This document shows positions 1 through 64,000 of a DNA stretch of 64,000 nucleotides, piece after piece; within the stretch, counting starts at the first letter, position 1, and the number at the start of each line of letters is the position of its first letter. The notes beneath the pieces were generated by a model, which saw nothing but the letters and a program-made list of their open reading frames with translations, did not search any database and was not told the DNA's origin. The DNA is from Pseudomonadota bacterium. Lineage in GTDB: Bacteria > Pseudomonadota > Gammaproteobacteria > Steroidobacterales > SZUA-146. Made by a program: the position numbers and the translations under genes. The stretch is taken from assembly GCA_039028935.1 (NCBI GenBank), contig JBCCHD010000001.1:135181-199180 (forward strand). The letters run 5' to 3'.

Positions 1-1384
1 AACCGTCTTCACCGTTGGTGACATCCAGCACCAGACGATTGCTGGGGCGTAAGTACTCTTGTGCCGTCGTCAAAATCAGTTCGGGCGTCACGGCATCAAA
101 CTCTTGTTCAAGTCGGTTGATACGCCAAGGATCATTGTCAAACAAAGTGAAGCAGGCGAGTAGATCGGCAACCCCAAATTTTGTTGAGCTGCCGAGCAGT
201 CCATAAAAGCTTGAACGCATTTTGGTGCGCGCAAGCTCAATGTCGTCGCGCGAGACTTTGTTAACCCGCAAATCGTCGATCACTTCATCAATCATGAGCA
301 TAATCTCGTCGGTGGTGACGCGCGGATCATGGATGATCGACATATGCCAATTCATTGGCCCATTGTAGTTGTACATATTCCCTATAAGGTTGACGCCGCC
401 GCCCACAGACGATGTGATGCCCGCCTCTTTGACGAGTTTTTTATAGAAGCGACTGTCTTTGCCCGACAGCAACATCTGCGTGATGATGCCCATCGCATAG
501 TATTCCGGCGAGTTGCGCTCGGGCATATGGTAAGAGACCGCCAATGCCGGTTGAGGTGCTTTGGGGTATACCTTGGTGACACGCTTCTCCTTGTTTTGGC
601 GTGGTTCAGAAATATCAACCGGCGGTGGCAATTCGGCGGGTTCGATGTCGCCAAAATGCTGTTTGACCATGTCCATAACACGCTCGGTATCAACGTCGCC
701 GACGACAACTAATACAGCGTTGTTCGGCGCATAGTACGTGTCAAAGAAATCCTGCACATCTTCGAGTGTGGCCGAATCAAGATCTTCAAGGTCGCCGTAG
801 AAATTATGATTGTTGTACCAGTTTTCATTGGCGTGGGCGGGTACATCCAACCAAGGGAAACCTCCGTAGGGTTGATTCAGCACGTTTACCTTCACTTCGT
901 TTTTAACCACACCCTGCTGGTTGGTCAGGTTTTCTTGAGTGATCGCCAGTCCGCGCATACGATCGGCTTCGGCCCAGAGCATGGTCTCGACTTTGTTGGA
1001 GGGCACCACCTCGTAGTAGTTCGTGAAGTCGAAACGCGTCGAGCCGTTGAGCACCCCCCCGTTACTCTGCACGAGATTAATAAACTCCATCTTGCCGAGA
1101 TTCTCTGACCCTTGAAACATCATGTGCTCAAATAAATGGGCAAATCCCGTGCGGTTGCGTGGCTCGATGCGAAAGCCAATGTTGTAGTACACCGCGACGG
1201 TGGCCGTCGGTACCGAGTGGTCTTCGGAGACGACGACACGCAGGCCGTTATCCATCGTCGTATAGTAAATGGGCAGCGCCAATGCGCTGTCGGCGGCCGC
1301 AGCGGGCGCAGGTGGGGCAGTATCGGTCGACGCACACGCACCGAGCAGCAGCGCCAAGCTAACCAGTAACACCGTTCGCAACAT
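1..1384 (-). CDS. M16 (insulinase/pitrilysin) family zinc peptidase, predicted lipoprotein; C-terminal end runs off the window
   Basis: Uninterrupted minus-strand frame from ATG (1384-1382) to nt 1. It is absent from the ORF track only because no stop lies in the window. N-terminus MLRTVLLVSLALLLGAC has a lipobox. Inverted zinc motif HLFEH (HxxEH) is encoded at 1124-1138, followed by MMFQGSENL. Confidence 0.85.
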   Translation of the reverse strand, partial: MLRTVLLVSLALLLGACASTDTAPPAPAAAADSALALPIYYTTMDNGLRVVVSEDHSVPTATVAVYYNIGFRIEPRNRTGFAHLFEHMMFQGSENLGKMEFINLVQSNGGVLNGSTRFDFTNYYEVVPSNKVETMLWAEADRMRGLAITQENLTNQQGVVKNEVKVNVLNQPYGGFPWLDVPAHANENWYNNHNFYGDLEDLDSATLEDVQDFFDTYYAPNNAVLVVVGDVDTERVMDMVKQHFGDIEPAELPPPVDISEPRQNKEKRVTKVYPKAPQPALAVSYHMPERNSPEYYAMGIITQMLLSGKDSRFYKKLVKEAGITSSVGGGVNLIGNMYNYNGPMNWHMSIIHDPRVTTDEIMLMIDEVIDDLRVNKVSRDDIELARTKMRSSFYGLLGSSTKFGVADLLACFTLFDNDPWRINRLEQEFDAVTPELILTTAQEYLRPSNRLVLDVTNGEDG

Positions 1385-1515
1385 GGCTGATCTCCATAAA
1401 TGATCGCAAGAGTTAGGTTTTGATCGCGGTACGAGTGGGGACCGCACTACTACAGTATGGACCATACGGCGACGCCGTTGTTCATCGTGGTCCTTTGATC
1501 ATGACTGTTCGGTCG

Positions 1516-2283
1516 TTATTTTGGCTGCATGCGGATCGCGCCGTCCAGGCGAATCGTCTCACCGTTGAGCATAGGATTGCCATAAATGCTCGCCACCATG
1601 TGGGCAAACTCAGCAGGGTGCCCAAGCCGACTGGGAAAGGGCACTTGTGCGGCGAGTGACTCCTGCACCTGTTCGGGTAGTCCGGCCATCATCGGTGTCA
1701 TAAAGATGCCCGGCGCAACGGTCATGACGCGGATGCCGTGACGGGCAAATTCGCGTGCGAGCGGCAACGTCATGCCCACTATGCCACCTTTGGAAGCCGA
1801 ATACGCTGATTGGCCAATTTGGCCTTCAAACGCGGCGACCGAGGCGGTGTTCACGATCACGCCGCGCTCGCCCTGTTCAGTGGCGGGGTTGTCGAGCATT
1901 GCCTCGGCGCTCGTGCGGGCGAGTAAAAACGAACCGAGCAAATTGACTTTGAGTACTTGCTCGAATTGACTGCCAGGCATCGGCCCTTTTTTACCCAGCG
2001 CCATTGCCGCGCCGATGATGCCGGCGCAATTCACCGATAACGTGATGGCGTCCATCTGCGCCAAACTCGCTTTCACAGCCGCCACCACGCTCTCTTCGCT
2101 GCTGACATCCGTCGTCACAAAGTGGGCGGCCGACCCCAGTTGGGCGGCGGCGGCCTGACCGGCTTCTTCATTGATGTCCAAAAGCGTAACCTGACCGCCT
2201 GCATTGACGATGTGCTCTGCGACGCCGAACCCAAGGCCCGACGCGCCGCCACTGATGATCGCTCGTGCGCTTTCTAGAATCAT
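1516..2283 (-). CDS. 3-hydroxyacyl-CoA / 3-hydroxy-2-methylbutyryl-CoA dehydrogenase (classical SDR, HSD17B10-like)
   Basis: ORF 1516-2364 trimmed to the internal ATG giving MILESARAIISGGASGLG (Rossmann glycine motif at the N-terminus). Catalytic block YSASKGGIVGMTLPLAREFARHGIRVMTVAPGIFMTPMM. Confidence 0.85.
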   Translation of the reverse strand: MILESARAIISGGASGLGFGVAEHIVNAGGQVTLLDINEEAGQAAAAQLGSAAHFVTTDVSSEESVVAAVKASLAQMDAITLSVNCAGIIGAAMALGKKGPMPGSQFEQVLKVNLLGSFLLARTSAEAMLDNPATEQGERGVIVNTASVAAFEGQIGQSAYSASKGGIVGMTLPLAREFARHGIRVMTVAPGIFMTPMMAGLPEQVQESLAAQVPFPSRLGHPAEFAHMVASIYGNPMLNGETIRLDGAIRMQPK

Positions 2284-2409
2284 GATGCATTCCTCACTGT
2301 TGTCGCGTTGCAGAACGGAGCGCGCCTGCCTCGCGTGAATCGGGGCACGCTTGGGCGGCGCCAAGCCGTGCGAACGAATGGCCGGTCTTCTGCCGTCGCG
2401 TGGCGGTGT

Positions 2410-3591
2410 CTAGACTTCCAGCGCAACCGCCAGCGCTTCGCCACCACCGATACACAGTGACGCGATGCCGCGCTTTAGTCCGCGATTGCGTAGCGCATAG
2501 ATGAGCGTCACCAGCAGTCGGGCACCGGTCGCGCCAATGGGATGACCCAATGCGCACGCGCCGCCGTTAACGTTAACCTTGTCACGCGGAATGCCCACGT
2601 CATGCATAGCGGCCATCGTCACGCAGGCGAACGCTTCGTTGATTTCGTACAAGTCGACATCGTCGACTGTCCAACCCAGCTGAGCCTGCACAGTAGCAAT
2701 CGCTGATGAAGGGGCCGTCGTAAACCACTCGGGCTCGTGTGCGAAACCGGTGGCGCCCCGTAGCGTGGCCAGCACGTTGAGCTTGCGCTCAGCGGCAATG
2801 CTCTGTCGCGTCAGAATCAGCGATGCGGCGCCATCGGAGATTGAAGACGAACTGGCTGCCGTGACGGTGCCTCCGTCGCGTCGAAACGCGGGTCTCATCG
2901 TTGGAATTTTCTCGATGTCGCAGTTGAATGGTTCTTCGTCCTGGTCGACAGTGATCGTTTTGCGGCGGGCGGTATAAGTGACCGGCGCGACCTCATCCTT
3001 AAAATGGCCATTTTTGATGGCGTTCAGGGCCCACTCGACGGATTCGATGGAGTATTGATCCTGTTGCTCACGCGTAAAGCCGTAACGCTCGCTTGTCGCC
3101 TCGGCAAAGTGGCCCATCATATTGCCGTCATAGGGGTTTTGCAGGCCATCGTAGAACATGTGATCGAGTGTCTGCTGATGCCCCATGCGGTAGCCGCCAC
3201 GGGCCTTTGGAAGCAGATAGGGTGCATTGCTCATCGACTCCAGGCCGCCGGCTAGCACAATGTCAGCTTCGCCACTGGCCAGCGCGTTGTGGCCCATCAT
3301 GGCGGTTTTCATGCCCGATCCGCAGACCTTATTGACGGTGGTGCAGGGCACGCTGGTCGGGATGCCAGCGCCAAGTGCGGCCTGTCGCGCCGGTGCCTGA
3401 CCGACGCCCGCGGGCAAAACGCAGCCGATAAGCACTTCACTGAGTTCGTCGCCATTCACGCCGGCCTGCTTCAGCGCAGCAGCATTGGCGGTGGCGCCAA
3501 GATCGACGGCAGAGGCGCCGGAGAGCGCCCCTTGGAAGGCGCCAATTGGGGTGCGTTTGGCACCGACGACGACGATGGGATCTGAGCTCAT
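2410..3591 (-). CDS. acetyl-CoA C-acetyl/acyltransferase (thiolase)
   Basis: 393 aa. Has VNKVCGSGMK (active-site Cys), NGGACALGHPIGATGARL and CIGGGEALA thiolase signatures. Confidence 0.9.
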   Translation of the reverse strand: MSSDPIVVVGAKRTPIGAFQGALSGASAVDLGATANAAALKQAGVNGDELSEVLIGCVLPAGVGQAPARQAALGAGIPTSVPCTTVNKVCGSGMKTAMMGHNALASGEADIVLAGGLESMSNAPYLLPKARGGYRMGHQQTLDHMFYDGLQNPYDGNMMGHFAEATSERYGFTREQQDQYSIESVEWALNAIKNGHFKDEVAPVTYTARRKTITVDQDEEPFNCDIEKIPTMRPAFRRDGGTVTAASSSSISDGAASLILTRQSIAAERKLNVLATLRGATGFAHEPEWFTTAPSSAIATVQAQLGWTVDDVDLYEINEAFACVTMAAMHDVGIPRDKVNVNGGACALGHPIGATGARLLVTLIYALRNRGLKRGIASLCIGGGEALAVALEV

Positions 3592-3643
3592 GGTGTGTTT
3601 GCCTTTATAAATGGAGCGGTATGACCGCTAAAAAATGCGTAGC

Positions 3644-4813
3644 TTAACCGGCGGAGCGGAACAGCTCACGGCCGATTAACATGCGTCGAATTTCATTGGT
3701 GCCGGCGCCGATGTCGTACAACTTCGCATCGCGCAGCAAGCGGCCGGCGGGGTATTCGTTGATGTATCCGTTGCCGCCCAACGATTGGATGGTTTCAAGC
3801 GCCAGCTTGACGCCACTTTCTGAGGCCATCAATAGCGAGGCGGCAGCATCTTGACGAGTCGGCACACCTGCATCAAATAGTTCGGCTGTGCGATACGTGA
3901 AGGCGCGGCTGGCCTGAAGCAAGGTATACATGTCCGCCAGTTTGGCCTGCATGATGCCAAATTCGCCGATGGCCTTGCCAAACTGTTTGCGCTCGTGCAA
4001 ATACGCGAGCACGAGGTCCATGCAGGCCTGCATGATGCCCAGCGGACCGCCCGACAGCACCAGTCGCTCGGAATCGAGGCCGCGCATCAATAAATAAACG
4101 CCGCCGTGCAGTTCACCCAGCAGGTTGTCTTTGGGGATCGCGCAGTTGTCGAACACCAGCTCGCACGTATTGGAACCGCGCATGCCCAATTTGTCGAGTT
4201 TTTGTGCCGTGCTGAATCCCGGCATACCTTTTTCGACCAGGAACGCGCTTAGGCTGCGTGAGCCGGTATCGTTTTGTTTCGTGCGCATGTAAACAATCAG
4301 CACATCCGCGTCGGGACCGTTTGTGATCCACATTTTGGAGCCGTTGGCGAGATAATGATCGCCCTGATCAACGGCTTTACAGGTGATCGAGCCGACCACA
4401 TCCGAGCCGGCGCCCGGTTCGGACATCGCGAGCGCGCCGACCCACTCGCCCGAGCAGAGTTTGGGTAGATAGCGCTGGCGCTGCGCATCGGTGCCGTTTA
4501 GATACAAATTATTCATGCACAGATTCGAGTGCGCGCCGTAGGACAGACCGACGGAGGCACTGCCGCGGGATATTTCTTCCATGGCCACAACGTGAGCCAG
4601 ATAGCCCATTTCACTGCCGCCGTATTCCGCCGGTACGGTCATGCCGAGCAACCCTTGCTCGCCCATTTTTTGCCATAGTGCTGGATCGAACGCATTGTCT
4701 CGATCGATTTGCTCGGCGATCGGGGCAAGCTCGGCGTCGGCGAAACGGCGCACTGCCTCGCGCAGCATGTCGAGTTCTTCGTTAATCGAGGTATTGATGA
4801 TCGCCATATCCAT
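3644..4813 (-). CDS. acyl-CoA dehydrogenase (isovaleryl/short-branched-chain type)
   Basis: ORF 3644-4969 trimmed to [21 protein letters not shown] (ATG 4813-4811). Has [12 protein letters not shown] and [39 protein letters not shown]. Co-oriented with the thiolase and SDR, so this looks like a branched-chain acyl-CoA degradation operon. Confidence 0.85.
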
Positions 4814-5168
4814 GTTAGCCGGTGATGCAGGGGCGCAAAGTATAGCGCAAGGCCGCGGGTAGCTTAAGCCGGCGAAGGGTGCTTTGTGGGGTTGGCGAGG
4901 GCTTATGACAAGTGGTGCCGGGCGGCCGTGAGTGCACGCATCCGGTCGAGCGGTGGCACCGGTGCCCACGAGCTGGCCGATTCACTCTATACTGCGACAA
5001 CGGTAGGGCGCGATGTCGCGGCGCGGCACCCGGGCACCGATCGCTGGCAACCGTGTAAATTACCCCGAGAATCGGGCGTATCCTGCGTTTTTTCGAGACG
5101 CATCACAGCGGCGGATGTCGGGTGGGGATACCGTGTTTACCAACTTGAATCGATCATAATGAGTACCA

Positions 5169-7184
5169 TTGAGCTCAAGCTCGCGGTCACCGACTGGACA
5201 GCCTTTGCACGCACCAACCGAACAGCTTTACGCCATTGAAGTTGCCCCGCAGTGGGTGATCGATCGACCGGTCGATGTGAACGTGCAGCACGACGCGGCG
5301 CCGTTTTTCTATTTGTTGGCCGATTATCAGGATTACGTGGATCGGGAGCGGACGTTCTCCTACACACGCACCGTACAGAAAATTAATGACGCCTCCCGGC
5401 TCGAAGACGCGTCGCTATTGGTTTCGGAGCTCAATGAGAAACACCAGCGGGTGTTTTTCCATCACATCGAGATCATCCGCAACGGTCAACGCATCAATGC
5501 ACTCGACCCCGAGAATATTGCGGTCTACCAGCGCGAGACCTCGCTCGAGAGTCATATCGTCACAGGCCGCAAAACGGTCGCGTTGACGATCGACGATTTG
5601 CGCGTCGGCGACATTCTCGACGTGCGCATGACGTTTTGTAACTTCATGAGCACCCACCCGCTGCACGGCAAATTTTATTTGTCCACGTTTTGGGTCAGCT
5701 GGTCTTGTCCGGTGATAAGCCAGTCGGTGCGCGTCATCAATTCGGGCCATTTACCCTTGCTCTACCAGGAAGGTGGTGCGAACGAAACGCTTGGCGAAGT
5801 TCATCGCGTGGAGGCGGGCAGCGAATTCAGTCGTCAATGGGACAATCTGAGTCCCGAGTCGCTCGGCCACCACGTGCCGTCATGGGTCTGGCGTCCATTT
5901 TTGCAGTTCACCACCGGCACAACCTGGCCGGACGTGTCGCGCTACCTGTATCAATACTATGAGGCCAACGGTGTTCTGGATACGAAAATCGATATCCATA
6001 ACATTGATTTGCTCGACCTCTCGGGACTTCAGGAAGATGATCTGCTTCGGATGGTGCGCTTCGTTCAAAATAATGTGCGCTATCGGGGTGAGAACCACGG
6101 CATCTACACCCATACGCCGAAGTCGCCCGAGCGCACACTCAAAAAACGCGCTGGCGATTGCAAAGACAAATCCAATTTATTGGTCGCCTTGTTGCGTCGA
6201 CTCGGTGTCGACGCGAACCTTGTGTTGGTCAATTCGCGTGTTGGGCACAAGCTACAAGGGCTTAACCCGTCCGCATATCAATTCGATCACATGATTGTCA
6301 AAGTTCGATCGCGCGGCCGCACCCTGTATTTTGATCCAACCATTCAGGCGCAAGCGGGCGACCTGGAGCACTGCGCGCAGCTCAACTATGGCTATGGCCT
6401 AGAACTCACGGCAGAGGGGTGTGAGCTTGAGGCCCTGCCGTTTGATGTGAATCGCGTCGTCTTTGAGCTCGAACACGAATTCGATTTCAGCCACTTAAAA
6501 TCCGACGCCGAGCTCACCATCACCCGCCGCTATTTTTACCATCGCGCGGATAACATGCGGTTTTATCTCAATTCGAAGAATCAACAGACACTTCACGAGG
6601 ACTATCTGCGGGGTGCGCGCGAAACGACCGGTTGTCGGCTTGAGGTGATACAGCCCGTGACGCTCCAAGACGACACGCACCGCAATGTGCTCCAGACGGT
6701 TGAGCGCTATCACATGGTGGATTTGGCGCAAACGCATCCTGAAGCGTACATGCAGATCACCACCGAATTTGCGAACGACTACCCCGTCACGCTCGATGAC
6801 AGCGCGCCGCTCGATTTAAACGTTGACGGTGCGCTGAGTCACTCCGTAGTGGTGACTACTCGCACTTCGCCAAAAGCGGAACCTAGTCAGGCACACATCG
6901 ACAATAAATGGTTTCACTACTCCGATAAGGTGGCGGTGCGCGGCAACCAAATGCGGTTTCTCACGCGCCTCACGCCACGTGCGCGACACGCACTGCCTGA
7001 AGAAATCGCGGCGTACACCAAAGACGTTGACCACATGCGGAGTCGGTGCAGCAACAACTTCCGCTACCACTATCCCGGCTTCTTTTCGTTCAGCAAACAC
7101 ACTTGGGTCAGCGACTTATTGCGCACGGCAGGGGTGTTTGGCTTTGTGCTGGTGGCGTTAGTGGTGTTATTCGACCGACTCTAA
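5169..7184 (+). CDS. DUF3857-like N-domain plus transglutaminase-like cysteine protease core protein, C-terminal TM anchor
   Basis: 671 aa. Cys-His-Asp core readable as RAGDCKDKSNLLVALLRRLGVDA ... QFDHMIVKV ... LYFDPT. Hydrophobic tail VFGFVLVALVVLF. The track start is a TTG, so the true start is uncertain. Confidence 0.6.
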   Translation: MSSSSRSPTGQPLHAPTEQLYAIEVAPQWVIDRPVDVNVQHDAAPFFYLLADYQDYVDRERTFSYTRTVQKINDASRLEDASLLVSELNEKHQRVFFHHIEIIRNGQRINALDPENIAVYQRETSLESHIVTGRKTVALTIDDLRVGDILDVRMTFCNFMSTHPLHGKFYLSTFWVSWSCPVISQSVRVINSGHLPLLYQEGGANETLGEVHRVEAGSEFSRQWDNLSPESLGHHVPSWVWRPFLQFTTGTTWPDVSRYLYQYYEANGVLDTKIDIHNIDLLDLSGLQEDDLLRMVRFVQNNVRYRGENHGIYTHTPKSPERTLKKRAGDCKDKSNLLVALLRRLGVDANLVLVNSRVGHKLQGLNPSAYQFDHMIVKVRSRGRTLYFDPTIQAQAGDLEHCAQLNYGYGLELTAEGCELEALPFDVNRVVFELEHEFDFSHLKSDAELTITRRYFYHRADNMRFYLNSKNQQTLHEDYLRGARETTGCRLEVIQPVTLQDDTHRNVLQTVERYHMVDLAQTHPEAYMQITTEFANDYPVTLDDSAPLDLNVDGALSHSVVVTTRTSPKAEPSQAHIDNKWFHYSDKVAVRGNQMRFLTRLTPRARHALPEEIAAYTKDVDHMRSRCSNNFRYHYPGFFSFSKHTWVSDLLRTAGVFGFVLVALVVLFDRL

Positions 7185-7916
7185 CGACACCAGATCGGGC
7201 TCGTCGAGCACCGACAGAATGGCGTTGCGACTCAAACTAGCGATGCGGTTCATCGCCTCGCGACCGTGGCCTTCGATGGCGATCGGCTCTAATGCGGTAA
7301 TCACGAGTTTTCCAGGGCGCGGTAGCCAATGGTCGGCCGACAGCATCGCCCGCGAGCCGTCTATCACAATCGGCACCACGTCCAGCTGACCCTCTACGGC
7401 AGCTTTGAACGCCCCGGGGCGAAAGGCCGCTAGGCCTGGTTTGGTCTCGAACGTGCCCTCAGGAAAAATCGCCACGGACTCCCCGCGTTTGGCTAAGTCA
7501 ATGATGCGTTTTGCATCGCGACCGCCTCGAAAATGATTGCGTCGCTCCACAAACTGCGAGCCAATCCGGCGTAATAAAAAGTGCATAAGCGGCACCTGTG
7601 TGACTTCCCGCTTGATCACAAACCCAAATCGGGCAGGCAGCACGGCTTTAAGAATGATGCCATCGAGATAGCTCGCGTGATTCGCAACGACAACGGCAGG
7701 CTGCGTGTCCAGGAAATGGCGATTGCGCACATCCAGTCGAACCAACGTCACGGCAAACCACACGCGAGCCAGCGCCCGGACCATCCGGCGACGTGCCGTC
7801 AGGCTGAGTGGCAGCAGCAACAAAAGCACTGCAACAAAAGCCACAAGCGCCAAGCAGGTCACAGAATAGATTCCGTAAAGCCATATGATGGGTAAATACC
7901 GTTTTTTGTGGTCCAA
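7167..7916 (-). CDS. 1-acyl-sn-glycerol-3-phosphate acyltransferase family (PlsC-like)
   Basis: N-terminal TM segment. Acyltransferase motifs NHASYLDG (HxxxxD) and AIFPEGT. Confidence 0.8.
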   Translation of the reverse strand: MDHKKRYLPIIWLYGIYSVTCLALVAFVAVLLLLLPLSLTARRRMVRALARVWFAVTLVRLDVRNRHFLDTQPAVVVANHASYLDGIILKAVLPARFGFVIKREVTQVPLMHFLLRRIGSQFVERRNHFRGGRDAKRIIDLAKRGESVAIFPEGTFETKPGLAAFRPGAFKAAVEGQLDVVPIVIDGSRAMLSADHWLPRPGKLVITALEPIAIEGHGREAMNRIASLSRNAILSVLDEPDLVSLESVE

Positions 7917-8191
7917 AATGACCGCTCCGGGGCGCGTAAACGCCTAATTTTCCTAAAAAGTGTGACGTGGTTCAACTTATGTCATGCACGGGTAAATTTG
8001 AGAACTGTATCACTGTAGTTTTCCGGGCCTGATCGCATACTGACGGCAGGAGTGAAAAGAAAAACCGGCGCATTGTGAGGATTAATGCGCACGAAAATGG
8101 TGGCAACCTGTGGTCTTTTGGACGCGGCTGCTGACCAGGCGTTTTGTCCGAAAATTGATGTTCGGCCAAATAGTATTCAGAGGTAATTTAC

Positions 8192-9136
8192 GTGAGCGCG
8201 GTAATGTCAGAACGAGATTTTGAAGATCAGGGACCCTCGAACCAGGACGACGATAAAAACATCATCGATGTCTTTCTCGACGCCATTTGGATGGAGCGCG
8301 GATTGTCCAAGAATACGCTAGCCGCGTATCGAGCCGACCTAGTCGCTCTTTCGCGCTGGTTAGAGGCCCGCAACATCGATATGGTCAAAGCGACGCGCGA
8401 AAACCTCGTAGAATTTATTGCGGCGCGCGTTGAGAAAGGCGCTCGCCCACGATCGACGGCTCGGCAACTGTCGAGTTTCCGGCGTTTCTATCGGTATCTT
8501 GTGCGTGAAAACCAAGTGCAGGATGATCCGACCGCGAATATCCAAATGCCGAAGATCGGCCGCACGCTACCGAAGACGTTGTCTGAAGGCAAAGTCGAAG
8601 ATTTGCTCAGTGCGCCGGAAATCAGTGATCCGCTGGGCTTTCGGGATCGCACCATGCTCGAGGTGCTCTACGCCACTGGATTGCGTGTCTCCGAACTGAT
8701 CAACCTGAAGCTCAGCCAGGTAAACTTGAACCAAGGCGTGGTACGCATTGTTGGCAAAGGCGACCGTGAGCGTCTGATTCCATTGGGTGAAGAGTCGATG
8801 GAGTGGATTGCTAAATTTGTCCAGGGCGCCCGTCTTGAGATTTTGCTCGAGCGTCAAACCGACTATTTATTCCCAACACGACGCGGCGACCGTATGACGC
8901 GTCAGGCGTTTTGGCACATTATTAAGCGTTACGCGCGTAAAGCCTCCATTGGCAAAGAGCTGTCTCCACACTCGTTGCGCCACGCCTTCGCGACCCATCT
9001 GCTCAATAACGGTGCCGACCTTCGCGTCGTGCAGATGTTGCTGGGCCATAGCGATTTGTCCACCACCCAGATTTATACCCATGTTGCGCAGGAGCGTCTC
9101 AAGGATTTTCACTCAAAGCACCATCCACGCGGCTAG
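8192..9136 (+). CDS. xerD: site-specific tyrosine recombinase XerD
   Basis: FLDAIWMERGLSKNTLAAYRADL near the N-terminus. C-terminal HSLRHAFATHLL ... LLGHSDLSTTQIYTHV. Followed by dsbC as in enterics. GTG start. Confidence 0.9.
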   Translation: MSAVMSERDFEDQGPSNQDDDKNIIDVFLDAIWMERGLSKNTLAAYRADLVALSRWLEARNIDMVKATRENLVEFIAARVEKGARPRSTARQLSSFRRFYRYLVRENQVQDDPTANIQMPKIGRTLPKTLSEGKVEDLLSAPEISDPLGFRDRTMLEVLYATGLRVSELINLKLSQVNLNQGVVRIVGKGDRERLIPLGEESMEWIAKFVQGARLEILLERQTDYLFPTRRGDRMTRQAFWHIIKRYARKASIGKELSPHSLRHAFATHLLNNGADLRVVQMLLGHSDLSTTQIYTHVAQERLKDFHSKHHPRG

Positions 9137-9170
9137 CGAGCGGCGAGGGAACCGATCGATTTTGTTAGGA

Positions 9171-9196
9171 AAGCCGCGCGAATGCGCGGCTTTTTT
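9171..9196 (+). terminator. rho-independent terminator after xerD
   Basis: Stem gccgcgc, loop gaat, stem gcgcggc, followed by TTTTTT. Confidence 0.7.
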
Positions 9197-9322
9197 GCAC
9201 GTGTTTTATAACCTCAGCCCGTTATTTTGCTAGACTCCGCGTCAGCTGCCCGCTGGAACCGGCGCGTCATCGCGCTGTCCGAGATGGGGCTCACGTTACC
9301 GAGTTTTCAGGGAATACCGATT

Positions 9323-10117
9323 ATGTTTAAAAGAATGACTCTCACCGCGGCGCTTGCCGGCGCGGTTTTCCTGGGCGCCTGCGAGGCCGCCACTGACACG
9401 CCAGCCAAAGCGGCTGCAAGCGAATCGGCCGCCCCCGATGCGCCCGTTGCCATCAACGCGGACCTCGATCTCGACGAGGTGCGACGCAAATTTCCGGCGA
9501 TCAATCCGGCTGATATTAAAGAAAGCCCGGTTCAAGGCTGGTTCGAAATCGATAGCGGCGGCCAGGTGCTGTACATATCTGGAGACGGACGTTACGCCAT
9601 GCGTGGGGATCTGATTGATCTCGACACGCGCGTCAACCTCACCGATTTGCGCCGTAACACGTCGCGACAACAGCTCATGGCGAGCATCGGTGAAGACGAC
9701 ATGATCGTCTACACGCCCGACGGCGACGTGACGCACTCCGTTACCATTTTCACGGATGTGGATTGCGGCTACTGCCGCAAGCTTCACCAAGAAATGGAGG
9801 ATTATCACAGCGAAGGGATTGAGGTGCGTTATCTGTTTTACCCGCGTTCTGGGCCCAATACCGCATCCTGGGAAAAGGCCACCAATGTGTGGTGCTCAGA
9901 CGATCGAAACTCCGCGCTTACGCAAGCCAAAGCCGGGCAGCGGCTCGCTGCCCAACAGTGCGATGCGGGGCTTATCAATGATCACTTTGAGGCCGGTCGT
10001 AAAGTTGGCCTGCGCGGCACGCCAGCGATTGTTACCGAGAACGGCGAACTGATTTCTGGGTATATGCCGGCTAAGGCGTTGCGCACTCGGATCGAACAAG
10101 GTGCGCTTGCGCGCTAG
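9323..10117 (+). CDS. dsbC: thiol:disulfide interchange protein DsbC
   Basis: ORF 9227-10117 trimmed to MFKRMTLTAALAGAVFLGAC (signal peptide). Thioredoxin-fold CGYC active site in FTDVDCGYCRKLH. Synteny with xerD. Confidence 0.85.
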   Translation: MFKRMTLTAALAGAVFLGACEAATDTPAKAAASESAAPDAPVAINADLDLDEVRRKFPAINPADIKESPVQGWFEIDSGGQVLYISGDGRYAMRGDLIDLDTRVNLTDLRRNTSRQQLMASIGEDDMIVYTPDGDVTHSVTIFTDVDCGYCRKLHQEMEDYHSEGIEVRYLFYPRSGPNTASWEKATNVWCSDDRNSALTQAKAGQRLAAQQCDAGLINDHFEAGRKVGLRGTPAIVTENGELISGYMPAKALRTRIEQGALAR

Positions 10118-10153
10118 ATAAGCCGACTTTGGCGTTCGCCAATGTCAACAAAA

Positions 10154-10178
10154 GGCCGACGCTTGTCGGCCTTTTTTT
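10154..10178. terminator. bidirectional rho-independent terminator between convergent dsbC and fdxA
   Basis: Stem ggccgac, loop gctt, stem gtcggcc. Flanked by an A-run upstream and TTTTTTT downstream. Confidence 0.75.
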
Positions 10179-10284
10179 ATGCGCATGCCGCCTAAGCACC
10201 TCGGGATTCGCTAACGAGAAGATTCAGCCGGTGTCTCGGCAAACCGATTTTAACGCAGCGACGTTCGTCGCGCGCCATTAACGC

Positions 10285-10614
10285 TCATTCACCTTCGTCG
10301 AGGTGTTCGAGCTTGTCCGGCTGTCCGTCCCATTCTGCCGCGTCGGGCAGTGGCGCTTGTTGCTCGGTAATAACGGGCCATTTCTGGCTTAATCGTTCAT
10401 TTATTTCACGAAAATGCTCTTGCCCGTCCGGCAGTTCGTCGTCCGAGTAAATCGCCTCTGCCGGGCATTCCGGTTCGCACAGTGTGCAGTCGATGCACTC
10501 ATCGGGATCTATGACCAAAAAATTTGGCCCCTCGTGGAAGCAGTCGACCGGACACACTTCGACGCAGTCGGTGTACTTACACTTGATGCAGTTTTCGGTG
10601 ACAACAAAGGTCAT
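10285..10614 (-). CDS. fdxA: 7Fe ferredoxin (Azotobacter FdxA type)
   Basis: Only the last 109 aa of ORF 10285-10878 look real. [51 protein letters not shown] carries the 3Fe-4S plus 4Fe-4S Cys pattern. Confidence 0.9.
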
Positions 10615-10639
10615 AGAGTTCTCGTGTCGCTGTCGGGCG

Positions 10640-11188
10640 TTAGGCCTGTTTGGGCCTGCGCCAATGGATATCGGTTTCGTGGATATTCTCAACGCCAGCG
10701 GCCCGATCTTCAAGATAGGCGCGCAGGGCATAGGTGACGCTCGGGAAGGCCATGTCGTCCCAAGGAATGTCGGCTTCATCAACCAGGCGGGTGTCGAGCG
10801 ATTCCTGGCCCACGCCGTACTCGTTCTGTTCGAGCCGTCCGCGGTAGAAAAGATGGACCTGTTTGGCGTGAACGACATTGACGACCGCCAGCAGCGACGT
10901 GGTGGTCACGCGCGCCAGAGCCTCCTCCCAGGTCTCTCGTGCGGCCCCCTGTGCCACCGATTCGCCATTTTCCATAAAACCGGCGGGCACGGTCCAAAAG
11001 CCGTGACGAGGCTCGATTGCGCGGCGACAGAGCAGAATTTGCCCTTCCCATTCGGCCACGCACCCGGTCACAATGAGTGGGTTTTGGTAGTGAACAAAGT
11101 GACAGGACGGGCACACATAGCGCTCGCGGTTGTCGCCGTCGGGTATCTTGAGCTCGACCTCGGCGCCGCATTGACTGCAGAATTTCAT
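10640..11188 (-). CDS. NUDIX hydrolase with N-terminal zinc ribbon
   Basis: CSQCG...CPSC zinc ribbon. Nudix box [21 protein letters not shown]. Confidence 0.8.
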
Positions 11189-11242
11189 GGCATGCTCGCT
11201 GTGTCGACGGCTGGGCTGGGTCCCATTGGAGTCATGCGATCA

Positions 11243-11329
11243 TGGTGCCGAGGGAGAGAATCGAACTCTCACTCCGTTTCCGGAACTGGATTTTGAATCC
11301 AGCGCGTCTACCAGTTCCGCCACCCCGGC
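11243..11329 (-). tRNA. tRNA-Leu (anticodon CAA)
   Basis: The reverse complement reads GCCGGGGTGGCGGAACTGGTAGACGCG...CTGGA-TTCAAAA-TCCAG...long variable arm...GAGAGTTCGATTCTCTC-CCTCGGCACCA. It has a 7-bp acceptor stem and an encoded CCA. Confidence 0.95.
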
Positions 11330-11436
11330 GCCTGATCGCTTGAGGGTGCAAGTATAGGGCACGAGCGCCAGCCTTCAAGAATTTTTTTCAGGTTTTTTGC
11401 GACCTTTTGCGTCAACAGTGAGTCCTTATTTGTGAC

Positions 11437-12042
11437 ATGAGTGGATTCTTTGCCAATAACATTGAGGAGGCCGTATTGAGCGGCTGCCGCCGCGGCGACA
11501 ACGCGGCTCATGCGCAGCTGTTTGAGGCCTTTTCGCGCCCGGTCTTCACATTGGCGCTGCGGCTCACTGGCTCTCGTGCCGTGGCCGATGAAGTGGTGCA
11601 GGACACCTTCATTGAGGTCATCACCAAAATTCAGCAGTTTCGAGGCGATGCGCCGATCGGCGCCTGGGTGCGCCGCATTGCCGTGAACAAGGCGTTGGCC
11701 CAGCTGCGCTCGCCCTGGCACAAGCGCGGGGAGCCACTTATGCCCGATTTTGAAACCTGCGACATCGATCAGAGCGTCCCGCACGACCTAGAAATTTGCC
11801 TTAAGCGCTTGGGGGCTACGGCGCGCAGCGTGCTCTGGCTTCACGATGTTGAGGGGTATACCCACAAAGAGATTGCGGCGTTCATGGATAAAACCGTGAG
11901 CTTTTCGAAATCTCAGCTGTCGCGCGCGCACCAGCGCCTTAACGCCTGGGCGACGAGCGAACTGCACGAACCAGGGAAGAAAACGACGCCACGGAGCGCG
12001 ACCGTTACACCATTGACCGGTAAAGCACCGGCGGCGAGTTAG
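11437..12042 (+). CDS. ECF (group 4) RNA polymerase sigma factor
   Basis: Region 2 reads FEAFSRPVFTLALRLTGSRAVADEVVQDTFIEV...GAWVRRIAVNKALAQLRS. Region 4 reads RSVLWLHDVEGYTHKEIAAFMDKTVSFSKSQLSRAHQRL. Confidence 0.85.
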   Translation: MSGFFANNIEEAVLSGCRRGDNAAHAQLFEAFSRPVFTLALRLTGSRAVADEVVQDTFIEVITKIQQFRGDAPIGAWVRRIAVNKALAQLRSPWHKRGEPLMPDFETCDIDQSVPHDLEICLKRLGATARSVLWLHDVEGYTHKEIAAFMDKTVSFSKSQLSRAHQRLNAWATSELHEPGKKTTPRSATVTPLTGKAPAAS

Positions 12043-12046
12043 TACT

Positions 12047-12754
12047 ATGCATGCGACGACACAACAACTTCTTGATCTGCGCGACGGTGCGCCGATCGAC
12101 AGCGAACTGGTGCGGCACATCGAACTGTGTGCCCAATGCAGTGCTGAATTGAAACTCATCACGGATCGCAAGGCGGCGCTGCAAGCACTGCCGTTGCAGG
12201 CGCCTTCCGCCAAGGTCTTCGCCCAATTGTCGGAGCAACTGGCGTATCAACAGCAGGCGCCACGACGCAATCAACCTCTGCACTGGGCGGTGGCGGCCGC
12301 CGTGGTGGCCGCCATCGCGCTGTGGCTGGTGCCGACCGCGCCGACGGTTGACGATTTAGAGCACGGACTCAACCCGGTGGCTGTGCACGCTGAGCCAAGC
12401 GCGCCGGCTGTTGTCGCACAACCGCACCGACAAGAACGTCGTGCGTTGATTCAGCGATCTAACGCGTTGGAGGCCGTCGCCCAACAGCTTGCGGAACTCA
12501 GCGTGGCGGAGCCATCGTTGAGCACCAACGACGCGCTCTCGGCACTGGAAGCGCAGCTTGCGTTGGTGGACTACAACTTAAATGCCGCGCAGATCGATCG
12601 CTATGCGCCGGAAGAATTTAACGCGTTATTGTCGCGACGCGTCAGCACTTTGGAGAATCTCGTGGGCGTGCAACGCGCAGAACTGGCGCGACAGGGATAC
12701 CACGGGTTTCAGGTTATGACAGCCTCAAACATTGAAGAGGAACAGGTATGGTAA
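12047..12754 (+). CDS. zinc-binding (ZAS-type) anti-sigma factor, single-pass membrane protein
   Basis: Starts 5 nt after the sigma gene. HxxxCxxC motif in RHIELCAQC. TM segment LHWAVAAAVVAAIALWLV. Confidence 0.65.
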   Translation: MHATTQQLLDLRDGAPIDSELVRHIELCAQCSAELKLITDRKAALQALPLQAPSAKVFAQLSEQLAYQQQAPRRNQPLHWAVAAAVVAAIALWLVPTAPTVDDLEHGLNPVAVHAEPSAPAVVAQPHRQERRALIQRSNALEAVAQQLAELSVAEPSLSTNDALSALEAQLALVDYNLNAAQIDRYAPEEFNALLSRRVSTLENLVGVQRAELARQGYHGFQVMTASNIEEEQVW

Positions 12755-13899
12755 ATGGCACACAGTTTTCCCTTTTCACTCGCGCCGTAAGCGCGTTTGT
12801 CGTGTTGTTTGTCACCGCATCGGTGACCGCTCAGAGCGACAACGAACAAGCGCTTCGCGAGCAAATGAAAGAAGCGCAACAGCAACTTGATGAAGCCGCA
12901 CAGCGTGTCGCGAAATTGAGTCGTCAAATGTCGGGCGGCGAAGTTGCGCGTGTTGTGAAACGCATGCGCGTTGGCGAGCGACGCGCGATGCTGGGCGTGC
13001 AGATTCAACAAGCCGAGGAAGGCGAGGGTGTGCGCATTGGTACCGTGACAACAAACGGACCCGCGGCCGTCGCAGGCCTCGAAGCTAACGATCTAGTGAC
13101 CCGATTTAATGACGTTGATTTGCGCGGTAAAGATGGTTCCGATGCGATCCACAACTTACTCCAAGCGCTGAAGCAGATGGAACCGGGCGATGTGGCCAAC
13201 TTGAAAATCATTCGTGACGGCCGTCCACTGACCGTTGCGATTACCACGGGCAGTGTCGAGGAGGTTATGCCGACCTTCGGTGACTTTGCTGTCGCGGCCG
13301 GAAAGTGGGAAGGGATGGATGAGATGATGGCCAAATTAGCGGACAAACTGTCTGGATTTGAAGCCAACATTGATTTTGATGGCGATGTGATGCATTTCGA
13401 ATTTGACGACAGCCAGATCGAAGAACTGAAGCTTCTGCCCAAACGCCTTGAAGAAGCCATGGGTGGTTGGGCGAACGGCGGTCCGGTTATCGCGATGATG
13501 GGCGGACCGGGTGGACTTGGCCATGGATTTCGTTTTGCGCCTGTCACACCGTCGCTCGGTAGCTATTTCGGGGTTGATCGAGGCGTGTTGCTAACGGCGG
13601 TGCCCGACGACGAGGCGCTCGGTTTTCAAGAGGGTGATGTGTTGCTCAGTGTCAACGGCGAGGCGGTGAATTCGCGCGGCGACGTGCATGCGCTGTTTGC
13701 GTCGGCTGATGAGGGTGACCGTTTGGCTGTGGAAATTGTCCGTCAACGTGAATCGATTACGCTCGATGTGGCGGTGCCTGAGAACGCCTGGGGGCGAGGC
13801 TGGCGCTGTCTAAGCGAGGAGGGTGACGACAGTCAGGGCAAACGCTGCGTGTCCCGCGATGGCGATGCGTTCTCGTTTAAGTTCGATTCTGATAATTAG
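12748..13899 (+). CDS. periplasmic protein with two PDZ domains and no protease domain
   Basis: ATG overlaps the anti-sigma stop (ATGGTAA). Signal peptide AVSAFVVLFVTASVTAQS. PDZ-like blocks GVRIGTVTTNGPAAVAGLEANDLVTRFN and GVLLTAVPDDEALGFQEGDVLLSVNGEAV. Confidence 0.65.
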   Translation: MVNGTQFSLFTRAVSAFVVLFVTASVTAQSDNEQALREQMKEAQQQLDEAAQRVAKLSRQMSGGEVARVVKRMRVGERRAMLGVQIQQAEEGEGVRIGTVTTNGPAAVAGLEANDLVTRFNDVDLRGKDGSDAIHNLLQALKQMEPGDVANLKIIRDGRPLTVAITTGSVEEVMPTFGDFAVAAGKWEGMDEMMAKLADKLSGFEANIDFDGDVMHFEFDDSQIEELKLLPKRLEEAMGGWANGGPVIAMMGGPGGLGHGFRFAPVTPSLGSYFGVDRGVLLTAVPDDEALGFQEGDVLLSVNGEAVNSRGDVHALFASADEGDRLAVEIVRQRESITLDVAVPENAWGRGWRCLSEEGDDSQGKRCVSRDGDAFSFKFDSDN

Positions 13900-13929
13900 T
13901 ACGACTCCAATCGTCGGCTAAACCCACAA

Positions 13930-13956
13930 GGCGCACGGCCACCGTGCGCCTTTTTT
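13930..13956 (+). terminator. rho-independent terminator after the sigma/anti-sigma/PDZ operon
   Basis: 9-bp stem ggcgcacgg / ccgtgcgcc with a 3-nt loop, then TTTTTT. Confidence 0.8.
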
Positions 13957-13975
13957 CGGTGTACTATCGCCGCCC

Positions 13976-15013
13976 ATGAAGCGCACCGATTTTTCTTTTC
14001 ATCTACCCCCTGAGCTCATCGCCCGGCGACCGACGCCCGAGCGACGCGATAGCCGCTTACTCTTGCTGAGGAGTGACGGTCCACCGCGTGATCAGCAATT
14101 TTGTCACCTACCGTTATTGCTCACTCCGGGCGATCTACTGGTGTTTAACGACTCGCGCGTCATTCCGGCGCGAGTGTTTGGTCGAAAGGACAGCGGCGGG
14201 CGCATCGAAGTGCTGTTGGAACGCATTGAAGCGCAACGGGTATTGGTTAAAATCAAGGCCAGTAAAGCGCCCCGAGCGGGCAGCACCCTCTGGCTCGATG
14301 CCGGCGACCAGGCGCAGTTTGTCACAGTGATCGGTCGCGAAGCCGACTTGTTCGTGCTGAATTTCCCAGTCGATGCGCTCGGCTTCTTTCTCGAGCACGG
14401 GGAGATGCCGCTGCCTCCGTATATTGAGCGCCGAGCGGACGATGCCGACACCTCACGCTATCAAACGGTGTACGCCGAATCCCTGGGTTCAGTGGCCGCA
14501 CCGACCGCCGGACTGCATTTTGATAACGCCATGCTCGAGGAGTTAGACAGCGCGGGTATCCAGCGGGCGCACGTCACACTTCATGTCGGCAGCGGCACCT
14601 ATCAGCCGGTGCGCGCCGAACGACTCGACGAGCACGTCATGCACTCGGAGTATGTCGAGGTAGGCCAGGAATTGGTCGATCAAGTGCGCGCGACCAAAGC
14701 CGCCGGGCATCGGGTCGTGTGTGTGGGCACGACCAGTCTGCGCAGTTTGGAAGCCGCATCGCAGTCGGGCGAGCTACAGGCCTATCGCGGTATGACCGAT
14801 ATCTTTATCTATCCGGGCTACGCGTTTCGCACCGTTGATCGGTTGCTGACGAATTTTCATTTGCCCGAGTCGAGCCTCATTATGCTGGTGAGTGCGTTGG
14901 CCGGTCGGTCACGCATTTTAGAGGCGTACGCGCACGCGGTGACGGCGCGCTATCGATTTTTTAGTTACGGCGACTGTATGCTGATCGATCGCCGCCCCTT
15001 CGGTTCGCGCTGA
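13976..15013 (+). CDS. queA: S-adenosylmethionine:tRNA ribosyltransferase-isomerase
   Basis: MKRTDFSFHLPPELIARRP start, and LPPYI, APTAGLHF, VGTTSLRSLE motifs. Followed by tgt. Confidence 0.92.
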   Translation: MKRTDFSFHLPPELIARRPTPERRDSRLLLLRSDGPPRDQQFCHLPLLLTPGDLLVFNDSRVIPARVFGRKDSGGRIEVLLERIEAQRVLVKIKASKAPRAGSTLWLDAGDQAQFVTVIGREADLFVLNFPVDALGFFLEHGEMPLPPYIERRADDADTSRYQTVYAESLGSVAAPTAGLHFDNAMLEELDSAGIQRAHVTLHVGSGTYQPVRAERLDEHVMHSEYVEVGQELVDQVRATKAAGHRVVCVGTTSLRSLEAASQSGELQAYRGMTDIFIYPGYAFRTVDRLLTNFHLPESSLIMLVSALAGRSRILEAYAHAVTARYRFFSYGDCMLIDRRPFGSR

Positions 15014-15059
15014 GTGGGCACGCAGTCCACAGACCCGATCGATCTTTGAAACGCAGTGA

Positions 15060-16184
<1,125 letters not shown>

Positions 16185-16254
16185 TGCGGCGCTTATTTTT
16201 GCCGCCTGGCGCGCTGCCGGGCCGGCTGCGACCCTCACTCAAAGGAAGTTCGCC

Positions 16255-16623
16255 ATGCTGGGAAGTCTCTCCGTTTCCGACCTCGGTGCCCTAGGCGCTG
16301 ATTTTTTCATCCGCACCGCCTCGGCTCAGGCCACCGGCGCCCCGCAGGGACCGGGTTTGGGCGGCTTTATCTTGCCGCTGGTCTTCATTCTGGCGCTGTA
16401 CTTTCTGCTGATCCGTCCCCAGGCGCGACGCGCCAAAGAGCACACCGCCATGGTCAAGGGACTGGGCAAGGGTGACGAAGTGGTATCAGCCGGAGGCGTG
16501 TTGGGGCGGATCACCGACTTGGACGAACAGTTTGTCACGCTAAAAGTTGCGAGCAACACGGAAATTAAAATTCAGCGACATCAAATCGGCGCGGTTCTGC
16601 CCAAGGGCACCGTCAAGTTTTAA
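16255..16623 (+). CDS. yajC: preprotein translocase subunit YajC
   Basis: ATGAPQGP...LVFILALYFLLIRPQARRAKEH...GDEVVSAGGVLGRI. Sits between tgt and secD. Confidence 0.9.
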   Translation: MLGSLSVSDLGALGADFFIRTASAQATGAPQGPGLGGFILPLVFILALYFLLIRPQARRAKEHTAMVKGLGKGDEVVSAGGVLGRITDLDEQFVTLKVASNTEIKIQRHQIGAVLPKGTVKF

Positions 16624-16667
16624 ACGCGACGCCTCGCGCCCATTTACCCTCACAAGGCCTAATTCGA

Positions 16668-18542
16668 ATGAATCGTTATCCCTCCTGGCTCAATATCCTG
16701 GTTCTGTGCGTGGTGCTCGGCGCGGTGTTTCTGGCGTTACCCAGTTTTTATGGCGAATCACGCGCGGTTCAGATTACCCGCGATTCCGATCTGCCGCTGC
16801 CTAGCGATTTGAATACCGCTATCGAGCAGCAGCTCAGCAATGCGGGTGAGTCGGTGCCTCAGGTTTTTACGCACGATGACCGACTTTACATCGTCGTGAA
16901 TGACGACGATCAGCAGGACCGCATTAAGACTTTGATGACCGACCGCTTTGGCGGCAAAGACAGCGGCTACAAGGTCGCCACCAACTTCGCACCGCTCATG
17001 CCCAAATGGCTACGCGACACCGGCGGTCAATCGGTGCGCTTGGGTCTGGATTTGCGGGGCGGTGTGCATCTTTTGTTTGAAGTCGATATGCCACGCGCCA
17101 TTGCGCAGTACCTCGATCAGATGGCCTCAGCCATCAAGGTGCAAATGCGCGATGCCAAAGTTCCCGGTGTCCGAGTGCAATCGGAAAACGACGGGATTAC
17201 CGTGACCACCCGTGATGCTGAACGATGCGCCGATGCGCGTCAGGTTGTCGACGATCTCGAGGAAGGGTTTTTGGTGGCGGAACGAAACTCGACCGCCGCG
17301 GGAGGCTGCCCGATTCTCCGACTCACCATGAGCGAAACGCAGATCGCCGATCGCCAAAGCTTCGCGATTGAACAAAACACCACGACCCTGCGCAGTCGCC
17401 TCGATCAACTCGGCGTGGCGGAACCGCTCGTGCAGCAGCAGGGCGCGAACCGCATTCTCGTACAGTTGCCGGGCGTTGGCGACCCGGCGGAAGTCATCGA
17501 TACGTTGAGCGCGGTGGCATCCCTTGAATTTCGTGGCGCCTGTGAAACCGGCAGTCCCGCTGAAGCCGCTCGCAGCGGACGAGCGCCGGTAGGCTGCATG
17601 CTGGTGCAAGACACCAAAGACGACATTCCTTCACCTGCCGTGCTCGATCGTGATGTGATCGCGACGGGGGCCGAACTGGTTGACGCGCGCTTCTCGTATG
17701 ACGCCGTTGACGGACCGATTGTGAACGTGAAGCTGGACGGCAGTGCGTCAAAACGCATGTTTGAACACACGAAGGCGAACCTCAATAAACCCATGGCGGT
17801 GGTGTTTATCGAGACCACGGCACGCAGTGTGGAAGGTCAGGAGAAGCCGATTCTCGACACCACCAAGGAAGTGATCAACTTCGCCACGATTCGGGGTGTG
17901 TTCAGCGATAGTTTCCGAATCTCCGGTTTCACGCCAAATGAGGCGCAGGAGCTTGCCGTGCTGCTGCGCGCCGGCGCCTTGGCGGCGCCGATCTATGTGG
18001 TCGAACAGCGTACGGTTGGTCCAACCCTCGGTAAAGACAACATTGAAAAGGGCAAGTATGCCGTGATCATCGGGTTTCTGCTGGTGGTGGTTTTCATGCT
18101 CTTTTACTACCGGGTGTTTGGCATCTTTGCCAACTTGGCGCTGCTGGTGAACCTGGTCATTATGATGGCGTTGCTGTCATTACTTCAGGCGTCGCTCACT
18201 TTGCCAGGGATTGCGGGAATTGTGCTGACGGTGGGTATGGCGGTAGACGCTAACGTGCTTATCTTCGAGCGTATACGTGAGGAGCTCAGATCGGGCTCTA
18301 CGCCACAAAATGCGATCCATTCGGGTTACGACAAAGCATTCTCATCGATTGCCGATGCCAACATTACGACGCTCATTGCAGCGCTGGTGCTCTATCTGTT
18401 TGGCACCGGCCCAATTCAGGGCTTTGCCACCACGCTGGCCATCGGTATTTTGAGTTCGATGTTCACGGCGATCATCGGCACTCGCGCGCTGGTCAACTGG
18501 CTATACGGCGGTGACAAGCAAGTCGATAAGCTGTCGATCTAG
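16668..18542 (+). CDS. secD: protein translocase subunit SecD
   Basis: 624 aa. LGLDLRGGVHLLFEVD. C-terminal six-TM block with LTLPGIAGIVLTVGMAVDANVLIFERIREE. Confidence 0.95.
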   Translation: MNRYPSWLNILVLCVVLGAVFLALPSFYGESRAVQITRDSDLPLPSDLNTAIEQQLSNAGESVPQVFTHDDRLYIVVNDDDQQDRIKTLMTDRFGGKDSGYKVATNFAPLMPKWLRDTGGQSVRLGLDLRGGVHLLFEVDMPRAIAQYLDQMASAIKVQMRDAKVPGVRVQSENDGITVTTRDAERCADARQVVDDLEEGFLVAERNSTAAGGCPILRLTMSETQIADRQSFAIEQNTTTLRSRLDQLGVAEPLVQQQGANRILVQLPGVGDPAEVIDTLSAVASLEFRGACETGSPAEAARSGRAPVGCMLVQDTKDDIPSPAVLDRDVIATGAELVDARFSYDAVDGPIVNVKLDGSASKRMFEHTKANLNKPMAVVFIETTARSVEGQEKPILDTTKEVINFATIRGVFSDSFRISGFTPNEAQELAVLLRAGALAAPIYVVEQRTVGPTLGKDNIEKGKYAVIIGFLLVVVFMLFYYRVFGIFANLALLVNLVIMMALLSLLQASLTLPGIAGIVLTVGMAVDANVLIFERIREELRSGSTPQNAIHSGYDKAFSSIADANITTLIAALVLYLFGTGPIQGFATTLAIGILSSMFTAIIGTRALVNWLYGGDKQVDKLSI

Positions 18543-18571
18543 TACCTCGGATTCTGTTCAAAGGCACCACC

Positions 18572-19534
18572 ATGCAACTGATTACTAAAACTACCAACAT
18601 CGATTTCGTCGGTCATCGACGCCCGGCCATGATTCTGTCGCTGGTGCTCATCGTGGTCTCGATTGGCTCATTGTTTGTGCAAAAACTGAATCTCGGTGTC
18701 GACTTCACCGGTGGTGTGCTAATGCAAGCGCAGTATCCCAACGGTGCGGATCTGCCGTCGATTCGCTCGGCGCTTGAAAATGCAGGCATTGATGACGCGA
18801 CTGTCCAGTTGTTTGGTTCACCCCGCGACGTGCTCGTGCGTCTGCCGGTGTCCGAGGACACCGTACCTGACTCGCAGGATGTTGAAGAAGGCCAAAAAAC
18901 AACCATGGGTGAAACCGTCTTTGACGTGCTCAAAGCCGCCGACGGCTCGGTCAAACGAGGCCGGGTTGAGGTAGTGGGGGCGCAGGTGGGTAAAGAGCTC
19001 AGTGAAGCGGGCATGTTGGCGCTGATGATCGCGCTGATGTTGATTTTTATCTATGTCGCGATTCGCTTTGTTTGGAAGTTCGGTGCCGGCGCCGTAGCGG
19101 CGCTAGTGCACGATGTCATTTTAGTGGTGGGCTTTTTCTCGCTATTTCAACTTGATTTCGACTTGTCGGTGGTGGCCGCGGTGCTCGCGGTGATCGGTTA
19201 CTCGCTCAACGATACGATCGTGGTGTTCGACCGCATTCGCGAGAACTTTCTGGACTTACGCAACGTTGAGCCCGAAGAAATCGTGAACCGCTCCATTAAT
19301 CAGATGCTCGCGCGTACCATCATAACCGGCGTCACCACACTGCTGGTGCTGCTGGCGCTGTATTTTGTGGGCGGTGAAGCGCTTCAGCCGTTCTCGCTGG
19401 CGCTCATTATCGGCATCGTTGTTGGTACATACTCGTCGATCTATGTGGCCAGTTCCACCGCATTGGGCCTCGATGTCACCGTGGAAGATTTGTTGCCGCC
19501 GGTGGTGGAAGACGAGCAAGACGCCCTGCCGTAA
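18572..19534 (+). CDS. secF: protein translocase subunit SecF
   Basis: NLGVDFTGGV and IGYSLNDTIVVFDRIREN. Directly follows secD. Confidence 0.95.
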   Translation: MQLITKTTNIDFVGHRRPAMILSLVLIVVSIGSLFVQKLNLGVDFTGGVLMQAQYPNGADLPSIRSALENAGIDDATVQLFGSPRDVLVRLPVSEDTVPDSQDVEEGQKTTMGETVFDVLKAADGSVKRGRVEVVGAQVGKELSEAGMLALMIALMLIFIYVAIRFVWKFGAGAVAALVHDVILVVGFFSLFQLDFDLSVVAAVLAVIGYSLNDTIVVFDRIRENFLDLRNVEPEEIVNRSINQMLARTIITGVTTLLVLLALYFVGGEALQPFSLALIIGIVVGTYSSIYVASSTALGLDVTVEDLLPPVVEDEQDALP

Positions 19535-19661
19535 CGGCGGACTCCTGCCCGCCTAGCCGGAATCGACCGGCATTCAGCTCAGTTGATGCGACTGAACGCC
19601 GCGCTGCGGTTCGCTGAACGATCGGCGATGTGTGATGTTGACGATCCTTGCCTGCCGAGGT

Positions 19662-20045
19662 CTATCGGCGCTCGAGCTCGACGATAAGCGGGTTGGGTTC
19701 GAGGTCATAGGACACGCCGGTTTGGGGGCCAACCGGTACATTGAATATCCCGCCGACCGACACCGATGCGGTGGCTGGGCGTCCACCGGTTTGCGATTTT
19801 ACGGAACGAATGGTGGTCGTGTAAGGGCGGTAGCCGTCTTTGGTAAGGGTGACGCGAAATTCGCTCGAACGCGGTAAATCAAAGTGGCACGGTGTTAGGC
19901 ACGATTCGCCGGTGGAGAGCTTAGCCAGTGCGGTTTCGGGCTCGCTTTGGATATGAAAGCGTTCGTTTTCGTTGCGGTTGGAGGACGCGCAGCTGGCCAC
20001 TAATGGCAACAGTGCACACAGAACGCACACGGATGATCGACGCAT
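19662..20045 (-). CDS. small lipoprotein, PEGA-domain-like
   Basis: Lipobox LLPLVASC. PEGA-like stretch IQSEPETA...TGESCLTPCHFDLPRSSEFRVTLTKDGYRPY. Confidence 0.5.
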   Translation of the reverse strand: MRRSSVCVLCALLPLVASCASSNRNENERFHIQSEPETALAKLSTGESCLTPCHFDLPRSSEFRVTLTKDGYRPYTTTIRSVKSQTGGRPATASVSVGGIFNVPVGPQTGVSYDLEPNPLIVELERR

Positions 20046-20135
20046 AACAAACGCCTCAGTAAACGACTCACTAAGATGGACTCAAAACAACGTAATTAGT
20101 TCGGGCACTGGACCGCGGGCGTGAGTCGATCAGTT

Positions 20136-20927
20136 TTATTTGCGGTGAGGGGCCAACGTTTTGAGCAGGTCTCGCAACACACGGGCAGAACCTGCCGCCA
20201 CATTACCAGTGGTTAAGTGCGTTTCTTGGCCGTCCAGATCGCTGACCAAACCACCGGCTTCGCGCACGATGAGTTCGCCGGCCGCAATGTCCCAGATTTT
20301 CAGTCCGCGTTCCCAAAAACCATCGAAGCGCCCAGCGGCGACATACGCCATATCCAAAGCCGCTGAGCCGGCCCGTCGGATGCCGGCTACCTTGAGGCTT
20401 ACGTCGCGTAACATGCCCAGGTAATTGTCGAGTTCGACTGGGTCGCCGCGGTAGGGAAAGCCTGTGCCGATCAGTGTCCCCTCGAGTCCCTGCGGCGCGG
20501 TGACACGAATCTTGCGGTCGTCGAGTGTCGCGCCGTTGCCGCGACTCGCGGTGAACAGCTCCTGGCGAAGTGGGTCGTAAATGACGCCAGCCTCCATCTT
20601 GCCGTGGTGACGCGCGGCAATCGACACGGCAAACGCCGGGAAGCCGTGAATAAAGTTGGTTGTGCCATCGATCGGGTCGATAATCCACTCGACTTCGCCG
20701 TCCTGTCCGGTTGTCGTACCGGATTCCTCGCCTAAGAAGTTATGGTGAGGGTAGGATTTTTTAATGACTTCGATGATGCGCGCCTCGACAAACTTGTCGA
20801 CTTCGGTGACGTAATCGTTACGACCCTTGCTTTGCACAGTGAGGTTGTGCAGTCGGTTCATGCTGCGAATAATCGCGTCGCCACCCGCGCGGGCGGCCTG
20901 TACGGCGACGTTAACCAAAGGAGTCAT
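20136..20927 (-). CDS. suhB: inositol monophosphatase family protein SuhB
   Basis: ORF 20136-21170 trimmed to MTPLVNVAVQAARAGGDAI. Has EESG, WIIDPIDGTTNF and GSAALDMAYVAAGRFDGFWE. Divergent from trmJ as in E. coli. Confidence 0.9.
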   Translation of the reverse strand: MTPLVNVAVQAARAGGDAIIRSMNRLHNLTVQSKGRNDYVTEVDKFVEARIIEVIKKSYPHHNFLGEESGTTTGQDGEVEWIIDPIDGTTNFIHGFPAFAVSIAARHHGKMEAGVIYDPLRQELFTASRGNGATLDDRKIRVTAPQGLEGTLIGTGFPYRGDPVELDNYLGMLRDVSLKVAGIRRAGSAALDMAYVAAGRFDGFWERGLKIWDIAAGELIVREAGGLVSDLDGQETHLTTGNVAAGSARVLRDLLKTLAPHRK

Positions 20928-21029
20928 AGCGGTGCCTTCATCGTGTGGTGCGCGATCAGCGCAAAAGGATCGTTGGCAGACAGTCTGCACATGGCGATCG
21001 GCGGCGGATGGCGCGTAGAATAGCAAAGA

Positions 21030-21851
21030 ATGTTTTGCAGTGTGATGGCAATGAGTGAAATGTCCGAATTCAGTAATCCCAGGCGCCAGGCTGCCACCGA
21101 ACACGACGATTCGTCTGTGACGGCACTGTCCGAGCGACCCATTCGCATCGTGCTGGTGGGAACGTCGCATCCGGGCAACATCGGCGCGGTGGCACGCGCG
21201 ATGAAAACCATGCGTCTGAGTGCGTTACGACTCGTAACGCCAAAGGTGTTTCCGCACGCGGACGCCACCGCGATGGCCTCGGGCGCCGATGACCTGTTGG
21301 CACGGGCCGAGGTGTTTGATCGGCTCTCTGATGCCATTGCCGATTGCGGCCTGGTGTTGGGTGCGAGCGCTCGTCTGCGTTCGCTACGATGGCCGCAAAT
21401 GGAGCCACCGGAGGCCGCGCAGCGTGCGCTCGAGGAATCCGCGCAGCATCCCGTCGCGTTCGTATTCGGTCGGGAGCGCACCGGACTAACTAATGATGAG
21501 CTGGCGCTTTGCCACGGGTTGGTGCACATTCCGGCCAATCCGGAGTACAGCTCGCTTAATCTGGCGATGTCGGTACAGGTGATGAGCTATGAGCTGCTTA
21601 TGACCAGTCGAGCCGCACTGCCGCTCCGCGAAAATGCGACGCGCGAGGTCGCCACTGCCGAGGAAATGGACTATTTTTATAGTCACCTGGAGCAGGTCAT
21701 GATCGACTCAGGGTTTCTTGATCCGGCCGCACCGAAACACCTCATGAAGCGCCTGAGGCGGTTGTATGGTCGGGCGCGGCCCGATCGTCAGGAGCTCAAT
21801 ATTCTGCGCGGCATTTTGTCGGCGGTGGAGAAGCAACGTAACAACACGTGA
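21030..21851 (+). CDS. trmJ: tRNA (cytidine/uridine-2'-O)-methyltransferase TrmJ (SpoU/TrmH family)
   Basis: [24 protein letters not shown] resembles the E. coli TrmJ N-terminus. [13 protein letters not shown] and [18 protein letters not shown]. The exact start within the first ~12 codons is uncertain. Confidence 0.85.
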
Positions 21852-21858
21852 TGCAACG

Positions 21859-23082
21859 ATGAACGACAAACCCATCTATCTGGACTTTGCCGCGACGACC
21901 CCGGTTGATAAACGAGTCGCGGCGCGCATGGCGGCATGTTTGACCGACGAGGGCGTGTTTGCCAATCCCGCGTCGACCTCGCATACGTATGGCCAGCAGG
22001 CCCGCCAAGCGGTGAATAACGCGCGAGCGCAGGTGGCGTCGTTGATCGGTGCCCAGCCGGAGCACATTGTATTTACCTCGGGCGCAACCGAGGCGGACAA
22101 TCTGGCCATCAAGGGTGTGGCCCGAGCGAGCGCAGCATCCGGACGGCGCCATATTGTGACGGCCAAAACCGAACACAAAGCGGTGCTCGATACCTGTCGA
22201 CAGCTTGAAGCCGAAGGGTGTCAGGTCACCTACCTGGTGCCAGCAGAACACGGCCGCGTAACTGCCGCACAAGTCCAGAGCGCCTTGCGGGACGAGACGT
22301 GCCTTGTGTCGATCATGCACGTCAACAATGAGATCGGCGTAATCAATCCGATCGATGAGATCGGCCATGTGTGCGCAGAGGCAGGCGTGCCGTTCCATGT
22401 GGACGCGGCACAAAGCGCGGGCAAAGTCGCGATTGATCTGTCGACGATAAACGTCAATCTGCTGTCACTTGCGGCGCACAAAGTGTATGGACCCAAAGGG
22501 ATCGGTGCGCTTTATGTCAAACCCGTACCCCGTCTTCGCATTGAGCCCATTCTTCATGGTGGCGGTCACGAGCTGGGATTGCGGTCAGGCACGTTGGCCA
22601 CACATCAGATTGTGGGTATGGGCGAAGCGTTCGCCCTCGCCGAACGCGAGCTCGAAGCCGAACACGCGCGGCTCGCGCAGTTGCGCGCGCGCCTACTCGA
22701 TGGACTACTCGCGCTTGACGCTGTGCAGCTAAATGGGGGTGAGCCCTCAGTGCCGGGTATTGTGAACGTGAGTTTTGCCCAAATAGAAGGAGAGAGCCTG
22801 ATGTATGCTCTGCGGCCACTGGCCGTGGCGAGCAGCGCCGCCTGTGGGTCGGCGTCGTCTGAATCGTCGTATGTGCTGCGCGCTTTGGGGCATTCGGACC
22901 AGCTCGCACAAAGCTCGGTGCGCTTCAGTCTCGGGCGCTCGACCACCCCGGCGCACATCGATCGGGCGATTGAGGTGGTGACTCGGGCCGTGACACGATT
23001 GCGCGCACTCAGTCCGGCAGCCGATGGATCGCGCGCCAAGTCCGCCATCAAAGAGGATGAGTCGCAGTCGGTTGGCCGGTGA
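21859..23082 (+). CDS. iscS: cysteine desulfurase, IscS/NifS type
   Basis: ORF trimmed to [20 protein letters not shown] lysine in [19 protein letters not shown]. Active-site loop [20 protein letters not shown]. Starts 7 nt after trmJ. Confidence 0.88.
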
Positions 23083-23119
23083 ACACACGGCCAGAACCAA
23101 CCCGACTATTTTGAGTCTT

Positions 23120-23515
23120 ATGTACAACGAGCAAGTTATTGAGCACTTTGAAGCGCCGCGAAATGTGGCGACGCCAGCGGATCTGGCCGGCTCCTCGCCG
23201 ACTTTGGTGAGCGGAGAGGGCGGCAATGAGCACAGCGGTGTGTGGATCGGTTTTTGGCTCGATGTTGAGGGCATGACGATCAGGCAGGCACGGTTTCGTG
23301 CCTATGGCTGCCCGCATACGCTGGCCATGGCCTCGTGGCTCACCGAACGACTGGTTGGGGAACCGCTCACAAGCGGCTACACTCTGCCTAAGGACGAAAT
23401 TGTGGCGGCGCTGGCGCTGCCCGCGGAAAAATTGCGCAGTGTGCTGGTTGCCGAAGACGCACTCAGAGACTGTGCCACACAGATACACGAAGGACAGGAC
23501 GAATATGGCGATTGA
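23120..23515 (+). CDS. IscU/NifU-N-like protein with a degenerate cluster-ligand set
   Basis: ORF trimmed to MYNEQVIEHFEAPRNV (compare E. coli IscU MAYSEKVIDHYENPRNV). ARFRAYGCPHTLAMAS keeps the Cys63 equivalent. GNEHSGV replaces APACGDV, and LRSVLVAEDA replaces IHCSILAEDA. Confidence 0.7.
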   Translation: MYNEQVIEHFEAPRNVATPADLAGSSPTLVSGEGGNEHSGVWIGFWLDVEGMTIRQARFRAYGCPHTLAMASWLTERLVGEPLTSGYTLPKDEIVAALALPAEKLRSVLVAEDALRDCATQIHEGQDEYGD

Positions 23516-23825
23516 ACTCACCGACGCGGCGGCCACCCAGGTCGGCGGCTTTCTGAAGGAGCGAGCAGTGCAAGGGCTTAGGCTCAGCGTTAAGCCCACC
23601 GGTTGTGCCGGGTACGAATACATCGTTGGCTACGCTGAATCGATCGAAGATGGCGATCAAGTATTTGAAACTAAAGGAATATCTGTCGTTGTCGATGAAA
23701 AGAGCCTGCCGCTCATCGACGGTACCATCGTCGATTTCGTCGAATCGGGCATCAGTAAGGTCTTTAAATTCACCAATCCAAACGCCACCGGAGAATGTGG
23801 CTGTGGCGAGAGTTTTAACATTTAG
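23505..23825 (+). CDS. iscA: iron-sulfur cluster insertion protein, IscA/HesB family
   Basis: MAIELTDAAATQV...LRLSVKPTGCAGYEY...NPNATGECGCGESFNI carries the three conserved Cys. Overlaps the IscU-like stop by 11 nt. Confidence 0.88.
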   Translation: MAIELTDAAATQVGGFLKERAVQGLRLSVKPTGCAGYEYIVGYAESIEDGDQVFETKGISVVVDEKSLPLIDGTIVDFVESGISKVFKFTNPNATGECGCGESFNI

Positions 23826-24016
23826 CCATCGTCGGCGCGTCGGGGCGTCAGATCCCGTCCTGCTTGTGACATAAAAAAGACGGGATTGCCCTCCCCGGGC
23901 GCTCGGAGTAATATTCGTCGGTTCAATAAGTTACCTATCACTAACCCCTCGCGGTCGCGGTGAGCGAGCGCGTATTGCCAACACATTTTGGCCAACCTAT
24001 TTGGAGAGTCCGCTAC

Positions 24017-24445
24017 ATGGCTATTGAAAGAACACTGTCCATCATCAAACCCGATGGCGTGGCAAAGAACATTATCGGTGATGTCTACACGCGCTTTGAA
24101 AGCGCCGGTCTTCGCATTGTTGCCGCGCGCATGTTGCACCTCACCCAGTCACAGGCGGAAGAGTTTTACGCGGTTCACAAAGAGCGCCCTTTCTACGGCG
24201 ACCTTGTTGCGTTTATGACCTCGGGGCCTGTGATGGTTCAAGCGCTCGAAGGCGAAAACGCGATTGCCAAGAACCGTGAGCTGATGGGCGATACCAATCC
24301 GCAAAATGCAGCGCCCGGCACCATCCGCGCCGACTTTGCAACCAGCATTGATGAAAACGCGGTACATGGCTCCGATGCCCCCGAAACCGCCGCACAAGAA
24401 ATCGAATTTTTCTTCGCGGCCGGTGTGTGTCCGCGCACACGCTAA
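24017..24445 (+). CDS. ndk: nucleoside-diphosphate kinase
   Basis: ORF trimmed to [15 protein letters not shown]. Has NAVHGSDA (active-site His). Confidence 0.95.
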
Positions 24446-24472
24446 GCGCATCGCGCAACGAACGGCAGCGTC

Positions 24473-25642
24473 ATGGCAACCACTCACGACAAACGCAATT
24501 TGCTCGGCGACGATCTCGCGACGTTGTCCGAGCTATTGGTCGAGCTTGGCGGTAAGCCGTTTCATGCCCGCCAGTTGCTCAAGTGGATGCACGCGCGCGG
24601 CGTGAGTGACTTTGACGCCATGACCGACCTGTCCAAAAAAGTGCGTGAAAAACTCAACGCCCATTTCGTCGTCGAAGCGCCACGCGTTGTGCAGCGGTTT
24701 GACTCCAATGATGGGACCCGTAAATGGTTGCTCGAGGCCGGCGGCGGTCAGGCCATCGAAATGGTGTTTATTCCGGAGGGCAAACGCGGCACATTGTGTA
24801 TCAGCAGTCAGGTCGGGTGTGCACTGGACTGCTCGTTTTGTTCCACCGGCGCACAGGGCTTTAACCGCAACCTGACGTCCAGCGAAATCGTCAGCCAGGT
24901 GTGGTTGGCCAATCACGAGCTCGGTGCCTATGCGTCTGGCATCGGCGAGCTGGCACTGCCTGATGATGACGGCGATGACGTGCCATCGCTTCATGGACAT
25001 ACAGCGGACCGTGTTACCAACGTTGTGTTCATGGGGATGGGTGAGCCACTGGCAAACTATCGGCAGGTTGTACCCGCACTCAACATTTTGATGAGCGATC
25101 ACGCGTATATGTTGTCGCGCCGCCGCGTCACCGTCAGCACCTCGGGTCTTGTGCCGCAGTTGGCCAAACTGGGTGTGGACACCAATCCGGCGTTGGCCGT
25201 ATCGCTGCATGCGCCAAACGATGCGTTGCGTGATGAGTTGGTGCCGATCAACCGCAAACATCCGATCGCTGATCTGCTCGATCAGTGTTGGACCTACGTT
25301 GAGCAAACCGGCGCACGCACGATCACGTTTGAATATACGCTGATCGATGGCGTGAACGATCAACCGTCTCACGCTTATGAACTTTCGCGCCTGCTGAAAG
25401 GTAAGCCCGCGAAGGTGAATCTCATTCCCTTTAACCCGTTTGACGGAAACGCGTTCAAACGATCCAAACCCAATGCTATCCGAGCGTTTAAGGATATTCT
25501 TCATCAAAAGAATATTCGCGCGATGGTGCGAAAAACCCGCGGTGATGACATTGATGCAGCCTGTGGACAACTGGCGGGACAAGTGTCTGATCGCACCAAG
25601 GTTCGCCTTGGCAATAAACAGTTTATGGTGGTGAGCGCATGA
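24473..25642 (+). CDS. rlmN: 23S rRNA/tRNA (adenine-C2)-methyltransferase RlmN, radical SAM
   Basis: CxxxCxxC in GCALDCSFCSTG. FMGMGEPLANY and NLIPFNPF. ndk-rlmN-pilW synteny. Confidence 0.93.
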   Translation: MATTHDKRNLLGDDLATLSELLVELGGKPFHARQLLKWMHARGVSDFDAMTDLSKKVREKLNAHFVVEAPRVVQRFDSNDGTRKWLLEAGGGQAIEMVFIPEGKRGTLCISSQVGCALDCSFCSTGAQGFNRNLTSSEIVSQVWLANHELGAYASGIGELALPDDDGDDVPSLHGHTADRVTNVVFMGMGEPLANYRQVVPALNILMSDHAYMLSRRRVTVSTSGLVPQLAKLGVDTNPALAVSLHAPNDALRDELVPINRKHPIADLLDQCWTYVEQTGARTITFEYTLIDGVNDQPSHAYELSRLLKGKPAKVNLIPFNPFDGNAFKRSKPNAIRAFKDILHQKNIRAMVRKTRGDDIDAACGQLAGQVSDRTKVRLGNKQFMVVSA

Positions 25643-26409
25643 TGAATTTGGCCCGGCGTGTGGGATGTATTGGCGTATTGGCGCTACTTGCAGCGTGTGT
25701 GCGTACCGATGTGATCGAGGAGCCAACGGCTTCGCCAGTGGAAGCGGCGCGTGCAAACTTTCAACTGGGCGTTGAGTATTTTAAGAAAAACAAGCTGCCG
25801 TTGGCATACGAGAAATTCAAACGTTCGGTGGAGCAAGACGGTTCCGTATCTCAAAGCCATGCGTTTCTGGCGCTGGTGGCTGAGCAGCTCGATCAAAAAG
25901 ACGAGGCACGTAAGCACTATCGACTGGCTTTGCGAATCAACGATAAAGACCCGGTGGTGCAGAACATGTACGGGGCTTACCTGTGCCGTGAGGGACAGGC
26001 CGCCAAAGCCGAAGAGCATTTCTTGCTGGCGGCCAACAATCGGTTCTACGGCACGCCTGAAGCGGCGTTGACCAATGCCGGCGCCTGTGCACTGAAACAA
26101 CAACGATATGATCAGGCGCTTGACTATTTGGACCAGGCGCTCAAACGCAACCCCAATTACGGCCTTGCGTTGTGGCAAATGGCCAATCTGCACTATGAGC
26201 AACAGCGCGATCTTCAGGCGCGAGCATTTCTCGAACGCCTGGGGCTGCCAGAGCAGCTGCCGCCCGAGGCGCTGTTGCTGGGTTACCAGATCGCTCGCCG
26301 CGCGAACAATGCGGCCCGCATGGACAGCTATCGAGCGGCGTTAACCGAACGCTTCCCGGATTCTACCGAGACCACTCAATTGCTGGAGATCGAACGCAAT
26401 GGCGGATAA
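25639..26409 (+). CDS. pilW: type IV pilus biogenesis/stability lipoprotein PilW (PilF), TPR
   Basis: Lipobox LALLAAC. TPR repeats throughout. Conserved position after rlmN. Confidence 0.75.
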   Translation: MMNLARRVGCIGVLALLAACVRTDVIEEPTASPVEAARANFQLGVEYFKKNKLPLAYEKFKRSVEQDGSVSQSHAFLALVAEQLDQKDEARKHYRLALRINDKDPVVQNMYGAYLCREGQAAKAEEHFLLAANNRFYGTPEAALTNAGACALKQQRYDQALDYLDQALKRNPNYGLALWQMANLHYEQQRDLQARAFLERLGLPEQLPPEALLLGYQIARRANNAARMDSYRAALTERFPDSTETTQLLEIERNGG

Positions 26410-27277
26410 TGACGACGCTGCGGCCGAGACACGACGGATAGACGATCCGTCACCGGGTGAACGGCTAAAAAAAGCCCGCACAAAACAAAAGCGTTCGCTC
26501 GACGACATCAGTAAGGAGCTGCACCTCGATCGTTGGATGCTCGAGGCGATCGAGCGCGATGACTACAACTCGCTCGGCGCCCCGGTGTTTGCGAAAGGCC
26601 ACCTGCGGCAATACGCCAAAGTGCTTAACATTGAACCGGATGATTTGATGGTGGGCTATTACCAAGTGTGCGGTACTCGCGAACAACCGCCGCTTGTGGC
26701 GGACAGCATGCTTCACGCCCCGAGTCATCACGAACGAAGCTGGAATTGGGTGGTACCGGCCGTGATTGCCTTGGTGGCGATTGCCGTCGTTGCGGGTGGC
26801 ATCTACTGGTACATGCAGCCGACGGAGGCGCCGGCGAGCGTGGGCGCCAGTAGTGAGGAATTAAACCTCGCCGCGTCCACAAGTCTGGTGCCCGCTATTG
26901 AGCCGGTGGCACAAGCCGCGCAGCCTGTGCTGGACGAAACGGTAGAGCCGGTCAATGCGCTGCTCATTCCGCCCGAGCAGGCACAACCCCGTGATGTACC
27001 GGACCCAGAGCGCCCCGTGATCGAAGATCAGAACATGACGGTCACGTTGCGTTTCACGGACGATTCATGGGTGGAAATCTACGACGGCAAGCGCCAAAAA
27101 TTGCTGTACGGACTGGTGGAATCGGCGTCGGTAAAATATCTCAACGGACCGCCACCCATCAGCGTCTTTTTAGGGCGGCAGAGTGCGGTAAATGTGGAGG
27201 TCGACGGAGAGAACTTTCCGATCCCAGTAACGGCAACACGCGGCAACACGGCGCGCTTTCAAATCGATAAGCCCTAG
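26399..27277 (+). CDS. rodZ: cytoskeleton protein RodZ (HTH, TM, DUF4115)
   Basis: SPGERLKKARTKQKRSLDDISKELHL (HTH). TM segment VVPAVIALVAIAVVAGGIYWY. C-terminal VTLRFTDDSWVEIYDG...VNVEVDGENF. Confidence 0.8.
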   Translation: MADNDDAAAETRRIDDPSPGERLKKARTKQKRSLDDISKELHLDRWMLEAIERDDYNSLGAPVFAKGHLRQYAKVLNIEPDDLMVGYYQVCGTREQPPLVADSMLHAPSHHERSWNWVVPAVIALVAIAVVAGGIYWYMQPTEAPASVGASSEELNLAASTSLVPAIEPVAQAAQPVLDETVEPVNALLIPPEQAQPRDVPDPERPVIEDQNMTVTLRFTDDSWVEIYDGKRQKLLYGLVESASVKYLNGPPPISVFLGRQSAVNVEVDGENFPIPVTATRGNTARFQIDKP

Positions 27278-27421
27278 ATCATTATGATGGCGAGTCACAC
27301 TGTTAAACGCCCCTGCACGCTTCATTACGCGCCAGGGAGATTCCGTCTTTTCATTGCGCCGTTGATTGAACTGCGATAATTGTCATACCCGCTAGCGCGG
27401 TCGCTGCAGCCAGGATTACAC

Positions 27422-28705
27422 GTGAGCAAAGCCATCACCCCCATTAAAGGTATGCCCGACATCGTGCCCGAGCAGATGCCGTACTGGCATCTGGCCGAGA
27501 ACGTCATACGACGCATTCTTGAGAGCTACGGCTATGATGAGTTGCGCACGCCCATGCTCGAGAAAACCGCACTTTTTCAACGCTCGATTGGTGACGAAAC
27601 CGATATCGTATCGAAAGAGATGTTTACCTTCGAGAGTCGCGGTGGCGAGAGTCTTAGCCTTCGTCCAGAAGCCACTGCAAGCTGTGTAAGGGCTGGCATC
27701 ACTCGCGGGTTGCTGCACAATCAGCGCCGTCGCGTGTATTACTACGGGCCGATGTTTCGCTACGAACAACCACAAGAAGGCCGCTATCGACAGTTCTATC
27801 AAATCGGCGCCGAGGCCTATGGTTTGGCCGGTCCTGATGTGGACGTGGAACTGCTGCTCATGCTGGCCCGTATTTGGCGCGGTTTGTCGCTCGATGGGCT
27901 CGCGCTCAAAATCAATTGCTTGGGTGCGAGCGAGGGCAGGGCGCAGTATATCGACACACTGCGTGCGTACTTTGACGGTCATCGAGAGGCGCTGGATGAG
28001 GACAGCGTGCGCCGACTCACGACTAATCCGCTGCGTATCTTGGACAGTAAAACCCCGTCAATGCAGACCCTGATTGATGAGGCGCCTCAGATGCAGGCGT
28101 TCTTGAGCGAGGACGAGCAGCGCTATTTCGAGGCGATTCTCGCGCGCCTTGACGATGCGGGTGTGCCATACACCGTCGAGCCACGGCTAGTGCGCGGCTT
28201 AGACTATTACACCGGCATGGTGTTTGAGTGGCAGACCGACCAGCTCGGCGCGCAGAATGCGGTCTGCGGCGGCGGCCGTTATGACCAGCTCGTCAAGCAG
28301 CTCGGCGGTCGGGATACGCCGGCGGTTGGGTGGGCGATGGGCATGGAGCGACTCATCGCCCTGTTGAGCCACAGCGATGCTACAATCCCCTCCCCCGACG
28401 CCAGGGTATACCTGGTGACAGTCGGCGAGCAGGCCGCTCGCGCCGGCGCGATGTTGCTCGAACGGCTGCGTGATGCGCTGCCCGACGTGCGCATGGTGGC
28501 GCACGGCGCTCAAGGCAGTTTTAAGAGCCAGCTGCGCGCGGCGGACAAAAGCGGTGCGGAACTGGCGCTGATACTTGGCGACGACGAAGTGGCGCGCCAG
28601 TCGCTTGCGATTAAGGCACTGCGACGGGACGCAGGGGCGCAGACCACCGTGGACTGGGACGAGATCGAGACGCAGGTGACTGCACTGCTCGAACACGCGC
28701 ATTAA
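27422..28705 (+). CDS. hisS: histidine--tRNA ligase
   Basis: Track ORF starts at TTG 27380. I prefer GTG 27422 (VSKAITPIKGMPDIVPEQ, compare E. coli MAKNIQAIRGMNDYLP). Class II motifs FRYEQPQEGRYRQFYQIG and GGGRYDQL. Confidence 0.92.
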   Translation: MSKAITPIKGMPDIVPEQMPYWHLAENVIRRILESYGYDELRTPMLEKTALFQRSIGDETDIVSKEMFTFESRGGESLSLRPEATASCVRAGITRGLLHNQRRRVYYYGPMFRYEQPQEGRYRQFYQIGAEAYGLAGPDVDVELLLMLARIWRGLSLDGLALKINCLGASEGRAQYIDTLRAYFDGHREALDEDSVRRLTTNPLRILDSKTPSMQTLIDEAPQMQAFLSEDEQRYFEAILARLDDAGVPYTVEPRLVRGLDYYTGMVFEWQTDQLGAQNAVCGGGRYDQLVKQLGGRDTPAVGWAMGMERLIALLSHSDATIPSPDARVYLVTVGEQAARAGAMLLERLRDALPDVRMVAHGAQGSFKSQLRAADKSGAELALILGDDEVARQSLAIKALRRDAGAQTTVDWDEIETQVTALLEHAH

Positions 28706-28768
28706 TTTTCGGTGTGGTGCGCTTAGCGCGCCCACCCTCCAAACTGATAACGAAACTGGAAGATAGAC

Positions 28769-29401
28769 GTGAACGATTACAACACAGACGAAGAAGAACT
28801 TGAGAAGCTGAAGAACTGGTGGAACGACAACAAGGTGTTTGTGGTCACAGGACTTGTTGCTGGTGGTGCCATTTTGTTTGGCTACAATTGGTACAAAGAC
28901 ATGACGCGCACGCGCGCAGAAACCGCATCGGCGGTGTTCAGCGAGCTTGAGACTGCGGTGGCTGGCAACGACCGCAACGTGGTGTTGTCCAAAGCAGCCG
29001 AACTCAAAAATGAGTTTTCAGCCACGCCGTATGATGCGCAAGCCGCCTTGTCATTGGCCAAGGTGCACGTCGACGCCGGTGATTTTGAGTCGGCCATTGC
29101 AGCGCTTAAAGATGCGGTCGACAGCGGTGGCCCTGAGCTGAGCCACATTGCGCGGCTGCGACTGGCGCGGGTGCAGCTTGCGGCTGGTGATACCGATGCG
29201 GCGCAAGCCACACTGAAGGTGCGCAATGAAGGCGAGTTCAGTCCGTTGTATCAAGAGGTTCGCGGTGATGTGTTTGTGGCCCTGGGCGACAATGAAGCGG
29301 CGATTGAGCAGTACAAATTAGCGCTCGCGCACGACATTCCGCTGGGCGACGTAAGCTTTTTGGAAATGAAGCTGCAAAACTTGGGTGCGTCTACGGACTG
29401 A
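28769..29401 (+). CDS. yfgM: YfgM-like membrane-anchored TPR protein
   Basis: EEELEKLKNWWNDNKVFVVTGLVAGGAILFGYNWY anchor. Position between hisS and bamB. Confidence 0.75.
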   Translation: MNDYNTDEEELEKLKNWWNDNKVFVVTGLVAGGAILFGYNWYKDMTRTRAETASAVFSELETAVAGNDRNVVLSKAAELKNEFSATPYDAQAALSLAKVHVDAGDFESAIAALKDAVDSGGPELSHIARLRLARVQLAAGDTDAAQATLKVRNEGEFSPLYQEVRGDVFVALGDNEAAIEQYKLALAHDIPLGDVSFLEMKLQNLGASTD

Positions 29402-29537
29402 GTGATGGGTGATGCGCGCGTCGCTGCATGGCCGCTGCATGAAACAACACGACTTCGCGTAAACGGACGCATCATGACAAAAGCAGCCTGATGCGTGGCA
29501 CTAAATGGTGTCGCGTTGATTAACATGAGGTGAGGGT

Positions 29538-30704
29538 ATGAAATCGGTTCGGTCGCTAATTTGGCTGGTCTTCGGCGTCGCATTGGCGGGCTGCCAGAAC
29601 GCCAAGGACGTTAAGCTAGAGCCAGCGGAATTGGTGCCTCTCACCAGCTCGACCGTCATCACCAAAGAATGGTCGACTAAACTGGGCGGCAATCGCAAAG
29701 TCAATCGTCCGGGTCTTGCGCCGGCGGGCAATGGTGCTCGGGTGTTTGCGGCATCGAGCGATGGTGTGGTGTCGGCTTTTGATGCGGTGACGGGCAAAGT
29801 CATCTGGCGTACAAACTTGGGCAAAGAGCGCGGTATCTCCGGAGGACCTGGCGTCGGCGGCAACATGGTCGCGGTGGGCACGGCAGAAGGCGAAGTGATT
29901 ACGTTATCGATCACCGACGGGTCCGAAATATGGACAGCCCGCGTGAGCAGCTCGGTGTTGTCAGCGCCAGCGGTGAGCACGCGCGCGGTCGCGGTGCGCA
30001 CCATCGACGGCCAATTGACCGCTTTGGACGGTACGACGGGGCTCGAATTGTGGAATGTGGATCGTCGTGTGCAGGGGCTCACCTACTACGGACTGGCCGA
30101 GCCGGTGTTTGCCTCGGGTGCCGTCGTGAGTGGGTTTGATAATGGCAAGATCGCGGCGGTGGACGTTGAAAGCGGTCGGGTGATTTGGGAGCGCTCGGTC
30201 GCCGAGCGACGTGGGCGCAACGAGTTTGAGCGACTGGCGGATATCGACGGACGCATTACCATCAACGGCGAAGACGCTTTTACTGTTGGCTTTCAAGGTC
30301 GTGCAATGCTGGTGTCGCTGCCGACAGGTCAGCCCATTTGGGCACAGGACATGTCGAGCCGCTACCCGGTGGCCGTGGACTGGAACCAGGTGATCATCAC
30401 CACCGACGAAGACTCGGTAGTGGCGCTCGATCGGCGCACCGGTGTGCAAAATTGGAAGCAGGATAGTTTGTTACGTCGCGAGGCCGGTGCGCCCGTGCTC
30501 GTGGGCACCTCGATCGCCGTAGGGGATTTCGACGGCTATGTACATTGGATTTCCGCGCTCGATGGCAGTTTCCAAGCGCGCACACGCGCCGGCAGTAGCC
30601 CCATTTCGGCGTCGCCACTGGTGATGGGCGATATGCTCTACGTACAAAATGACGACGGCGAGCTGCATGCGTTCAAAAAACCGGCGGTCATTGACGCACC
30701 CTAA
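29538..30704 (+). CDS. bamB: outer membrane protein assembly factor BamB (PQQ-like beta-propeller lipoprotein)
   Basis: Lipobox VALAGC. Repeated propeller blades. Lies between yfgM and der. Confidence 0.88.
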   Translation: MKSVRSLIWLVFGVALAGCQNAKDVKLEPAELVPLTSSTVITKEWSTKLGGNRKVNRPGLAPAGNGARVFAASSDGVVSAFDAVTGKVIWRTNLGKERGISGGPGVGGNMVAVGTAEGEVITLSITDGSEIWTARVSSSVLSAPAVSTRAVAVRTIDGQLTALDGTTGLELWNVDRRVQGLTYYGLAEPVFASGAVVSGFDNGKIAAVDVESGRVIWERSVAERRGRNEFERLADIDGRITINGEDAFTVGFQGRAMLVSLPTGQPIWAQDMSSRYPVAVDWNQVIITTDEDSVVALDRRTGVQNWKQDSLLRREAGAPVLVGTSIAVGDFDGYVHWISALDGSFQARTRAGSSPISASPLVMGDMLYVQNDDGELHAFKKPAVIDAP

Positions 30705-30873
30705 GCACCGTTAAGCGCGCTCGCCCTCAGCAACAAACAGCAAACCTGTTCGCTGCTTACCGTATACTTTTATTCAAACGCACCGGAGTACATCGACATG
30801 CGCGCTGCGCAGTCGGCAGTAAAACACGAGTACTCCGTTTCGGTCTGACGCGCTCTTAGCGCGACACTGAGGC

Positions 30874-32316
30874 ATGCGCACGATGAGCTCCGACAACGAA
30901 CAGCTAGAACCGCAGGACGAAACGAGTAGCGATATGCTGCCCGTGGTGGCGTTGGTGGGTCGACCCAATGTCGGTAAGTCCACGCTGTTCAACACGCTTA
31001 CTCGATCGCGTGATGCACTGGTGGCCGACCAACCTGGACTCACCCGCGATCGGCAGTATGGCTTTGGTCGTGTGGGCACCATTCCGTACCTAGTGGTGGA
31101 TACGGGCGGTTTGTCGGGTGATACCGATGGCCTAGATGGATTGATGGCGCAACAGACGCAGCGCGCCATCGAAGAAGCGGACTATGTCCTGTTTATGGTC
31201 GATGGGCGCGATGGCCTGTCGGCTACCGATCATCAGGTGGCGCAGCTGTTGCGCCGACACAATACACCCATGCAGCTTGTGGTGAATAAATCAGAAGGCC
31301 TCGATCCCGATGTGGTCGGCGCCGAATTCTATGCACTGGGCGCCGGCGATCCGGCGTCCATTTCGTCCGCCCATGGGCACAATGTTGCGGCGTTGATGGA
31401 CGAGGTGTTAGCCACGTTTCCAATACCGTCGGAAACCGCCGAAACGCACGGCATCAAGGTGGCGATCATTGGTCGACCAAATGTGGGTAAGTCCACGCTG
31501 GTAAATCGCTTGGTGGGTGAAGAGCGTGTGGTGGCATTTGATCGGCCGGGCACCACGCGCGACAGCGTTTATGTGCCGTTTGAGCGCGATGGTACGCAGT
31601 ACACACTGATCGACACCGCGGGCGTTCGTCGGCGTTCTAAGGTCGACGATGGCATCGAGAAGTTCAGTATTGTCAAAACGCTGCAGGCAATCGACAAAGC
31701 CGATGTAGTGGTGTGCATGCTGGACGCGCGCGAAAGCGTGACCGATCAGGATGTGCGCTTGCTGGGTCTTGCTCTGCATCGTGGGCGCGCTCTCACACTC
31801 GCGATCAATAAATGGGATGGCCTCAGTCCGTATCAGCGTGACACGATACGTCGAGAGCTCGAAGTCAAACTGCCGTTTGCCACATACATCGACAGTCATT
31901 TTATCTCGGCGCTGCATGGCAGTGGCGTCACGGATGTGCTGGCCTCGGTCATCGACTGTCATACGGCTGCTACACGCGAACTGCCCACCGCCGAGCTCAC
32001 GCGGGTGCTCGAAGACTGTGTGCAGTCCCATCCACCGCCTGCGTCGCGTGGTCGACGTCCCAAGCTGCGCTATGCGCATCAGGGTGGACGCAATCCGCAG
32101 ATCATTGTCATCCACGGCAATATGACCAATCACATTGCGGACAGCTACCGACGTTTTTTGGAAAATCGCTTCCGGAAGAACTTCCGACTGCATGGTGCGC
32201 CGGTGAAGATCGAATTTAAAAGCGGTAAGAACCCGTTTGCTGGTCGGCGTAACAAGCTCACCGATCGGCAAAAAAATCGTAAAAAACGTTTACTCAAACA
32301 CGTCAAACGGAAATAG
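30874..32316 (+). CDS. der: ribosome-associated GTPase Der (EngA)
   Basis: Two G domains: GRPNVGKSTLFN and GRPNVGKSTLVN, with DTGG/DTAG and NKSE/NKWD. KH-like C-terminus. The start may instead be ATG 30934 (MLPVVALVGRPN). Confidence 0.93.
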   Translation: MRTMSSDNEQLEPQDETSSDMLPVVALVGRPNVGKSTLFNTLTRSRDALVADQPGLTRDRQYGFGRVGTIPYLVVDTGGLSGDTDGLDGLMAQQTQRAIEEADYVLFMVDGRDGLSATDHQVAQLLRRHNTPMQLVVNKSEGLDPDVVGAEFYALGAGDPASISSAHGHNVAALMDEVLATFPIPSETAETHGIKVAIIGRPNVGKSTLVNRLVGEERVVAFDRPGTTRDSVYVPFERDGTQYTLIDTAGVRRRSKVDDGIEKFSIVKTLQAIDKADVVVCMLDARESVTDQDVRLLGLALHRGRALTLAINKWDGLSPYQRDTIRRELEVKLPFATYIDSHFISALHGSGVTDVLASVIDCHTAATRELPTAELTRVLEDCVQSHPPPASRGRRPKLRYAHQGGRNPQIIVIHGNMTNHIADSYRRFLENRFRKNFRLHGAPVKIEFKSGKNPFAGRRNKLTDRQKNRKKRLLKHVKRK

Positions 32317-33530
32317 TGATGAAGCCACTTGCGACCAACCGAAAGAAGACCTCTCAGCTGGGTTACACGTTTCTTGCCGTTGTGGCGGTGTTGGTGGTCC
32401 TCGGCGCGCTCAATCATGAAAAACTCTCGCGGCTTTACGCGGTGGTGACGCTGTTTGATGAAGACAAAATCGTCAATCATTTTTCCAACATGGATAACGT
32501 AATGCTATCGGCACCGCTGGTGCGCGATGGGCCCACCGACCCGTGGCCTGAGGCACGTGCGCCCATGCCAAATACCTTTGCGTATGACGGTGAGAATTTG
32601 GACGTCGAGGCGTTTTTGACCGACACCGCAACGACGGCGCTGGTGGTGATAAGCGACGGCGCCATTGTGCATGAACAGTATCGGCTCGGCACACAGCAGC
32701 AAGATCAGCGTATTTCGTGGTCCATGGCGAAGTCGTTTTTATCGGCGGTGCTGGGCATCGCGGTGGCCGAAGGGCAAATCGAATCACTGCGCGATCCTGT
32801 CGATAAGTATGTGCCGGCGCTTGGCGATTCGGCGTATGCCGGCGTGGCACTTGAAGACGTGCTGCACATGTCGAGCGGCATTCGTTTTAATGAAGACTAT
32901 TTCGATTTCAATAGTGACATCAATAAGATGGGCCGCGTTCTGGCGTTGGGCACCTCGATGGACGACTTCGCGATCAGTATGAACGAGCGCGATCGTGATG
33001 CCGGCACGCAGTGGCACTATGTGTCCATTGATACGCATGTGCTCGCCATGGTGTTGCGTGCGGCCACCGGCACTACGCTGACCGACTATCTATCCCGCCG
33101 TCTGTGGCAACCGTTGCGCACCGACGGTGACGGCTATTATCTGACCGATGGCGAGGGCGTGGCGTTTGCGCTGGGTGGGCTCAACATGCAGACGCGAGAC
33201 TACGCGCGGTTTGGTCAGCTTTTTCTAAATAACGGCAGCTGGAACGGTGAGCAGGTCATTCCGGCCGATTGGACCGAACGGTCAACGCGCAATAGTGCAC
33301 CCGGTATGAAACGCGTTGGTCAAGGCTACGGGTATCAATGGTGGCTGCCGCCCGAGGCAAACGGCGAATTCTATGCCGGAGGTATTTACGGGCAGTACAT
33401 TTACGTGAACCGCGAGAAGGGTGTTGTGGTGGCTAAAAATTCAGCGCACCGTACGTTCAACGCGCCCGGTGTGCGGATGAAGACAATTGCGTTCTTTCGG
33501 TCGCTCGCCGCGCATTACGATACCGAATAA
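32316..33530 (+). CDS. serine hydrolase, beta-lactamase (class C / PBP4*-like) family
   Basis: N-terminal TM/signal anchor. SxxK in ISWSMAKSF. YGYQWW near the C-terminus. Confidence 0.7.
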   Translation: MMKPLATNRKKTSQLGYTFLAVVAVLVVLGALNHEKLSRLYAVVTLFDEDKIVNHFSNMDNVMLSAPLVRDGPTDPWPEARAPMPNTFAYDGENLDVEAFLTDTATTALVVISDGAIVHEQYRLGTQQQDQRISWSMAKSFLSAVLGIAVAEGQIESLRDPVDKYVPALGDSAYAGVALEDVLHMSSGIRFNEDYFDFNSDINKMGRVLALGTSMDDFAISMNERDRDAGTQWHYVSIDTHVLAMVLRAATGTTLTDYLSRRLWQPLRTDGDGYYLTDGEGVAFALGGLNMQTRDYARFGQLFLNNGSWNGEQVIPADWTERSTRNSAPGMKRVGQGYGYQWWLPPEANGEFYAGGIYGQYIYVNREKGVVVAKNSAHRTFNAPGVRMKTIAFFRSLAAHYDTE

Positions 33531-33532
33531 TC

Positions 33533-33985
33533 GTGCCCGATTCGCGCGGATCGGTTGAGCAGCAGACGTATTCGACGACCTGTCGATGCGAGTGTGTTCG
33601 AATCGATTTTCGCTTGCCCAAGCCTATTGGCGGCTATGAGCCCCGTCGCTGTGACTGTGCGTTCTGTACCGCCAGGCAAATCGCTTACTTGTCCGATAAA
33701 GACGGTGTGCTGATCGTGAAAAGTAGGCAGCCCATGCGGCCAGTACGGCAGGGGTCGGAGCAAGCGGTATTTTGGGCGTGTCCCGTCTGTAACGAGATTG
33801 TGGCGGTTACCCACCAAGACGGCGGCACCCTGCGGGGCGCCGCTAATGCCGCGCTTTTTGCTAACCACCACACGATGAAGGCGCCGATTACTGTATCCCC
33901 CAAATTACTGTCTCCCGAGGAAAAGCGTGATCGCTGGGTCGAGATTTGGGCAAGCGTCGAGTTCGCCACGGGGTCGGCCGAGTAG
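33533..33985 (+). CDS. small Cys-rich protein, possibly GFA/CENP-V (aldehyde-activating) fold
   Basis: Cys pattern CRCEC...CDCAFC...CPVC resembles the GFA zinc sites. GTG start. No further support. Confidence 0.35.
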   Translation: MPDSRGSVEQQTYSTTCRCECVRIDFRLPKPIGGYEPRRCDCAFCTARQIAYLSDKDGVLIVKSRQPMRPVRQGSEQAVFWACPVCNEIVAVTHQDGGTLRGAANAALFANHHTMKAPITVSPKLLSPEEKRDRWVEIWASVEFATGSAE

Positions 33986-34101
33986 CGGGTGGTCGATGAG
34001 CGTAATCGCGATGATCCAACGATGGTGCCCAACGCGTTCAATCTGCGCCAATAAACCGCCACAAACAGGACTTTCGGCCCAGCGTCTGGACGACGACTAA
34101 C

Positions 34102-34137
34102 GGTGTCAGGTCTGCTACGCAGAGCAAACCTGACACC
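34102..34137 (-). terminator. stem-loop 12 nt after the stop of the 1801-aa gene (no clear U-tract)
   Basis: 10-bp stem ggtgtcaggt / acctgacacc around a 16-nt loop. Confidence 0.4.
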
Positions 34138-34148
34138 TGTCGTGTCGC

Positions 34149-37100
34149 TTAAAGGGTGTTGCAGTTGGCGAGTGAGCTGGGTCCCGGTGCGCCGAAGATG
34201 CTGTTGACCATGACCGGGTAGTCGAGGAAGTTGACCACACCGTCGCCGTTGAAGTCATGCAACGGGTCCGTGCTTTGGAACGCTCCGCCAAACAGCGCGA
34301 CATCCAAGAAATTCACTTCGCAGTCGTTGTTCGTGTCGGCGTCGCAGCGATTGCCAAAGCCATCGCCATCGGTGTCGAGCTGCGATGGGTTTGCCACATT
34401 GATGCAGTTGTCGTTGTTGTCTGTGAGACCGTCGGCGTCGCTGTCTACGGTGTCGTTGGGCAACGCATTCAGCTCATTGAGGTAGGCGCTGATCAACTGC
34501 GCACCAGCTGGATCAATGTCGAGCGTGGCGTGTGCGATGACCGCGTCGGTCAGATTGGCCGCCGAACCATCGTGAAGATACGGCGCCGACTGCCATAAGC
34601 CGTTCAGCGTGGGAGTGTCGATCGCGGCAAGTGTGCCACCCAGGCGGCCGCCGGATGCCGCGGTGATGGTGCCGATGTCGTGGGCACCACCGGTCGGTGA
34701 GTCCGTCGTCACCGTGCCGGCATGACAGGTTGCGCACCCCTGCTGAAGGAACAACGCTCGGCCCGCAATGGCGTCGGTGCTGAACGATTCGTCCGGTGCA
34801 CGAATGGGGTTCATGGGTGTGCTGGCCAGCGAGTTGAGATACGCGGCGAGCGCATCGAGATCGGCGCTGAGTCCTGCTTTGGGATCGCCCAGCGGTTGGC
34901 TCACGCTGCCGGCGAAATAATCGGCGTCGGCCATTAGACCGCTGCCGCCGGCAAAGTCGCGAATCTGCCCTTCGAAGTCTTGTACCTCGTCGAAGTTATT
35001 GCTCCAGTGTAAACCGCCGTGGGCCATGCCACCTTTGCCGATGAGCGAGATAGTGTTACGCAGGCCTTCGCCGAACTGAGTGAAGTCCCATACGCGGCCG
35101 TCGTCGTCGCCTTCGTTATGACACGATGCACAGCTCATGTAGTCGCTCGCGGCGAGCCGGTCGTCGAGCGCATCCGTAAAGAGCTGCTTGCCGAGCAAAA
35201 CGTTTGCCGATAACGCTTCGCTATTCACCATCGTGGTTGTCTGCAACTCGGTCGCGGCAAACGACACATCTTGCGAGATGGACGACACGTCGATGACGCT
35301 GACGCTGCGGTCCATAAAATTATGCGCATAGAGTCGATTACCATCAGCGGAAAGCACCACACTTTGCGGCGCACGACCCACATCCAGCCGCAACAGTTGT
35401 CCGCCATTGGACAGATCAATGACCGCCACGTGTCGGCTGGTCTCCAGTGCCACGAATAGTTTTTCACCATAGGCACCAATGACTGCACCCGTGGCCACAC
35501 TCGAGTTGTCGTGATCGATTCGCGCGGTGAGTAGCTCGGCGCTGTTGATTAGGTTTACTTGAGACGTCACGGCGCGCACGGTGTGGTCAAAATCGAGTGT
35601 GCTGCCGTCTCGGGCGGTGCCGCCTAGAATATTGTCTTGCTTGGACGGCACATAGGCCATCATGCCGTCGGGCGCGATGACCGGTGCGTTGAGATAATTG
35701 GGAATGCCCGGTCCTTGTGTTTCTGAGGCCACGACGTTGCGATGTTGAAGCCGAATCTCGCCTTCTGGTTGAAGCGTATTGGCGTTGACGCGACGTATCA
35801 GGCCGCCGTCGGTCGCCTGCGGTGTGACGAGCGTTGTGGACTCACCGGTTAACTGTGGCGTGATGAATTGCGTCACGAGCAGTTGCGCGCCGTCAGCCGT
35901 GATCGCAAGGTGTCGAGGTCGATAGCCAAGCGGCGCCATGCCGTTGATGTTTGCGGTGGCAACGTCGATACGCAATAACTCCGCGCTTGCCTCCAGCACC
36001 ACATAGGCGCTGCCGCCGCCGGGAGCGATGACAATACCATGCGGCGCGGAGCCGCGCGGTAAAAGCACGCTGCGTGTTACGTTGCGCGTGGCCACATCGA
36101 TGATGCTAATTGAGTCGTCGGCTTTGTTACTCACCCATACCTCATTTGTGCTGTCGCTATAGGTCAGTCCCCACGGTTTTGCCCCGACGTCGATCTCGTC
36201 GATTTGCACGCCTGCCGCTGACAGCACGCCCACCGTGTCGTTGTCCGGATTGACATTCCATAGGTTGGCGTCGACCGCGTTGCCCAGCCGAATGAGCGTA
36301 GAGGAACTCACCGCACGCGGGGCGAGCGAAATATTGTCGCCAATGCCGTCGCCGTTGCTGTCACTGGATTCGCGTGGGTTACTGGCGAAGACGTCGCCAT
36401 TGTCTCCGACGCCGTCACCATCGCTGTCCGCCGATTCATTGGGATCGCTGGGGAACGCGTCGCTGTTGTCGCCCACGCCATCAAGATCACTGTCCAGCCA
36501 TTCGGTATTGTCGTTGGGGAACGCGTCGATACTGTCCGCGTAGCCATCGCCATCGGAGTCAACCGGGCCGAGTCCATCAAGGGCTTGCAGGAGCGCGAAG
36601 GCGTTGGAAAATTCGGCGTGCAGACCTTCGGCGATAAATAGCTCAAGCGACGCGCCGCCGCCATTCTCAAAAAAGATGAGTTCGATGTCATGTACGCCCA
36701 CCCCTAGGTTGACCGAACCGAAGTTGTCGACGGGCGGATGGGTGAGGTTGTCTTCTATGAGCGTTTGACCGTTCACACGCAGTCGCACACCGTCATCAGA
36801 GTTAGTACCAAACGTGTAGTCGCCGTCTTTGACAATACTGATCTGTCCGGTAACGCGTACCGCGAGGGTATCGAGGTAGGGAAATAGCACGTTGTTGCCA
36901 AAATGACCGGTGCCACCTAAGCCATCCCAATAGTCGACGGTTGCAGTCGACTGGAACTCAGCCGCCACGCCGCCGCTATTGAGCAATGCTTCGGTAATTG
37001 CCAGTGTGTTGACCGCGTCGTCCGAGTCGACAAACAGCACATTGAACGTGCCATCACCGGCGTTGCCGAGTTCACCGTTAACCGGCTGCAGTAGTTCAAA

Positions 37101-39554
37101 CGCGTCTGAAAACGCGGTGAGCGAACCAGGTGCTAAGAACAACTCGAGCGTGGCGCCGCCGCCATTCTCAAAGTACACCAGCTCAATTTCATGAATGCCG
37201 GGGTCCAAATCGATAGTCCCGAAGCGGTTCGCTGGACCATGTAGCGCATCGTCTACGATTACGTCCTGGCCGTTCACACGTAGACGTAAGCCGTCATCAG
37301 AGTTAGTGCCAAAGGTGTACGTGCCCGCCGTGTAAATACCAAAACGACCGGTCACTCGTGTCACAAACGTATTGAGATACGGAAACACATCGTCATTGGT
37401 GAAGTTGCCGGTGCCGCCCTGATTGTCGACAATATTGACTTGTGGCAATGCTTGAAACTGAGCGTTCACACCACCGCTTGCGAGCAGCGCATCGGAGTCG
37501 GCGAGCGAAGTGACCGCGCTATCCGAATCGACAAATAGAAAATTGAATGTCGGCGTGTTGTCCGCACGCGGCAGAAGATGTGCGTTGGCCCAGTCAGCAT
37601 GGTCGCAGTTGATGTTGTCACCGCCGTCATTCACGCGCAGCGACAATGTGCTCACGCCGGCAATGCCCAAGTCCACGTCGACCGCGCCGCTTTGGTAGTC
37701 AAGCACTGGACTGGTGTAGAGCGGCAAATCATCACCAAACACGCTGAATTGTACGCTGCCGCACGCGGTGTCGACCACTTCGTCATCCACACCGAGCGTT
37801 GATTTAAAGCGGCTATAGTCGCCCGCGACATCGATGTCGATTTGCGACACTGCGTGCACACCCACACCTTTTGCGTAGGTGGTACCGCGAATGCTCAGTG
37901 TTGTGCCATCGCCTGCGGCCGTCTCGCCGTTGCTCATGTCGCGTTCGGCGGGGCCCCATCCGTTAACTTCGTTTTCCCACGCGAGATCCGAGATATAGAT
38001 CTCATCACCGGTGGGCACATCGGGCGGGCGCTGTACCTGCAAAATGTGGCCGACGGAAGGCGCCCCATTGGCGCCGATCGCGAACATCCAGTAATAGCCC
38101 GGCACCACGACATTGGGATTGGGGTTAAGCGAAAGTTCATACGTGCCGGCGCCCGTTGCCGTGAAGTCGATCGGAATAAAACGCTGGTCCGTGTTGATGG
38201 CGTGCGTTGTTGCCGACAGGCGCACCATGGAAAATTTCGTGACCCCGTCGCTGGCCGAAACGTTCAATACGTCGCCGGCGCGTGCGGTGGACGCCGCCGC
38301 TGTGATTTGTGGTCGGGTCGCGTTCGAGCCGTCTGCGTTAAATAAGTACGGTGGCGAAAAAATTTGTCCGTCAAGATGATTGGCGCTACAGCCACCACAG
38401 GCGCCACCACCGGCGGCCAATACGCGACCGTCACGCAGCAGCAGACCAATCGAATGGTAGTTGCGTGGCACGGTCATGCTCGCGAGCACTTCCCATTCAT
38501 CCAGATCGGGCTTGTAGAGCTCCGCCGCAAACACACTCGCGTCATCATTAAACAGTCGACCGTCGGTGTTGCCGCCCACCACCAATACGTCGCCCGTCGG
38601 CAGCATCACCGTGTTGGAGTTGGCGCGGCCCGTGTTGATCGGTGCTGCATTCGTCACGACCGGTGCAGGTCCATTCAAGTCGACCAGATAAACATCGTTT
38701 GTCACCGCCGGGTTGGTCGTGCGGTCATAGCCGCCCACTAAGATGACTTTACCGACATCGTACGTGGTGACATTACCGAACATGCGGGTGCGTGTGCCGG
38801 TTGGCTGACCCAAATCGGTCACCCCGCCTGAACCATACGGATCAAACTCATGCCATGTGGGCGTCGGGCCCCCATGAAACACATTGCCATTTGGGCCCAC
38901 GGCCATCTGCGCCCACCATTGCATATTGGCGGCACTGTTGACGACCGGTTCGCCATTGGCGGCGTTTTGCTCGTTGAGTAAGTCGATCATGGTCGCGCCG
39001 GGTGTGAGCGTCCAGGTGTTTGAGGCGGGCGAGAACCGTTCCGACGAATCGCCGGCGGTATTGGCGAAGGTGGAGAAAATGGTGTTGTTGGGCAGCGTGA
39101 GATTTGTACCGTACCAGCGTGTGCGGTTCATTGTGGGTAAAGGTGTCCATTCGAGTGCCACCGGATCGAACGCGCTCGTGCGTACGTCATTGGGGTTACC
39201 GCCGGAGGCGACAAATCGGCCATCTTCCAACGTCGACACGCCTGCGCAAAACATGTCGTGGAAATCACTGTCGACATTGGTGAACGTTTCGGTGGTGGGG
39301 TCAAACAACGACGAGTGGGTAAACTCCCGGTTGGCCGGAAACGCGTTCACTTCGGTCGAGGAATAGGACACGATGCGACCGTCGGGCAGGGTGCCCGCGG
39401 TAATCGCGATATGCGGCCAGGCGATCGGGCTGCCCCAGGCACCATCGGTCGCATTGCGTAGTTGGGTTTCCTTGTCGCCATCATCAGCGAACGCGGTCAT
39501 GGACAGAACGCACGCCGCAACGACGGCGCTGGCTAGCACACTTGGCTTGATCAT
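34149..39554 (-). CDS. 1801-aa secreted mosaic protein. Domain order: copper radical oxidase (galactose oxidase/GlxA-like), NPCBM, 2x PA14, TSP3 repeats, beta-propeller, di-haem cytochrome c peroxidase-like module, TSP3/dockerin-like tail
   Basis: Single uninterrupted ORF. Signal peptide MIKPSVLASAVVAACVLSMTAFA. Domain evidence is listed in the sub-features below. Confidence 0.9.
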   Translation of the reverse strand: MIKPSVLASAVVAACVLSMTAFADDGDKETQLRNATDGAWGSPIAWPHIAITAGTLPDGRIVSYSSTEVNAFPANREFTHSSLFDPTTETFTNVDSDFHDMFCAGVSTLEDGRFVASGGNPNDVRTSAFDPVALEWTPLPTMNRTRWYGTNLTLPNNTIFSTFANTAGDSSERFSPASNTWTLTPGATMIDLLNEQNAANGEPVVNSAANMQWWAQMAVGPNGNVFHGGPTPTWHEFDPYGSGGVTDLGQPTGTRTRMFGNVTTYDVGKVILVGGYDRTTNPAVTNDVYLVDLNGPAPVVTNAAPINTGRANSNTVMLPTGDVLVVGGNTDGRLFNDDASVFAAELYKPDLDEWEVLASMTVPRNYHSIGLLLRDGRVLAAGGGACGGCSANHLDGQIFSPPYLFNADGSNATRPQITAAASTARAGDVLNVSASDGVTKFSMVRLSATTHAINTDQRFIPIDFTATGAGTYELSLNPNPNVVVPGYYWMFAIGANGAPSVGHILQVQRPPDVPTGDEIYISDLAWENEVNGWGPAERDMSNGETAAGDGTTLSIRGTTYAKGVGVHAVSQIDIDVAGDYSRFKSTLGVDDEVVDTACGSVQFSVFGDDLPLYTSPVLDYQSGAVDVDLGIAGVSTLSLRVNDGGDNINCDHADWANAHLLPRADNTPTFNFLFVDSDSAVTSLADSDALLASGGVNAQFQALPQVNIVDNQGGTGNFTNDDVFPYLNTFVTRVTGRFGIYTAGTYTFGTNSDDGLRLRVNGQDVIVDDALHGPANRFGTIDLDPGIHEIELVYFENGGGATLELFLAPGSLTAFSDAFELLQPVNGELGNAGDGTFNVLFVDSDDAVNTLAITEALLNSGGVAAEFQSTATVDYWDGLGGTGHFGNNVLFPYLDTLAVRVTGQISIVKDGDYTFGTNSDDGVRLRVNGQTLIEDNLTHPPVDNFGSVNLGVGVHDIELIFFENGGGASLELFIAEGLHAEFSNAFALLQALDGLGPVDSDGDGYADSIDAFPNDNTEWLDSDLDGVGDNSDAFPSDPNESADSDGDGVGDNGDVFASNPRESSDSNGDGIGDNISLAPRAVSSSTLIRLGNAVDANLWNVNPDNDTVGVLSAAGVQIDEIDVGAKPWGLTYSDSTNEVWVSNKADDSISIIDVATRNVTRSVLLPRGSAPHGIVIAPGGGSAYVVLEASAELLRIDVATANINGMAPLGYRPRHLAITADGAQLLVTQFITPQLTGESTTLVTPQATDGGLIRRVNANTLQPEGEIRLQHRNVVASETQGPGIPNYLNAPVIAPDGMMAYVPSKQDNILGGTARDGSTLDFDHTVRAVTSQVNLINSAELLTARIDHDNSSVATGAVIGAYGEKLFVALETSRHVAVIDLSNGGQLLRLDVGRAPQSVVLSADGNRLYAHNFMDRSVSVIDVSSISQDVSFAATELQTTTMVNSEALSANVLLGKQLFTDALDDRLAASDYMSCASCHNEGDDDGRVWDFTQFGEGLRNTISLIGKGGMAHGGLHWSNNFDEVQDFEGQIRDFAGGSGLMADADYFAGSVSQPLGDPKAGLSADLDALAAYLNSLASTPMNPIRAPDESFSTDAIAGRALFLQQGCATCHAGTVTTDSPTGGAHDIGTITAASGGRLGGTLAAIDTPTLNGLWQSAPYLHDGSAANLTDAVIAHATLDIDPAGAQLISAYLNELNALPNDTVDSDADGLTDNNDNCINVANPSQLDTDGDGFGNRCDADTNNDCEVNFLDVALFGGAFQSTDPLHDFNGDGVVNFLDYPVMVNSIFGAPGPSSLANCNTL
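34200..34457 (-). other. C-terminal Cys-containing TSP3 repeats plus dockerin/EF-hand-like tail (aa ~1700-1785)
   Basis: DSDADGLTDNNDNCINVANPSQLDTDGDGFGNRCDADTNNDC, then DFNGDGVVNFLD. Confidence 0.55.
34515..35207 (-). other. domain: di-haem cytochrome c peroxidase / MauG-family module (aa ~1450-1680)
   Basis: LLGKQLFTD...SCASCH (nt 35118-35132), GCATCH (nt 34722-34736) and IDTPTLNGLWQSAPYLHDGSAANLTDAV. Confidence 0.75.
35265..36302 (-). other. domain: YVTN/YncE-like beta-propeller repeats (aa ~1085-1430)
   Basis: Recurrent blades: PWGLTYSDSTNEVWVSNKADDSISIIDVAT, PHGIVIAPGGGSAYVVLEASAELLRIDVAT, PRHLAITADGAQLLV and PQSVVLSADGNRLYAHNFMDRSVSVIDVS. Confidence 0.65.
36333..36563 (-). repeat. thrombospondin type 3-like calcium-binding repeats (aa ~998-1074)
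   Basis: DSDGDGYADSIDAFPNDNTEWLDSDLDGVGDNSDAFPSDPNESADSDGDGVGDNGDVFASNPRESSDSNGDGIGDN. Confidence 0.75.
36579..37550 (-). repeat. tandem duplication of a PA14 domain (aa ~669-824 and ~836-992), period about 167 aa
   Basis: Copy 1: TFNFLFVDSDSAV...YTFGTNSDDGLRLRVNGQDV...IELVYFENGGGATLELF. Copy 2: TFNVLFVDSDDAV...YTFGTNSDDGVRLRVNGQTL...IELIFFENGGGASLELF. Confidence 0.8.
37569..38006 (-). other. domain: NPCBM (NEW2) putative carbohydrate-binding module, aa ~517-662
   Basis: IYISDLAWENEVNGWGPAERDMSNGE...IRGTTYAKGVGVHAVSQIDIDV...GVDDEV...CDHADWANAHL. Confidence 0.75.
38031..39452 (-). other. domain: galactose oxidase / glyoxal oxidase-like kelch propeller plus C-terminal Ig-like (DUF1929) domain, aa ~35-508
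   Basis: DMFCAGVS (Cys103), TRWYGTN (Tyr148), PRNYHSIGLLLRDGRVLAAGGGACGGC (Tyr366/His367) and RLSATTHAINTDQRFIP (His451). These correspond to galactose oxidase Cys228, Tyr272, Tyr495/His496 and His581. Confidence 0.8.
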
Positions 39555-39614
39555 TTTTTAACGCCCGTTTTGTCGCAGAGGCGACATCGCCCGCTGCGGT
39601 GATTCTTTTTATTA

Positions 39615-39626
39615 CTGATTAATCAG
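39615..39626. promoter_or_regulatory. perfect 12-bp palindrome CTGATTAATCAG abutting the -12 element
   Basis: Read directly from the sequence. It overlaps the predicted -12 element and transcription start zone of the sigma-54 candidate. Confidence 0.35.
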
Positions 39627-39641
39627 CATGTTTCGTGCCAA
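39625..39641 (-). promoter_or_regulatory. candidate sigma-54 (RpoN) promoter for the 1801-aa gene
   Basis: The minus strand reads TTGGCACGAAACATGCT versus consensus TGGCACG-N4-TTGCW. GG and GC are at the exact canonical spacing, with one mismatch (A for T). It lies about 70-85 nt upstream of the ATG at 39554. Confidence 0.5.
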
Positions 39642-40106
39642 CGCGTGCCATCTCAAGGTAATCCATGTGCTTAAGGAGTGCGACCGCTACTCTTTTGAGT
39701 CGAGATGTAAAGTCGCTCGACGCAAAGTAGTCACGAGTCAGACACTTACGTTCGATGGCCGCTTGGATTACGTCTAATCGATGCAGTGGACAGGTGGCGG
39801 ATATGGAACAGTCTCGGCGCGACACGGGGATGAAGTCCAAGGGGTCACGTGCCGGCTTTCTGCGTTCGAGTGTCAGGCCTCAGGCTTCAGGCTTGCTGTT
39901 TCGGATTATCGGTGCGCATTGCACGGATTCGGTCGTTTGCGTTCGACGTCAAAAGGCCGCTCGATTGTGGTTTGAGTCGAGACGGTTTTTGTCCCTGGGT
40001 ATGTTGGTGTGATCGATGTCGGTCTCTAGCGGGCGAGCCGCGGGAAAGGCGTTGTGCGACAACTGCTTGCGCGGTGGCGATATACCGATCGTTAAGCCGG
40101 GCGAAT

Positions 40107-42569
40107 TTAGCGTGCCGATGTGTCGTCGCTGAGCACATTGAGAAACGCAACGAGTTCTTTGATCGCGCGCTCGTCGAGCGACTCGATGGGCACGAGTTCG
40201 TGCCAGGTTGTGCGTTTGTCGGCGGGATCCGAGTAATACACCAGCACATCGGTCAGTGTGTCGAACCGGCCGTCGTGCATATACGGTGCAGTGGTGCGCA
40301 ATCCACGCAGGCCTGGCGTTCGAAAGGCGCCGTCGAGTAAGCGCGGTACTTCCGCGGCACGCGCGTCGTCGAGATGTCGACAGACGGCGTCCGCCTCGCC
40401 GTATTCACTCGCGCAATTGAATGGGTCGTTCAGCAAGGCCTCGATACCCGCGAGTCGCCCGGTATCGTGCCGCCCGTTTGCGTTGGTGCCGGTACCGATA
40501 TTATGAAACTGCCCGTTCGTGAATCGTGGACCGTTGTGACAGCTCACACACTGCGTGTCGGCCGAAATGAAGCGTTTGAGTCCGGCGATTTCGGTGTGGG
40601 TTAACAGATTGCTGTGCTGGGGCGCGTCGCTGAGTAAGTCGTCCACCCATACATCGAAGCGCGTAGGAGTGAACACAAATCGTCGTTGATGGGCGGCCAG
40701 CGCTTTGCCCAGACGCACAAACGTGCGATTCAGGCGGGATTCTTGAGATGGGCTCAACGCGTTGTCGTTGAGGGCGCGGACAAACGTCTCCGGCAGGGGT
40801 TCGAATGCGTTTGCATACAGTGTCGCCAGCGCCGAATCGTTGGCCACCAAACGCACCGCATCGTAGCGGTTACCCCCCATCTCGCCCGGCGCTTCGATGG
40901 GTTCAAGCGCTTGCGACCAAAGGCTGTCTTTGCGCCCATCCCAATAATAGTGCTGTCGCCAAGCAACCCCCACCAGCCCCGGCGTGTTTCGCGTTAATGG
41001 CGCGAGCCCCGTTGCGGTTGCTTGGCCATCAGCCAGTCCAAGAGGTGACTGATGACACGTGGCGCACGCGACCGTTTGGGTGGCGCTCAATCGCGCGTCG
41101 TGAAACAGCGCTTGGCCGAGCGCCGCGGCGGCGGCACTGTTAAACACGTCGTTGCCCGGATCGTTGGGTGCCTCGCCTAACGACGTGAGCGACAGTGTTG
41201 CTAACAGTGTTTTTTCGGACGCAGTAAACCTGGTTGACGTTGGCGTCGCTGACGGTTGAGCCTGAGGATTGCTGTAAGCGGGCGAACTCAGCGACTCGAG
41301 AAAGGCCACAAGGTCCGTGCGCTGGGCGGCCGACAAATTAAGGGTCACCAGCTCGTTGTCGTCAGGTGGCGCAGAGTAGTGGGCGAGCACCGCGTCGAGT
41401 GACTCCGCCCGACCATGATGAAAGTAGGGTGCGGTGTGCGCGACGTTTCGCAATGTAGGTGTTTTGAACGCGCCGGCCATGTCGCCGTGCTGGTCGCGTG
41501 AGAGAAAGCGCAGTGCCGAACATTCATTCGCATCGGCGTCGCTATGAGGGCCAAGGCAGTTGAACTGGTCAAGCAAGACCGCCTGAACGCCAAACAAACG
41601 ACCAAAGTCGAGCACCTCACCACGCGCCGACGCCGCGTGTGCGGTGCCTTCAATGGCACCCGTGCCGATGTTGTGAAAGTCACCGTTTGTGAGGAGCGGT
41701 CCGCTGTGGCACTGCAGGCAACGCGATGCCTCAAAATCAATAAAGAGCTTGGCACCGCGCCGCGCCGCCTCGCTGAGTAACGGTGCGGCCGCGTCTTCGC
41801 CGTCTTGAATGAGCGTATCCACATAGCGGTCAAACGGCGCGGGTCGTGGGGTCAACGTGCGCTCATAGGCTGCGAGGGCTTTGCCCACATTGGCATAGGC
41901 TGAATTGACCGCTTGGCGTGTGCGTGCGGGCATGCGGAACCAGGCGTTCTGCCCGGCCTGATCGGCAAATTCGCCAGCGTGCGGGGGTAGCCTTCCCGCG
42001 CGCAGAACGGGTGGCAACGGACCAAAAACCGCCGCGTAGGTGTCGATATAGTCCGGATCTTGCGCAATGAGGTTCACAGCTGCGGTGCGACTTCCGCCCA
42101 TCTCATCGGGTGCTTCGATTGGAATGAGCGCCTGCGACCAGAGCGAGTCGCGTCGGCCGTCCCAATAAAACCAATGCTGCCACGCGCCGCCGATCAACGT
42201 TGGTGTATTGCGCGACAAGGTTCTAATGCCCTGGCCGGTCGGTAAACCGTCGGTAAAATACTTTTGCGGTTGATGACAGCTGGCACACGACTGCGTACCG
42301 TCGCCGCTGAGGCGCGTATCGAAAAAAAGTGCTTCACCCAATCGAACCGCGTCGGGGTGGTTGGCGACGCGATTTGATGGTGCTTTCGGTGTCGGCAAAC
42401 TCGCCAGACTCAGCGAGCGCAAGATGGACACTTCCTCTTCTGTCCAAAAGCGTGGTGTCGGCGAACAACTCACGAGCAACGCGAGCCAACCCACGCTGAG
42501 ACTGATGCGCAGGGTCATTCTGATCGGCAGATTAATGCGGCTCACGTCGAAACGCCCAGTCGATAGCAC
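40107..42569 (-). CDS. lipoprotein made of two tandem di-haem cytochrome c peroxidase/MauG-family modules (four CXXCH)
   Basis: Lipobox WLALLVSC. CASCH at 42273-42287, CLQCH at 41706-41720, CATCH at 41052-41066, CVSCH at 40536-40550. Each half repeats the pattern LF.D.RLS...C..CH, NTP.L, YWDGR.DSLWSQA, IEAP.EMGG, C..CH.GP..TNG.FHNIGTG, F.TP.LR, APY.H.GR. The start may be ATG 42518 (MTLRISLSVGW). Confidence 0.85.
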   Translation of the reverse strand: MLSTGRFDVSRINLPIRMTLRISLSVGWLALLVSCSPTPRFWTEEEVSILRSLSLASLPTPKAPSNRVANHPDAVRLGEALFFDTRLSGDGTQSCASCHQPQKYFTDGLPTGQGIRTLSRNTPTLIGGAWQHWFYWDGRRDSLWSQALIPIEAPDEMGGSRTAAVNLIAQDPDYIDTYAAVFGPLPPVLRAGRLPPHAGEFADQAGQNAWFRMPARTRQAVNSAYANVGKALAAYERTLTPRPAPFDRYVDTLIQDGEDAAAPLLSEAARRGAKLFIDFEASRCLQCHSGPLLTNGDFHNIGTGAIEGTAHAASARGEVLDFGRLFGVQAVLLDQFNCLGPHSDADANECSALRFLSRDQHGDMAGAFKTPTLRNVAHTAPYFHHGRAESLDAVLAHYSAPPDDNELVTLNLSAAQRTDLVAFLESLSSPAYSNPQAQPSATPTSTRFTASEKTLLATLSLTSLGEAPNDPGNDVFNSAAAAALGQALFHDARLSATQTVACATCHQSPLGLADGQATATGLAPLTRNTPGLVGVAWRQHYYWDGRKDSLWSQALEPIEAPGEMGGNRYDAVRLVANDSALATLYANAFEPLPETFVRALNDNALSPSQESRLNRTFVRLGKALAAHQRRFVFTPTRFDVWVDDLLSDAPQHSNLLTHTEIAGLKRFISADTQCVSCHNGPRFTNGQFHNIGTGTNANGRHDTGRLAGIEALLNDPFNCASEYGEADAVCRHLDDARAAEVPRLLDGAFRTPGLRGLRTTAPYMHDGRFDTLTDVLVYYSDPADKRTTWHELVPIESLDERAIKELVAFLNVLSDDTSAR

Positions 42570-42577
42570 GGCGCACC

Positions 42578-43048
42578 TCAGAAAGTCAGATCGATCTCAA
42601 AACGCACATCATCGGTGCCCAGTGCTGAACCGATGCGGTAGCTGAGGACCCAGGCACCGGCCATGTTGAAGCGCACGCCCTCAATTCGATAGCGGCCGTC
42701 GCCAAGATGGTCGGTGATTTGAGGCTGTGTGGGGAGTCCATGGCCGTGACCGGGCATACCGCCACCCATTTGTATACGCGCCGGGAACACCGCGTCGCCG
42801 TCGGTATCCGTCAGTGTTAACACCCACTCGTGATAGTCGCCGATGAGCACATCGCCATCGCGCGGTTCAATGCGCACGTGATAGAGGCCGTTACCGGAGG
42901 CCTGTTGCCAACCCATTGCGGCGGGCTCGGATGGCGCATCGGCCCGTTCGCACGCGGTGGTGACAAACAGCACCAACAGCACTGGCAGCAACCGGAACGC
43001 ACGTCGGCGAGCGGACGGTGAATGGGCGGCATGTTGAAGTTCGATCAT
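42578..43048 (-). CDS. small lipoprotein with YtkA/FixH-like Ig-fold domain and a His/Met/Gly-rich loop; twin-arginine-like signal
   Basis: ORF 42578-43399 trimmed to MIELQHAAHSPSARRRAFRLLPVLLVLFVTTAC (RRxF plus lipobox). YHEWVLTLTDTDGDAVFPARIQMGGGMPGHGHGLPTQP...GDGRYRIEGVRFNMAGAWVLSYRI matches the YtkA-like pattern. The upstream part of the track ORF is AT-rich and looks non-coding. Confidence 0.6.
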   Translation of the reverse strand: MIELQHAAHSPSARRRAFRLLPVLLVLFVTTACERADAPSEPAAMGWQQASGNGLYHVRIEPRDGDVLIGDYHEWVLTLTDTDGDAVFPARIQMGGGMPGHGHGLPTQPQITDHLGDGRYRIEGVRFNMAGAWVLSYRIGSALGTDDVRFEIDLTF

Positions 43049-43420
43049 CACGCGCAAAATCGTGCCGAAGGAAGCCAAAGCGGTCAACCGATCACGCCAC
43101 AGTTGACGCGTTCTGTTGGCGGAGTAGATAGAAAAAGGCCATTTTTGCGACGGCGTTACGGTGTCCGATGAGCATATCGGTGAATGTATTTGACTAAGGA
43201 TTATTCTTAGATTGCAAACAATGATCGCGCCAATCTCCCTACCGTACGGGCGGATCAATTGCCAATACTCGTTAACTATCTGAATTATAGAGGATAAAAT
43301 ATCACTATTCGGATTTAGCACCGACTCGAATTGCGTGGCGGTTGTGCATCGCAACAGGACATTAATCCGGGTTTTGCGATAATGCCCGTCCGGTAACATT
43401 TATCAGAAGGAACGACATTA

Positions 43421-44017
43421 ATGAGTCTGTTGAAATCCATCATCGAAGCGCAAAGCGGCAAAGTGTTGCAGCAGGTCGCTGGCAACTTCGGCCTTAACTC
43501 AGAGCAGGCAACCAAAGCCATTGGCAGCTTGTTGCCCGCCCTTACACAGAACATGAAAAAGAACGCGCAGAGTGACAACGGCCTCGAGGGTCTGTTGGGC
43601 GCGCTCAAAAAGGGGAATCACTCACGCTACCTGGAAGACCCATCTTTGTTTGGACAAGGCGGCAGCCTCAACGAATCCACCATTCGCGACGGGAATGGTA
43701 TTTTGGGTCACATCTTAGGATCGAAGGAAGTCAGCCGTCAGGTCGCTGCGGATGCGGCACAAAAGACCGGCATTGACGCATCAATCTTGAAAAAACTGTT
43801 GCCGATGGTCGCTACCATGGCCATGGGCGGGCTGAGTAAACAGGCACAATCCAAAGACTCCGGTTTGGGCGGGCTGCTCGGCGGCTTGCTGTCAGGTGGC
43901 GTCGCGCAGCAGCGTCAATCGAGCGGCATCGACGGTATCTTGGGTAAGCTGCTGGATGCCGACAACGATGGTTCGATGCTCGATGACATGATGGGCATGG
44001 CGAAAAAGTTCTTCTGA
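43421..44017 (+). CDS. DUF937-like protein
   Basis: MSLLKSIIEAQSGKVLQQVAGNFGLNSEQATKAIGSLLPALTQNMKKN, Gly/Leu-rich LGGLLGGLLSGG, and C-terminal DADNDGSMLDDMMGMAKKFF. Confidence 0.45.
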   Translation: MSLLKSIIEAQSGKVLQQVAGNFGLNSEQATKAIGSLLPALTQNMKKNAQSDNGLEGLLGALKKGNHSRYLEDPSLFGQGGSLNESTIRDGNGILGHILGSKEVSRQVAADAAQKTGIDASILKKLLPMVATMAMGGLSKQAQSKDSGLGGLLGGLLSGGVAQQRQSSGIDGILGKLLDADNDGSMLDDMMGMAKKFF

Positions 44018-44105
44018 TTGCGTAGCGAAACGCGGCGATCACATCGCATCCACACCGGGCCGCAAACACGCGTTTGTCGGCCCGGTTTCTTTTGAGGGAG
44101 CCTGC

Positions 44106-44990
44106 ATGGGGTATTCACGTTCACCGTTTGGCCGGCGACGCGGTTCGGGCCTTGGGAGTCTTCGGGTTGGACCTGGTCGAGGCATCAGTCTGCGCTTGGT
44201 TCCCGTCATTTTGTTTGCGCTGTATCTGGCCTATTACTGGATTGCCAATCAAGAACGCGTGCCCGTGACTAATCGCTCTCAGCTGGTCGACATTTCGCAG
44301 GAACAAGAGATGGCGCTGGGGCTGCAGTCCTATCGCGACATTCTTGGTAAGAGCGATGTGATCCTAAACGGTGAAGTGGTTGACCAGGTGCGCGAAATTG
44401 GCGAGCGGCTGGTCGATGCGGCGCGCGCGGAGGGCTTGGATCCCGGATTCAATTGGGAGTTTAATGTCATACGTTCCAATCAGGCGAATGCGTTTGCGTT
44501 GCCCGGGGGAAAAGTGGCGGTGTACACCGGTTTGTTGCCGGTCGCTGAAAACGCGGACGGTCTCAGTGCCATTATGGGGCACGAAATTGCCCACGCGATT
44601 GCGCGACACGGAGCGGAACGCATGGCCTATCAAAAGTTGGTGCGCCTTGGCAGTATGGTCGCCGCGGTCGTGGTTGGCGACATGGGGTATAACGCGCAGC
44701 GCGCGGTGCAGGGTGCCTTGGGCGTGGGTAGCCAGTACGGCGTGTTATTACCCTTTTCGCGCAAACACGAAACCGAGGCGGATTACATTGGGTTACGGCT
44801 GCTGGCGCGTGCGTGTTTTGATCCCACCGAAGCGCCAAGGCTTTGGCAACGCATGGGTGCTAATCGAGGTGGCAAAGGCACGCCGAACGAATTTATGTCG
44901 ACCCATCCCTCACCGGCGACACGCATTGAACAGTTTAAGGAATGGATGGATGAGGCGGTCTCTATCCGACAGCAAAACTGCCCGGGTTAG
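44106..44990 (+). CDS. M48 family zinc metallopeptidase
   Basis: N-terminal TM segment. NAFALPGGKVAVYTGLL and HEIAHAIARHGAE (HExxH). C-terminal STHPSPATR. Confidence 0.85.
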   Translation: MGYSRSPFGRRRGSGLGSLRVGPGRGISLRLVPVILFALYLAYYWIANQERVPVTNRSQLVDISQEQEMALGLQSYRDILGKSDVILNGEVVDQVREIGERLVDAARAEGLDPGFNWEFNVIRSNQANAFALPGGKVAVYTGLLPVAENADGLSAIMGHEIAHAIARHGAERMAYQKLVRLGSMVAAVVVGDMGYNAQRAVQGALGVGSQYGVLLPFSRKHETEADYIGLRLLARACFDPTEAPRLWQRMGANRGGKGTPNEFMSTHPSPATRIEQFKEWMDEAVSIRQQNCPG

Positions 44991-45017
44991 TGGTCACTGA
45001 GAGCGGCAAGCCATAAT

Positions 45018-45048
45018 AACGACGGCGGCGAGTTAAACCGCCGTCGTT
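45018..45048 (+). terminator. 11-bp GC-rich hairpin after the M48 peptidase gene (weak U-tract)
   Basis: Stem aacgacggcgg, loop cgagttaaa, stem ccgccgtcgtt. Confidence 0.45.
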
Positions 45049-45182
45049 GATTCTGAGTCATTGCGGTTTTTGGGCCGGTCAGTCGCGATGTGTTGCTCGC
45101 ATTCCGTCGGTGTACGCGCTAAAAGACTTGGGTCCATGCCACGCATCCTCTACACTTTCGTTTTATTTGATGTCTATTCACT

Positions 45183-46289
45183 ATGTCGACAGCGCGTCAG
45201 ATCTATCATCATGAGACACCGTTTCGGCTTCGCCGTGGCGGCGAGCTGCCGTCGTTTGAACTGGCGTACGAAACGTGGGGGCCCATCGATGCCAAACGAG
45301 ACCGGGCGATACTGATTTTTACCGGTTTGTCGCCGTCCGCACACGCCGCGTCGTCGGCCGCCGATCCCAATCCCGGCTGGTGGGAAGACATGGTGGGACC
45401 GGGCAAGCCGGTTGATACCAATCGCTACTTCGTCGTGTGTTTCAATTCACTTGGGAGCTGTTTTGGCAGCACGGGTGCCGCAAGTATCAATCCTCAGACC
45501 GGCGAACGCTATGGTCTCGACTTCCCGGTACTGTCGCTCGAAGACATCGCCCAAAGTGGTGCGCTGTTGCTCGATCACCTGGGCATTGATGCTGTGCACT
45601 GCGCGATCGGACCCTCAATGGGTGGTATGACAGCGCTCGCGTTTGGCCTAATGCATCCAACTCGCGTACGTCATCTCATCACCATTTCGTCGTCGTGTCG
45701 GGCGTTACCGTTCGCCATTGCGTTGCGCTCGCTACAGCGCGAAATGATCTGTGCTGATTCGAAATGGCAGCAAGGCGAGTACACCGATGATCAACTGCCG
45801 GCCACCGGCATGCGGCTGGCACGCAAACTCGGCATGATTACCTATCGTTCGGCGGGTGAATGGGCGCAGCGCTTCGGTCGCGAACGCATCGCGCAGTCCA
45901 AGCCCAACACCGATCTGTTCAGTGCGGAGTTTGAGATCGAGTCCTACTTGAGTGCACACGCGGCAAAGTTTGTCGGCAGTTTCGATCCAAACTGCTATCT
46001 GTATCTATCAAGAGCGATGGATGTCTACGATGCGGCGGATCATGCCGGTAGTTTGTCGTCCAGTTTTGCGTTGTTGAAACTCGAGTCCGCGCTCGTAATT
46101 GGTGTGCATAGCGATATTTTGTTTCCGTCGCATCAGCAGCAGCAGCTTGCCGAGCTCATGAACGACGCGAATATCGATGCGCAACTCACGTTCCTCGACT
46201 CGATTCAAGGGCATGATTCGTTTCTTGTTGATATGGATCGTTTTCGTCCGGTGATTGCTGAATTTCTAAGCGCCGCATCACAGGACTGA
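45183..46289 (+). CDS. metX: homoserine O-acyltransferase, MetX family
   Basis: FRLRRGGELPSFELAYETWG, NRYFVVCFNSLGSCFGSTG, nucleophile GPSMGGMTAL, and DILFP...GHDSFL. Confidence 0.88.
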   Translation: MSTARQIYHHETPFRLRRGGELPSFELAYETWGPIDAKRDRAILIFTGLSPSAHAASSAADPNPGWWEDMVGPGKPVDTNRYFVVCFNSLGSCFGSTGAASINPQTGERYGLDFPVLSLEDIAQSGALLLDHLGIDAVHCAIGPSMGGMTALAFGLMHPTRVRHLITISSSCRALPFAIALRSLQREMICADSKWQQGEYTDDQLPATGMRLARKLGMITYRSAGEWAQRFGRERIAQSKPNTDLFSAEFEIESYLSAHAAKFVGSFDPNCYLYLSRAMDVYDAADHAGSLSSSFALLKLESALVIGVHSDILFPSHQQQQLAELMNDANIDAQLTFLDSIQGHDSFLVDMDRFRPVIAEFLSAASQD

Positions 46290-46293
46290 GCGC

Positions 46294-46659
46294 ATGAAAG
46301 CCGATCCCTATGCCTACGCGCTACACACCGTCCAGCTCTTTACGCCCGTCGACGATGAGGTGGTGCCGCTGACCGCGGTTATTCGATATCCGTTTGAGAA
46401 CTTAGACACCCATTGGCTGTGTGCGGCGAGCATCAGCGGTCTGTTTCATCGCAAGGCGGATTTGGAACGCGACACGCCCAGCGCCGCACTCAAGGCCGCA
46501 CGCGCTTTTTTGATTGACGAACTTAGTGACTACGAAGCGCGTGGCGGGATGCTGCTCAACGTCAAACAAGAGCCGGTAACGGATCTACGCGCGCTCTTTC
46601 CGTCGCAGATGTTTGAGTCGGCCGAGGAGGCGCTGTCGGGGTTAACGCGGTTCGAGTAA
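46294..46659 (+). CDS. hypothetical protein (121 aa)
   Basis: ATG 5 nt after the metX stop. No recognisable motif and not MetW-like. Its 3' end overlaps the convergent M23 gene by 18 nt. Confidence 0.4.
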   Translation: MKADPYAYALHTVQLFTPVDDEVVPLTAVIRYPFENLDTHWLCAASISGLFHRKADLERDTPSAALKAARAFLIDELSDYEARGGMLLNVKQEPVTDLRALFPSQMFESAEEALSGLTRFE

Positions 46660-47751
46660 TAACAGCGGATCGACGAGCACGCCGTTTAGCAACACACCAA
46701 GATGCAGGTGGGGTCCTGTGACGCGTCCGGTTTCGCCAACCGTACCGAGGGTCTGGCCGATTTCCAATGTATCGCCGACCTCCACACCAATCTCGTTTAA
46801 GTGGCAATACAGGGTGACAAAACCGTGGCCGTGATCGACAAACACCGTGTTGCCATTAAAGAAATAGTTGCCTGTATCGATTACCGTGCCGCGAGCTGGC
46901 GCGACAATCGGCGTGCCGGTCGGTGCGGCGATATCGAGTCCACTGTGCGGATTGCGCGGTTGACCATTGTAAATTCGGCGTAAGCCAAAGGTGCTGCTGA
47001 TGCGTCCTTCAAGCGGCCACGCCATCACAAGATCGGGGAGCGCGTTTCGATTGAACGTGGTTTTGGCTCGCTGAATACGTAGCCAGTCCTGCTCGATACG
47101 TTTTTGATCGCTGGGGTTGGGGTTCACTTTGCGCGTGTTTTTGATGGTCAGCGATTGGGTTTCATACTCGGTGCTTTGCACATCAAACACCTGTCGCGTG
47201 TCGGCCTTGCCGTGTACTTTCACCAATACGGTGTGCTCGCCGATGTCCGCGTTGAGCGGAATGCCGACGACCGCGTTCCAATAATCGCCTTTGCGCGTGA
47301 CATAAACCGGCCGGTCGCCAAAATACACATCCGGTCGAGGTTCCGCCGCGCGGTCGAGGGTCAGCAGTGCGATGCCGCCCGGCACGGCGTGATGCGCCGG
47401 CACCTGGCGCTCTGGTTTGGCAACGTTAGGTGGTGCCATCGGCTGGCGCATCGCTTGGTCGGTGTTTGCGGGCTGCGAGCGAGGCCGTTGTAGGCGGCTG
47501 CGTTTGGCATCGCGTTGCGAGCGTATGCGCGGTGCTGAGTGTGCGCTGGCGGGCGGGACGGCCGTCTGAGTGGCGGCCGGTGCGGTCGGTGGCGCTGTCG
47601 ACGCGGACGCGTGAGGTGAGGTCTTGTGTGTGGACGGGCGGGTGGTTTCAGATGGGTCGCTGGTCGATGTCGTCATGCACGACGCAGCGACCAGACACAG
47701 CACCAGCGTCATACCAATACGCGATGCGTCGATGTTCGATAAACGGTTCAT
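46642..47751 (-). CDS. M23 family metallopeptidase lipoprotein
   Basis: ORF 46642-48219 trimmed to MNRLSNIDASRIGMTLVLCLVAASC (lipobox). The untrimmed ORF would overlap the upstream gene. C-terminal HSGLDIAAPTGTPIVAPARG...VFVDHGHGFVTLYCHL...GPHLHLGV. Confidence 0.85.
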   Translation of the reverse strand: MNRLSNIDASRIGMTLVLCLVAASCMTTSTSDPSETTRPSTHKTSPHASASTAPPTAPAATQTAVPPASAHSAPRIRSQRDAKRSRLQRPRSQPANTDQAMRQPMAPPNVAKPERQVPAHHAVPGGIALLTLDRAAEPRPDVYFGDRPVYVTRKGDYWNAVVGIPLNADIGEHTVLVKVHGKADTRQVFDVQSTEYETQSLTIKNTRKVNPNPSDQKRIEQDWLRIQRAKTTFNRNALPDLVMAWPLEGRISSTFGLRRIYNGQPRNPHSGLDIAAPTGTPIVAPARGTVIDTGNYFFNGNTVFVDHGHGFVTLYCHLNEIGVEVGDTLEIGQTLGTVGETGRVTGPHLHLGVLLNGVLVDPLLLLEPR

Positions 47752-47800
47752 GAAATCAGCCTGACTGTGTGATGAGAAGTCAATCATCCAAGTTGCGTCG

Positions 47801-50122
47801 TTACGGTGTGGTGGGTTGAACAACATCCGAGGCATTTCGCGTACCAGGGCCGGCGCGCTCGTCGGCGGCGCGCTGATAGAACGCGTCATTTCGATCGCTG
47901 TTGGCTTCGGCGATAAGGTAGGCGCGAATGGCTTCGGAGGTCGAATCATCGATGAAGCGTCGAAAACCAGCCATGCCAAGAGGCGCTTTGGCACCCTCAA
48001 GCACCACGCTGTCCCAGGCGGCCTGGACCGCGAGAAACGGTGAGTAGCGCAAGTTGGGTATCGACCCATAGGACTGACCGTGATCGCCATGACAGGCGGC
48101 ACAATACTCGATATACGCTTTGCTGCCCGTCGCCACCACGTCGCGAGAGGCGGTGGCCGGCGGCGGCGCTGGGCGCTCGGATGCGACGACGGGCAATGGC
48201 GGTAGTTCGCCATTCGCACCGAGCTTGAACGCCATTACGCGGCCGACTTTTGGTTCGCCACCCGCCGCGGACACGCCGCCCATTACTAGGCCGAACGCGC
48301 CGCCCCAACCCGATGCCACGGCGATGTACTGCTCGCCCTCTAGCGCGTAACTTACCGGCGCCGCGACAATGCCCGTTTGACTAAAAAAGCGCCATAGTCG
48401 GTCGCCGGTGCGCGCATCAAACGCCGCAAAGTGGGCATCGGCGGTTCCCTGAAACACCAGGTTGCCCGCGGTAGACAAGACACCGCCATTCCAAGGACCC
48501 AGGTGTTCATGCGTCCACGCCGCTTTTTGATTGACCGGATCCCAGGCGATGAGCCGGCCTTTCAACAGCGTGCGCACGGCACGAAAAAACGCTTTGTTCG
48601 TTGGCAACGACCCCAGCATTTCGTTAACACCGGTATTCCAGGTGCCGTGCTCATACCGAAAATCGGGGTCGTCCGAGTAGGTAAACGGCACTTCTTGCGC
48701 GGGAATGTACACCAACTGCGTATCGGGATTGAACGCCATGGGTTGCCAGTTGTGCGCGCCGATGGGCCCGGGTGTTTGCAGGTAGGGACGGCTTCCGGGC
48801 CAACGCGCACCGGGCACTTCAACCGGTCGACCACTCTGCGGATCGATATGGGTGGCCCAGTTGACTGGAACAAAATTGTTCGCCGAAATCAGCGCGCCGG
48901 TGACGCGATCGATGACGTAGAAAAAGCCATTTTTGGGCGCTTGCATCAACACCTTGCGGGCGTCGCCTTCGATCATCAAATCGGCGAGGATCATGTGCTG
49001 CGTGGCGGTGTAGTCCCAGGTTTCACCCGGCGTAGTTTGATAGTGCCAAATGTACTCGCCGGAATCGGGATTGAGCGCCACAATCGAAGACAGAAACAGG
49101 TTGTCGCCACCGTCAGGACTGCGCAGACGTTGATTCCAGGGCGAGCCATTGCCGACCCCGATGTAGAGCTGGTTTAGCTCGGCGTCGTAGGCCATCGAGT
49201 CCCACACGGTGCCACCCCCGCCGCTGGTCCACCATTGGCCTGTCCAGGTGTCGGCCGCCATGGCCAGCACATCGTGCTCGAAGCCCTCCGTTGGGTTGCC
49301 AGGCACCGTATAAAATCGCCACACCATGTCGCCCGAGTCCAGATCGTAGGCCGACACATAGCCCCGCACACCGTACTCGGCGCCGCCGTTACCGATGATC
49401 ACTTTGTCTTTTACGATGCGCGGTGCGCCGGTGATGGAGTAGGACTTGGACAAATCGATCGTAAGCACGTCCCAGTTGGGCTGACCGGTTCGCTTATCCA
49501 ACGCGATGAGTCGCCCATCGATTGTGCCGGTGAATACCTGATCGCCATGAAGCGCGACCCCGCGATTAACCGCGTCACAACACAAGAAGGCGCCGCGCGA
49601 CCGATCGACTTTGGGGTCGTATTGCCAGAGCTGTTCGCCCGTGCGCGCGTCGAGTGCGGTGACGATATTCCAGGTGGCGGTGACATACATGACGCCGTCT
49701 TTTACGATCGGTGTCGCCTCAATGCCGCGACTGACCCCCAGATCGAACGACCAGGCCAAACCCAACGCATCGATGTTGTCAGCATGAATCTGATTGAGCG
49801 GCGAATGTCGCTGCTCGGAGTAAGTGCGACCATGATGCGGCCAATCGGTGTCGGCGGCTTCGCGTCCATCCGGTTCTGAAGCGAGCGCGTTGGCTAGGCG
49901 CGCGGTGGGCCGCGACGAGCTCGATGCCGGTGAGTCAAGCCGCGGTGCCGCGGTGTCCTGGCCCTGTGTCGCCTGGGGCGGGCTGTCTCCACTGCAGGCA
50001 ATAAGTGTCACAACGAGCCACGCCATAAGGCACGCATTCCACGTCATGCGATCGCGTCGGTTCGTTAAGCGCGTGCGCGCAAATGAGACGTGCGGTGGTA
50101 AATCGGTCATGCGGTCAGTCAT
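47801..50122 (-). CDS. PQQ-dependent alcohol dehydrogenase, quinohaemoprotein type (C-terminal cytochrome c domain), predicted lipoprotein
   Basis: Vicinal disulfide LCCDAVNRG, W-docking propeller repeats, and C-terminal YIEYCAACHGDHG (CXXCH). Lipobox VTLIACSG. Alternative starts at 50110 and 50047. Confidence 0.85.
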   Translation of the reverse strand: MTDRMTDLPPHVSFARTRLTNRRDRMTWNACLMAWLVVTLIACSGDSPPQATQGQDTAAPRLDSPASSSSRPTARLANALASEPDGREAADTDWPHHGRTYSEQRHSPLNQIHADNIDALGLAWSFDLGVSRGIEATPIVKDGVMYVTATWNIVTALDARTGEQLWQYDPKVDRSRGAFLCCDAVNRGVALHGDQVFTGTIDGRLIALDKRTGQPNWDVLTIDLSKSYSITGAPRIVKDKVIIGNGGAEYGVRGYVSAYDLDSGDMVWRFYTVPGNPTEGFEHDVLAMAADTWTGQWWTSGGGGTVWDSMAYDAELNQLYIGVGNGSPWNQRLRSPDGGDNLFLSSIVALNPDSGEYIWHYQTTPGETWDYTATQHMILADLMIEGDARKVLMQAPKNGFFYVIDRVTGALISANNFVPVNWATHIDPQSGRPVEVPGARWPGSRPYLQTPGPIGAHNWQPMAFNPDTQLVYIPAQEVPFTYSDDPDFRYEHGTWNTGVNEMLGSLPTNKAFFRAVRTLLKGRLIAWDPVNQKAAWTHEHLGPWNGGVLSTAGNLVFQGTADAHFAAFDARTGDRLWRFFSQTGIVAAPVSYALEGEQYIAVASGWGGAFGLVMGGVSAAGGEPKVGRVMAFKLGANGELPPLPVVASERPAPPPATASRDVVATGSKAYIEYCAACHGDHGQSYGSIPNLRYSPFLAVQAAWDSVVLEGAKAPLGMAGFRRFIDDSTSEAIRAYLIAEANSDRNDAFYQRAADERAGPGTRNASDVVQPTTP

Positions 50123-50295
50123 GCGTTGTTTAGGCGGCGTTCGGTCAGTGATCGGGTGACGATACGATGATGGGTGGTCGCCCGTTGTGGTAACGCGCGT
50201 ATTGTCACCACTCGTTGAACACGCGCGGTCATCCTCGGTGTCGTGCAATAGACAGAGTATAAAGAAAGGGTAGCCGAAGCGTCATGCAAAACGCG

Positions 50296-51675
50296 TCAAT
50301 CGCGCGATTTGCTCGGCCGCACGTCCTCGACGCGCGCATCCAGTTCACCCTCGGCCAGGCGGATCGCGATGCGATCGTTGGCCCGGAGCGAGTCCGCATC
50401 ACGGACGACACGCTGTTGGTGTCTCACGATGGCGTACCCCCGATCGAGCGTGGCCTGAGGGCCCACACTGGCGAGCGTGGCGGTCGCCAGTTTGAGGCGT
50501 GCCTCGGCCTCGGAAAGCTGTTGAGTGAGGGTGGTGCTGAGCCGCTGCGACAGGCGCGCAAGTTCGGCCTGTGACATCGCGAGTGCACGCTGTGGCGTAC
50601 GGGTCTGAAGTCGCGCCGTCAAATGACCGAGTTGCTGTGCGCGCTCGGCAAGGGCAACGCGAATCAGGCCCTTGAGTCGACCATCGAGGTCGTCAAGTCG
50701 CAGCATGTGCTGGGCGATTTGGCGGTCTGGGCGGGCTTGATGATGACGTCCGCTCAGCCAGCGCAGCGTTGCCTGTGCATTGTCCAGGTGGCTATGCAGT
50801 CCGCGCTCAAGGCGGCGCCCCAGGCCCTGTAAGCCGACCAACCATTCATGGGCGTCGGGCACCACAAGCTCGGCGGCGGCGGATGGCGTGGGGGCACGCA
50901 CGTCGGCCACAAAGTCGCTGATCGTGACATCCGTTTCATGGCCGACGCCGCTCACAATCGGCACTGGACAGGCGTGCAGGGCGCGGGCCACGGTTTCTTC
51001 ATTAAGTGGCCATAAATCCTCAATCGATCCGCCGCCCCGCGCCACAATCAGTACATCGCAGTCGCGCCGTGCGCCGGCGAGCCGCAGGGCGTTGACGATT
51101 TGCCCCGCCGCCTGTTCACCCTGCACAGCGACTGGATACAGTCGCACGGGTATGCCCGGAAATCGGCGCTGAAGCACATTAAGTATGTCTTGTACCGCCG
51201 CGCCGGTGGGGGAGGTGATGAGCCCAATGCGCCGCGGCAGGCGTGGCAGACGTTGCTTGTGGGACTCGGCAAACAGACCTTCCTTCTCGAGCTGCTTTTT
51301 GAGCGCCTCAAACTGACGCTGAAGCGCGCCGACGCCGGCGTCCTGCATATTCTCGGCGATGAGCTGATAGTCGCCGCGCGCTTCGTACAGGCTGATGCGT
51401 CCGCGCACCACAACCGCCATCCCGTCGCGCGGTTCAATTTGCGCATATTGATTGCGGTTACGAAACATCGCGCAACGAATTTGCGCGTGCGGGTCTTTGA
51501 GCGTGAAATACCAGTGCCCGGAAGCCGGCCGCGCAATGTTGGACAGCTCTCCTTCTACCCAGGTCATAGGAAGGCCGGTTTCCAGTAATCGGCGCGCTTC
51601 GCGGTTGAGTTGGGAAACGCTCAGGACTTTGCGCTCGGCAGTGGATTTGAGGCCGTATTTGTCCATCATGGGCAT
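50296..51675 (-). CDS. xseA: exodeoxyribonuclease VII large subunit
   Basis: LSVSQLNREARRLLE...VEGELSN...SGHWYFTLKD (OB fold). GLITSPTGAAVQDIL and RGGGSIEDLW. Divergent from guaBA as in E. coli. Start chosen at MPMMDKYG. Confidence 0.9.
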   Translation of the reverse strand: MPMMDKYGLKSTAERKVLSVSQLNREARRLLETGLPMTWVEGELSNIARPASGHWYFTLKDPHAQIRCAMFRNRNQYAQIEPRDGMAVVVRGRISLYEARGDYQLIAENMQDAGVGALQRQFEALKKQLEKEGLFAESHKQRLPRLPRRIGLITSPTGAAVQDILNVLQRRFPGIPVRLYPVAVQGEQAAGQIVNALRLAGARRDCDVLIVARGGGSIEDLWPLNEETVARALHACPVPIVSGVGHETDVTISDFVADVRAPTPSAAAELVVPDAHEWLVGLQGLGRRLERGLHSHLDNAQATLRWLSGRHHQARPDRQIAQHMLRLDDLDGRLKGLIRVALAERAQQLGHLTARLQTRTPQRALAMSQAELARLSQRLSTTLTQQLSEAEARLKLATATLASVGPQATLDRGYAIVRHQQRVVRDADSLRANDRIAIRLAEGELDARVEDVRPSKSRD

Positions 51676-51884
51676 GATACTCCGGCGCTCGGCAAAGGCC
51701 AATCGATGGTTTACCTGGCTAGGGGATGTCGGTATAGTCGCTGGCTAATTTTACCCGGCAGCGCGCCGCCTGGACGCCGCAATTTCGCCTATCGGACCGC
51801 GGCTTTCGCGCGGGGCCGCCTCTTTCGTCACCGAGCGATTAAACGCTTTGCCGCGATGGCATGGACGAATCCGGAGAGACCGAT

Positions 51885-53354
51885 ATGCGATTAAAGGAAG
51901 AAGCCTTAACGTTTGATGATGTGCTGCTGCAGCCCGCCTATTCCGATGTGCTGCCACGCGACGTCAATCTCACCACCCGCCTTACCACCGACATCACGCT
52001 CAACGTGCCGTTGTTGTCCGCGGCAATGGACACCGTCACCGAAGCTCGCCTTGCGATAGCGTTGGCGCAAGAAGGCGGCATCGGCATCGTGCACAAGAAC
52101 ATGTCGATCGATGGACAAGCTCAGGAAGTATCGCGCGTTAAGAAGTTCGAAAGCGGGGTAATCACCGATCCGATTACCGTTACGCCGGAACACACCGTGC
52201 GCGAAGTGCTCGAGCTGACCCGGCGTCACAATATCTCGGGCCTGCCGGTTGTGAGCGGCCGGGAAACGGTGGGCATTGTGACTCGTCGTGATCTACGGTT
52301 TGTCACCGAACTCGATGCACCGATCACCAGCGTCATGACCGGTAAGGCCGATCTGATTACCGTGGGTGAAAACGCGCCGAAGGAAGAAGTGCAGGCCTTG
52401 CTGCACAAGCACCGCATTGAGAAAGTGCTTGTGGTCAACGGCAACTTTGAACTGCGTGGCATGATCACCGTCAAGGATTTTGAAAAAGCATCGGAATTTC
52501 CCAATGCGTGCAAGGACGGTGACGGCAGCTTGCGGGTTGGTGCGGCGGTCGGCACGGGTGCGGATACGCCCGACCGAGTGGCTGCACTGGTCGCCGCGGG
52601 CGTCGATGTGGTGGTGGTCGATACAAGTCATGGTCACACGCGTGGTGTGCTGGATACGATTCGTGCCATTCGGAACACCTACACGGACTTGCAAGTTATC
52701 GGCGGCAATATTGTTACGGCCGAAGCGGCGCGTGCGCTGGTCGACGCCGGCGCCAACGCAGTGAAAGTGGGCATTGGCCCTGGCTCGATTTGCACGACGC
52801 GAATGGTCGCGGGCGTGGGGGTACCGCAAGTCTCTGCGGTGTCGAACGTGGCGGCCGAGCTCGCTGCCAGCGGCGTCCCGCTTATTGCTGACGGCGGCAT
52901 TCGATACTCCGGCGACATTGCCAAGGCGATCGCCGCGGGTGCGCATTCGGTGATGATGGGGGGTCTGTTTGCCGGTACTGACGAATCGCCTGGACAGGTT
53001 GAGCTGTATCAAGGGCGATCCTATAAGTCGTATCGCGGCATGGGGTCGTTAGGCGCGATGGCTGAAACTCACGGTTCGTCAGATCGCTATTTCCAAGATA
53101 AAACCGATGAGGTGGAAAAGCTTGTGCCAGAGGGCATCGAGGGCCGCGTGCCGTACAAAGGCTCGCTGCTAGCGATTATTCACCAGTTGTTGGGAGGGGT
53201 GCGTTCGGCAATGGGCTACACCGGTAGCCATACGATTGAAGAGATGCGGACGAAGCCTGAGTTTGTGCGCATTACCAACGCGGGCGTGCAGGAAAGCCAT
53301 GTGCATGACGTGACGATCACCAAAGAGGCCCCTAATTATCGGTCGAGCCGTTAG
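51885..53354 (+). CDS. guaB: IMP dehydrogenase
   Basis: ORF trimmed to [20 protein letters not shown], with GGAGAG 7 nt upstream. [11 protein letters not shown] catalytic loop. CBS pair. Confidence 0.95.
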
Positions 53355-53464
53355 TCGTTCGCTAGCGCGTGGTGAGCGGCGGTGTGTAAGTAAAAGAGTG
53401 TGCGTGGTCGGGTCAATCGAGCACGCTCGCCGCATTGATGTTTAACTTCTTGTCCGGAGTCCGC

Positions 53465-55042
53465 ATGAGCCAGCCTGATATTCACGCTTCCCGTATTCTT
53501 ATACTGGATTTTGGGGGGCAGTACACGCAGCTAATCGCGCGTCGTGTCAGAGAGGCGGGCGTCTTCTGTGAGATCCATCCTTGGGATATCACGGACGCGG
53601 AGGTGGCGGCGTTTGGCGCGGATGGCATTATTTTATCAGGCGGCCCCGAGTCCGCGATTGGTGACGACGCGCCGGTGGCGCCGTCCAGCGTGTTTGAGTC
53701 AGGCGTACCGGTGCTCGGCATTTGTTATGGCATGCAGACCATGGAGGCACAGTTAGGCGGTGCGGTTGAAAGTGGCCATGATGCCGAATTCGGTTACGCG
53801 ATGCTCGACGTGGTGGGCCCGTGCGCGATACTTGACGGCCTGAACGATGCCGACAGTATCGACATGCCGGCGCTGGATGTCTGGATGAGCCATGGTGACC
53901 GCGTCACCGCGATCCCTGAGGGATTTGCCACCGTCGGTCGCTCCGATAACGCGCCGATTGCCGCCATGTGTGACGCATCGCGCCGTTTCTTCGGGGTTCA
54001 GTTTCACCCGGAAGTCACACACACCAAACAGGGCCAGGTTATTTTGTCGCGCTTCATTCACGATGTGTGCGGGTGTGCGCCGTTGTGGACATCGGCCAAT
54101 ATTATTGACGACAGCATCGCCCAGGTGCGCGAGAGCGTCGGGGATGACCACGTGCTGCTGGGATTATCCGGTGGGGTCGATTCCTCCGTGGTTGCGGCGC
54201 TGTTGGCGCGAGCGATTGGCGATCAGCTGACCTGCGTGTTTGTCGATACCGGCTTGCTGCGCCATGAGGAAGGCGATCAAGTCATGGAGACGTTTGCTCG
54301 AAACATGGGCATCAACGTTATTCGCGTCAATGCCGGCGATCGCTTTTTCAACGCATTGGCGGGTGAAACGGATCCAGAGGCCAAGCGAAAAATTATTGGG
54401 CGACTTTTTATCGAAGTGTTTGATGAGGAGGCGCAAAAAATCCCTGGGGTTAAGTGGTTGGCGCAAGGCACGATTTACCCGGACGTAATCGAGTCAGCGG
54501 GGGCTAAAACCGGTAAGGCCAAAGTGATTAAGTCACACCACAACGTGGGCGGATTGCCGGAAAAAATGAATCTTAAGCTCGTCGAGCCGTTGCGTGAATT
54601 ATTTAAGGATGAAGTGCGTCGCTTGGGAATCGAGTTAGGCTTGCCCGAAGAAATGGTGATGCGTCATCCCTTTCCAGGCCCAGGTCTTGGCGTACGGATT
54701 TTGGGCGAGGTCAAAAAAGAGTATGCCGACGTGTTGCGTTTAGCCGATCATATTCTGATCAGCGAGCTTCGCGCCCACGATCTTTACGATGATGTCAGCC
54801 AAGCCTTTGCGGTCTTTTTGCCGGTGCGCTCGGTGGGGGTGGTTGGTGATTACCGAAGTTATGATTGGGTCATTTCCCTTCGCAGCGTGAATACCATCGA
54901 TTTTATGACGGCGCATTGGTCACGCCTGCCCTATGATTTTTTGGATGTAGTGTCGCGCCGAATCATTAATGAAGTCGATGGCGTAAGTCGCGTCACGTAC
55001 GATATTTCCAGTAAACCACCCGCCACCATCGAATGGGAGTAG
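53465..55042 (+). CDS. guaA: GMP synthase (glutamine-hydrolysing)
   Basis: ORF trimmed to [48 protein letters not shown] (PP-loop), and the ending PPATIEWE. Confidence 0.95.
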
Positions 55043-55055
55043 GCGCGGCGCGGTG

Positions 55056-56888
55056 TCACGGCTGTTGTCCCGATCCTCGAACGGCGGCCGGCAAGATAAA
55101 TCGCTGCATGAATCGGTCTCGGAACTGATTGCGCGTGCGTCCGTCGCTGTAGTTGCCCGCATTGATCATAACGGTGAGTGCGTAGGCGGGGACCACAAAG
55201 AGCAGCTGTCCACCATTGCCGCTGGCATAAAACGTCTCGATCGGTTCCTCGTCCACGACAAACGTCTGTCGCCACCATGCGTAGCCATAATCATTGGTTC
55301 GGTTTAGCGATGCGTGTGGTTGAAACGATTTTTCCACCCATGCTTTGGACACAATCTGCTGATCGTTAAAGCGTCCCTGATTGAGATAGAGTTGACCGAT
55401 TTTGAGGAAATCGCGCGGTCGTAGGCGCAGCCCTCCGCCCATGTAGGCGCGGTGATCGGGTGCGAGATTCATTTGGTAGTACGTAATGCCAAGTGGCTGC
55501 GCCAACGCGTCATGGAAAAAGCGCGGCAAACGTTGCTGGGTGGCCCGTTCGATGGCGCCACCGATCACGTTTAACGCGCCGGTACAGTAGACGCCCGCGG
55601 CGCCCGGATCGCGCACCATCGGTAGCGAGAGGGTGTAGCGTCGCCAATCGGGTTGCTCACGTTGGTTTTGCATCACGTTTTCGTTGCCGACGTTGCTTTC
55701 ATCGTCATCGTCACAGTCAAAACCCGATGACATGGTGATCAAGTGATGAAGCGTCATGTTTGCTTTGCGTGGGTCGGCGTTCGCAAACTGATCGACGCCC
55801 CCAAACAGCGGGTAAACGCGCTCGTATTCGTTGGCAAGATAGCCCTGATGAATAGTCGCCCCCAATAAGACGGACGCAATGGTTTTACCCGCCGAGCGAG
55901 AATCATGGGGTGTTTCGCGGTCGTATCCATGGAAATACTCTTCCACCACGAGCTGTCCACGGTGGGCGATCAGCACAGAGTGGATGTAAGGCTGGCGGAG
56001 CCCGGTGGGCGTAAATGTGGCGATTTCGTTAATCAGCTCGCCAAGCAAGGTGGCATCGAGGCCTGAGTCGTTAGGCCGAGCGGTGAGCCAGCCATCGTTC
56101 AGCTGCGGCGGCTGCGGCAGCGTGTCGAGCGCGAGCGGCAAGCGTCGCGGGTAAAATCCCGGTGCAGTCGGCTGTTCACGCCGCGTAAATTCCAGTGTGT
56201 TTCCGGTGCGCCCAAACACGAGGGCAAAGCGCTGTCCGGGTTCGAGCACATCAGCCCGCGCGAGCGTATCGCCATCAGCGTTAAGGAATTCGATGTGTTG
56301 GTCGGTGATGGTCGCGGAAGCGATGCGGAAGAACACACCAAAATTGCGCTGTGGATTACGTAAGAAACTGCGGTAGGTCACGCGTTGTTGGGCATCAACA
56401 CGCCCGTCACGCAACGGAATATTCAGCGACACATCGTGGCGGAACGGCCGGATGTGCCCGGCAAAGGCATAATCGCCAGCCGGTCGGAGCGTGACGGGTG
56501 TGGCGATCGGGTAGCTCTCTATCGCACCGGGTGGTTGAATCCAGTGCCCTTGAATGGGGGCCGTAGTGGACGACTGGTGACCGATAAATTGGCCTTGATC
56601 GGCAAACGAGAACGACCATTCGATGGGGCCGTCTTCGATGTGGGTTTGCGTCACACGAACAGAATCCCCTTGATGGCGCGCGAACCAGCCGGCGGCAGAA
56701 CGAACCAACGTGAGCGGGCCTTGTCGGGTGGGGCCAAATTGGCGTTCTGAGACCCAGAGGCCTTCCCATGCGGTGTCGGGCTTAAAGTCGGTTTGCGCGG
56801 CGGCAGCTGGCGCTGCGAGCAGGGCAAACAGCAACAGAACGGCGCCGTGTTTTAGGGTCGGTGTGTGACGCTGTGGAGGGTGATTCAT
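55056..56888 (-). CDS. secreted serine hydrolase, beta-lactamase family, with ~290-aa N-terminal extra domain
   Basis: Signal peptide GAVLLLFALLAAPAAAAQ. SxxK in SRSAGKTIASV. YGYAWW near the C-terminus. Its start overlaps the stop of the GntR gene. Confidence 0.7.
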   Translation of the reverse strand: MNHPPQRHTPTLKHGAVLLLFALLAAPAAAAQTDFKPDTAWEGLWVSERQFGPTRQGPLTLVRSAAGWFARHQGDSVRVTQTHIEDGPIEWSFSFADQGQFIGHQSSTTAPIQGHWIQPPGAIESYPIATPVTLRPAGDYAFAGHIRPFRHDVSLNIPLRDGRVDAQQRVTYRSFLRNPQRNFGVFFRIASATITDQHIEFLNADGDTLARADVLEPGQRFALVFGRTGNTLEFTRREQPTAPGFYPRRLPLALDTLPQPPQLNDGWLTARPNDSGLDATLLGELINEIATFTPTGLRQPYIHSVLIAHRGQLVVEEYFHGYDRETPHDSRSAGKTIASVLLGATIHQGYLANEYERVYPLFGGVDQFANADPRKANMTLHHLITMSSGFDCDDDDESNVGNENVMQNQREQPDWRRYTLSLPMVRDPGAAGVYCTGALNVIGGAIERATQQRLPRFFHDALAQPLGITYYQMNLAPDHRAYMGGGLRLRPRDFLKIGQLYLNQGRFNDQQIVSKAWVEKSFQPHASLNRTNDYGYAWWRQTFVVDEEPIETFYASGNGGQLLFVVPAYALTVMINAGNYSDGRTRNQFRDRFMQRFILPAAVRGSGQQP

Positions 56889-57547
56889 CAGTGGTTTCCT
56901 ACCTGGGTTTGACGCAGCGTGAGCCAGTTGACAATGGCGGGGGCGCCGCCGCGCAGGTTGTTCTCGAGCAGCGTGCAGGCGCTGCCCAGATCGTTGTCAC
57001 CGAGCGCATGTAAAATTCGCTCGTGTTCGTCGCCCGCCGTAAAGACATTCGTCGTTTCGCGGAATAAGGCGTACTCGTACCGTCGGGTTCGATCAATAAA
57101 CTGATCGATAAGCGTGAGCAAAACCGTATTCGGGCACGTTTCGATAAGCGTCCGATGCCAGGTATTATCCAAATCAATGGCCTGTGAGGCCGTTGAGGCT
57201 CGCTGCATGTCGGTGTTGAGTTGATGCAATGTCGCCAGGCGTGTGGGCGACGGAATACCCGCCAATTTGAGGGCAGGCGGATCGAGCAGAGGCCGAATGT
57301 CGTACACGTGCTGAAATTCTGTCAGCGTTAAGGGGGCGACAAAGAAACCCCGTCGTGATTGAGTGGTGACGATGCCCTCCGCCACAAGGCGCCCAAGGCC
57401 TTCCCGTAGCGGGGTTCGGCTCACCCCCAGCGTTTGGGCAAGACGGACTTCGTTGATGCGTTCGCCATCGGCGAGTAGTCCCTCAACGATCATGTTCCGA
57501 ACGGCACTCGCGGCTTGATCGCTAATATTCTGTGGGTTTAATTGCAT
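56888..57547 (-). CDS. GntR family transcriptional regulator (FadR/FCD-type C-domain)
   Basis: Winged HTH INEVRLAQTLGVSRTPLREGLGRLVAEGIV. All-helical C-terminal domain. Confidence 0.85.
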   Translation of the reverse strand: MQLNPQNISDQAASAVRNMIVEGLLADGERINEVRLAQTLGVSRTPLREGLGRLVAEGIVTTQSRRGFFVAPLTLTEFQHVYDIRPLLDPPALKLAGIPSPTRLATLHQLNTDMQRASTASQAIDLDNTWHRTLIETCPNTVLLTLIDQFIDRTRRYEYALFRETTNVFTAGDEHERILHALGDNDLGSACTLLENNLRGGAPAIVNWLTLRQTQVGNH

Positions 57548-57559
57548 ACTGTATACAGT
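57548..57559. promoter_or_regulatory. 12-bp perfect palindrome ACTGTATACAGT directly upstream of the GntR start codon, candidate autoregulatory operator
   Basis: Read directly from the sequence. It fits the generic GT-Nx-AC inverted-repeat logic of GntR-family operators. Confidence 0.45.
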
Positions 57560-57580
57560 TTAGCAAAAAAACGTGTCATT

Positions 57581-57610
57581 GGCGATCCCGAGCGGTCGGG
57601 CAAGATCGCC
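57581..57610. repeat. nested GC-rich hairpin at the boundary between GC-rich DNA and the AT-rich hipBA leader
   Basis: ggcgatc-cccga-gcgg-tcggg-caa-gatcgcc, with 7-bp outer and 5-bp inner stems. Confidence 0.5.
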
Positions 57611-57626
57611 TGTGGGCTGATCCTTT

Positions 57627-57646
57627 TTGAGTAGAAAACGACTCAA
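57627..57646. promoter_or_regulatory. inverted repeat TTGAGT-N8-ACTCAA in the hipBA leader, candidate HipB operator
   Basis: Read directly from the sequence. Further TGAG/CTCAATA/TATTGAG half-sites occur at ~57642, ~57669 and ~57710. Confidence 0.3.
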
Positions 57647-57762
57647 TAGTTGCTTTTTCAAAATATAATGAGTAGTAATATGCGCAATAAGGTATTATCG
57701 TATAAATCGTTATTGAGACGAATTTAGCGCAATCAAGCAAATGCAACTACAATGAGAATGAT

Positions 57763-58128
57763 ATGGCTCAATATGAAGAATTGACTACTGCGTCCCCAGA
57801 GGCCGTGGAGCGCGTCTTAGGGCGGCGTCTCGAGCAGTTGCGGCTGGCGAAGAACATCAATCAAACCACCCTGGCAAACGAAGCCGGTGTGTCACGACGA
57901 ACGATAACGCGCCTCGAGAACGGGCAGGGTACATCGTTGGACACATTGATACGCGTGATGAAAGCACTCGGCGTTGTGCATCGATTCGACACGCTTTTGC
58001 CCGACCCGTCGGTTCGCCCGATCGATCGCGTGCGACGAAAAGGTAAAGAACGTCAACGAGCACGTGAAGTGACGGCCTCGCGGTCAACCGCGTCGTGGCA
58101 GTGGCAGGATGAGGGTTCTGAGTCGTGA
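57763..58128 (+). CDS. hipB: XRE-family HTH antitoxin, HipB-like
   Basis: LGRRLEQLRLAKNINQTTLANEAGVSRRTITRLENGQGTSLDTLIRVMKAL. Its stop overlaps the hipA GTG (GTGA). Confidence 0.8.
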   Translation: MAQYEELTTASPEAVERVLGRRLEQLRLAKNINQTTLANEAGVSRRTITRLENGQGTSLDTLIRVMKALGVVHRFDTLLPDPSVRPIDRVRRKGKERQRAREVTASRSTASWQWQDEGSES

Positions 58129-59447
58129 CCGACGCGCGCGTGCGCCTATGGGGGCGCGATATCGGCGCGGTGTCGTGGCTGCCCGAGCGGGAGGTGGGCG
58201 TGTTTCAATACGCGCCGGAGTTCATTGGTAGCGGTATTGAAGTCGCGCCCGTTACGATGCCGCTGCGGGCCATGCCTTACGAATTCACGACGTTACCCCG
58301 AGAGACGTTTCGAGGTTTGCCAGGGCTGTTGGCCGACGCCCTGCCCGATAAATACGGTAATGCGATGATCGATGCATGGCTGGCCCGGCAGGGGCGCCTG
58401 CCCGAGAGCTTTAATCCCGTTGAGCGGCTGTGCTACATCGGTGTACGCGGTATGGGCGCATTGGAATTCGAACCCGCCTTGTCGGGTTCGAAGAGCAAGA
58501 GTCACACACTAGAAGTGGCCGCCTTAGTGGACCTTGCCAATGCGGTGCTCAGCGAGCGCGCAATGCTTGCCGGCGCGCTGTCTGGTGACGATGACGCGGC
58601 GGTGATCGAAGACATTATTCGAGTGGGCACCTCCGCGGGCGGCGCGCGCGCCAAGGCGGTATTGGCGTTTAATGAGCAGACCGGTGAATTTCGCTCGGGT
58701 CAGGTGCCGCAAGACGCGGGATTTGGCTATTGGCTCATGAAGTTTGATGGCGTAACCGGCAATCGTGACAAAGAGCTTGTCGACCCGCAGGGTTTTGGAT
58801 TGATTGAATACGCGTATTCGTTGATGGCCAAGTCGGCGGGTATCGACATGACAGCGTGCCGCGTACACCGGGAGGGTGGACGCGCGCACTTTATGACTCG
58901 TCGATTCGATCGGTCCGATACGGGCGAAAAACGCCATATGCAGTCGCTGTGCGCGATACGCCATTTTGATTTTAATCAACCGGATGCGTGGTCGTACGAG
59001 CAAGCGATACAAACCATGTTGCTTCTCCATTTACCGATGGGGGATGTGGAACAACAGTTTCGCCGCGCCGTGTTTAACGTGCTCGCGCGCAATCACGACG
59101 ATCACGTAAAAAACATTGCTTACTTGATGGATAAAGTCGGCGACTGGCGGCTTTCGCCAGCGTTTGATGTGACGTATTCATGGAATCCGTCTGGTGCGTG
59201 GACCAGTCGACATCAGATGAGCATTAACGGTAAGCGCGATCACTTTGTGAAGGACGACCTGATTGAACTTGCCCGTCTCGGTGGCATCAAAGCCGCACGC
59301 GCAAAACACATCATCGGGCAGGTAAACCAATCGGTTGCTGAGTGGCCCGCGTTTGCCGAAGCCGGTGGCGTTGCGCCCGACGACATTCGGCGTATTCAAC
59401 AGGCACATCGGCAACTTAGCTCGACGGAGATTCGGCATGGACCGTAG
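58125..59447 (+). CDS. hipA: HipA-family serine/threonine kinase toxin
   Basis: 440 aa. VGTSAGGARAKAVL (P-loop-like), LARNHDDHVKNIAYL (catalytic Asp block) and SPAFDVTYS (Mg-binding Asp). Confidence 0.85.
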   Translation: MTDARVRLWGRDIGAVSWLPEREVGVFQYAPEFIGSGIEVAPVTMPLRAMPYEFTTLPRETFRGLPGLLADALPDKYGNAMIDAWLARQGRLPESFNPVERLCYIGVRGMGALEFEPALSGSKSKSHTLEVAALVDLANAVLSERAMLAGALSGDDDAAVIEDIIRVGTSAGGARAKAVLAFNEQTGEFRSGQVPQDAGFGYWLMKFDGVTGNRDKELVDPQGFGLIEYAYSLMAKSAGIDMTACRVHREGGRAHFMTRRFDRSDTGEKRHMQSLCAIRHFDFNQPDAWSYEQAIQTMLLLHLPMGDVEQQFRRAVFNVLARNHDDHVKNIAYLMDKVGDWRLSPAFDVTYSWNPSGAWTSRHQMSINGKRDHFVKDDLIELARLGGIKAARAKHIIGQVNQSVAEWPAFAEAGGVAPDDIRRIQQAHRQLSSTEIRHGP

Positions 59448-59907
59448 CGATGATCAACGATTTATGCGGGAAGCCTTACGCCTGGCCGAACACGCGGCGC
59501 GCGAGGGTGAAATACCGGTTGGCGCGGTTCTGGTCATGGACAATACCATCGTGGGTCGCGGCGCGAATCAGACGATTGCGCTCAACGATTGCACGGCGCA
59601 CGCCGAAATCATGGCGCTTCGAGATGCAGGCGCGCGGTTGAATCAACATCGGTTTGCCGATGCGACGCTGTACTGCACCCTCGAACCGTGTGCGATGTGT
59701 GCGGGCGCGATGTTGCATGCTCGAATTGCGCGATTGGTGATTGCCGCAGACGACCCCAAAGCCGGCGCGGCGGGTAGTGTGCTCGACGTGCTGGATTTAC
59801 CCGCGCTCAATCACCGTGTGTTGTTGTCTTCCGGGCTTATGGAAGAGGAGGCCAGCGCGTTGCTCACGACCTTTTTCGCGCGGCGCCGCGACTGTTCGCG
59901 CGGCTAG
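59437..59907 (+). CDS. tadA: tRNA adenosine(34) deaminase
   Basis: ORF trimmed to MDRSDDQRFMREALRLAEHAAREGEIPVGAVLV. Has CTAHAEIMAL and TLEPCAMCAGA. GGAG lies 7 nt upstream of the ATG. Adjacent to mltF as in E. coli. Confidence 0.9.
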   Translation: MDRSDDQRFMREALRLAEHAAREGEIPVGAVLVMDNTIVGRGANQTIALNDCTAHAEIMALRDAGARLNQHRFADATLYCTLEPCAMCAGAMLHARIARLVIAADDPKAGAAGSVLDVLDLPALNHRVLLSSGLMEEEASALLTTFFARRRDCSRG

Positions 59908-61337
59908 GGCAGTGCGCTCACCTCACCCGCATCACCGTTTTCCTCTTGCTTAACCGGCTCGGGCGTTAAGAATCGTGCACTGGGGTTCAAATCCGACATC
60001 GCCCACTCGAGGATGCTGTAATAGCTCTTGATGTTGTCGACATAGATCACCGGCTCCCATCCGCGTGCATAGCCGCGCTTGGTCTGGGTGTACCACTTTT
60101 TTTGCGCCAGCAACGGTAGAAATTTGCGTACGTCCTCCCATAAGTCGGGGTTGAGCCCGCCCTTTTGGGTCAGAATGCGTGCGTCTTCCAGATGTAGGAA
60201 GCCCACGTTGTAGGCCGCCAGCGCGAAGTAGGTGCGATCCGGTTCGGTAATGCGCTCGGGGAACTTTTTCTTAAGCCGCACGAGATAGCGCGCGCCGCCC
60301 AGTATGGACTCGCGCGGATCTGTGCGATCCGCGACGCCCATTTGTTTAGCGGTGGCGCGGGTTAACATCATGAGTCCGCGCACGCCAGTGGGCGACACGG
60401 CGTCCGGGTTCCAGTGCGATTCTTGATAACTTTGTGCCGCGAGTAACTGCCAGTCTACTTCGTTGTTCACGCCTGCCTCTTCGAACACCGATCTGTATTT
60501 GAGGAGGCGGCCGCGAATGTCGCGAATAAATTTGCGCGTGCCCACATAGTCGAGTGAATGATCGCGGTCGAAATAGCGCGCTTTGAGTTCATCGAGTCGA
60601 CCCGACTCAGACAGGGTCGCGAGGTAGTCATTCGCCGCATCGCGTAGGCCGGTATCGGGCAGTGTGCGGAAGGCCCAGCCCAGTGGCTCTTCGCTCGACA
60701 GGGCGAATCCGGTGCGTAACGAGGGGAAATAGTTGAGATTGATGTCCAGGTCGGTGCTGTCGACAACGGTATATTGCAGTTCTTTATTCGCGACCTGCTG
60801 CAGAAGTTCCTCGACCGACGAGGCCTCGGGCATTTCGGTCCACTGCAAAGTCGGATGAAGCAGCTGTAGAGCCAAGAGTGTTTCGACAAAACTGCTGCCG
60901 CCGGTAACGGCAATCTGCCCGGTGAGAATGTCGTCGACTGTGCGTGGTTTCCGCTGGCCCATGCGGTAAACCAACACCTGATCCACCGTTTGATAGGGAT
61001 CGCTGAACGCGAACTGGGCGGCGCGTGACGGTGTGATCGTTAACCCCGCAGCGGCCATATCGGCGTCCCATGACGCGACATCACCCAAAATGTCCGTAAA
61101 CTCTTGCGCGTTGTAGAGCGCCAGGTCGACACCGAGGTAGTCGGCAAACCCTTGAGCCAGATCGAATTCGAGCCCGGTTGGGCCGGCCGTGCCGAAATAG
61201 TGTGTCGTGGCCGCGTTTCGCGTGACGACGGTGAGGACCCCGGCTTGCTGAACTCGCTCGAGTGAAGACGGCACATCGCTGCACGTGCTCAAAAAGGCAC
61301 AGGCGTTCATCATCAGCAATGTGAGCGCAAATCGCAC
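59904..61337 (-). CDS. mltF: membrane-bound lytic murein transglycosylase F
   Basis: N-terminal solute-binding-like domain, then SLT domain QSYQESHWNPDAVSPTGVRGLMMLT...AAYNVG. GTG start with a lipoprotein-like signal. Confidence 0.88.
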   Translation of the reverse strand: MRFALTLLMMNACAFLSTCSDVPSSLERVQQAGVLTVVTRNAATTHYFGTAGPTGLEFDLAQGFADYLGVDLALYNAQEFTDILGDVASWDADMAAAGLTITPSRAAQFAFSDPYQTVDQVLVYRMGQRKPRTVDDILTGQIAVTGGSSFVETLLALQLLHPTLQWTEMPEASSVEELLQQVANKELQYTVVDSTDLDINLNYFPSLRTGFALSSEEPLGWAFRTLPDTGLRDAANDYLATLSESGRLDELKARYFDRDHSLDYVGTRKFIRDIRGRLLKYRSVFEEAGVNNEVDWQLLAAQSYQESHWNPDAVSPTGVRGLMMLTRATAKQMGVADRTDPRESILGGARYLVRLKKKFPERITEPDRTYFALAAYNVGFLHLEDARILTQKGGLNPDLWEDVRKFLPLLAQKKWYTQTKRGYARGWEPVIYVDNIKSYYSILEWAMSDLNPSARFLTPEPVKQEENGDAGEVSALP

Positions 61338-61462
61338 GATGGCTTAGCCTCGTTGACGCCATGTGAAAAAAACAGCAAATAGAGTCGTGTCCGGCCTTTC
61401 CTATCCACCCCTCATTGCATATCATACCCGCTTCGGGCGGCAAGGACTCCCGACACGGTCAC

Positions 61463-61555
61463 GGAGAGGTACCGAAGCGGTCATAACGGCACCGATTCGA
61501 AATCGGTTGGGGGCATAACCGCCCCACGTGGGTTCGAATCCCACCCTCTCCGCCA
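61463..61555 (+). tRNA. tRNA-Ser (anticodon CGA)
   Basis: GGAGAGG acceptor stem, ACCGA-TTCGAAA-TCGGT anticodon arm, long variable arm GGGGGCATAACCGCCCC, T arm GTGGGTTCGAATCCCAC, then CCTCTCCGCCA. Confidence 0.95.
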
Positions 61556-61736
61556 TTGACCTCCGATTAGGACAATGTCAGGCAAATCAAAAAAATAGGC
61601 AGTCTATTTCCATGCGGACACGCGACAGCAGCCCCGAAGAAAGGCCTGGAGCAGCAGGGTCCGGCGATTCGTCGCTCCCTCGCGCTCTGGCCGCCGCTCG
61701 GTCCGCGCCGGCCACCCGGTCCATCGGGTTCCGCGT

Positions 61737-62474
61737 ATGATCGTTGAGTCCTTTGAATGGCGTTCCGCGGCCATGACCAATCCTGGGTTAGTGCGCAAAG
61801 TAAACGAAGACGCGTTTCTCGATGCGCCGCATAAGGGGCTTTGGGTTGTGGCGGATGGTATGGGCGGTCACCAAGCCGGGGACTATGCCAGCCGTCTCAT
61901 CGTCGAACAGTTGGGTGAAGTCGAAAACAATGCCGAACCCGATGTGTTTCTGGCGACGGTTGAAGAACGACTTCAGCACGTCAACACGGCGCTTTACGAG
62001 AAAGCGCAAAACGCGGCAAGCACCATCGGTAGCACAGTCGTGGCCCTATTGGCGTTTAATCGCTACTGCTTGTGCCTATGGGCGGGCGACAGTCGTGTCT
62101 ATCGTTTGCGCGACGGGCAAGTCGAGCAGATCACTCGCGACCACAGTCAAGTTGAGGAGCTCATTGCGCTTGGCGAAATTGCGCGTGAGGACGCTGAGAA
62201 ACACCCGATGTCCAATGTGATTACCCGCGCCGTGGGAGGCTCCAGCACGCTCAATCTCGATGCAAATTTGCAGCCGCTTCGCAATCGCGACCGCATCATG
62301 TTGTGCAGCGATGGCCTGTACAAGGACATTAGCCGAGAAGAAATTCTGGATGGCCTCAATCAAAGCGATCCTGAGCGCGCCTGCAAACGACTTGTGGAAT
62401 TGGCGCTGCGCGGCGGTGGCGGCGACAACATTTCGGTTGCCGTGATCGATTTCTTGTCGACGCATTCAGGCTGA
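61737..62474 (+). CDS. PP2C-family serine/threonine protein phosphatase
   Basis: TNPGLVRKVNEDAF...VVADGMGGHQAGDYAS...GSTVVAL...GDSRVYR...LCSDGL...GGGDNISV. Confidence 0.85.
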   Translation: MIVESFEWRSAAMTNPGLVRKVNEDAFLDAPHKGLWVVADGMGGHQAGDYASRLIVEQLGEVENNAEPDVFLATVEERLQHVNTALYEKAQNAASTIGSTVVALLAFNRYCLCLWAGDSRVYRLRDGQVEQITRDHSQVEELIALGEIAREDAEKHPMSNVITRAVGGSSTLNLDANLQPLRNRDRIMLCSDGLYKDISREEILDGLNQSDPERACKRLVELALRGGGGDNISVAVIDFLSTHSG

Positions 62475-62477
62475 CGG

Positions 62478-62810
62478 ATGGCAGACAAACACCTGTATCG
62501 AGTGACCTTCGCTTCGCAGGGCAAAACATACGAGGTGTATGCCCGCAATGTCGAGCACGGCACATTATTTGGGTTTGTCATGATCGAGGAGCTTGTGTTT
62601 GGCGAGCGCACCCAGCTTGTCGTTGATCCCGCCGAAGAAAAAATCAAAGCCGAGTTTGAAAACGTCAAGCGCAGCTATATCCCGATGCATGCGGTGGTGC
62701 GCATCGACGAAGTGAATAAGCGCGGCGTCAGTAAAATCACTAATAATGGCGGTGACAATGTGTCGCAGCTACCCGTTCCACTTTACACGCCGGGCGACAA
62801 AAGCGAGTGA
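62478..62810 (+). CDS. DUF1820-like small protein
   Basis: YRVTFASQGKTYEVYARNVEHGTLFGFVMIEELVFGE...VVDPAEEKIKAEFENVKRSYIPMHAVVRIDEV. Family assignment is from memory of the conserved pattern. Confidence 0.5.
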   Translation: MADKHLYRVTFASQGKTYEVYARNVEHGTLFGFVMIEELVFGERTQLVVDPAEEKIKAEFENVKRSYIPMHAVVRIDEVNKRGVSKITNNGGDNVSQLPVPLYTPGDKSE

Positions 62811-62832
62811 TGCACTACAACGAAACGGGCCG

Positions 62833-63657
62833 ATGCGTTTCGCCTACCTAGGAAGCGGCAGCAAGGGTAACGCGTGTGTTATCGAGGCCGGGCGCACACG
62901 AGTATTGCTCGACTGTGGTTTTTCGATTAAAGAAACCGTACGACGCTTGGCCCGCCTTGCGCTTGAGCCGCGCGATCTCACTGCGATTATGGTGACGCAC
63001 GAACACTCCGACCATATCGCCGGCGTGGGAGGACTTGCGCGACGCTACGATCTGCCGGTTTATATGACGCCGGGCACGCATGCCTCAAATAAAGCCGGTG
63101 AGCTACCTGTGCTCCATCTGGTGAACAGTCATAGCCGTTTCGAACTCGGCGAGTTGGCGGTGCAGCCGGTGCCAGTGCCACATGATGCGAAGGAGCCGTG
63201 TCAGTACGTGTTCTCACATCAAGGACTAAGACTCGGCATACTCACTGATGTGGGTCACATTACACCGTTCATTGAGCGCCATTATGCGCGTTGCGACGCG
63301 CTTGTCGTGGAATGCAATCACGATCGCGAGATGCTGCACACCGGCCCGTACCCGCCGCGACTCAAGCAGCGCGTAGGTGGACAGTATGGGCATCTCAATA
63401 ATGAACAGGCCGCCACGCTGTTGCGGACCGTGGATTTTCGCCGACTTAAAATGGTGATGGCCGTTCACATCAGCGAAAAGAACAACTGTGTCCACCGCGT
63501 GCGCCGCGCGCTTGAGTCCGTTTTGCCCCAGCCGGCGCCGCATGTCGAGCTGGCGGATCAAAACGACGGCACTCCCTGGTGGTGTCTGCGCACGCTTGCA
63601 CAATCGCCGCCTAATTCTATTGAACTCGCGTCACCACAGGTAGAGCACTCATGCTGA
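62833..63657 (+). CDS. MBL-fold metallo-hydrolase (PhnP/YycJ-like)
   Basis: ORF trimmed to MRFAYLGSGSKGNACVIEAG...LLDCGF. HxHxDH appears as THEHSDHIAG. Confidence 0.8.
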   Translation: MRFAYLGSGSKGNACVIEAGRTRVLLDCGFSIKETVRRLARLALEPRDLTAIMVTHEHSDHIAGVGGLARRYDLPVYMTPGTHASNKAGELPVLHLVNSHSRFELGELAVQPVPVPHDAKEPCQYVFSHQGLRLGILTDVGHITPFIERHYARCDALVVECNHDREMLHTGPYPPRLKQRVGGQYGHLNNEQAATLLRTVDFRRLKMVMAVHISEKNNCVHRVRRALESVLPQPAPHVELADQNDGTPWWCLRTLAQSPPNSIELASPQVEHSC

Positions 63658-64000
63658 CCATCCACGGAGCGCCAGGTGTATCTGGCTTTCGTCTACAGAA
63701 ACTGAATCAAACGCTGACACACTTGGCGCCCGATGCACGTATCGAGTCGTCTCGCTTTGTGCATTTTGTCGATATCGACGAGGCGCTTACGACCTCCGAA
63801 ACTGCCCTGCTAACGCGATTGCTGACCTATGGCGATGCGTCGTCGAACGCGGATGCGACCGCCACACTCACCGTCTTGCCTCGCCTTGGAACCGTATCGC
63901 CATGGTCGAGTAAAGCCACTGATATCGCCAACAATTGTGGTCTAAGTAAGGTCAAGCGCATGGAGCGCGGTGTCGAGTACGTGATTCACGGCTTGACGCC
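63651..64000 (+). CDS. purL: phosphoribosylformylglycinamidine synthase, N-terminal fragment (continues past the window)
   Basis: MLTIHGAPGVSGFRLQKLNQTL resembles the E. coli PurL N-terminus (MMEILRGSPALSAFRINKL). Open to the window edge. Its ATG overlaps the MBL gene stop. mltF/tadA/purL neighbourhood. Confidence 0.8.
   Translation, partial: MLTIHGAPGVSGFRLQKLNQTLTHLAPDARIESSRFVHFVDIDEALTTSETALLTRLLTYGDASSNADATATLTVLPRLGTVSPWSSKATDIANNCGLSKVKRMERGVEYVIHGLT

Follow-up and report, generated by a model that had tools for sequence, protein, structure and literature searches.

The window, i.e. the whole stretch of 64,000 nucleotides that was analysed, carries on its minus strand a gene for a predicted secreted fusion of a copper radical oxidase (CRO) with a di-haem c module, and two further genes upstream of it (Table 1). 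The reading frame starts with ATG and runs through 1801 codons without any internal stop; by inspection, its N-terminus (MIKPSVLASAVVAACVLSMTAFA, followed by DD) is a Sec signal peptide. An identical protein is present in GenBank (MEM7081249.1), and a relative of 78% identity from an independent MAG (L005) has the same architecture and is also uninterrupted, which bears out the single secreted ORF proposed in the preliminary description. A CRO followed by two CXXCH motifs is found in all of the 120 best database relatives, save one with a single CXXCH. An assembly chimera or a frameshift artefact is out, since the architecture repeats across hundreds of independent assemblies, isolate genomes included. 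Collectively, these sequence comparisons confirm a real 1801-residue secreted bacterial protein, predicted to hold a galactose-oxidase-type copper enzyme and a two-haem peroxidase-type module on one chain. The gap upstream of the fusion gene is 555 nt, and a scan of 33-44.5 kb for promoters, terminators and Rfam families gave nothing exceeding background.

Table 1. Features of the fusion gene and its upstream neighbours (positions in the window; residue numbers refer to the fusion protein).
Feature	Position	Strand	Basis
Whole gene: 1801-aa secreted CRO / CBM / TSP3 / YVTN-propeller / di-haem / TSP3 protein	34149..39554	-	GenBank MEM7081249.1
Sec signal peptide, residues 1-23 (…SMTAFA, then DD)	39486..39554	-	by inspection of translation
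CRO seven-bladed kelch propeller, residues about 35-413	38316..39452	-	PDB alignments, family invariance
C103	39246-39248	-	in CRO kelch propeller
W147-Y148	39111-39116	-	in CRO kelch propeller
Y366-H367	38454-38459	-	in CRO kelch propeller
GO-like E-set domain, residues 414-507, giving predicted copper ligand H451 (38202-38204)	38034..38315	-	Pfam, 72 bits
NPCBM/NEW2 carbohydrate-binding domain, residues 518-660	37575..38003	-	Pfam, 151 bits
Two PA14 domains, residues about 668-826 and 833-991	36582..37553	-	Pfam PA14, two stretches (79 bits); repeat boundaries from sequence
TSP3-type Asp-rich calcium-binding repeats, residues 998-1076	36327..36563	-	NCBIfam MtsD; minimal-homologue linkers; family consensus
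YVTN/YncE-type seven-bladed beta-propeller, residues about 1090-1450	35205..36287	-	profile, PDB, AF2, fold matches
Di-haem c domain, CCP/MauG superfamily, residues about 1451-1690	34485..35204	-	Pfam, NCBIfam, PDB, family alignment
Haem 1 motif C1475ASCH	35118-35132	-	translation
Inter-haem W1517	35004-35006	-	family alignment
Haem 2 motif C1607ATCH	34722-34736	-	translation
Predicted haem 2 sixth ligand H1675	34530-34532	-	alignment
C-terminal TSP3 / dockerin-like calcium-binding tail, residues 1702-1801	34152..34451	-	NCBIfam MtsC, E 1e-12; thrombospondin/COMP matches
Tandem-duplicated MauG/MbnH-like di-haem enzyme, 820 aa	40107..42569	-	profile matches, alignment
YtkA/CtaK-like lipoprotein	42578..43048	-	Pfam YtkA, 31.9 bits vs cut-off 25.9

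A PDB search aligned residues 37-507 with galactose oxidases of known structure (9g8h, E 3e-89; F. graminearum 1gof, E 4e-69), and Kelch motifs were also matched in this part by Pfam. The predicted order, kelch propeller then E-set (DUF1929), is that of CROs (CAZy AA5). In alignments with 9g8h, 9g43 and 6ryw, the conserved CRO motifs HDMFC, RGY, YHS and TH-NTDQR contain C103, Y148, Y366-H367 and H451, respectively, and we take these residues to be the equivalents of Cys228, Tyr272, Tyr495-His496 and His581 of galactose oxidase (GAO). With the roles described for such residues (PMC11611005), the Cys and Tyr are placed for a predicted thioether-linked Tyr-Cys cofactor, and the axial Tyr and two putative His copper ligands are in place. 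Both C103 and Y148 are kept in 120/120 relatives, as is H451, while Y366 is conserved in 120 and H367 in all of 122; the same cofactor set, C103 and Y148 included, is also invariant in a second, distant CRO subtype carrying the same haem module. The complete Cys-Tyr/Tyr/His/His set that had been read from the translation thus stood up both to alignment with solved structures and to comparison across the family.

One position of the CRO deserves attention. The stacking Trp290 of GAO corresponds to T166 here, a small and variable residue across the family, and an invariant W147 directly precedes Y148, as in GlxA (W288-Y289; PMC11611005). The missing Trp290 equivalent is a subfamily feature and does not exclude AA5 membership. 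Loss of the stacking Trp leads to a higher radical potential and a less stable radical in GLOX and in W290H GAO (PMC11611005), and an activator would therefore be more needed in the present enzymes, where a small residue takes its place.

Carbohydrate-binding domains and TSP3 repeats separate the CRO from the haem region. The TSP3 linker sits before the propeller in the relatives examined, the shortest ones included, and the C-terminal TSP3/dockerin-like tail probably serves anchoring. The assignment of TSP3 at residues 998-1076 and 1702-1771 rests on NCBIfam MtsC/MtsD and on PDB matches to thrombospondin and COMP. Among the Pfam domains expected in the preliminary description, GO-like_E_set, NPCBM, PA14 (in two stretches) and CCP_MauG were recovered, whereas Glyoxal_oxid_N remained below its cut-off (31 vs 37.5 bits) and TSP_3 was not reported. 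That description did not see the YVTN propeller. Its invariant polar and aromatic residues are W1128, H1172, R1214-H1215, Y1287, D1307-N1308, D1349-N1350, H1411 and M1414-D1415-R1416. AF2 predicts the propeller and the di-haem domain as one rigid body (pLDDT 84, pTM 0.89), so that in this model the haem domain is inseparable from the propeller. A PDB fold search with the propeller/di-haem model returned propellers only, and no solved chain found there spans both domains.

The di-haem domain is recognised by CCP_MauG at residues 1450-1524 (34 bits vs cut-off 25.6) and by RoxA-like_Cyt-c at 1648-1669 (both Pfam), as well as by a match to PDB 3o5c (E 2e-11). The two CXXCH motifs, the inter-haem Trp and PYLH-DG are invariant in the family, which also has specific invariant motifs of its own, namely DGR-WD, GEGLR and NFDE-QDFE-QIR. 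The only cysteines of the module are the four of the CXXCH motifs, whose nucleotide coordinates had already been given exactly. The predicted sixth ligand H1675 aligns with a Met of 3o5c (…AVIAH against …AVNTM), and a His occupies the Met/Tyr sixth-ligand position in 254 of the 257 database proteins of the family. Compared with the sixth-ligand classes of di-haem enzymes (PMC6405878), the fused module would thus have neither the His/Met ligation of the high-potential electron-transfer haem of bCCPs nor the His/Tyr ligation of MauG, MbnH and BthA. The preliminary label "CcpA/MauG-type" holds as far as a two-haem domain of the CCP/MauG superfamily is concerned, but the sixth-ligand position holds an invariant His and the closest specific relative is hydrazine synthase gamma/beta-gamma.

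Mutants of related enzymes give a hint at the chemistry. The Y463H variant of BthA loses the bis-Fe(IV) state and keeps H2O2 reduction with an external donor, and Y294H of MauG loses the bis-Fe(IV) signature (PMC6405878). Since a His is naturally present at this position in the fused module, peroxidase-type rather than MauG-type chemistry is predicted; by this comparison, the invariant His argues for a peroxide-reducing module over a MauG-type one. In the PDB and family alignments, the loop after the first CXXCH contains no His. Q1525 aligns with the bCCP Gln, while the Glu partner, the acid-base catalyst of bCCPs, is without clear alignment.

The module is present in about 1350 clusters at 50% identity, with hosts that include Gammaproteobacteria, Burkholderiales, Myxococcota and cultured isolates. 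At least 106 of 137 representative module proteins (at least 77% of those sampled) also carry a CRO, which is always N-terminal of the module, with spacers of 56-1034 aa. A complete module without CRO is found in P0256, a 681-aa lipoprotein with no CRO gene within 10 kb, and P0250 is a second such form; since these exist, the module should have a function of its own. The stand-alone module adjoins other oxidoreductases, GMC oxidoreductase included, and a Marinobacter homologue sits within an exopolysaccharide gene cluster. The preliminary description could not match the architecture to any described enzyme. Indeed, for this large and widespread family we could not find a description of the CRO/di-haem fusion in the searchable full-text literature, subscription-only papers lying outside its coverage; the fusion is, however, neither rare nor unique to the window, being already in RefSeq under uninformative names.

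Both upstream genes, which the preliminary description passed over, code for probable lipoproteins. The MauG/MbnH-like protein, with a likely start at M18 and the lipobox LLVSC, has four CXXCH motifs, and in each half the sixth-ligand position is occupied by Tyr; it matches TIGR03791 (298 bits) and TIGR04039 (265 bits), both under the equivalog cut-offs. The YtkA/CtaK-like protein (likely start MIELQ…, lipobox FVTTAC) contains an invariant GGMPGHGHGLP motif and is a putative copper chaperone, YtkA being CtaK, which is implicated in CuA centre assembly (PMC13344008). YtkA-like and MauG-like genes adjoin the fusion in L001-L003 as they do in the window, and a MauG-like gene adjoins it in L005 and L006. 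Among 24 metagenome loci of at least 12 kb each, seeded on the YtkA-like gene, the pair forms a tight cassette in 24/24 and the fusion adjoins it in 12. The other half of the cassettes stand alone, flanked by unrelated housekeeping genes that give no further clue, and most Burkholderiales-type fusions lack both neighbours. A PQQ dehydrogenase with a cytochrome c domain is encoded elsewhere in the window.

We propose, with a probability of roughly one half, that the protein is a CRO directed at glycans and physically linked to a haem module of its own, which consumes its peroxide and activates it. The sequences show which domains and cofactor residues are present, how widely they are conserved in the family and which genes are linked; the catalytic steps of this scheme and the direction of electron flow are all inferred. 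The substrate of a first unit (residues 35-507) would be a primary alcohol or aldehyde hydrate within the carbohydrate bound by NPCBM and PA14, and its oxidation would convert O2 to H2O2. The second unit (1090-1690), a rigid YVTN-propeller and di-haem c module tied to the first via the TSP3 repeats, would consume the H2O2 of the adjoining CRO and become a high-valent haem. Haem 1, with the CXXCH His and no His in the loop that follows, would be the open catalytic haem for H2O2, and the His/His haem 2 would act as electron relay. The electrons would be drawn from the inactive, one-electron-reduced Cu(II)-Tyr form of the CRO, which would restore the active radical, or else from a reductant in the conserved propeller pocket. 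In either case, no separate peroxidase would be needed to shield the oxidase and maintain its activity. Periplasmic maturation is the probable task of both upstream lipoproteins, with copper loading by the CtaK/YtkA-like protein and an oxidative step by the tandem MauG/MbnH-like His/Tyr enzyme.

CROs need a one-electron oxidant, and peroxidases activate them (PMC11611005, PMC12951238). By analogy with GlxA/DtpA (PMC4736821) and fungal AlcOx/PerOx (PMC12951238), H2O2 coupling and activation in the fusion is plausible. This proposal is weakened by the CRO-less forms of the module and by the lack of a confident CRO/haem interface: AF2 modelling of a trimmed minimal homologue (P0050, residues 146-1337) confidently predicted none, with a pTM of 0.55 and a low-confidence linker. 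Bis-His haems are usually low-potential. Direct oxidation of a Tyr-Cys site at +0.4 to +0.6 V would fit such a haem less well than a role as entry point for electrons from an external donor, which is the arrangement in hydrazine synthase gamma (PMC12607021).

The peroxide could also be put to another use. The propeller/di-haem unit might spend it on oxidising a second substrate in a putative propeller pocket. This could be the CRO's aldehyde product, in which case alcohol and O2 would yield acid and H2O overall and no peroxide would escape, or else phenolic or protein groups whose oxidation would cross-link the matrix. The invariant propeller ring of His, Arg, Asp/Asn, Tyr and Trp is typical of a binding or catalytic pocket, the propeller is rigidly packed on the haem domain in the AF2 model, and the module standing alone beside other oxidoreductases, GMC oxidoreductase included, points to an autonomous enzyme; furthermore, the carbohydrate-binding domains and the exopolysaccharide-cluster context suggest a polymer substrate. 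Oxidation of sugars or aldehydes would, on the other hand, be without precedent in this superfamily, as we know of no di-haem CCP-superfamily enzyme that performs it, and such a tandem two-step oxidase appears unlikely. A three-centre extracellular oxidase (Cu-Tyr radical, two c-haems, propeller pocket) recycling its own peroxide is improbable. Here, the CRO would make aldehyde and H2O2 on a cell-surface or EPS glycan; the H2O2 would be spent on a second oxidation, either of the aldehyde to uronic acid or in matrix cross-linking, giving a net four-electron oxidation without peroxide release; and the MauG/MbnH-like and CtaK-like proteins would form a dedicated maturation cassette installing copper and possibly a protein-derived cofactor.

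Alternatively, the fusion may bring together two independent extracellular activities on one carbohydrate-binding scaffold, directed to the same surface or matrix, with no redox coupling. Large multidomain surface proteins often join unrelated modules; moreover, the flexible spacers are long and vary in length (56-1034 aa), docking is not predicted by AF2 (pTM 0.55) and CRO-less module proteins exist. What renders this unlikely is that at least two divergent CRO subtypes carry this module as a fusion, in a constant order, and that a CRO on at least 77% of the sampled module proteins would be hard to explain without functional coupling.

A dehydrogenase mode, comparable to cellobiose dehydrogenase or quinohaemoprotein alcohol dehydrogenases, can also be envisaged, in which substrate electrons would pass from the reduced Cu(I)-Tyr site over haem 1 and then haem 2 to a cytochrome, metal oxide or LPMO-like partner outside the protein, and O2 would be bypassed. 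Hydrazine synthase gamma has a surface electron-transfer haem to which the bis-His haem 2 is similar, and fusions of a catalytic domain with a cytochrome are common, that of the PQQ dehydrogenase of the window being one. However, a CCP/MauG fold with an open haem 1 indicates small-molecule chemistry rather than pure electron transfer, the interface is not predicted by AF2, and the CRO couples would have to reduce a bis-His haem of typically lower potential. CRO couples range from about +0.15 to +0.64 V. Values of +0.43 and +0.64 V are given in PMC11611005. Overall, this mode seems very unlikely.

A last reading has the di-haem domain working in cis like MauG, to install, a single time in each molecule, the Cys-Tyr cross-link or a different protein-derived cofactor. 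The domain does belong to the CCP/MauG superfamily, and CROs do require oxidative maturation (PMC11611005). However, the MauG-defining Tyr is replaced by an invariant His, a residue that abolishes bis-Fe(IV) in BthA and MauG mutants (PMC6405878), and on this ground we discarded the reading as the principal one. It is highly implausible also in that the Cys-Tyr link of GAO forms spontaneously with Cu and O2 (PMC11611005), the true MauG-like His/Tyr enzyme encoded next door is a better candidate, and CRO-less forms of the module exist.

A CRO with its own peroxide-consuming haem module would provide the propeller-linked bis-His proteins, a large and so far uncharacterised branch of the CCP/MauG superfamily, with their first function. 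CROs are valued biocatalysts, and their dependence on an added peroxidase or oxidant, together with self-inactivation by H2O2, raises both practical and mechanistic problems. In the natural partnerships between a CRO and a peroxidase known to us, GlxA/DtpA and fungal AlcOx/PerOx, the two partners are separate proteins. A widespread bacterial family with the CRO covalently tethered to a haem module, in many cases with genes for a copper-chaperone-like and a MauG-like protein alongside, would offer a testable system for natural CRO activation and protection, with cultured hosts such as Marinobacter, Thalassotalea, Piscinibacter and Rhizobacter, and the fusion itself would be a candidate self-activating biocatalyst. 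The family also points to oxidative remodelling of bacterial exopolysaccharides.

Comparison with known systems places the two halves of the protein in different surroundings. With galactose oxidase and other AA5_2 CROs (1gof; 9g8h/9g43), the window protein shares the kelch propeller and E-set, the Cys-Tyr pair, the axial Tyr-His and the distal His, but it lacks the N-terminal CBM32, has a small residue at Trp290 and a GlxA-like Trp before the cross-linked Tyr, and extends for about 1300 more residues after the CRO, two haems included. GlxA of Streptomyces lividans is likewise a bacterial CRO with the W-Y motif, and its substrate is an extracellular glycan. To mature, GlxA requires Sco, a copper chaperone, and DtpA, a peroxidase that works on the H2O2 from GlxA (PMC4736821), and the fusion with its YtkA-like and MauG-like neighbours follows the same logic. 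The window protein is, however, not a GlxA orthologue (PDB 4unm only E 6e-32), and a candidate assignment to the GlxA equivalog NF052501 was rejected (158.5 bits vs cut-off 800, NCBIfam). The GlxA partners are also separate proteins of unrelated folds (a DyP with b-type haem, and Sco), whereas a c-type di-haem domain is fused in cis here. The AlcOx-PerOx couple of Colletotrichum and Magnaporthe likewise brings a CRO naturally together with a haem peroxidase of its own, and PerOx activates AlcOx by protein-protein electron transfer (PMC11611005, PMC12951238); it differs in being fungal and made of two separate secreted proteins encoded head-to-head, PerOx having a class II type b-haem fold.

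The haem module has in common with bCCPs (CcpA, MacA), MauG, BthA and RoxA the fold, a CXXCH pair ~130 residues apart, the inter-haem Trp and PY-H-G. It differs in the sixth ligand of haem 2, which is Met in bCCP and Tyr in MauG/BthA and would be His here, in having no His in the loop after the first CXXCH and in being always attached to a propeller. The upstream pair recalls MbnH/MbnP and CorB/CorA, in which a MauG-like di-haem enzyme stands beside a copper-binding surface protein, by its His/Tyr di-haem enzyme and small lipoprotein; the window partner is, however, YtkA-like rather than MbnP/CorA-like, and its di-haem enzyme is tandem-duplicated. This partner, with its YtkA domain and a His/Met-rich invariant motif, resembles CtaK (YtkA) of B. 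subtilis.

Hydrazine synthase beta/gamma, together with its beta-gamma fusion, also pairs a YVTN-type propeller with a MauG/CCP-like di-haem subunit, in which haem I is catalytic and electrons enter through the bis-His haem II (PMC12607021). The layout of the window module and its predicted His/His ligation are consistent with this. The best specific profile match of residues 1389-1617 is NF052342 (E 7e-17; 60.8 vs 1250 bits cut-off), the motifs SCASCH…G-WD, HD-GT and FDTPTL are shared, and HZS-beta ranks among the top structural matches for the propeller (TM 0.78, target-normalised). In contrast to hydrazine synthase, the window module lacks the third Cys for the extra covalent haem link (haem gamma-I), is fused to a CRO, occurs in aerobic heterotrophs and scores far under the family cut-offs; no HZS-alpha-like gene was found in the 64-kb window. 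Judged by these matches, the closest relative of the propeller/di-haem unit is hydrazine synthase beta/gamma.

The fusion protein, in which a copper radical oxidase (CRO) is followed by a propeller and a di-haem domain, is encoded by one uninterrupted minus-strand ORF (34149-39554, 1801 codons, ATG start). Translation of the window thus confirmed the single ORF of the preliminary description, and both CXXCH motifs were located exactly at the nucleotide positions it had assigned to them. The N-terminus, MIKPSVLASAVVAACVLSMTAFA/DD, reads by inspection as a Sec signal peptide. Of the domains anticipated earlier, GO-like_E_set, NPCBM, two PA14 stretches and CCP_MauG were recovered with Pfam, whereas Glyoxal_oxid_N scored only 31 bits, under the Pfam cut-off, and the TSP3 repeats were detected through NCBIfam. 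An identical protein is deposited in GenBank as MEM7081249.1, on a 280-kb contig, under the record name 'MAG: NPCBM/NEW2 domain-containing protein [Pseudomonadota bacterium]'.

Features of the fusion protein (residues) and of its genomic surroundings (window positions)
Feature	Position	Strand and context	Source, score or motif
Kelch motifs		N-terminal CRO part of fusion	Pfam
GO-like_E_set	residues 414-507	fusion	Pfam, 72 bits
NPCBM	residues 518-660	fusion	Pfam, 151 bits
PA14, two stretches		fusion	Pfam, 79 bits
TSP3-type repeats	residues 998-1076 and 1702-1771	fusion	NCBIfam
YVTN/PQQ-ABC-type propeller repeats	residues ~1092-1243	fusion	NCBIfam
CCP_MauG	residues 1450-1524	fusion	Pfam, 34 bits vs 25.6 cut-off
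Cytochrom_C and RoxA-like_Cyt-c		fusion	Pfam
Tandem MauG/MbnH-like di-haem protein, 820 aa	40107-42569	(-), upstream of fusion	TIGR03791, 298 bits; TIGR04039, 265 bits
YtkA-like lipoprotein	42578-43048	(-), upstream of fusion	invariant GGMPGHGHGLP motif
rlmN, hisS, bamB, der (one side of trio); xseA, guaB, guaA (other side)	24473-33530 and 50296-55042		

In a PDB sequence search, residues 37-507 match solved galactose oxidases (GAO) end to end, with E-values of 3e-89 for 9g8h/9g43 and 4e-69 for F. graminearum 1gof, whereas GlxA (4unm) reached only 6e-32. Alignments with 9g8h, 9g43 and 6ryw bear out the cofactor residues proposed earlier, with C103 in HDMFC, Y148 at the RGY position, Y366-H367 in YHS and H451 in TH-NTDQR. 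By mapping motifs to residue numbers, we take these to be the counterparts of GAO Cys228, Tyr272, Tyr495-His496 and His581, respectively. The roles of the GAO residues have been described (PMC11611005), and their equivalents are invariant or nearly so among the 120 best relatives of the fusion. The position of the GAO stacking Trp290 is occupied by T166 and, family-wide, by a variable small residue, while an invariant Trp directly precedes the cross-linked Tyr (R146-W147-Y148), resembling W288-Y289 of GlxA (PMC11611005). Loss of the stacking Trp, as in GLOX and GAO W290H, leads to a higher radical potential and a shorter radical life (PMC11611005). Since the fusion CRO has no stacking Trp, we infer by analogy that it would depend strongly on an activating oxidant. 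Judged from its sequence, this CRO belongs to the AA5 superfamily, with GAO-type enzymes as its closest relatives. Its GlxA-like similarity in NCBIfam amounts to 158 bits against an equivalog cut-off of 800 bits, which rules out a GlxA orthologue.

The 'CcpA/MauG-type module' of the preliminary description is indeed a haem domain of the CCP/MauG superfamily with two CXXCH, but it constitutes only half of a larger unit shared with a propeller, and its sixth ligand appears to be His. The propeller, of the seven-bladed YVTN/YncE type, covers residues ~1090-1450 (PDB 1l0q, E 5e-25; also HZS-beta of hydrazine synthase, HZS, 5c2v_B). AlphaFold2 modelled residues 1080-1700 from a 42-sequence alignment with a mean pLDDT of 84 and a pTM of 0.89, and thereby predicts one rigid body for propeller and di-haem domain. 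A Foldseek search of the PDB with this model retrieved propellers only, HZS-beta being among the best (target-normalised TM 0.78, rmsd 3.3 Å), and no solved chain spanning both propeller and di-haem domain. Several of the invariant propeller residues (W1128, H1172, R1214-H1215, Y1287, D1307-N1308, D1349-N1350, H1411, M1414-D1415-R1416) occupy the equivalent 'P-x-G' position in successive blades, which suggests a putative pocket on one propeller face.

Within the haem domain, the family alignment revealed invariant C1475ASCH, C1607ATCH, H1516-W1517 and PYLH1661DG, where W1517 corresponds to the inter-haem Trp of bCCPs, together with the fusion-family motifs DGR-WD, GEGLR and NFDE-QDFE-QIR. Also invariant is H1675, 14 residues past H1661, which falls on the Met of Shewanella CcpA '…AVNTM' in an ungapped alignment. 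This '…NTM' Met we take to be the sixth haem ligand, by comparison with P. aeruginosa CCP Met275 and MauG Tyr294. Among 257 database family proteins, the number of CXXCH is exactly two in 256, and His occupies the H1675 position in 254, as it does in all 72 scorable ORFs out of 86 genomic ones; in the alignment, the fusion family has no His in the distal-ligand loop of inactive bCCPs. In bCCPs the six-coordinate haem has Met as its sixth ligand, and in MauG and BthA it has Tyr (PMC6405878). As far as these alignments go, the domain belongs to the CCP/MauG superfamily but has the defining ligand of neither bCCP nor MauG. Its closest resemblance is to HZS gamma/beta-gamma: the HZS beta-gamma fusion subunit is the best specific NCBIfam match for residues 1389-1617 (E 7e-17), and SCASCH…G-WD, HD-GT and FDTPTL…Y-HDG are common to HZS gamma and the module. 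In HZS, haem gamma-II is bis-His and the proposed electron entry point, gamma-I being catalytic (PMC12607021). When the Tyr ligand of BthA is changed to His, the bis-Fe(IV) state is lost and H2O2 reduction with an external donor is kept; MauG Y294H is likewise reported to lose the bis-Fe(IV) signature (PMC6405878). We infer that the module would reduce peroxide, with ligands of the HZS-gamma/RoxA type, rather than oxidise proteins as MauG does.

The architecture, which the preliminary description could match to no described enzyme, is not unique to the window. No description of the fused CRO/propeller/di-haem architecture or of its cassette was found in the openly accessible full-text literature searched; the sequences themselves are already public and widespread, under uninformative names ('NPCBM/NEW2', 'PA14', 'malectin', 'discoidin domain-containing protein', 'YVTN family beta-propeller protein'). 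With the whole protein as query, 1301 of the 8000 candidates scored reached E <= 1e-10; Glyoxal_oxid_N, GO-like_E_set and CCP_MauG occur together in nearly all of the top 120, and two CXXCH spaced by 127-132 residues in all but one of them. The module alone gave 1350 clusters at 50% identity in an exhaustive HMMER search (E <= 1e-30). The 144 relatives found in a genome scan come from Gammaproteobacteria (Chromatiales, Steroidobacteraceae, Rheinheimera), Burkholderiales (Rubrivivax, Methylibium, Piscinibacter defluvii SH-1, Rhizobacter sp. Root404), Myxococcota and Planctomycetota, to which the database search added Marinobacter, Thalassotalea, Cellvibrionaceae and Oleiphilus. Homologues from cultured organisms include those of Marinobacter sp. 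LN3S78 (WP_406978506.1) and Thalassotalea euphylliae (WP_181902246.1). In one Planctomycetota MAG, an in-frame TAG (L065:6817-6819) splits the di-haem domain's conserved GEG/L(R/K)NT motif and is a sequencing error or the mark of a pseudogene. Two other loci (L044:997-10903 and L139:1-9446) each carry two tandem paralogous CRO/propeller/di-haem genes.

The CRO is invariably N-terminal to the module, from which it is separated by 56-1034 residues containing variable lectin-like domains (NPCBM, PA14, discoidin, ricin, malectin, PKD, He_PIG), and the TSP3 linker is retained down to the shortest members. Of the 80 fusion ORFs taken from the window and the retrieved loci, 69 have as their N-terminal domain a distant CRO subtype (phmmer E ~1e-35, versus 1e-180 for the module) that has Glyoxal_oxid_N and E-set and keeps the C, RWY, YH and H residues; at least two divergent CRO lineages thus share the module. 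A CRO is present in 106 of 137 further representative module proteins, the remainder being mostly N-terminal fragments. Complete CRO-less forms exist as well, namely P0256, a 681-aa lipoprotein that consists of the propeller/di-haem module alone and has no CRO encoded within 10 kb of it, and P0250, with a signal peptide, PKD, module and Big_7. Collectively, these data indicate that the module is autonomous yet predominantly CRO-linked. The P0256 gene (L085:10001-12046) lies among xanthine-dehydrogenase-type and protocatechuate dioxygenase genes and one for a GMC oxidoreductase.

In the window, the YtkA-like, MauG-like and fusion genes form a trio inside a housekeeping block, an arrangement that resembles an insertion in a conserved core region. 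YtkA is the B. subtilis CtaK, a lipoprotein implicated with Sco in CuA centre assembly (PMC13344008). The MauG-like product has a lipobox and four CXXCH, which form two complete di-haem units, and in each half a Tyr occupies the sixth-ligand position; relatives from elsewhere contain a single unit and measure 378-423 aa, the tandem duplication being seen in the window. A 555-nt non-coding gap (39555-40106) separates the MauG-like and fusion genes. Its sole ORF (39849-40340, +) has no family match, and scans for promoters, terminators and Rfam elements produced no convincing candidate there. Eight kb from the fusion gene, an 815-aa ORF (47801-50248, -) encodes a PQQ beta-propeller dehydrogenase of the quinohaemoprotein type that carries a cytochrome c domain at its C-terminus, a second case in which a catalytic domain is joined to a c-type cytochrome.

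The YtkA-like and MauG-like genes also flank the fusion in Marinobacter and two other long contigs. In Marinobacter sp. LN3S78 (L001:1-28646), the gene for a 2881-aa homologue, followed by YtkA-like, MauG-like and PA14/TSP3 protein genes, lies within an exopolysaccharide biosynthesis cluster (glycosyltransferases, Wzx-type flippase, acyltransferases, MBOAT). MauG-like genes adjoin the fusion in its closest relative (L005) and in one Myxococcota genome. In a metagenome scan seeded with the YtkA-like protein, all 24 loci that span at least 12 kb have a MauG-like gene following, or fused to, the YtkA-like gene; 12 of them also have a CRO fusion next to it, and unrelated housekeeping genes surround the other 12 cassettes. 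Near Burkholderiales-type fusions the cassette is mostly absent. Adjacency is thus recurrent, yet lone cassettes and cassette-less fusions show that the linkage is strong but not obligatory. In six loci (L107, L137, L141, L148, L152, L162) the YtkA-like and MauG-like parts share one ORF, apparently fused, which supports the idea of joint working of the two proteins.

Inactive CROs can be reactivated by HRP, DtpA and fungal PerOx (PMC11611005, PMC4736821, PMC12951238). The best reading, to which we give a probability of about one half, is that a glycan-targeted CRO makes H2O2 and the tethered module consumes it, either reactivating the CRO or oxidising a pocket-bound reductant. The NPCBM/PA14-targeted CRO would oxidise a glycan alcohol, and the H2O2 released would be reduced at the open haem 1 of the module. 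With the bis-His haem 2 as relay, the oxidising equivalents would then reach the CRO in its inactive Cu(II)-Tyr state or a reductant in the propeller pocket, while the CtaK-like and MauG-like lipoproteins would contribute to maturation in the periplasm. Against the simple form of this reading, the module is found without a CRO, and a bis-His haem normally has a low potential. Moreover, for a minimal homologue trimmed to 1192 aa (CRO, TSP3, propeller, di-haem), AlphaFold2 gave a pTM of 0.55 and a low-confidence linker, thus predicting no fixed CRO/haem interface. Tandem oxidation, with H2O2 as co-substrate of the module, is a distinctly weaker candidate, and mere co-localisation of CRO and module, with no redox coupling, seems slightly less probable again. 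A dehydrogenase mode, with the haems as electron exit, is unlikely, and a MauG-like maturase acting in cis is very improbable, being contradicted by the His ligand.

The fusion family is widespread and combines several cofactors, and its cultured hosts allow direct testing of the proposed mechanism. To our knowledge, CRO-peroxidase partnerships are otherwise known only as separate proteins. Despite its likeness to HZS, the module is not a hydrazine synthase, since it lacks both the third Cys link and an alpha subunit. The linkage of fusion and cassette mirrors that of GlxA with Sco and DtpA, the chaperone and the peroxidase required for GlxA maturation (PMC4736821).

Follow-up and report, generated by a model that had tools for sequence, protein, structure and literature searches.

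Organization of the gene cluster

Three open reading frames are present on the minus strand of the window (the whole 64,000-nt stretch of DNA analysed, from a Pseudomonadota bacterium) at 34149–39554, 40107–42569 and 42578–43048, in agreement with the three co-oriented genes of the initial annotation, and GenBank products of 1801 aa (P0121), 812 aa (P0001) and 156 aa (P0241) match them. As judged from sequence, the cluster encodes an exported mosaic protein with a copper-radical oxidase (CRO) domain, a four-haem MauG-like lipoprotein and a YtkA-like lipoprotein.

42578–43048, minus strand: YtkA-like ('FixH family') lipoprotein gene, 156 aa (Pfam YtkA PF13115)
40107–42569, minus strand: tandem MauG-like dihaem gene, 820 aa from GTG (two CCP_MauG modules in Pfam, four CxxCH motifs)
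39555–40106, minus strand: spacer of 552 nt between the dihaem and mosaic genes (partly alignable with the L007 spacer)
34149–39554, minus strand: mosaic gene, 1801 aa, exported (Pfam, NCBIfam, alignment of homologues)

All three proteins bear predicted export signals, as had been supposed: a Sec-type signal peptide cleaved at AFA/DD in the mosaic, a lipobox (LLVS/C35) in the tandem dihaem protein and a lipobox-like VTTA/C sequence with predicted lipidated Cys33 in the YtkA-like protein, 'AC' being the consensus in its homologues. Two CxxCH motifs in the mosaic and four in the tandem protein, together with the CRO residues described below, bear out the earlier count of six c-type haem motifs and one copper-radical site.

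The gap between the YtkA-like gene and the dihaem gene depends on the start codon: the 8 nt initially reported hold for the GTG at 42569, which has GAGG 6 nt upstream, but not for the GenBank start (812 aa; about 32 nt) or the ATG at 42518 (59 nt). The cluster had been drawn up to 43420; its last 372 nt lie outside any supported gene and are intergenic or divergent-promoter DNA upstream of the YtkA-like gene. A long reading frame reaching 43399 is unsupported for this gene, as most of its 223 homologues are 130–176 aa long. The cluster sits in a variable segment of about 18 kb with the conserved housekeeping genes der and xseA on either side, and a PQQ dehydrogenase with a cytochrome c domain is located 4 kb from it. 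Rfam searches over the whole window revealed two tRNAs and nothing else.

Spacer and candidate promoter upstream of the mosaic gene

The 552-nt spacer contains no minus-strand terminator-like site, and a scan of 33900–43500 for consensus promoters and terminators gave matches at chance level. The following site is an exact match to the sigma-54 pattern, whose background is 0.0026 per 700 nt.

39624–39640, minus strand: candidate sigma-54 promoter TGGCACGAAACATGCTG (–24 GG/–12 GC; exact pattern match)

The block TGGCATGAATCCTGCTG occupies the homologous place in the 78%-identical closest relative (L007). Of 99 mosaic genes scanned for the motif in their upstream DNA, the other 98 lack it and L007 is the sole match; the element is therefore lineage-specific and not a feature of the system. 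The mosaic gene probably has its own sigma-54-like promoter. Because the spacer holds this conserved –24/–12 element, a single transcript for all three genes in the window is doubtful, and co-regulation of the mosaic with the other two genes is unproven.

Domain structure of the oxidase mosaic

The signal peptide of the mosaic is followed, in order, by the CRO domain, an NPCBM module, two PA14 modules, Asp-rich repeats, a YVTN propeller, a dihaem unit and an Asp-rich/dockerin-like tail.

38022–39461, minus strand: CRO domain, Kelch propeller plus E-set, aa 32–511 (PDB galactose oxidase 9g8h, 3e-89)
36630–38003, minus strand: carbohydrate-binding modules (CBMs), NPCBM at aa 518–660 and two PA14 at about aa 672–975 (Pfam)
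35217–36296, minus strand: seven-bladed YVTN beta-propeller, aa 1087–1446 (PDB 1l0q, 2e-25; Foldseek)
34482–35216, minus strand: CCP-fold dihaem unit, aa 1447–1691, with haem motifs at 35118–35132 and 34722–34736 (Pfam, alignment)
34152–34457, minus strand: Asp-rich (TSP3-type) and dockerin/EF-hand-like C-terminal repeats (NCBIfam MtsC-type repeat matches at 1702–1771)

Pfam matches cover Glyoxal_oxid_N/Kelch, the GO-like E-set, NPCBM (150.7 bits), PA14 (78.8 bits in two stretches) and CCP_MauG. Within the CRO domain, GO-like_E_set scores 72.2 bits, above its 25-bit cut-off, and Glyoxal_oxid_N 31.4 bits, below its 37.5-bit cut-off; Kelch motifs are also found. The features of AA5 enzymes are present, namely a seven-bladed Kelch propeller followed by an E-set, and Cu ligands (two Tyr and two His) with a cross-linking Cys. 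The key residues C103, W147–Y148, Y366–H367 and H451 are invariant in an alignment of 23 mosaics, and lie in the motifs HDMFC (C103), RWYG (Y148), RNYHS (Y366–H367) and TTHAINTDQR (H451), which align with the galactose oxidase motifs that carry the Cu ligands and cross-linking Cys in the numbering of that enzyme. By fold and cofactor residues, this domain is a predicted AA5 copper radical oxidase.

The solved relatives of the domain are 9g8h (3e-89 over aa 37–507), 1gof (4e-69) and GlxA 4unm (just 6e-32). Thus the oxidase appears closer to galactose oxidase than to GlxA, and the label 'GlxA-like' used at first is imprecise. The mosaic scores 158.5 bits against the cut-off of 800 for the GlxA equivalog (NF052501, NCBIfam), and no cslA-like gene adjoins it in the cluster or its flanks.

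The propeller between the CBMs and the haems is absent from the initial feature list. In the AF2 model of the propeller–dihaem unit, the propeller is confident and the haem loops are poor, so that Foldseek is informative on the propeller only; its matches are 1l0q (1e-19) and the hydrazine synthase beta subunit (5c2v_B, 6e-19, TM 0.76). In the dihaem unit, an invariant His (H1675) occupies the position of the CCP Met ligand, from which the second haem is predicted to be bis-His. The canonical CCP distal segment 'PxEMG' is missing from the alignment of this unit, which makes its peroxidase activity uncertain.

This architecture is widespread: 1350 clusters match the propeller–dihaem unit at E ≤ 1e-30. 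The CBM segment differs between homologues (F5/8-C, ricin, malectin or Ig-like), and their C-termini often carry a PEP-CTERM/MYXO-CTERM-like anchor in place of the Asp-rich tail (PF07589 in P0150). Thalassotalea euphylliae (P0209) is among the carriers of the mosaic.

The four-haem tandem MauG-like enzyme

The tandem protein consists of two modules of about 400 aa, each with an insertion; its haem motifs lie at 42273–42287, 41706–41720, 41052–41066 and 40536–40550.

41271–42455, minus strand: dihaem module 1 (family HMM built here, 559 bits)
40116–41249, minus strand: dihaem module 2, diverged paralogue (family HMM, 432 bits; Tyr column shared, YYS)

Module 1 is of the type that is fused to, or adjoins, the YtkA-like domain in other genomes, and the counterpart of module 2 is a separate second dihaem gene in some genomes. 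The nearest relatives of module 2 are second modules or genes of six loci (L001, L115, L116, L040, L017 and L101), at distances that barely differ (0.55–0.59).

Y381 of module 1 is column-aligned with Met258, the haem ligand of Nitrosomonas europaea CCP (1iqc). At this column, Tyr reaches a conservation of at least 90% across 111 members of the family and is invariant in 30 YtkA–dihaem fusions, and the segment WDGRRDSLW with the bridging Trp is conserved in the family alignment. With Tyr replacing the CCP Met ligand, the modules are MauG-type in a broad sense; the assignment and the presumed ligation are read from the column of the CCP Met ligand and not from MauG Tyr294.

The best NCBIfam matches of the protein, MauG and MbnH, are both below their cut-offs. 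MauG proper (TIGR03791) is rejected, the two modules together scoring 297.9 bits where 443.85 is required, and no mau genes for methylamine dehydrogenase are found in the window. MbnH proper (TIGR04039) is likewise rejected, at 265.1 bits against 362.85, the partner being a YtkA-like protein (PF13115) and not MbnP; the nearest relatives of known structure include MbnH 6e1c. A canonical CcpA-type CCP with a His/Met haem does not fit either, as the Met position is Tyr in both tandem modules and His1675 in the mosaic. Of the 'CcpA/MauG-type' modules first described, the MauG-type part therefore survives for the tandem protein, and the CcpA-type H2O2 scavenger does not.

The YtkA-like lipoprotein

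The small protein matches YtkA PF13115 with 33.6 bits (cut-off, 25.9), which places it in a membrane-tethered extracytoplasmic family; copper binding is predicted.

42722–42763, minus strand: invariant loop G96-G-M98-P-x-H101-G-H103-G-L-P...P109, predicted Cu site (homologue alignments)
42650–42664, minus strand: M129/W133, predicted metal site together with the loop (invariant in alignment)

The Met/His loop is invariant in 51 stand-alone homologues and 30 fusion proteins, as are M98, H101, H103, M129 and W133 in the homologues, and two invariant Trp residues (W75 and W133) flank the metal loop on either side. The AF2 model is an all-beta sandwich (pLDDT 87.9), for which the best PDB fold match is the copper/silver-binding copper resistance protein CrdA of Helicobacter pylori (E 7e-7, TM 0.77), in both apo and Ag-bound forms; the loop aligns with the Met-rich loop of CrdA, MMPEMPGMPAM. 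The predicted copper-protein fold, similar to that of CrdA, and the invariant Met/His loop together lend support to the earlier term 'metallochaperone-like'.

Conservation of gene linkage

On the oxidase side, 78 species-representative loci with a related mosaic were found through the CRO motifs. A dihaem gene that matches the family strongly lies within 1.8 kb of the mosaic gene in 32 of them, and a YtkA-like gene is present too in 27; restricting the set to loci that extend 5 kb or more on each flank gives 19/36 and 17/36. Every one of the 39 dihaem matches is within 1.8 kb of a mosaic gene, and no dihaem gene occurs in 616 kb of flank more than 3 kb from the mosaic, including the range of 3–10 kb. 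On the pair side, 26 of the 80 metagenome loci found through the YtkA–dihaem pair contain a CRO mosaic, and 3 more a truncated one; among those that extend 3 kb or more to either side, the mosaic is present in 17/24 (13/20 after merging five near-duplicates). The linkage is therefore tight and reciprocal, and the neighbourhood conservation that the initial annotation had set as a check is found both ways.

The order and orientation of the genes vary (upstream, divergent or downstream), and adjacency is kept. Lineage labels include Gamma- and Betaproteobacteria, Myxococcota/'Deltaproteobacteria', Spirochaetota and Planctomycetota, and the linked genes also occur in cultured Marinobacter sp. LN3S78 and Enterovibrio norvegicus. 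A conserved gene partnership thus spans several bacterial phyla. The independently assembled solution of the initial description is no one-off in this organism: the system is widespread and conserved. That the three genes are chance neighbours in the variable region between der and xseA would accord with the location of the cluster within that 18-kb segment and with the apparent promoter of the mosaic gene, but is contradicted by the reciprocal, multi-phylum, orientation-independent adjacency and by gene fusions, leaving it a probability close to nil.

In Marinobacter LN3S78, the homologous cluster is inside a polysaccharide-synthesis locus. When the exopolysaccharide-locus genes of this strain were compared with all loci, homologues within 10 kb were found in a minority only, and this association was rejected as a general trait.

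In 68 of the best 120 dihaem homologues, the N-terminal domain is homologous to the small protein encoded here (E down to 5e-38); in one locus (L072) the fusion has the opposite order and shares a reading frame with the mosaic. The YtkA–dihaem pair, by this Rosetta-stone fusion, belongs together first. More distant fusions adjoin other genes, such as DUF4331, indicating that the pair is not exclusive to CROs. These contexts bear on a reading modelled on MbnP/MbnH, in which the dihaem enzyme would oxidize a Trp (W75 or W133) of the YtkA-like protein, Trp oxidation beside the Met/His loop would build a modified copper site, and the pair would be a copper-acquisition module feeding copper to the oxidase and other clients. 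The fusion or adjacency of the two proteins in nearly every context, the occurrence of the pair without CROs, the two invariant Trp beside the metal loop, and the position of MbnH as second-best NCBIfam match (265 bits) and close solved relative (6e1c) are all consistent with this. The small protein is unrelated to MbnP, however, the MbnH score is below cut-off, and enzyme and substrate in one polypeptide would be unusual; the tight CRO linkage is also unexplained unless copper delivery is added. We regard this reading as unlikely, in respect of both the Trp oxidation and the copper-acquisition role.

Where a genome has several mosaic paralogues, the pair adjoins one only (STL-MYXA1, Fred_18, MFD09206 and SOY_65), which fits a trans-acting helper. 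This argues against a protective role, in which the pair would be a periplasmic defence against peroxide and copper stress (peroxidase and copper sequestration), not acting on the oxidase and adjoining it only for its H2O2 release and copper need. CCP-fold enzymes commonly detoxify H2O2, the family alignment preserves counterparts of the Gln and Glu in the distal pocket of CCP (WsQAL.P.Ea..Emg), and CrdA, whose fold is nearest, is a determinant of copper resistance. Location differs as well: the pair is predicted to be anchored to a membrane on the periplasmic side, and the mosaic seems to be secreted or attached to the surface. On the other hand, where bCCPs that scavenge H2O2 typically have a Met ligand, the present enzyme, like MauG, has Tyr, and MauG-type enzymes are poor peroxidases (PMC6405878). 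Nor does a location within 1.8 kb of the oxidase in 32 species, with none at 3–10 kb, look like that of a generic defence gene. Both the defence function and the incidental adjacency are given only a small chance here.

In one locus (L104), a haem-less CRO (ricin, CRO and E-set) is directly followed by a YtkA–dihaem fusion, indicating that the pair goes with the oxidase domain itself. This bears on an electron-conduit reading, in which the Cu-radical site would be re-oxidized through the fused dihaem unit instead of by O2, and the four-haem lipoprotein would pass electrons to the respiratory chain or an external acceptor, like quinohaemoprotein alcohol dehydrogenases. The predicted bis-His haem of the mosaic (H1675) resembles an electron-transfer haem, there are six haems altogether, and the PQQ dehydrogenase with its cytochrome c domain is 4 kb off. 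But the L104 oxidase has the pair nonetheless, the accessory enzyme retains the peroxide-activating CCP/MauG scaffold, and the neighbourhoods share no conserved cytochrome partner; all known CROs use O2. Both parts of this reading are quite improbable.

A model for copper loading and oxidative activation

We consider it fairly probable that the cluster represents a conserved extracytoplasmic CRO system with its own copper-loading and haem-activating helper proteins. The large protein would be a secreted or cell-surface galactose-oxidase-type enzyme, targeted to carbohydrate by variable glycan-binding modules (here NPCBM and PA14), and its fused propeller/dihaem unit might handle the by-product or redox state of the oxidase by use of H2O2, electron transfer or both. 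The YtkA-like and dihaem genes would form one functional unit: the membrane-tethered YtkA/CrdA-fold protein may bind copper by its Met/His loop and supply the periplasmic apo-oxidase, and the MauG-type dihaem enzyme (tandem here) may turn H2O2 into a strong haem oxidant. This oxidant would help to form the Tyr–Cys cofactor, or re-oxidize it to give the Cu(II)–tyrosyl radical of the active state, with consumption of peroxide. What the sequences establish is the domain content, the conservation of catalytic and ligand residues, the YtkA–dihaem fusion and the close two-way linkage of these genes with the oxidase. Copper binding and transfer, H2O2 production and peroxidase action, the direction of interaction and the glycan substrate are what we infer for this system. 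GlxA maturation depends on the chaperone Sco and the peroxidase DtpA (PMC4736821), and CROs require a one-electron oxidation to become active, for which peroxidases commonly serve (PMC12951238; PMC11611005).

Several observations stand against this helper model. Roughly every second mosaic locus with long flanks has no pair nearby, the pair is not exclusive to CROs, and the spacer with its sigma-54-like promoter separates the mosaic from the pair in the window. The mosaic has a dihaem unit already, and extra haem enzymes are hard to place. Galactose oxidase can form its own cofactor autocatalytically, so that a maturase is not strictly required.

A bolder proposal, which we hold as possible but doubtful, is that the pair is an unrecognized maturation machine for CROs, acting by remote bis-Fe(IV)-type oxidation, with the oxidase recycling its own H2O2. 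Such a machine would be found in at least four phyla and be dedicated to CROs; its oxidation target would be the Tyr–Cys cofactor of the oxidase or, in the manner of MbnP/MbnH, a Trp of the copper carrier. The result would be a self-activating galactose-type oxidase from which no peroxide is released.

CROs, which find wide use as biocatalysts, depend for activation on a peroxidase or chemical oxidant supplied from outside, and the H2O2 they produce damages them. A haem-fused oxidase whose gene neighbours encode a MauG-type enzyme and a carrier for copper could reveal how cells load, mature and maintain CROs. It could also provide a testable client for two orphan groups, the large uncharacterized part of the CCP_MauG superfamily and the Gram-negative 'FixH family'/YtkA-like proteins. 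Marine and soil metagenomes contain the system in abundance, and given its link to glycan-binding modules it may matter for the oxidation of galactose-containing polysaccharides or the cross-linking of cell-surface glycans. Full-text literature searches, together with the sequence-similarity-network study of BthA and work on CROs, yielded no description of the CRO–dihaem fusion, the YtkA–dihaem pair or the whole system, which is open to direct testing in two cultured hosts, Marinobacter sp. LN3S78 and Enterovibrio norvegicus.

Comparison with known systems

The oxidase domain shares with Fusarium galactose 6-oxidase (AA5_2) the Kelch and E-set folds, the Cys–Tyr cross-link residues, the Tyr/His/His ligands and a galactose-type CBM. 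The stacking Trp290 segment of the Fusarium enzyme is not conserved; instead, as in GlxA, a Trp directly precedes the cross-link Tyr. The protein here is bacterial, 1801 aa long and equipped with haem modules.

Hydrazine synthase beta/gamma likewise joins a seven-bladed propeller to a CCP-fold dihaem unit; its beta subunit is the second-best propeller fold match, and the second haem is predicted to be bis-His here. The score for hydrazine synthase beta–gamma (NF052342) is 60.8 bits against a cut-off of 1250, that is, a weak sequence and fold-level likeness, and here there is no anammox context and the unit is fused to a copper oxidase.

Like MauG/preMADH and MbnH/MbnP, the tandem protein has the CCP_MauG fold, two CxxCH per module, a bridging Trp, Tyr as the sixth ligand of the second haem (by alignment) and an adjoining partner gene. 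It differs in scoring below both cut-offs, in lacking a mau or mbn operon, in having a YtkA-like protein and a CRO as partners, and in its modules of about 400 aa with an insertion, which give four haems in tandem.

The PF13115 family takes in CtaK and the C-terminal domain of YcnJ. YtkA/CtaK of Bacillus subtilis and CrdA of H. pylori are, like the present protein, small membrane-tethered beta-sandwiches with Pfam YtkA membership, and for CrdA the fold matches and the metal loop is at the corresponding place. Unlike the Met-only loop of CrdA, the loop here is GGMPxHGHGLP (Met and two His). YtkA-family domains are tied genetically to assembly of a copper site, CuA of cytochrome oxidase, in B. 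subtilis (PMC13344008), whereas the putative client here is a CRO, and the YtkA-like protein of this system is often fused to a dihaem enzyme.

In fungal tandem gene pairs of AA5_2 alcohol oxidase and haem peroxidase from Colletotrichum and Magnaporthe, a CRO is also genetically paired with an activating peroxidase; the latter is a eukaryotic class II-type b-haem peroxidase, and the pair includes no copper chaperone (PMC11611005; PMC12951238). Here, the pairing shows in conserved adjacency and in a fusion, and c-type dihaem enzymes are present, one in cis and one or two in trans.

The GlxA/Sco/ECuC/DtpA system of Streptomyces lividans also comprises an exported CRO, which needs a copper chaperone and a haem peroxidase (PMC4736821). 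GlxA acts on a cell-surface glycan and glxA adjoins cslA, which the location of the Marinobacter LN3S78 cluster in a polysaccharide locus resembles. Pfam and NCBIfam gave no match to Sco, ECuC (PCuAC-like) or DyP homologues in the cluster or flanks, consistent with the initial view that the parts are unrelated. The partners here are a YtkA/CrdA-fold protein in place of Sco and the PCuAC-like ECuC, and a c-type dihaem MauG-like enzyme in place of DyP; the oxidase has its own propeller–dihaem unit and CBMs, and the setting is Gram-negative. The parallel first drawn with GlxA/Sco/DtpA is supported in part: the reciprocal co-occurrence upholds it, a single transcript in the window is doubtful and the GlxA label is imprecise; we infer that the resemblance is functional only, the two systems being analogous and not homologous.

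Organization of the cluster and its surroundings

The three minus-strand open reading frames that the initial annotation had put forward as a co-oriented set are all present among the ORFs of the window:

34149-39554, minus strand, mosaic gene, 1801 aa
40107-42569, minus strand, tandem dihaem gene, 820 aa; two CCP_MauG modules, four CxxCH motifs, lipobox LLVS-C
42578-43048, minus strand, YtkA-like gene, 156 aa; lipobox-like VTTA-C

GenBank annotates these same products on the 280.6-kb contig of this 'Pseudomonadota bacterium' MAG, named 'NPCBM/NEW2 domain-containing protein' (mosaic), 'cytochrome c peroxidase' (tandem dihaem gene) and 'FixH family protein' (YtkA-like gene). The small protein is assigned to the YtkA family by Pfam (33.6 bits; cut-off, 25.9). 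Its mechanical ORF (42578-43399, minus strand) extends 117 codons beyond the supported start at 43048 and runs into the divergent promoter region of a DUF937 gene at 43421; no homologue supports this 5' extension.

The cluster belongs to a variable segment, ~18 kb long, that separates a conserved hisS-yfgM-bamB-der block from xseA-guaB-guaA. The conserved gammaproteobacterial blocks bounding the segment occupy window positions 27380-33530 and 50296-55042, and the segment has no clear G+C deviation. A quinohaemoprotein-type PQQ-dependent dehydrogenase, in which the C-terminal domain is a cytochrome c, is encoded ~4 kb upstream of the cluster. Its mechanical ORF shares about 420 nt with that of an M23 peptidase, so that the true start of one or the other lies downstream of the listed one:

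47801-50248, minus strand, PQQ dehydrogenase
46642-48219, minus strand, M23 peptidase

Architecture of the mosaic oxidase

The mosaic begins with a Sec-type signal peptide, MIKPSVLASAVVAACVLSMTAFA, cleaved before DD, and contains the following domains:

Domain 1, Kelch/glyoxal-oxidase propeller and galactose-oxidase E-set
Domain 2, NPCBM module
Domain 3, two PA14 modules
Domain 4, Asp-rich thrombospondin-type-3-like repeats
Domain 5, YVTN-type beta-propeller
Domain 6, CCP_MauG-fold unit with two CxxCH motifs
Domain 7, Asp-rich/dockerin-like tail

The oxidase had been described as GlxA-like, but galactose oxidases are much closer (9g8h, 3e-89; 1gof, 4e-69) than GlxA (4unm, 6e-32), and the mosaic reaches 158 bits on the GlxA equivalog, for which 800 are needed. 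A Trp immediately ahead of the cross-link Tyr is shared with GlxA. The cofactor residues of copper-radical oxidases (CROs) are invariant in 23 homologues: Cys103 (HDMFC), Tyr148 (RWYG), Tyr366-His367 (RNYHS) and His451 (TTHAINTDQR).

In the alignment of the mosaic dihaem unit, an invariant His (H1675) occupies the position at which canonical peroxidases have a Met haem ligand; a bis-His haem is therefore predicted, like that of the hydrazine synthase gamma subunit. By fold, the mosaic propeller is most similar to a YVTN propeller from an archaeon and to the beta subunit of hydrazine synthase. That the haems would serve as an electron conduit in place of O2 is considered improbable.

A 617-aa query comprising the propeller-dihaem unit matched 1350 clusters (50% identity) at E<=1e-30, and the entire unit is covered in all of the best 150 of these 1350 clusters. 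A CRO domain lies N-terminal to the unit in 107 of the 137 newly retrieved members of those best 150. The middle section varies among PA14, NPCBM, F5/8-C, ricin, malectin and Ig-like modules. As these are mostly of carbohydrate-binding families, several of them galactose-binding, the composition points to galactose-containing glycans as the putative substrate.

The YtkA-like protein and the tandem dihaem enzyme

The AlphaFold model of the small protein is a beta-sandwich (pLDDT 87.9). Among solved structures it best matches CrdA, a copper resistance determinant of Helicobacter pylori, both apo and Ag-bound (E 7e-7, TM 0.77, rmsd 2.5 A). A profile-to-sequence alignment, weak by itself (E 0.18), pairs MMPEMPGMPAM, the Met-rich loop of CrdA, with GGMPxHGHGLP, and SMNGTW with NMAGAW. 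Twelve residues, W75, G96, M98, H101, G102, H103, G104, P106, P109, M129, G131 and W133, are invariant in 51 stand-alone homologues. In B. subtilis, YtkA-family domains (CtaK and the YcnJ C-terminal domain) support assembly of the CuA site (PMC13344008). Taken together, the fold match with its loop alignment, the invariant residues and this family role make a putative copper-handling role well motivated.

In both modules of the tandem enzyme, a Tyr is aligned with Met258, a haem ligand of the N. europaea CCP. This Tyr is conserved at >=90% in 111 family members and is invariant in 30 fusion proteins. Judged from these alignments, it is a MauG-type signature rather than that of an H2O2 scavenger, and the earlier label 'CcpA/MauG-type' is narrowed accordingly for the tandem modules. 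Local defence against peroxide or copper as the sole role of the YtkA-dihaem pair is regarded as unlikely. The top NCBIfam models of the tandem enzyme are MauG and MbnH, with both scores under cut-off, and a reaction in the style of MbnH/MbnP, in which the dihaem enzyme would modify the YtkA-like protein itself, is given a similarly small likelihood.

Every tandem homologue (~800 aa) with a readable context has a YtkA gene directly upstream, and in 68 of the 120 best dihaem homologues a homologue of the small protein forms the N-terminal domain of the same polypeptide (E down to 5e-38). The YtkA-like protein and its dihaem partner therefore form one functional unit. In some loci (L005:15663-16964; L040, ~16350), a second dihaem gene not linked to YtkA flanks the mosaic on the opposite side, and in L005 its start and the mosaic end overlap by 11 nt; in the tandem gene of the window, the YtkA-linked and non-YtkA-linked types appear fused.

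Linkage of the pair with the mosaic

Conservation of the gene neighbourhood, which the initial annotation had proposed as a check, was found from the dihaem, oxidase and reciprocal sides. The oxidase-side scan (one genome per GTDB species) yielded 78 loci with close mosaic relatives, spanning at least seven phylum-level lineages by record title, and all their ORFs were scored with family HMMs built from the matches of this analysis. A strong dihaem gene is present in 32/78 loci, together with a YtkA-like gene in 27/78; if only the 36 loci flanked on each side by >=5 kb are counted, the numbers become 19 and 17. None of the 39 dihaem matches is more than 1.8 kb from the mosaic gene, and the flanks beyond 3 kb (616 kb, 63% of the flank examined) contain none. 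The reciprocal scan, in which metagenome contigs were searched with an alignment of YtkA-dihaem fusions, revealed a CRO mosaic in 26 of 80 loci and its truncated C-terminal unit in three more. With >=3 kb on both sides, the mosaic is present in 17/24 loci (13/20 after merging five near-duplicates).

The pair is upstream and co-oriented, as in the window, divergent or downstream relative to the mosaic; this variety speaks against the simple inheritance of a single operon. In genomes with several mosaic paralogues, it adjoins one of them. Cultured bacteria with the linked genes include Enterovibrio norvegicus (GCA_900537165.1; YtkA-dihaem fusion, then mosaic) and Marinobacter sp. LN3S78 (GCA_045449715.1; JBJJLA010000017.1, 145347-169992; mosaic, YtkA, dihaem). 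In L104:6976-11539, a YtkA-dihaem fusion of 552 aa comes directly after a haem-less CRO (828 aa; several ricin-type lectin domains, CRO and E-set). In L072:2-5323, a mosaic C-terminus with a TM-like anchor continues in one stop-free frame through a lipobox and a dihaem module to a C-terminal YtkA domain; the fusion may be real, or may stem from a lost stop or an assembly error. We regard the linkage of the pair with the CRO mosaic as established at the genomic level, and chance adjacency of the three genes as most improbable.

Several loci have further features. In L072, the YtkA domain comes after the dihaem module, opposite to the usual order. The L104 flanks hold genes for a polysaccharide deacetylase-like protein and for a GFO/IDH/MocA oxidoreductase. 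Around the LN3S78 cluster are GT4, GT2, UDPGT, Wzx-like flippase, MBOAT and GDSL genes and a further PA14/TSP3 protein; most other loci have no homologues of these polysaccharide-locus genes near the mosaic. In L004:12379-18773, downstream of a YtkA and tandem dihaem pair, the CRO, propeller and dihaem parts are broken up into numerous short ORFs that differ in frame, reflecting either a pseudogene or assembly indel errors. In two Verrucomicrobiaceae MAGs (L069:1475-3256; L070:9107-10900), the gene ahead of the mosaic is a dihaem gene of another kind that is only weakly related (70-87 bits with the family HMM), and these loci have no YtkA-like gene.

Two observations temper a model of partnership. 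Roughly half the mosaic loci with long flanks have no pair nearby, and more distant YtkA-dihaem fusions (~40% identity) have DUF4331 neighbours instead of a CRO:

L153:7418-9577, DUF4331-flanked YtkA-dihaem fusion locus
L157:7607-9613 and 13779-15398, DUF4331-flanked YtkA-dihaem fusion loci

The L153 fusion is also flanked by a NosD-like beta-helix protein. The DUF4331 proteins and this NosD-like protein may be alternative clients of the pair.

Transcription and the intergenic spacer

The gap between the YtkA-like and dihaem genes is 8-59 nt; the 8 nt originally given falls within this range and depends on the start chosen. This gap and the GAGG preceding the GTG indicate that the two genes are probably co-transcribed. 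The spacer before the mosaic has the originally reported length of 552 nt, and no terminator-like site was found in it. It contains a candidate promoter element:

39624-39640, minus strand, sigma-54-type -24/-12 element TGGCACGAAACATGCTG, ~70 nt upstream of the mosaic start

In a search upstream of 99 mosaic genes, this element was found conserved only in the closest relative, the 78%-identical L007, which has the block TGGCATGAATCCTGCTG at the homologous place; further upstream, L007 and the window share the conserved blocks GACTTTACA and CATGGATTA. The Pfam-scanned ORFs of the window showed no gene for an enhancer-binding protein. The mosaic may be regulated separately from the pair, and the 552-nt separation and the sigma-54-like element likewise temper the partnership model. 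A 12-nt exact direct repeat, TTTGAGTCGAGA (plus strand), occurs twice in the spacer (39694-39705 and 39971-39982; 277 nt apart) and could be a regulator site or chance.

A proposed mechanism and comparison with known systems

CROs require copper and O2 for formation of the Tyr-Cys cofactor, and they drift to an inactive, one-electron-reduced state. They regain activity through peroxidases (PMC11611005; PMC12951238). By analogy, copper delivery in the periplasm would be the task of the YtkA-like lipoprotein. The MauG-type enzyme(s) would oxidize the CRO cofactor with H2O2, forming or activating it, and the fused propeller-dihaem unit would manage the H2O2 or the redox state while the oxidase is at work. 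As both helpers are lipoproteins and the mosaic tails are of surface or secretion type, action during maturation in the periplasm is favoured. We consider this whole mechanism somewhat probable.

Full-text literature searches and targeted reading found no published description of the CRO-dihaem fusion family or of the YtkA-dihaem pair. In Streptomyces, GlxA maturation depends on Sco, a chaperone, and on the peroxidase DtpA (PMC4736821). The partnership proposed here would follow this logic of oxidase, chaperone and peroxidase with unrelated parts. Because this logic is already known from Streptomyces and fungi, we rate the present cluster not as a categorically new system but as an undescribed, widespread and non-homologous realization of it that includes covalent fusion.

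What the first reader, a model, noticed from the sequence alone, without database searches (positions are those of the whole stretch)
40107..42569. 820-aa lipoprotein is an internal tandem duplication of a complete di-haem peroxidase/MauG-like enzyme (four CXXCH motifs)
Bacterial CcpA, MauG and MbnH enzymes are ~300-400 aa with two haems. This ORF carries two full copies, at aa ~45-430 and ~450-820, joined by a Ser/Pro/Thr/Gln linker (SSPAYSNPQAQPSATPTSTRF). Both halves repeat the same ordered motifs. The haem sites are CASCH 42273-42287 and CLQCH 41706-41720 in half 1, and CATCH 41052-41066 and CVSCH 40536-40550 in half 2. The halves have diverged at the distal-haem region (APYFHHGRAES versus APYMHDGRFDT), which hints at sub-functionalisation. 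Some family members (MauG, MbnH) oxidise residues of a partner protein rather than scavenge H2O2. A role in maturing or activating the neighbouring Cys-Tyr oxidase is therefore an alternative to detoxification.
Basis: partly seen in the sequence, partly recalled or inferred. Interest (0 to 1): 0.62.

Follow-up and report, generated by a model that had tools for sequence, protein, structure and literature searches.

The report
Four-haem fused MauG-like peroxidase pair
This gene really encodes two complete two-haem MauG-type enzymes joined in one lipoprotein, and its second half belongs to a rare branch always found next to a giant galactose-oxidase-type copper enzyme, so it is probably that oxidase's peroxide-using partner.

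Summary
ORF 40107-42569(-) has two full CCP_MauG units (40% identical, E 7e-82) and four CXXCH motifs at the stated coordinates. Both units keep every key catalytic residue. These include the MauG-type axial Tyr (Y398, Y779), so neither unit is a canonical His/Met peroxidase.

The origin is not a recent internal duplication. Unit 1 and unit 2 fall in two old sister-family clades, A and B, each with stand-alone members. An AU test rejects a tandem-only clade (p 1e-32). Other contigs carry the same two genes unfused, with a 4-nt overlap.

The architecture is rare: about a dozen sequences, and one representative in a library of 1.84 billion.

Context gives a conserved cassette: a YtkA-like Met/His copper-type lipoprotein, then A, then B, then a giant galactose-oxidase/propeller/di-haem protein. 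All 9 B-clade loci with readable flanks have the giant next door. Two of these were tested prospectively. None of 54 other family loci has it.

Best reading, by inference: an H2O2-driven partner or activator of the copper radical oxidase, with copper supplied through YtkA. This parallels Streptomyces GlxA/Sco/DtpA and the fungal AlcOx/PerOx pairs. I found no description in the searchable literature.

The parts
40107..42569 (-). 820-codon ORF: the fused two-unit (A-B) MauG-like four-haem lipoprotein. The start is GTG 42569 (a GAGG lies 5-10 nt upstream and the YtkA stop 8 nt upstream) or ATG 42518. Both give the same mature protein.
42465..42569 (-). Signal peptide ending in the lipobox LVSC (Cys35).
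   Evidence: Lipoboxes are also present in P0003, P0009, P0010, P0011 and P0122. P0004-P0008 have ordinary signal peptides.
41277..42449 (-). Unit A (residues 41-431). Haem sites are C95/C98/H99 and C284/C287/H288. Also present: W136, Q146/P150/E156, N121/T379/P381, the Cys pair C338/C350, and the axial Tyr Y398 (41376-41378).
41229..41276 (-). Ser/Pro/Thr/Gln-rich linker YSNPQAQPSATPTSTR. It is disordered in the model. Its length and sequence vary among fused relatives.
40110..41228 (-). Unit B (residues 448-820). Haem sites are C502/C505/H506 and C674/C677/H678. Also present: W543, Q553/P557/E563, N528/T760/P762, the Cys pair C719/C730, and the axial Tyr Y779 (40233-40235).
42578..43048 (-). 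Upstream partner gene: a YtkA-like lipoprotein of 156 aa. The 273-aa mechanical ORF is over-extended. The motif MPGHGHG lies at 42737-42757, and the MPxHGHG motif is conserved in at least 80% of 42 partners. The stop is 8 nt before the tandem gene's GTG.
34149..39554 (-). Downstream partner gene of 1801 aa: a galactose-oxidase-type copper radical oxidase, NPCBM, 2 x PA14, TSP3 repeats, a beta-propeller and a CCP/RoxA-like di-haem module.
39625..39641 (-). Sigma-54-like element TGGCACGAAACATGCT (one mismatch to TGGCAC-N5-TTGCW) in the 552-nt spacer, about 70-85 nt before the giant gene's ATG. The giant may therefore have its own promoter.

Best explanation
Shown: the gene encodes a genuine four-haem lipoprotein made of two complete MauG-type di-haem units. 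Each unit has a five-coordinate peroxide-binding haem with a Gln/Pro/Glu pocket, an inter-haem Trp, a Ca site, and a second haem with His/Tyr ligation. The protein arose by end-to-end fusion of two old paralogues, clade A and clade B. Elsewhere these are separate, translationally coupled genes. The fusion belongs to a conserved cassette: a YtkA-like Met/His (copper-type) lipoprotein, then A, then B, then a giant protein carrying a galactose-oxidase-type copper radical oxidase (CRO) and a propeller/di-haem module. A-type units travel with YtkA and are often fused to it. B-type units travel with the giant.

Inferred mechanism: the CRO makes H2O2. Each unit uses H2O2 to reach a high-valent (MauG-like bis-Fe(IV)-type) state and withdraws electrons from a protein partner over a distance. 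Unit B acts on the giant. It would keep or put the CRO in its active Cu(II)-tyrosyl-radical form, and perhaps help cofactor maturation, while removing the peroxide. Unit A works with the YtkA-like protein in copper handling or delivery. The fusion holds both activities at the membrane next to their clients.
For: Two CCP_MauG units and four CXXCH motifs. All key residues are kept in both units and in clades A and B. MauG Tyr294 aligns with Y779, and through the gapless self-alignment with Y398. In the alignment with Geobacter CcpA the loop before RNTP is two residues shorter and holds no His, so the distal-His loop of bCCPs is absent.

Clades A and B each have SH-aLRT support of 99. The AU test gives p 1.5e-32 against a tandem-only clade. 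Unfused cassettes YtkA|A|B|giant with a 4-nt A/B overlap occur in L098 and L099, and partly in L010.

B-clade loci with a GalOx-like giant number 9 of 9: the window, G002, L010, L011, L013, L014, L096, L098 and L099. Non-B loci give 0 of 54, Fisher p 2e-9. A species of the same genus with only YtkA+A lacks both B and the giant at the locus. YtkA lies upstream of or is fused to the unit in 45 of 79 family loci.

The giant's CRO domain matches galactose oxidase structures at E 3e-89 and keeps the HDMFC, Y, YH and H motifs.

Precedents: Streptomyces GlxA needs the Cu chaperone Sco and the haem peroxidase DtpA (PMC4736821). A fungal CRO is activated by its natural peroxidase partner (PMC12951238). 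The YtkA domain acts in copper-centre assembly (PMC13344008). MbnH and MauG oxidise partner proteins (PMC11951088, PMC6405878).
Against: No biochemical data exist for any member. Context association is not mechanism, and the 9 loci are not phylogenetically independent.

Two fused relatives from one JGI sample (the P0005 and P0007 contexts) show no GalOx Pfam hit on record nearby. They have only a 789-aa neighbour, and for P0007 it is CCP/RoxA-like. B's direct client may therefore be the propeller/di-haem module rather than the CRO domain.

Galactose oxidase forms its Tyr-Cys cofactor autocatalytically, so a maturase is not strictly required.

In the window a 552-nt spacer with a sigma-54-like element separates the tandem gene from the giant, so co-transcription is not assured.

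MauG Trp199, its hole-hopping surface residue, has no equivalent here (S282, T672).

The model's pTM of 0.62 gives no confident inter-unit geometry.
Confidence: 0.5

Rival explanations
1. It is an ordinary periplasmic H2O2 scavenger. Two bCCP-like peroxidase units simply detoxify peroxide using small electron donors, possibly a copper-loaded YtkA-like protein acting like azurin. The fusion only raises capacity, and there is no specific action on the oxidase.
For: The N-terminal haem domains match canonical bCCPs best by sequence (E 5e-26). The fold matches bCCP and MauG equally. The full peroxide-activating pocket is kept. Sitting beside an H2O2-producing oxidase fits local detoxification.
Against: His/Tyr rather than His/Met ligation of the second haem is invariant in clades A and B. 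The C-terminal domain matches MauG and the MbnH-like 6e1c structure best. Two distinct clades with distinct obligate neighbours, repeatedly fused or split, are hard to explain by capacity alone. The genome already has a canonical-length 366-aa CCP elsewhere.
Confidence: 0.2
2. It is an MbnH/MbnP-like copper system unrelated to the oxidase. The di-haem units post-translationally oxidise a residue of the YtkA-like partner, for example the conserved Trp, to build or tune a copper site. That site would serve copper acquisition or homeostasis.
For: A-type units are very often fused to or preceded by YtkA. The partners share the invariant-like motifs MPxHGHG and MxGxW. MbnH makes kynurenine in the Cu protein MbnP (PMC11951088). 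6e1c, a 'MauG-like protein associated with microbial copper homeostasis', is among the best C-terminal matches.
Against: Scores fall below the MbnH family cut-off: 265 bits for the whole protein and 144 and 127 for the two units, against 362.85. None of the five neighbouring ORFs I scanned against Pfam, which include both immediate neighbours, looks MbnP-like. This reading does not explain the exclusive link between clade B and the giant. It could still hold for unit A alongside the best explanation.
Confidence: 0.15
3. It is an electron wire. The four haems here plus the two haems of the giant's C-terminal module form a multi-haem chain. The chain would carry electrons between the copper oxidase, or its substrate, and a periplasmic or membrane redox partner, with no peroxide chemistry.
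For: Six c-haems lie in adjacent proteins of one cassette. The giant's di-haem module is only weakly CCP-like (34 bits), which suits a relay.
Against: Both units keep the complete peroxide-binding pocket (Gln/Pro/Glu) and the Ca site under strong conservation. A pure wire would not need these. No inter-protein geometry is available.
Confidence: 0.1
4. It is a recent internal tandem duplication, or an assembly or frameshift artefact joining two ordinary genes.
For: The halves are 40% identical with the same motif order. Split A|B versions do exist in other lineages.
Against: The AU test rejects a tandem-only clade (p 1.5e-32). Each unit has closer stand-alone relatives than the other unit. Fused frames with different linkers recur in at least 9 independent sequences, including G002 of the same genus. 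Stand-alone B proteins have their own signal peptides, which the fused form lacks. So the fusion is a real evolved state.
Confidence: 0.03

Closest known systems
MauG (tryptophan tryptophylquinone biosynthesis di-haem enzyme, Paracoccus denitrificans; PDB 3l4m)
   Same: The CCP_MauG fold is shared. The five-coordinate peroxide haem with a Gln/Pro/Glu pocket, the inter-haem Trp and the Ca-site Asn/Thr/Pro are all present. The second haem is His/Tyr-ligated, with Tyr294 aligned to Y779 and Y398. The expected chemistry is H2O2-driven oxidation of a partner protein.
   Different: Scores are far below the MauG equivalog cut-off: 162 and 145 bits per unit against 443.85. There is no Trp199 equivalent. 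There is no methylamine dehydrogenase context. Two units sit in one chain. The family has an extra conserved Cys pair.
MbnH / MbnP and the MbnH-like protein 6e1c ('MauG-like protein associated with microbial copper homeostasis')
   Same: A MauG-like di-haem enzyme is genetically paired with a small periplasmic copper-type protein. The C-terminal domain similarity is among the best found. The copper link is shared.
   Different: Scores are below the MbnH family cut-off. The partner is a YtkA-fold protein, not MbnP. There is no methanobactin operon. A second unit is tied to a copper radical oxidase.
Canonical bacterial cytochrome c peroxidases (CcpA of Pseudomonas, Nitrosomonas, Geobacter, Shewanella)
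   Same: These are the best sequence matches for the N-terminal haem domain. The fold match is equal. The peroxide pocket and Ca site are shared.
   Different: The axial ligand is Tyr instead of Met. The distal-His activation loop is shorter and lacks His. The protein is a covalent two-unit chain rather than a homodimer. It is a lipoprotein with a conserved protein-partner context.
Streptomyces lividans GlxA - Sco - DtpA, and the fungal CorAlcOx - CorPerOx pair
   Same: The functional logic matches: a copper radical oxidase, a haem peroxidase that uses its H2O2 and is needed for its maturation or activation, and in Streptomyces a copper chaperone as well (PMC4736821, PMC12951238). Here the CRO giant, the tandem di-haem enzyme and the YtkA-like protein form the same triad.
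   Different: The peroxidases are unrelated in fold (DyP-type or class II haem b peroxidase versus c-type di-haem MauG-like). The chaperone family differs (Sco versus YtkA-like). Here the link is known only from conserved gene order.
BthA (Burkholderia di-haem enzyme, PDB 6nx0)
   Same: It is a MauG-like His/Tyr di-haem enzyme of unknown substrate that forms bis-Fe(IV), and it has a conserved C-terminal disulfide (PMC6405878).
   Different: Only a weak local match is found (E 9e-9 over about 40 residues). It lies in a different clade, is a single unit, and has no YtkA or CRO context.

Membership tests
Pfam PF03150 CCP_MauG superfamily | HMM score above the gathering cut-off | tested here: met
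   275.5 bits against 25.6, in two stretches. Each unit covers the full profile of my own two-unit HMM.
Pfam PF03150 CCP_MauG superfamily | Two CXXCH c-haem sites per unit, an inter-haem Trp and a Ca-site Asn/Thr/Pro | tested here: met
   C95/C98/H99, C284/C287/H288, C502/C505/H506 and C674/C677/H678; W136/W543; N121/T379/P381 and N528/T760/P762.
MauG proper (TIGR03791 equivalog) | Score above the curated cut-off of 443.85 bits | tested here: not met
   297.9 bits for the whole protein; 162.3 and 145.2 bits per unit.
MauG proper (TIGR03791 equivalog) | Tyr axial ligand of the six-coordinate haem (Tyr294) | tested here: met
   The gapless alignment to 3l4m places Y779 on Tyr294. Y398 is equivalent through the self-alignment. 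The Tyr is invariant in clades A (35/35) and B (15/15).
MauG proper (TIGR03791 equivalog) | Surface Trp199 used for hole hopping to preMADH, and a mau operon context | tested here: not met
   The position two residues before the second CXXCH is S282 and T672. The neighbours are the YtkA-like gene and the CRO giant, not methylamine dehydrogenase genes. I did not search the rest of the genome for mauA/mauB.
MbnH family (TIGR04039) | Score above the cut-off of 362.85 bits | tested here: not met
   265.1 bits for the whole protein; 144.2 and 127.5 bits per unit.
MbnH family (TIGR04039) | An adjacent MbnP partner gene | tested here: inconclusive
   The five neighbouring ORFs I scanned against Pfam, including both immediate neighbours, hit YtkA, GalOx-type domains, DUF937, beta-lactamase or nothing. 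I ran no MbnP-specific model.
Canonical bCCP (CcpA-type H2O2 reductase) | His/Met ligation of the electron-transfer haem | tested here: not met
   The aligned ligand position is Tyr in both units. That the Met of bCCPs occupies the same column is from my knowledge of the N. europaea and P. aeruginosa structures.
Canonical bCCP (CcpA-type H2O2 reductase) | A loop carrying the distal His that blocks the peroxide haem until reductive activation | tested here: not met
   In the alignment to Geobacter CcpA the loop 'TGHGWQKGPRN' corresponds to 'TGLAPLTRN'. It is two residues shorter and has no His. Unit 1 reads 'GQGIRTLSRN'.
Bacterial lipoprotein | A signal peptide ending in the lipobox [LVI][ASTVI][GAS]C | tested here: met
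   LVSC with Cys35 after a hydrophobic stretch. This is a pattern match only, with no experimental proof.
YtkA-A-B-CRO cassette (defined here) | A B-clade unit adjacent to a GalOx-type giant, and an A-clade unit preceded by a YtkA-like gene | tested here: met
   The window order is YtkA 42578-43048, A-B 40107-42569, giant 34149-39554. The same order occurs in G002, L096, L098 and L099.

The most novel reading that the evidence does not exclude
This would be the first dedicated bacterial 'activase' for copper radical oxidases. A two-headed MauG-type enzyme would use the oxidase's own H2O2 to generate or maintain its tyrosyl-cysteine radical by long-range hole transfer (unit B). In the same polypeptide it would cooperate with a YtkA-fold copper carrier (unit A). 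Together with the giant's own di-haem module this would form a self-contained copper-plus-haem oxidative machine on the cell envelope. It would give MauG-like chemistry a third known class of protein client, after preMADH and MbnP.
Probability: 0.3. Interest if true: 0.8.

Novelty: new variant of a known kind. Interest (0 to 1): 0.66.

Why it matters
MauG-like di-haem enzymes are known for remarkable long-range protein oxidation, yet only two client systems are understood (preMADH and MbnP), and most of the superfamily has no assigned substrate. Copper radical oxidases need an oxidising activator. Natural peroxidase partners are known only for one fungal pair and, genetically, for Streptomyces GlxA/DtpA.

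A conserved bacterial cassette that ties a specific MauG-like clade to a CRO, and a sister clade to a YtkA-type copper protein, gives a concrete and testable client hypothesis for a large orphan branch of the CCP_MauG family. It also suggests a ready-made activator for bacterial CROs of biocatalytic interest. The fused and split forms provide a natural Rosetta-stone argument that all four parts work together.

Tried and rejected
- **Hidden stop or two ordinary genes.** Rejected on independent fused orthologues.
- **Recent internal duplication.** Rejected by the IQ-TREE clades and the AU test.
- **Degenerate second unit.** Rejected, because all catalytic residues are kept in both units.
- **MauG or MbnH equivalog membership.** Scores are below the curated cut-offs.
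- **The PYF/PYM motif as a marker of sub-functionalisation.** It varies within clade A.
- **Scan of GTDB genome contigs with a unit-2 profile.** It returned mostly generic family members at 41% identity or less. Only L014 fell in clade B, so it served mainly as the negative control set.
- **Full-length AlphaFold2 model.** In the alignment MAFFT placed the B-type singles on unit 1, so the alignment over unit 2 was shallow.
- **Literature searches.** I searched for YtkA plus cytochrome c peroxidase, for CCP_MauG, for galactose oxidase plus MauG, and for 6E1C. None returned a description of tandem units or of the CRO link.
- **Intrinsic terminator after the tandem gene.** None is convincing on the minus strand. 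An exact sigma-54 consensus is absent, and a one-mismatch site is present.
- **Sequencing runs.** Only the marine metagenome that probably yielded the assembly holds the sequence, so this is not independent support and there is no RNA evidence.
Full report
**1. The observation**

The minus-strand ORF 40107-42569 is open for 820 codons. Pfam reports CCP_MauG (PF03150) in two stretches, 275.5 bits against a cut-off of 25.6. Residues 1-429 and 430-820 align over their whole length at 40% identity, E 7e-82.

The N-terminus ends in a lipobox, LVSC, with Cys35. The earliest start, GTG 42569, lies 8 nt after the stop of the upstream gene and behind a GAGG. ATG 42518 is the alternative start. Both give the same mature protein.

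An AlphaFold2 model folds both units well (mean pLDDT 84.5). The linker (residues 434-444) is disordered. The pTM of 0.62 means the mutual arrangement of the units is not confidently predicted. Foldseek matches each unit to bCCPs and to MauG about equally, with target-normalised TM-scores of 0.68-0.77.

**2. Is the fusion real, and how common is it?**

A word-indexed search of 5.8 billion clusters found full-length two-unit relatives P0003-P0009. They are 716-818 aa and 45-55% identical. All but the truncated P0008 cover at least 94% of the query. Fragments P0012-P0014 add to these. All full-length relatives keep four CXXCH motifs.

In an exhaustive HMMER pass over 1.84 billion 50%-identity representatives, only one of the best 150 hits (P0003) has two units. 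Within the window's own genus, G002 carries the fused form at 61% identity. Linkers differ in length and sequence among the fused proteins.

A hidden stop or an assembly artefact is therefore excluded. The architecture is rare, with about a dozen sequences known. I found no paper describing it.

**3. What kind of di-haem unit is it?**

Alignment to MauG (3l4m) is gapless across the C-terminal motif. It places the MauG Ca-site residues Thr275 and Pro277 on T760 and P762, and the axial ligand Tyr294 on Y779. The self-alignment makes Y398 the equivalent residue in unit 1.

I checked 89 family units. The following are invariant or nearly so in both clades and present in both units of this protein:
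- the two CXXCH motifs;
- the inter-haem Trp (W136, W543);
- the distal Gln/Pro/Glu pocket (Q146/P150/E156 and Q553/P557/E563);
- the Ca-site Asn, Thr and Pro;
- the axial Tyr;
- a family-specific Cys pair (C338/C350 and C719/C730).

The loop that carries the blocking distal His in activatable bCCPs is shorter here and lacks His. MauG's surface Trp199 has no counterpart (S282, T672).

NCBIfam scores are well below the equivalog cut-offs. For MauG they are 162 and 145 bits per unit against 443.85. For MbnH they are 144 and 127 bits against 362.85.

Both units therefore look catalytically complete. They are MauG-like (His/Tyr) rather than canonical His/Met peroxidases, but they are members of neither MauG proper nor the MbnH family.

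**4. Origin: a fusion of two old paralogues, not an internal duplication**

A FastTree of 270 units and an IQ-TREE (LG+C20+F+G4) of 89 units give the same picture. All unit 1 sequences lie in clade A (35 rows, SH-aLRT 99) together with 26 single-unit proteins. All unit 2 sequences lie in clade B (15 rows, SH-aLRT 99) together with six stand-alone proteins. Forcing the 18 tandem units into one clade costs 457 log-likelihood units, with AU p 1.5e-32.

Unfused versions exist. In L098 and L099 the order is YtkA, then an A-clade gene, then a B-clade gene overlapping it by 4 nt. In L010 the tail of the upstream gene (...ELDDLERFLRALSGVEPAR*) matches the end of unit A in fused P0004 (...ELDDLVQFLRSLSGAEPARPAPTMTW...) right up to the point where the stop is missing.

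Stand-alone B proteins carry their own signal peptides, which the fused forms lack. Stand-alone P0137 nests among fused unit 2 sequences (SH-aLRT 99). Fusion or fission therefore happened more than once.

In sister species G003 and G001 the A gene ends right at the start of the window's linker (LESLSSPTY..., LNTLNSPAY...).

**5. Genomic context**

*Upstream.* The real YtkA-like gene is 42578-43048, encoding 156 aa. It has a lipobox-like signal, a Pfam YtkA hit and the loop GGGMPGHGHG. Across 42 partner proteins the motif MPxHGHG is conserved at 80% or more, as are a downstream Met and Trp (MxGxW). YtkA precedes every fused relative whose context could be read. It precedes or is fused to the unit in 45 of 79 other family loci. 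Many close relatives are YtkA-CCP fusions of about 520-580 aa. The YtkA fold is implicated in copper-centre assembly in Bacillus (CtaK and the YcnJ C-terminal domain; PMC13344008).

*Downstream.* The 1801-aa protein carries several modules:
- a galactose-oxidase-type domain, which matches solved galactose oxidases at E 3e-89 and keeps HDMFC, the cross-link Tyr, YH and the second His;
- NPCBM;
- two PA14 domains;
- a propeller;
- a weak CCP/RoxA-like di-haem module.

*The decisive pattern.* Every B-clade locus with readable flanks has such a giant next to it. The nine loci are the window, G002 (L095), L010, L011, L013, L014, L096, L098 and L099. I chose L098 and L099 as a prospective test before looking at their context. 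None of 54 non-B family loci with at least 3 kb of flank on both sides has a GalOx-like ORF (Fisher p 2e-9). The loci are not phylogenetically independent. In G001, of the same genus, YtkA plus A is present but both B and the giant are missing at the locus.

*Caveats.* Two fused relatives from one JGI sample have no GalOx hit on record nearby. They have only a 789-aa neighbour, which is CCP/RoxA-like for P0007. B's direct client could therefore be the propeller/di-haem module. In the window a 552-nt spacer with a one-mismatch sigma-54-type element (TGGCACGAAACATGCT) precedes the giant gene. The giant may therefore be transcribed on its own.

**6. Mechanism**

Shown:
- four c-haem sites;
- two complete MauG-type units;
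- fusion of clades A and B;
- the conserved cassette YtkA | A | B | CRO giant.

Inferred: the CRO domain oxidises a glycan-bound alcohol and releases H2O2. The di-haem units bind H2O2 at their five-coordinate haems and reach a high-valent state shared with the His/Tyr haem, as in MauG, MbnH and BthA (PMC6405878, PMC11951088). They then take electrons from protein partners.

Unit B would act on the giant. It would regenerate or install the active Cu(II)-tyrosyl radical state and consume the peroxide. Unit A would work with the YtkA-like copper protein.

Copper radical oxidases are known to need an oxidising activator, usually a peroxidase. A natural fungal peroxidase partner has been characterised (PMC12951238). 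In Streptomyces the CRO GlxA depends on the chaperone Sco and the haem peroxidase DtpA (PMC4736821). The same triad logic appears here with unrelated protein families.

I put about 0.5 on this reading. The rivals and their weights are:
- plain peroxide scavenging, 0.2;
- an MbnH/MbnP-like modification of the YtkA partner independent of the oxidase, 0.15 (it could also hold for unit A alongside the main model);
- a pure multi-haem electron wire, 0.1;
- duplication or artefact, 0.03.

**7. Comparison and novelty**

The protein is a member of the CCP_MauG superfamily. It works most like MauG and MbnH but fails both equivalog tests, and it fails the His/Met criterion of canonical bCCPs.

Three things are new:
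- the covalent A-B four-haem architecture;
- the split of this orphan family into a YtkA-linked clade and a CRO-linked clade;
- the four-part cassette.

I rate it a new variant of a known kind. Its 'internal tandem duplication' and 'distal-haem divergence' arguments are not supported. Its alternative functional idea, a link to the neighbouring Cys-Tyr oxidase, is supported by context.

The source is a marine metagenome-assembled genome (4.1 Mb, 91 contigs, 97% complete). The hisS-bamB-der gene order I read in the window looks gammaproteobacterial, but I did not verify the taxon.

Noticed in passing
window 42578-43399 (-): The mechanical 273-aa ORF is over-extended. The real YtkA-like lipoprotein probably starts at ATG 43048 (MIELQ..., with RRRAF and then a lipobox-like TTAC). 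Its MPGHGHG loop (42737-42757) is part of a motif, MPxHGHG ... MxGxW, conserved in at least 80% of 42 partner proteins. This looks like a Met/His copper site.
   Followed up: partly
window 39625-39641 (-), in the spacer 39555-40106: A sigma-54-like element, TGGCACGAAACATGCT, has one mismatch to the consensus. It abuts the palindrome CTGATTAATCAG, about 70-85 nt upstream of the giant gene's ATG. No convincing intrinsic terminator follows the tandem gene.
   Followed up: partly
P0006 and P0009 unit 2 (plus one more B-clade member): In 3 of 15 clade-B units the otherwise invariant inter-haem Trp is Arg (Y/F-R-DGR). This should disturb haem-to-haem electron transfer. In the window W543 is kept.
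   Followed up: no
window residue H385 (unit A, motif APYFHHG; about 41415-41417): The window's unit A has His where at least 90% of 46 aligned relatives have Asp, in the PY(F/M)HDG motif next to the Ca site.
   Followed up: no
G000 contigs C4:116337-117956, C52:14424-20186, C59:12936-16973, C16:65853-66950 and C16:73173-74597: The same genome holds several related genes: a YtkA-fused single-unit paralogue (540-aa frame), two further giant ORFs (1921 and 1346 aa) with weak CCP-like di-haem ends but no adjacent MauG-like gene, a canonical-length 366-aa CCP, and a divergent 475-aa one.
   Followed up: partly
L001, L002, L098, L099 and the P0007 context: In the lineage of P0004, P0007, P0267 and P0275, the cassette is preceded by a conserved set of genes: a MacB-type ABC transporter (MacB_PCD/FtsX x 2 plus an ATPase), FtsH, and in L098 and L099 a DegP-like trypsin-PDZ protease immediately upstream of YtkA.
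   Followed up: no
L013 407-6026 and L098 9229-13905: The giant GalOx/propeller/di-haem genes are split over two or three frames in these long-read metagenome contigs. These are probably assembly frameshifts, not pseudogenes.
   Followed up: no
L014 8626-11056 and L097 210-2700: In two loci the B-clade gene is paired head-to-head with a divergently transcribed single-unit CCP gene. In L014 that gene was placed in the tree and lies outside clades A and B. The L097 partner was not placed. There is no upstream A gene.
   Followed up: no
window 47801-50248 (-): An 815-aa ORF reads like a PQQ-type beta-propeller dehydrogenase with a C-terminal CAACH cytochrome c domain (quinohaemoprotein type). That would be another exported haem enzyme 5 kb away. 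I read this from the translation only.
   Followed up: no
G003 contig C26 (2976-3191 and 8319-9476): A sister species that has only YtkA+A at the orthologous locus carries an 1857-aa giant frame elsewhere. About 5 kb from it lies another single-unit family gene (46% identity to unit A, 580-aa frame). I did not determine the clade of that unit.
   Followed up: no
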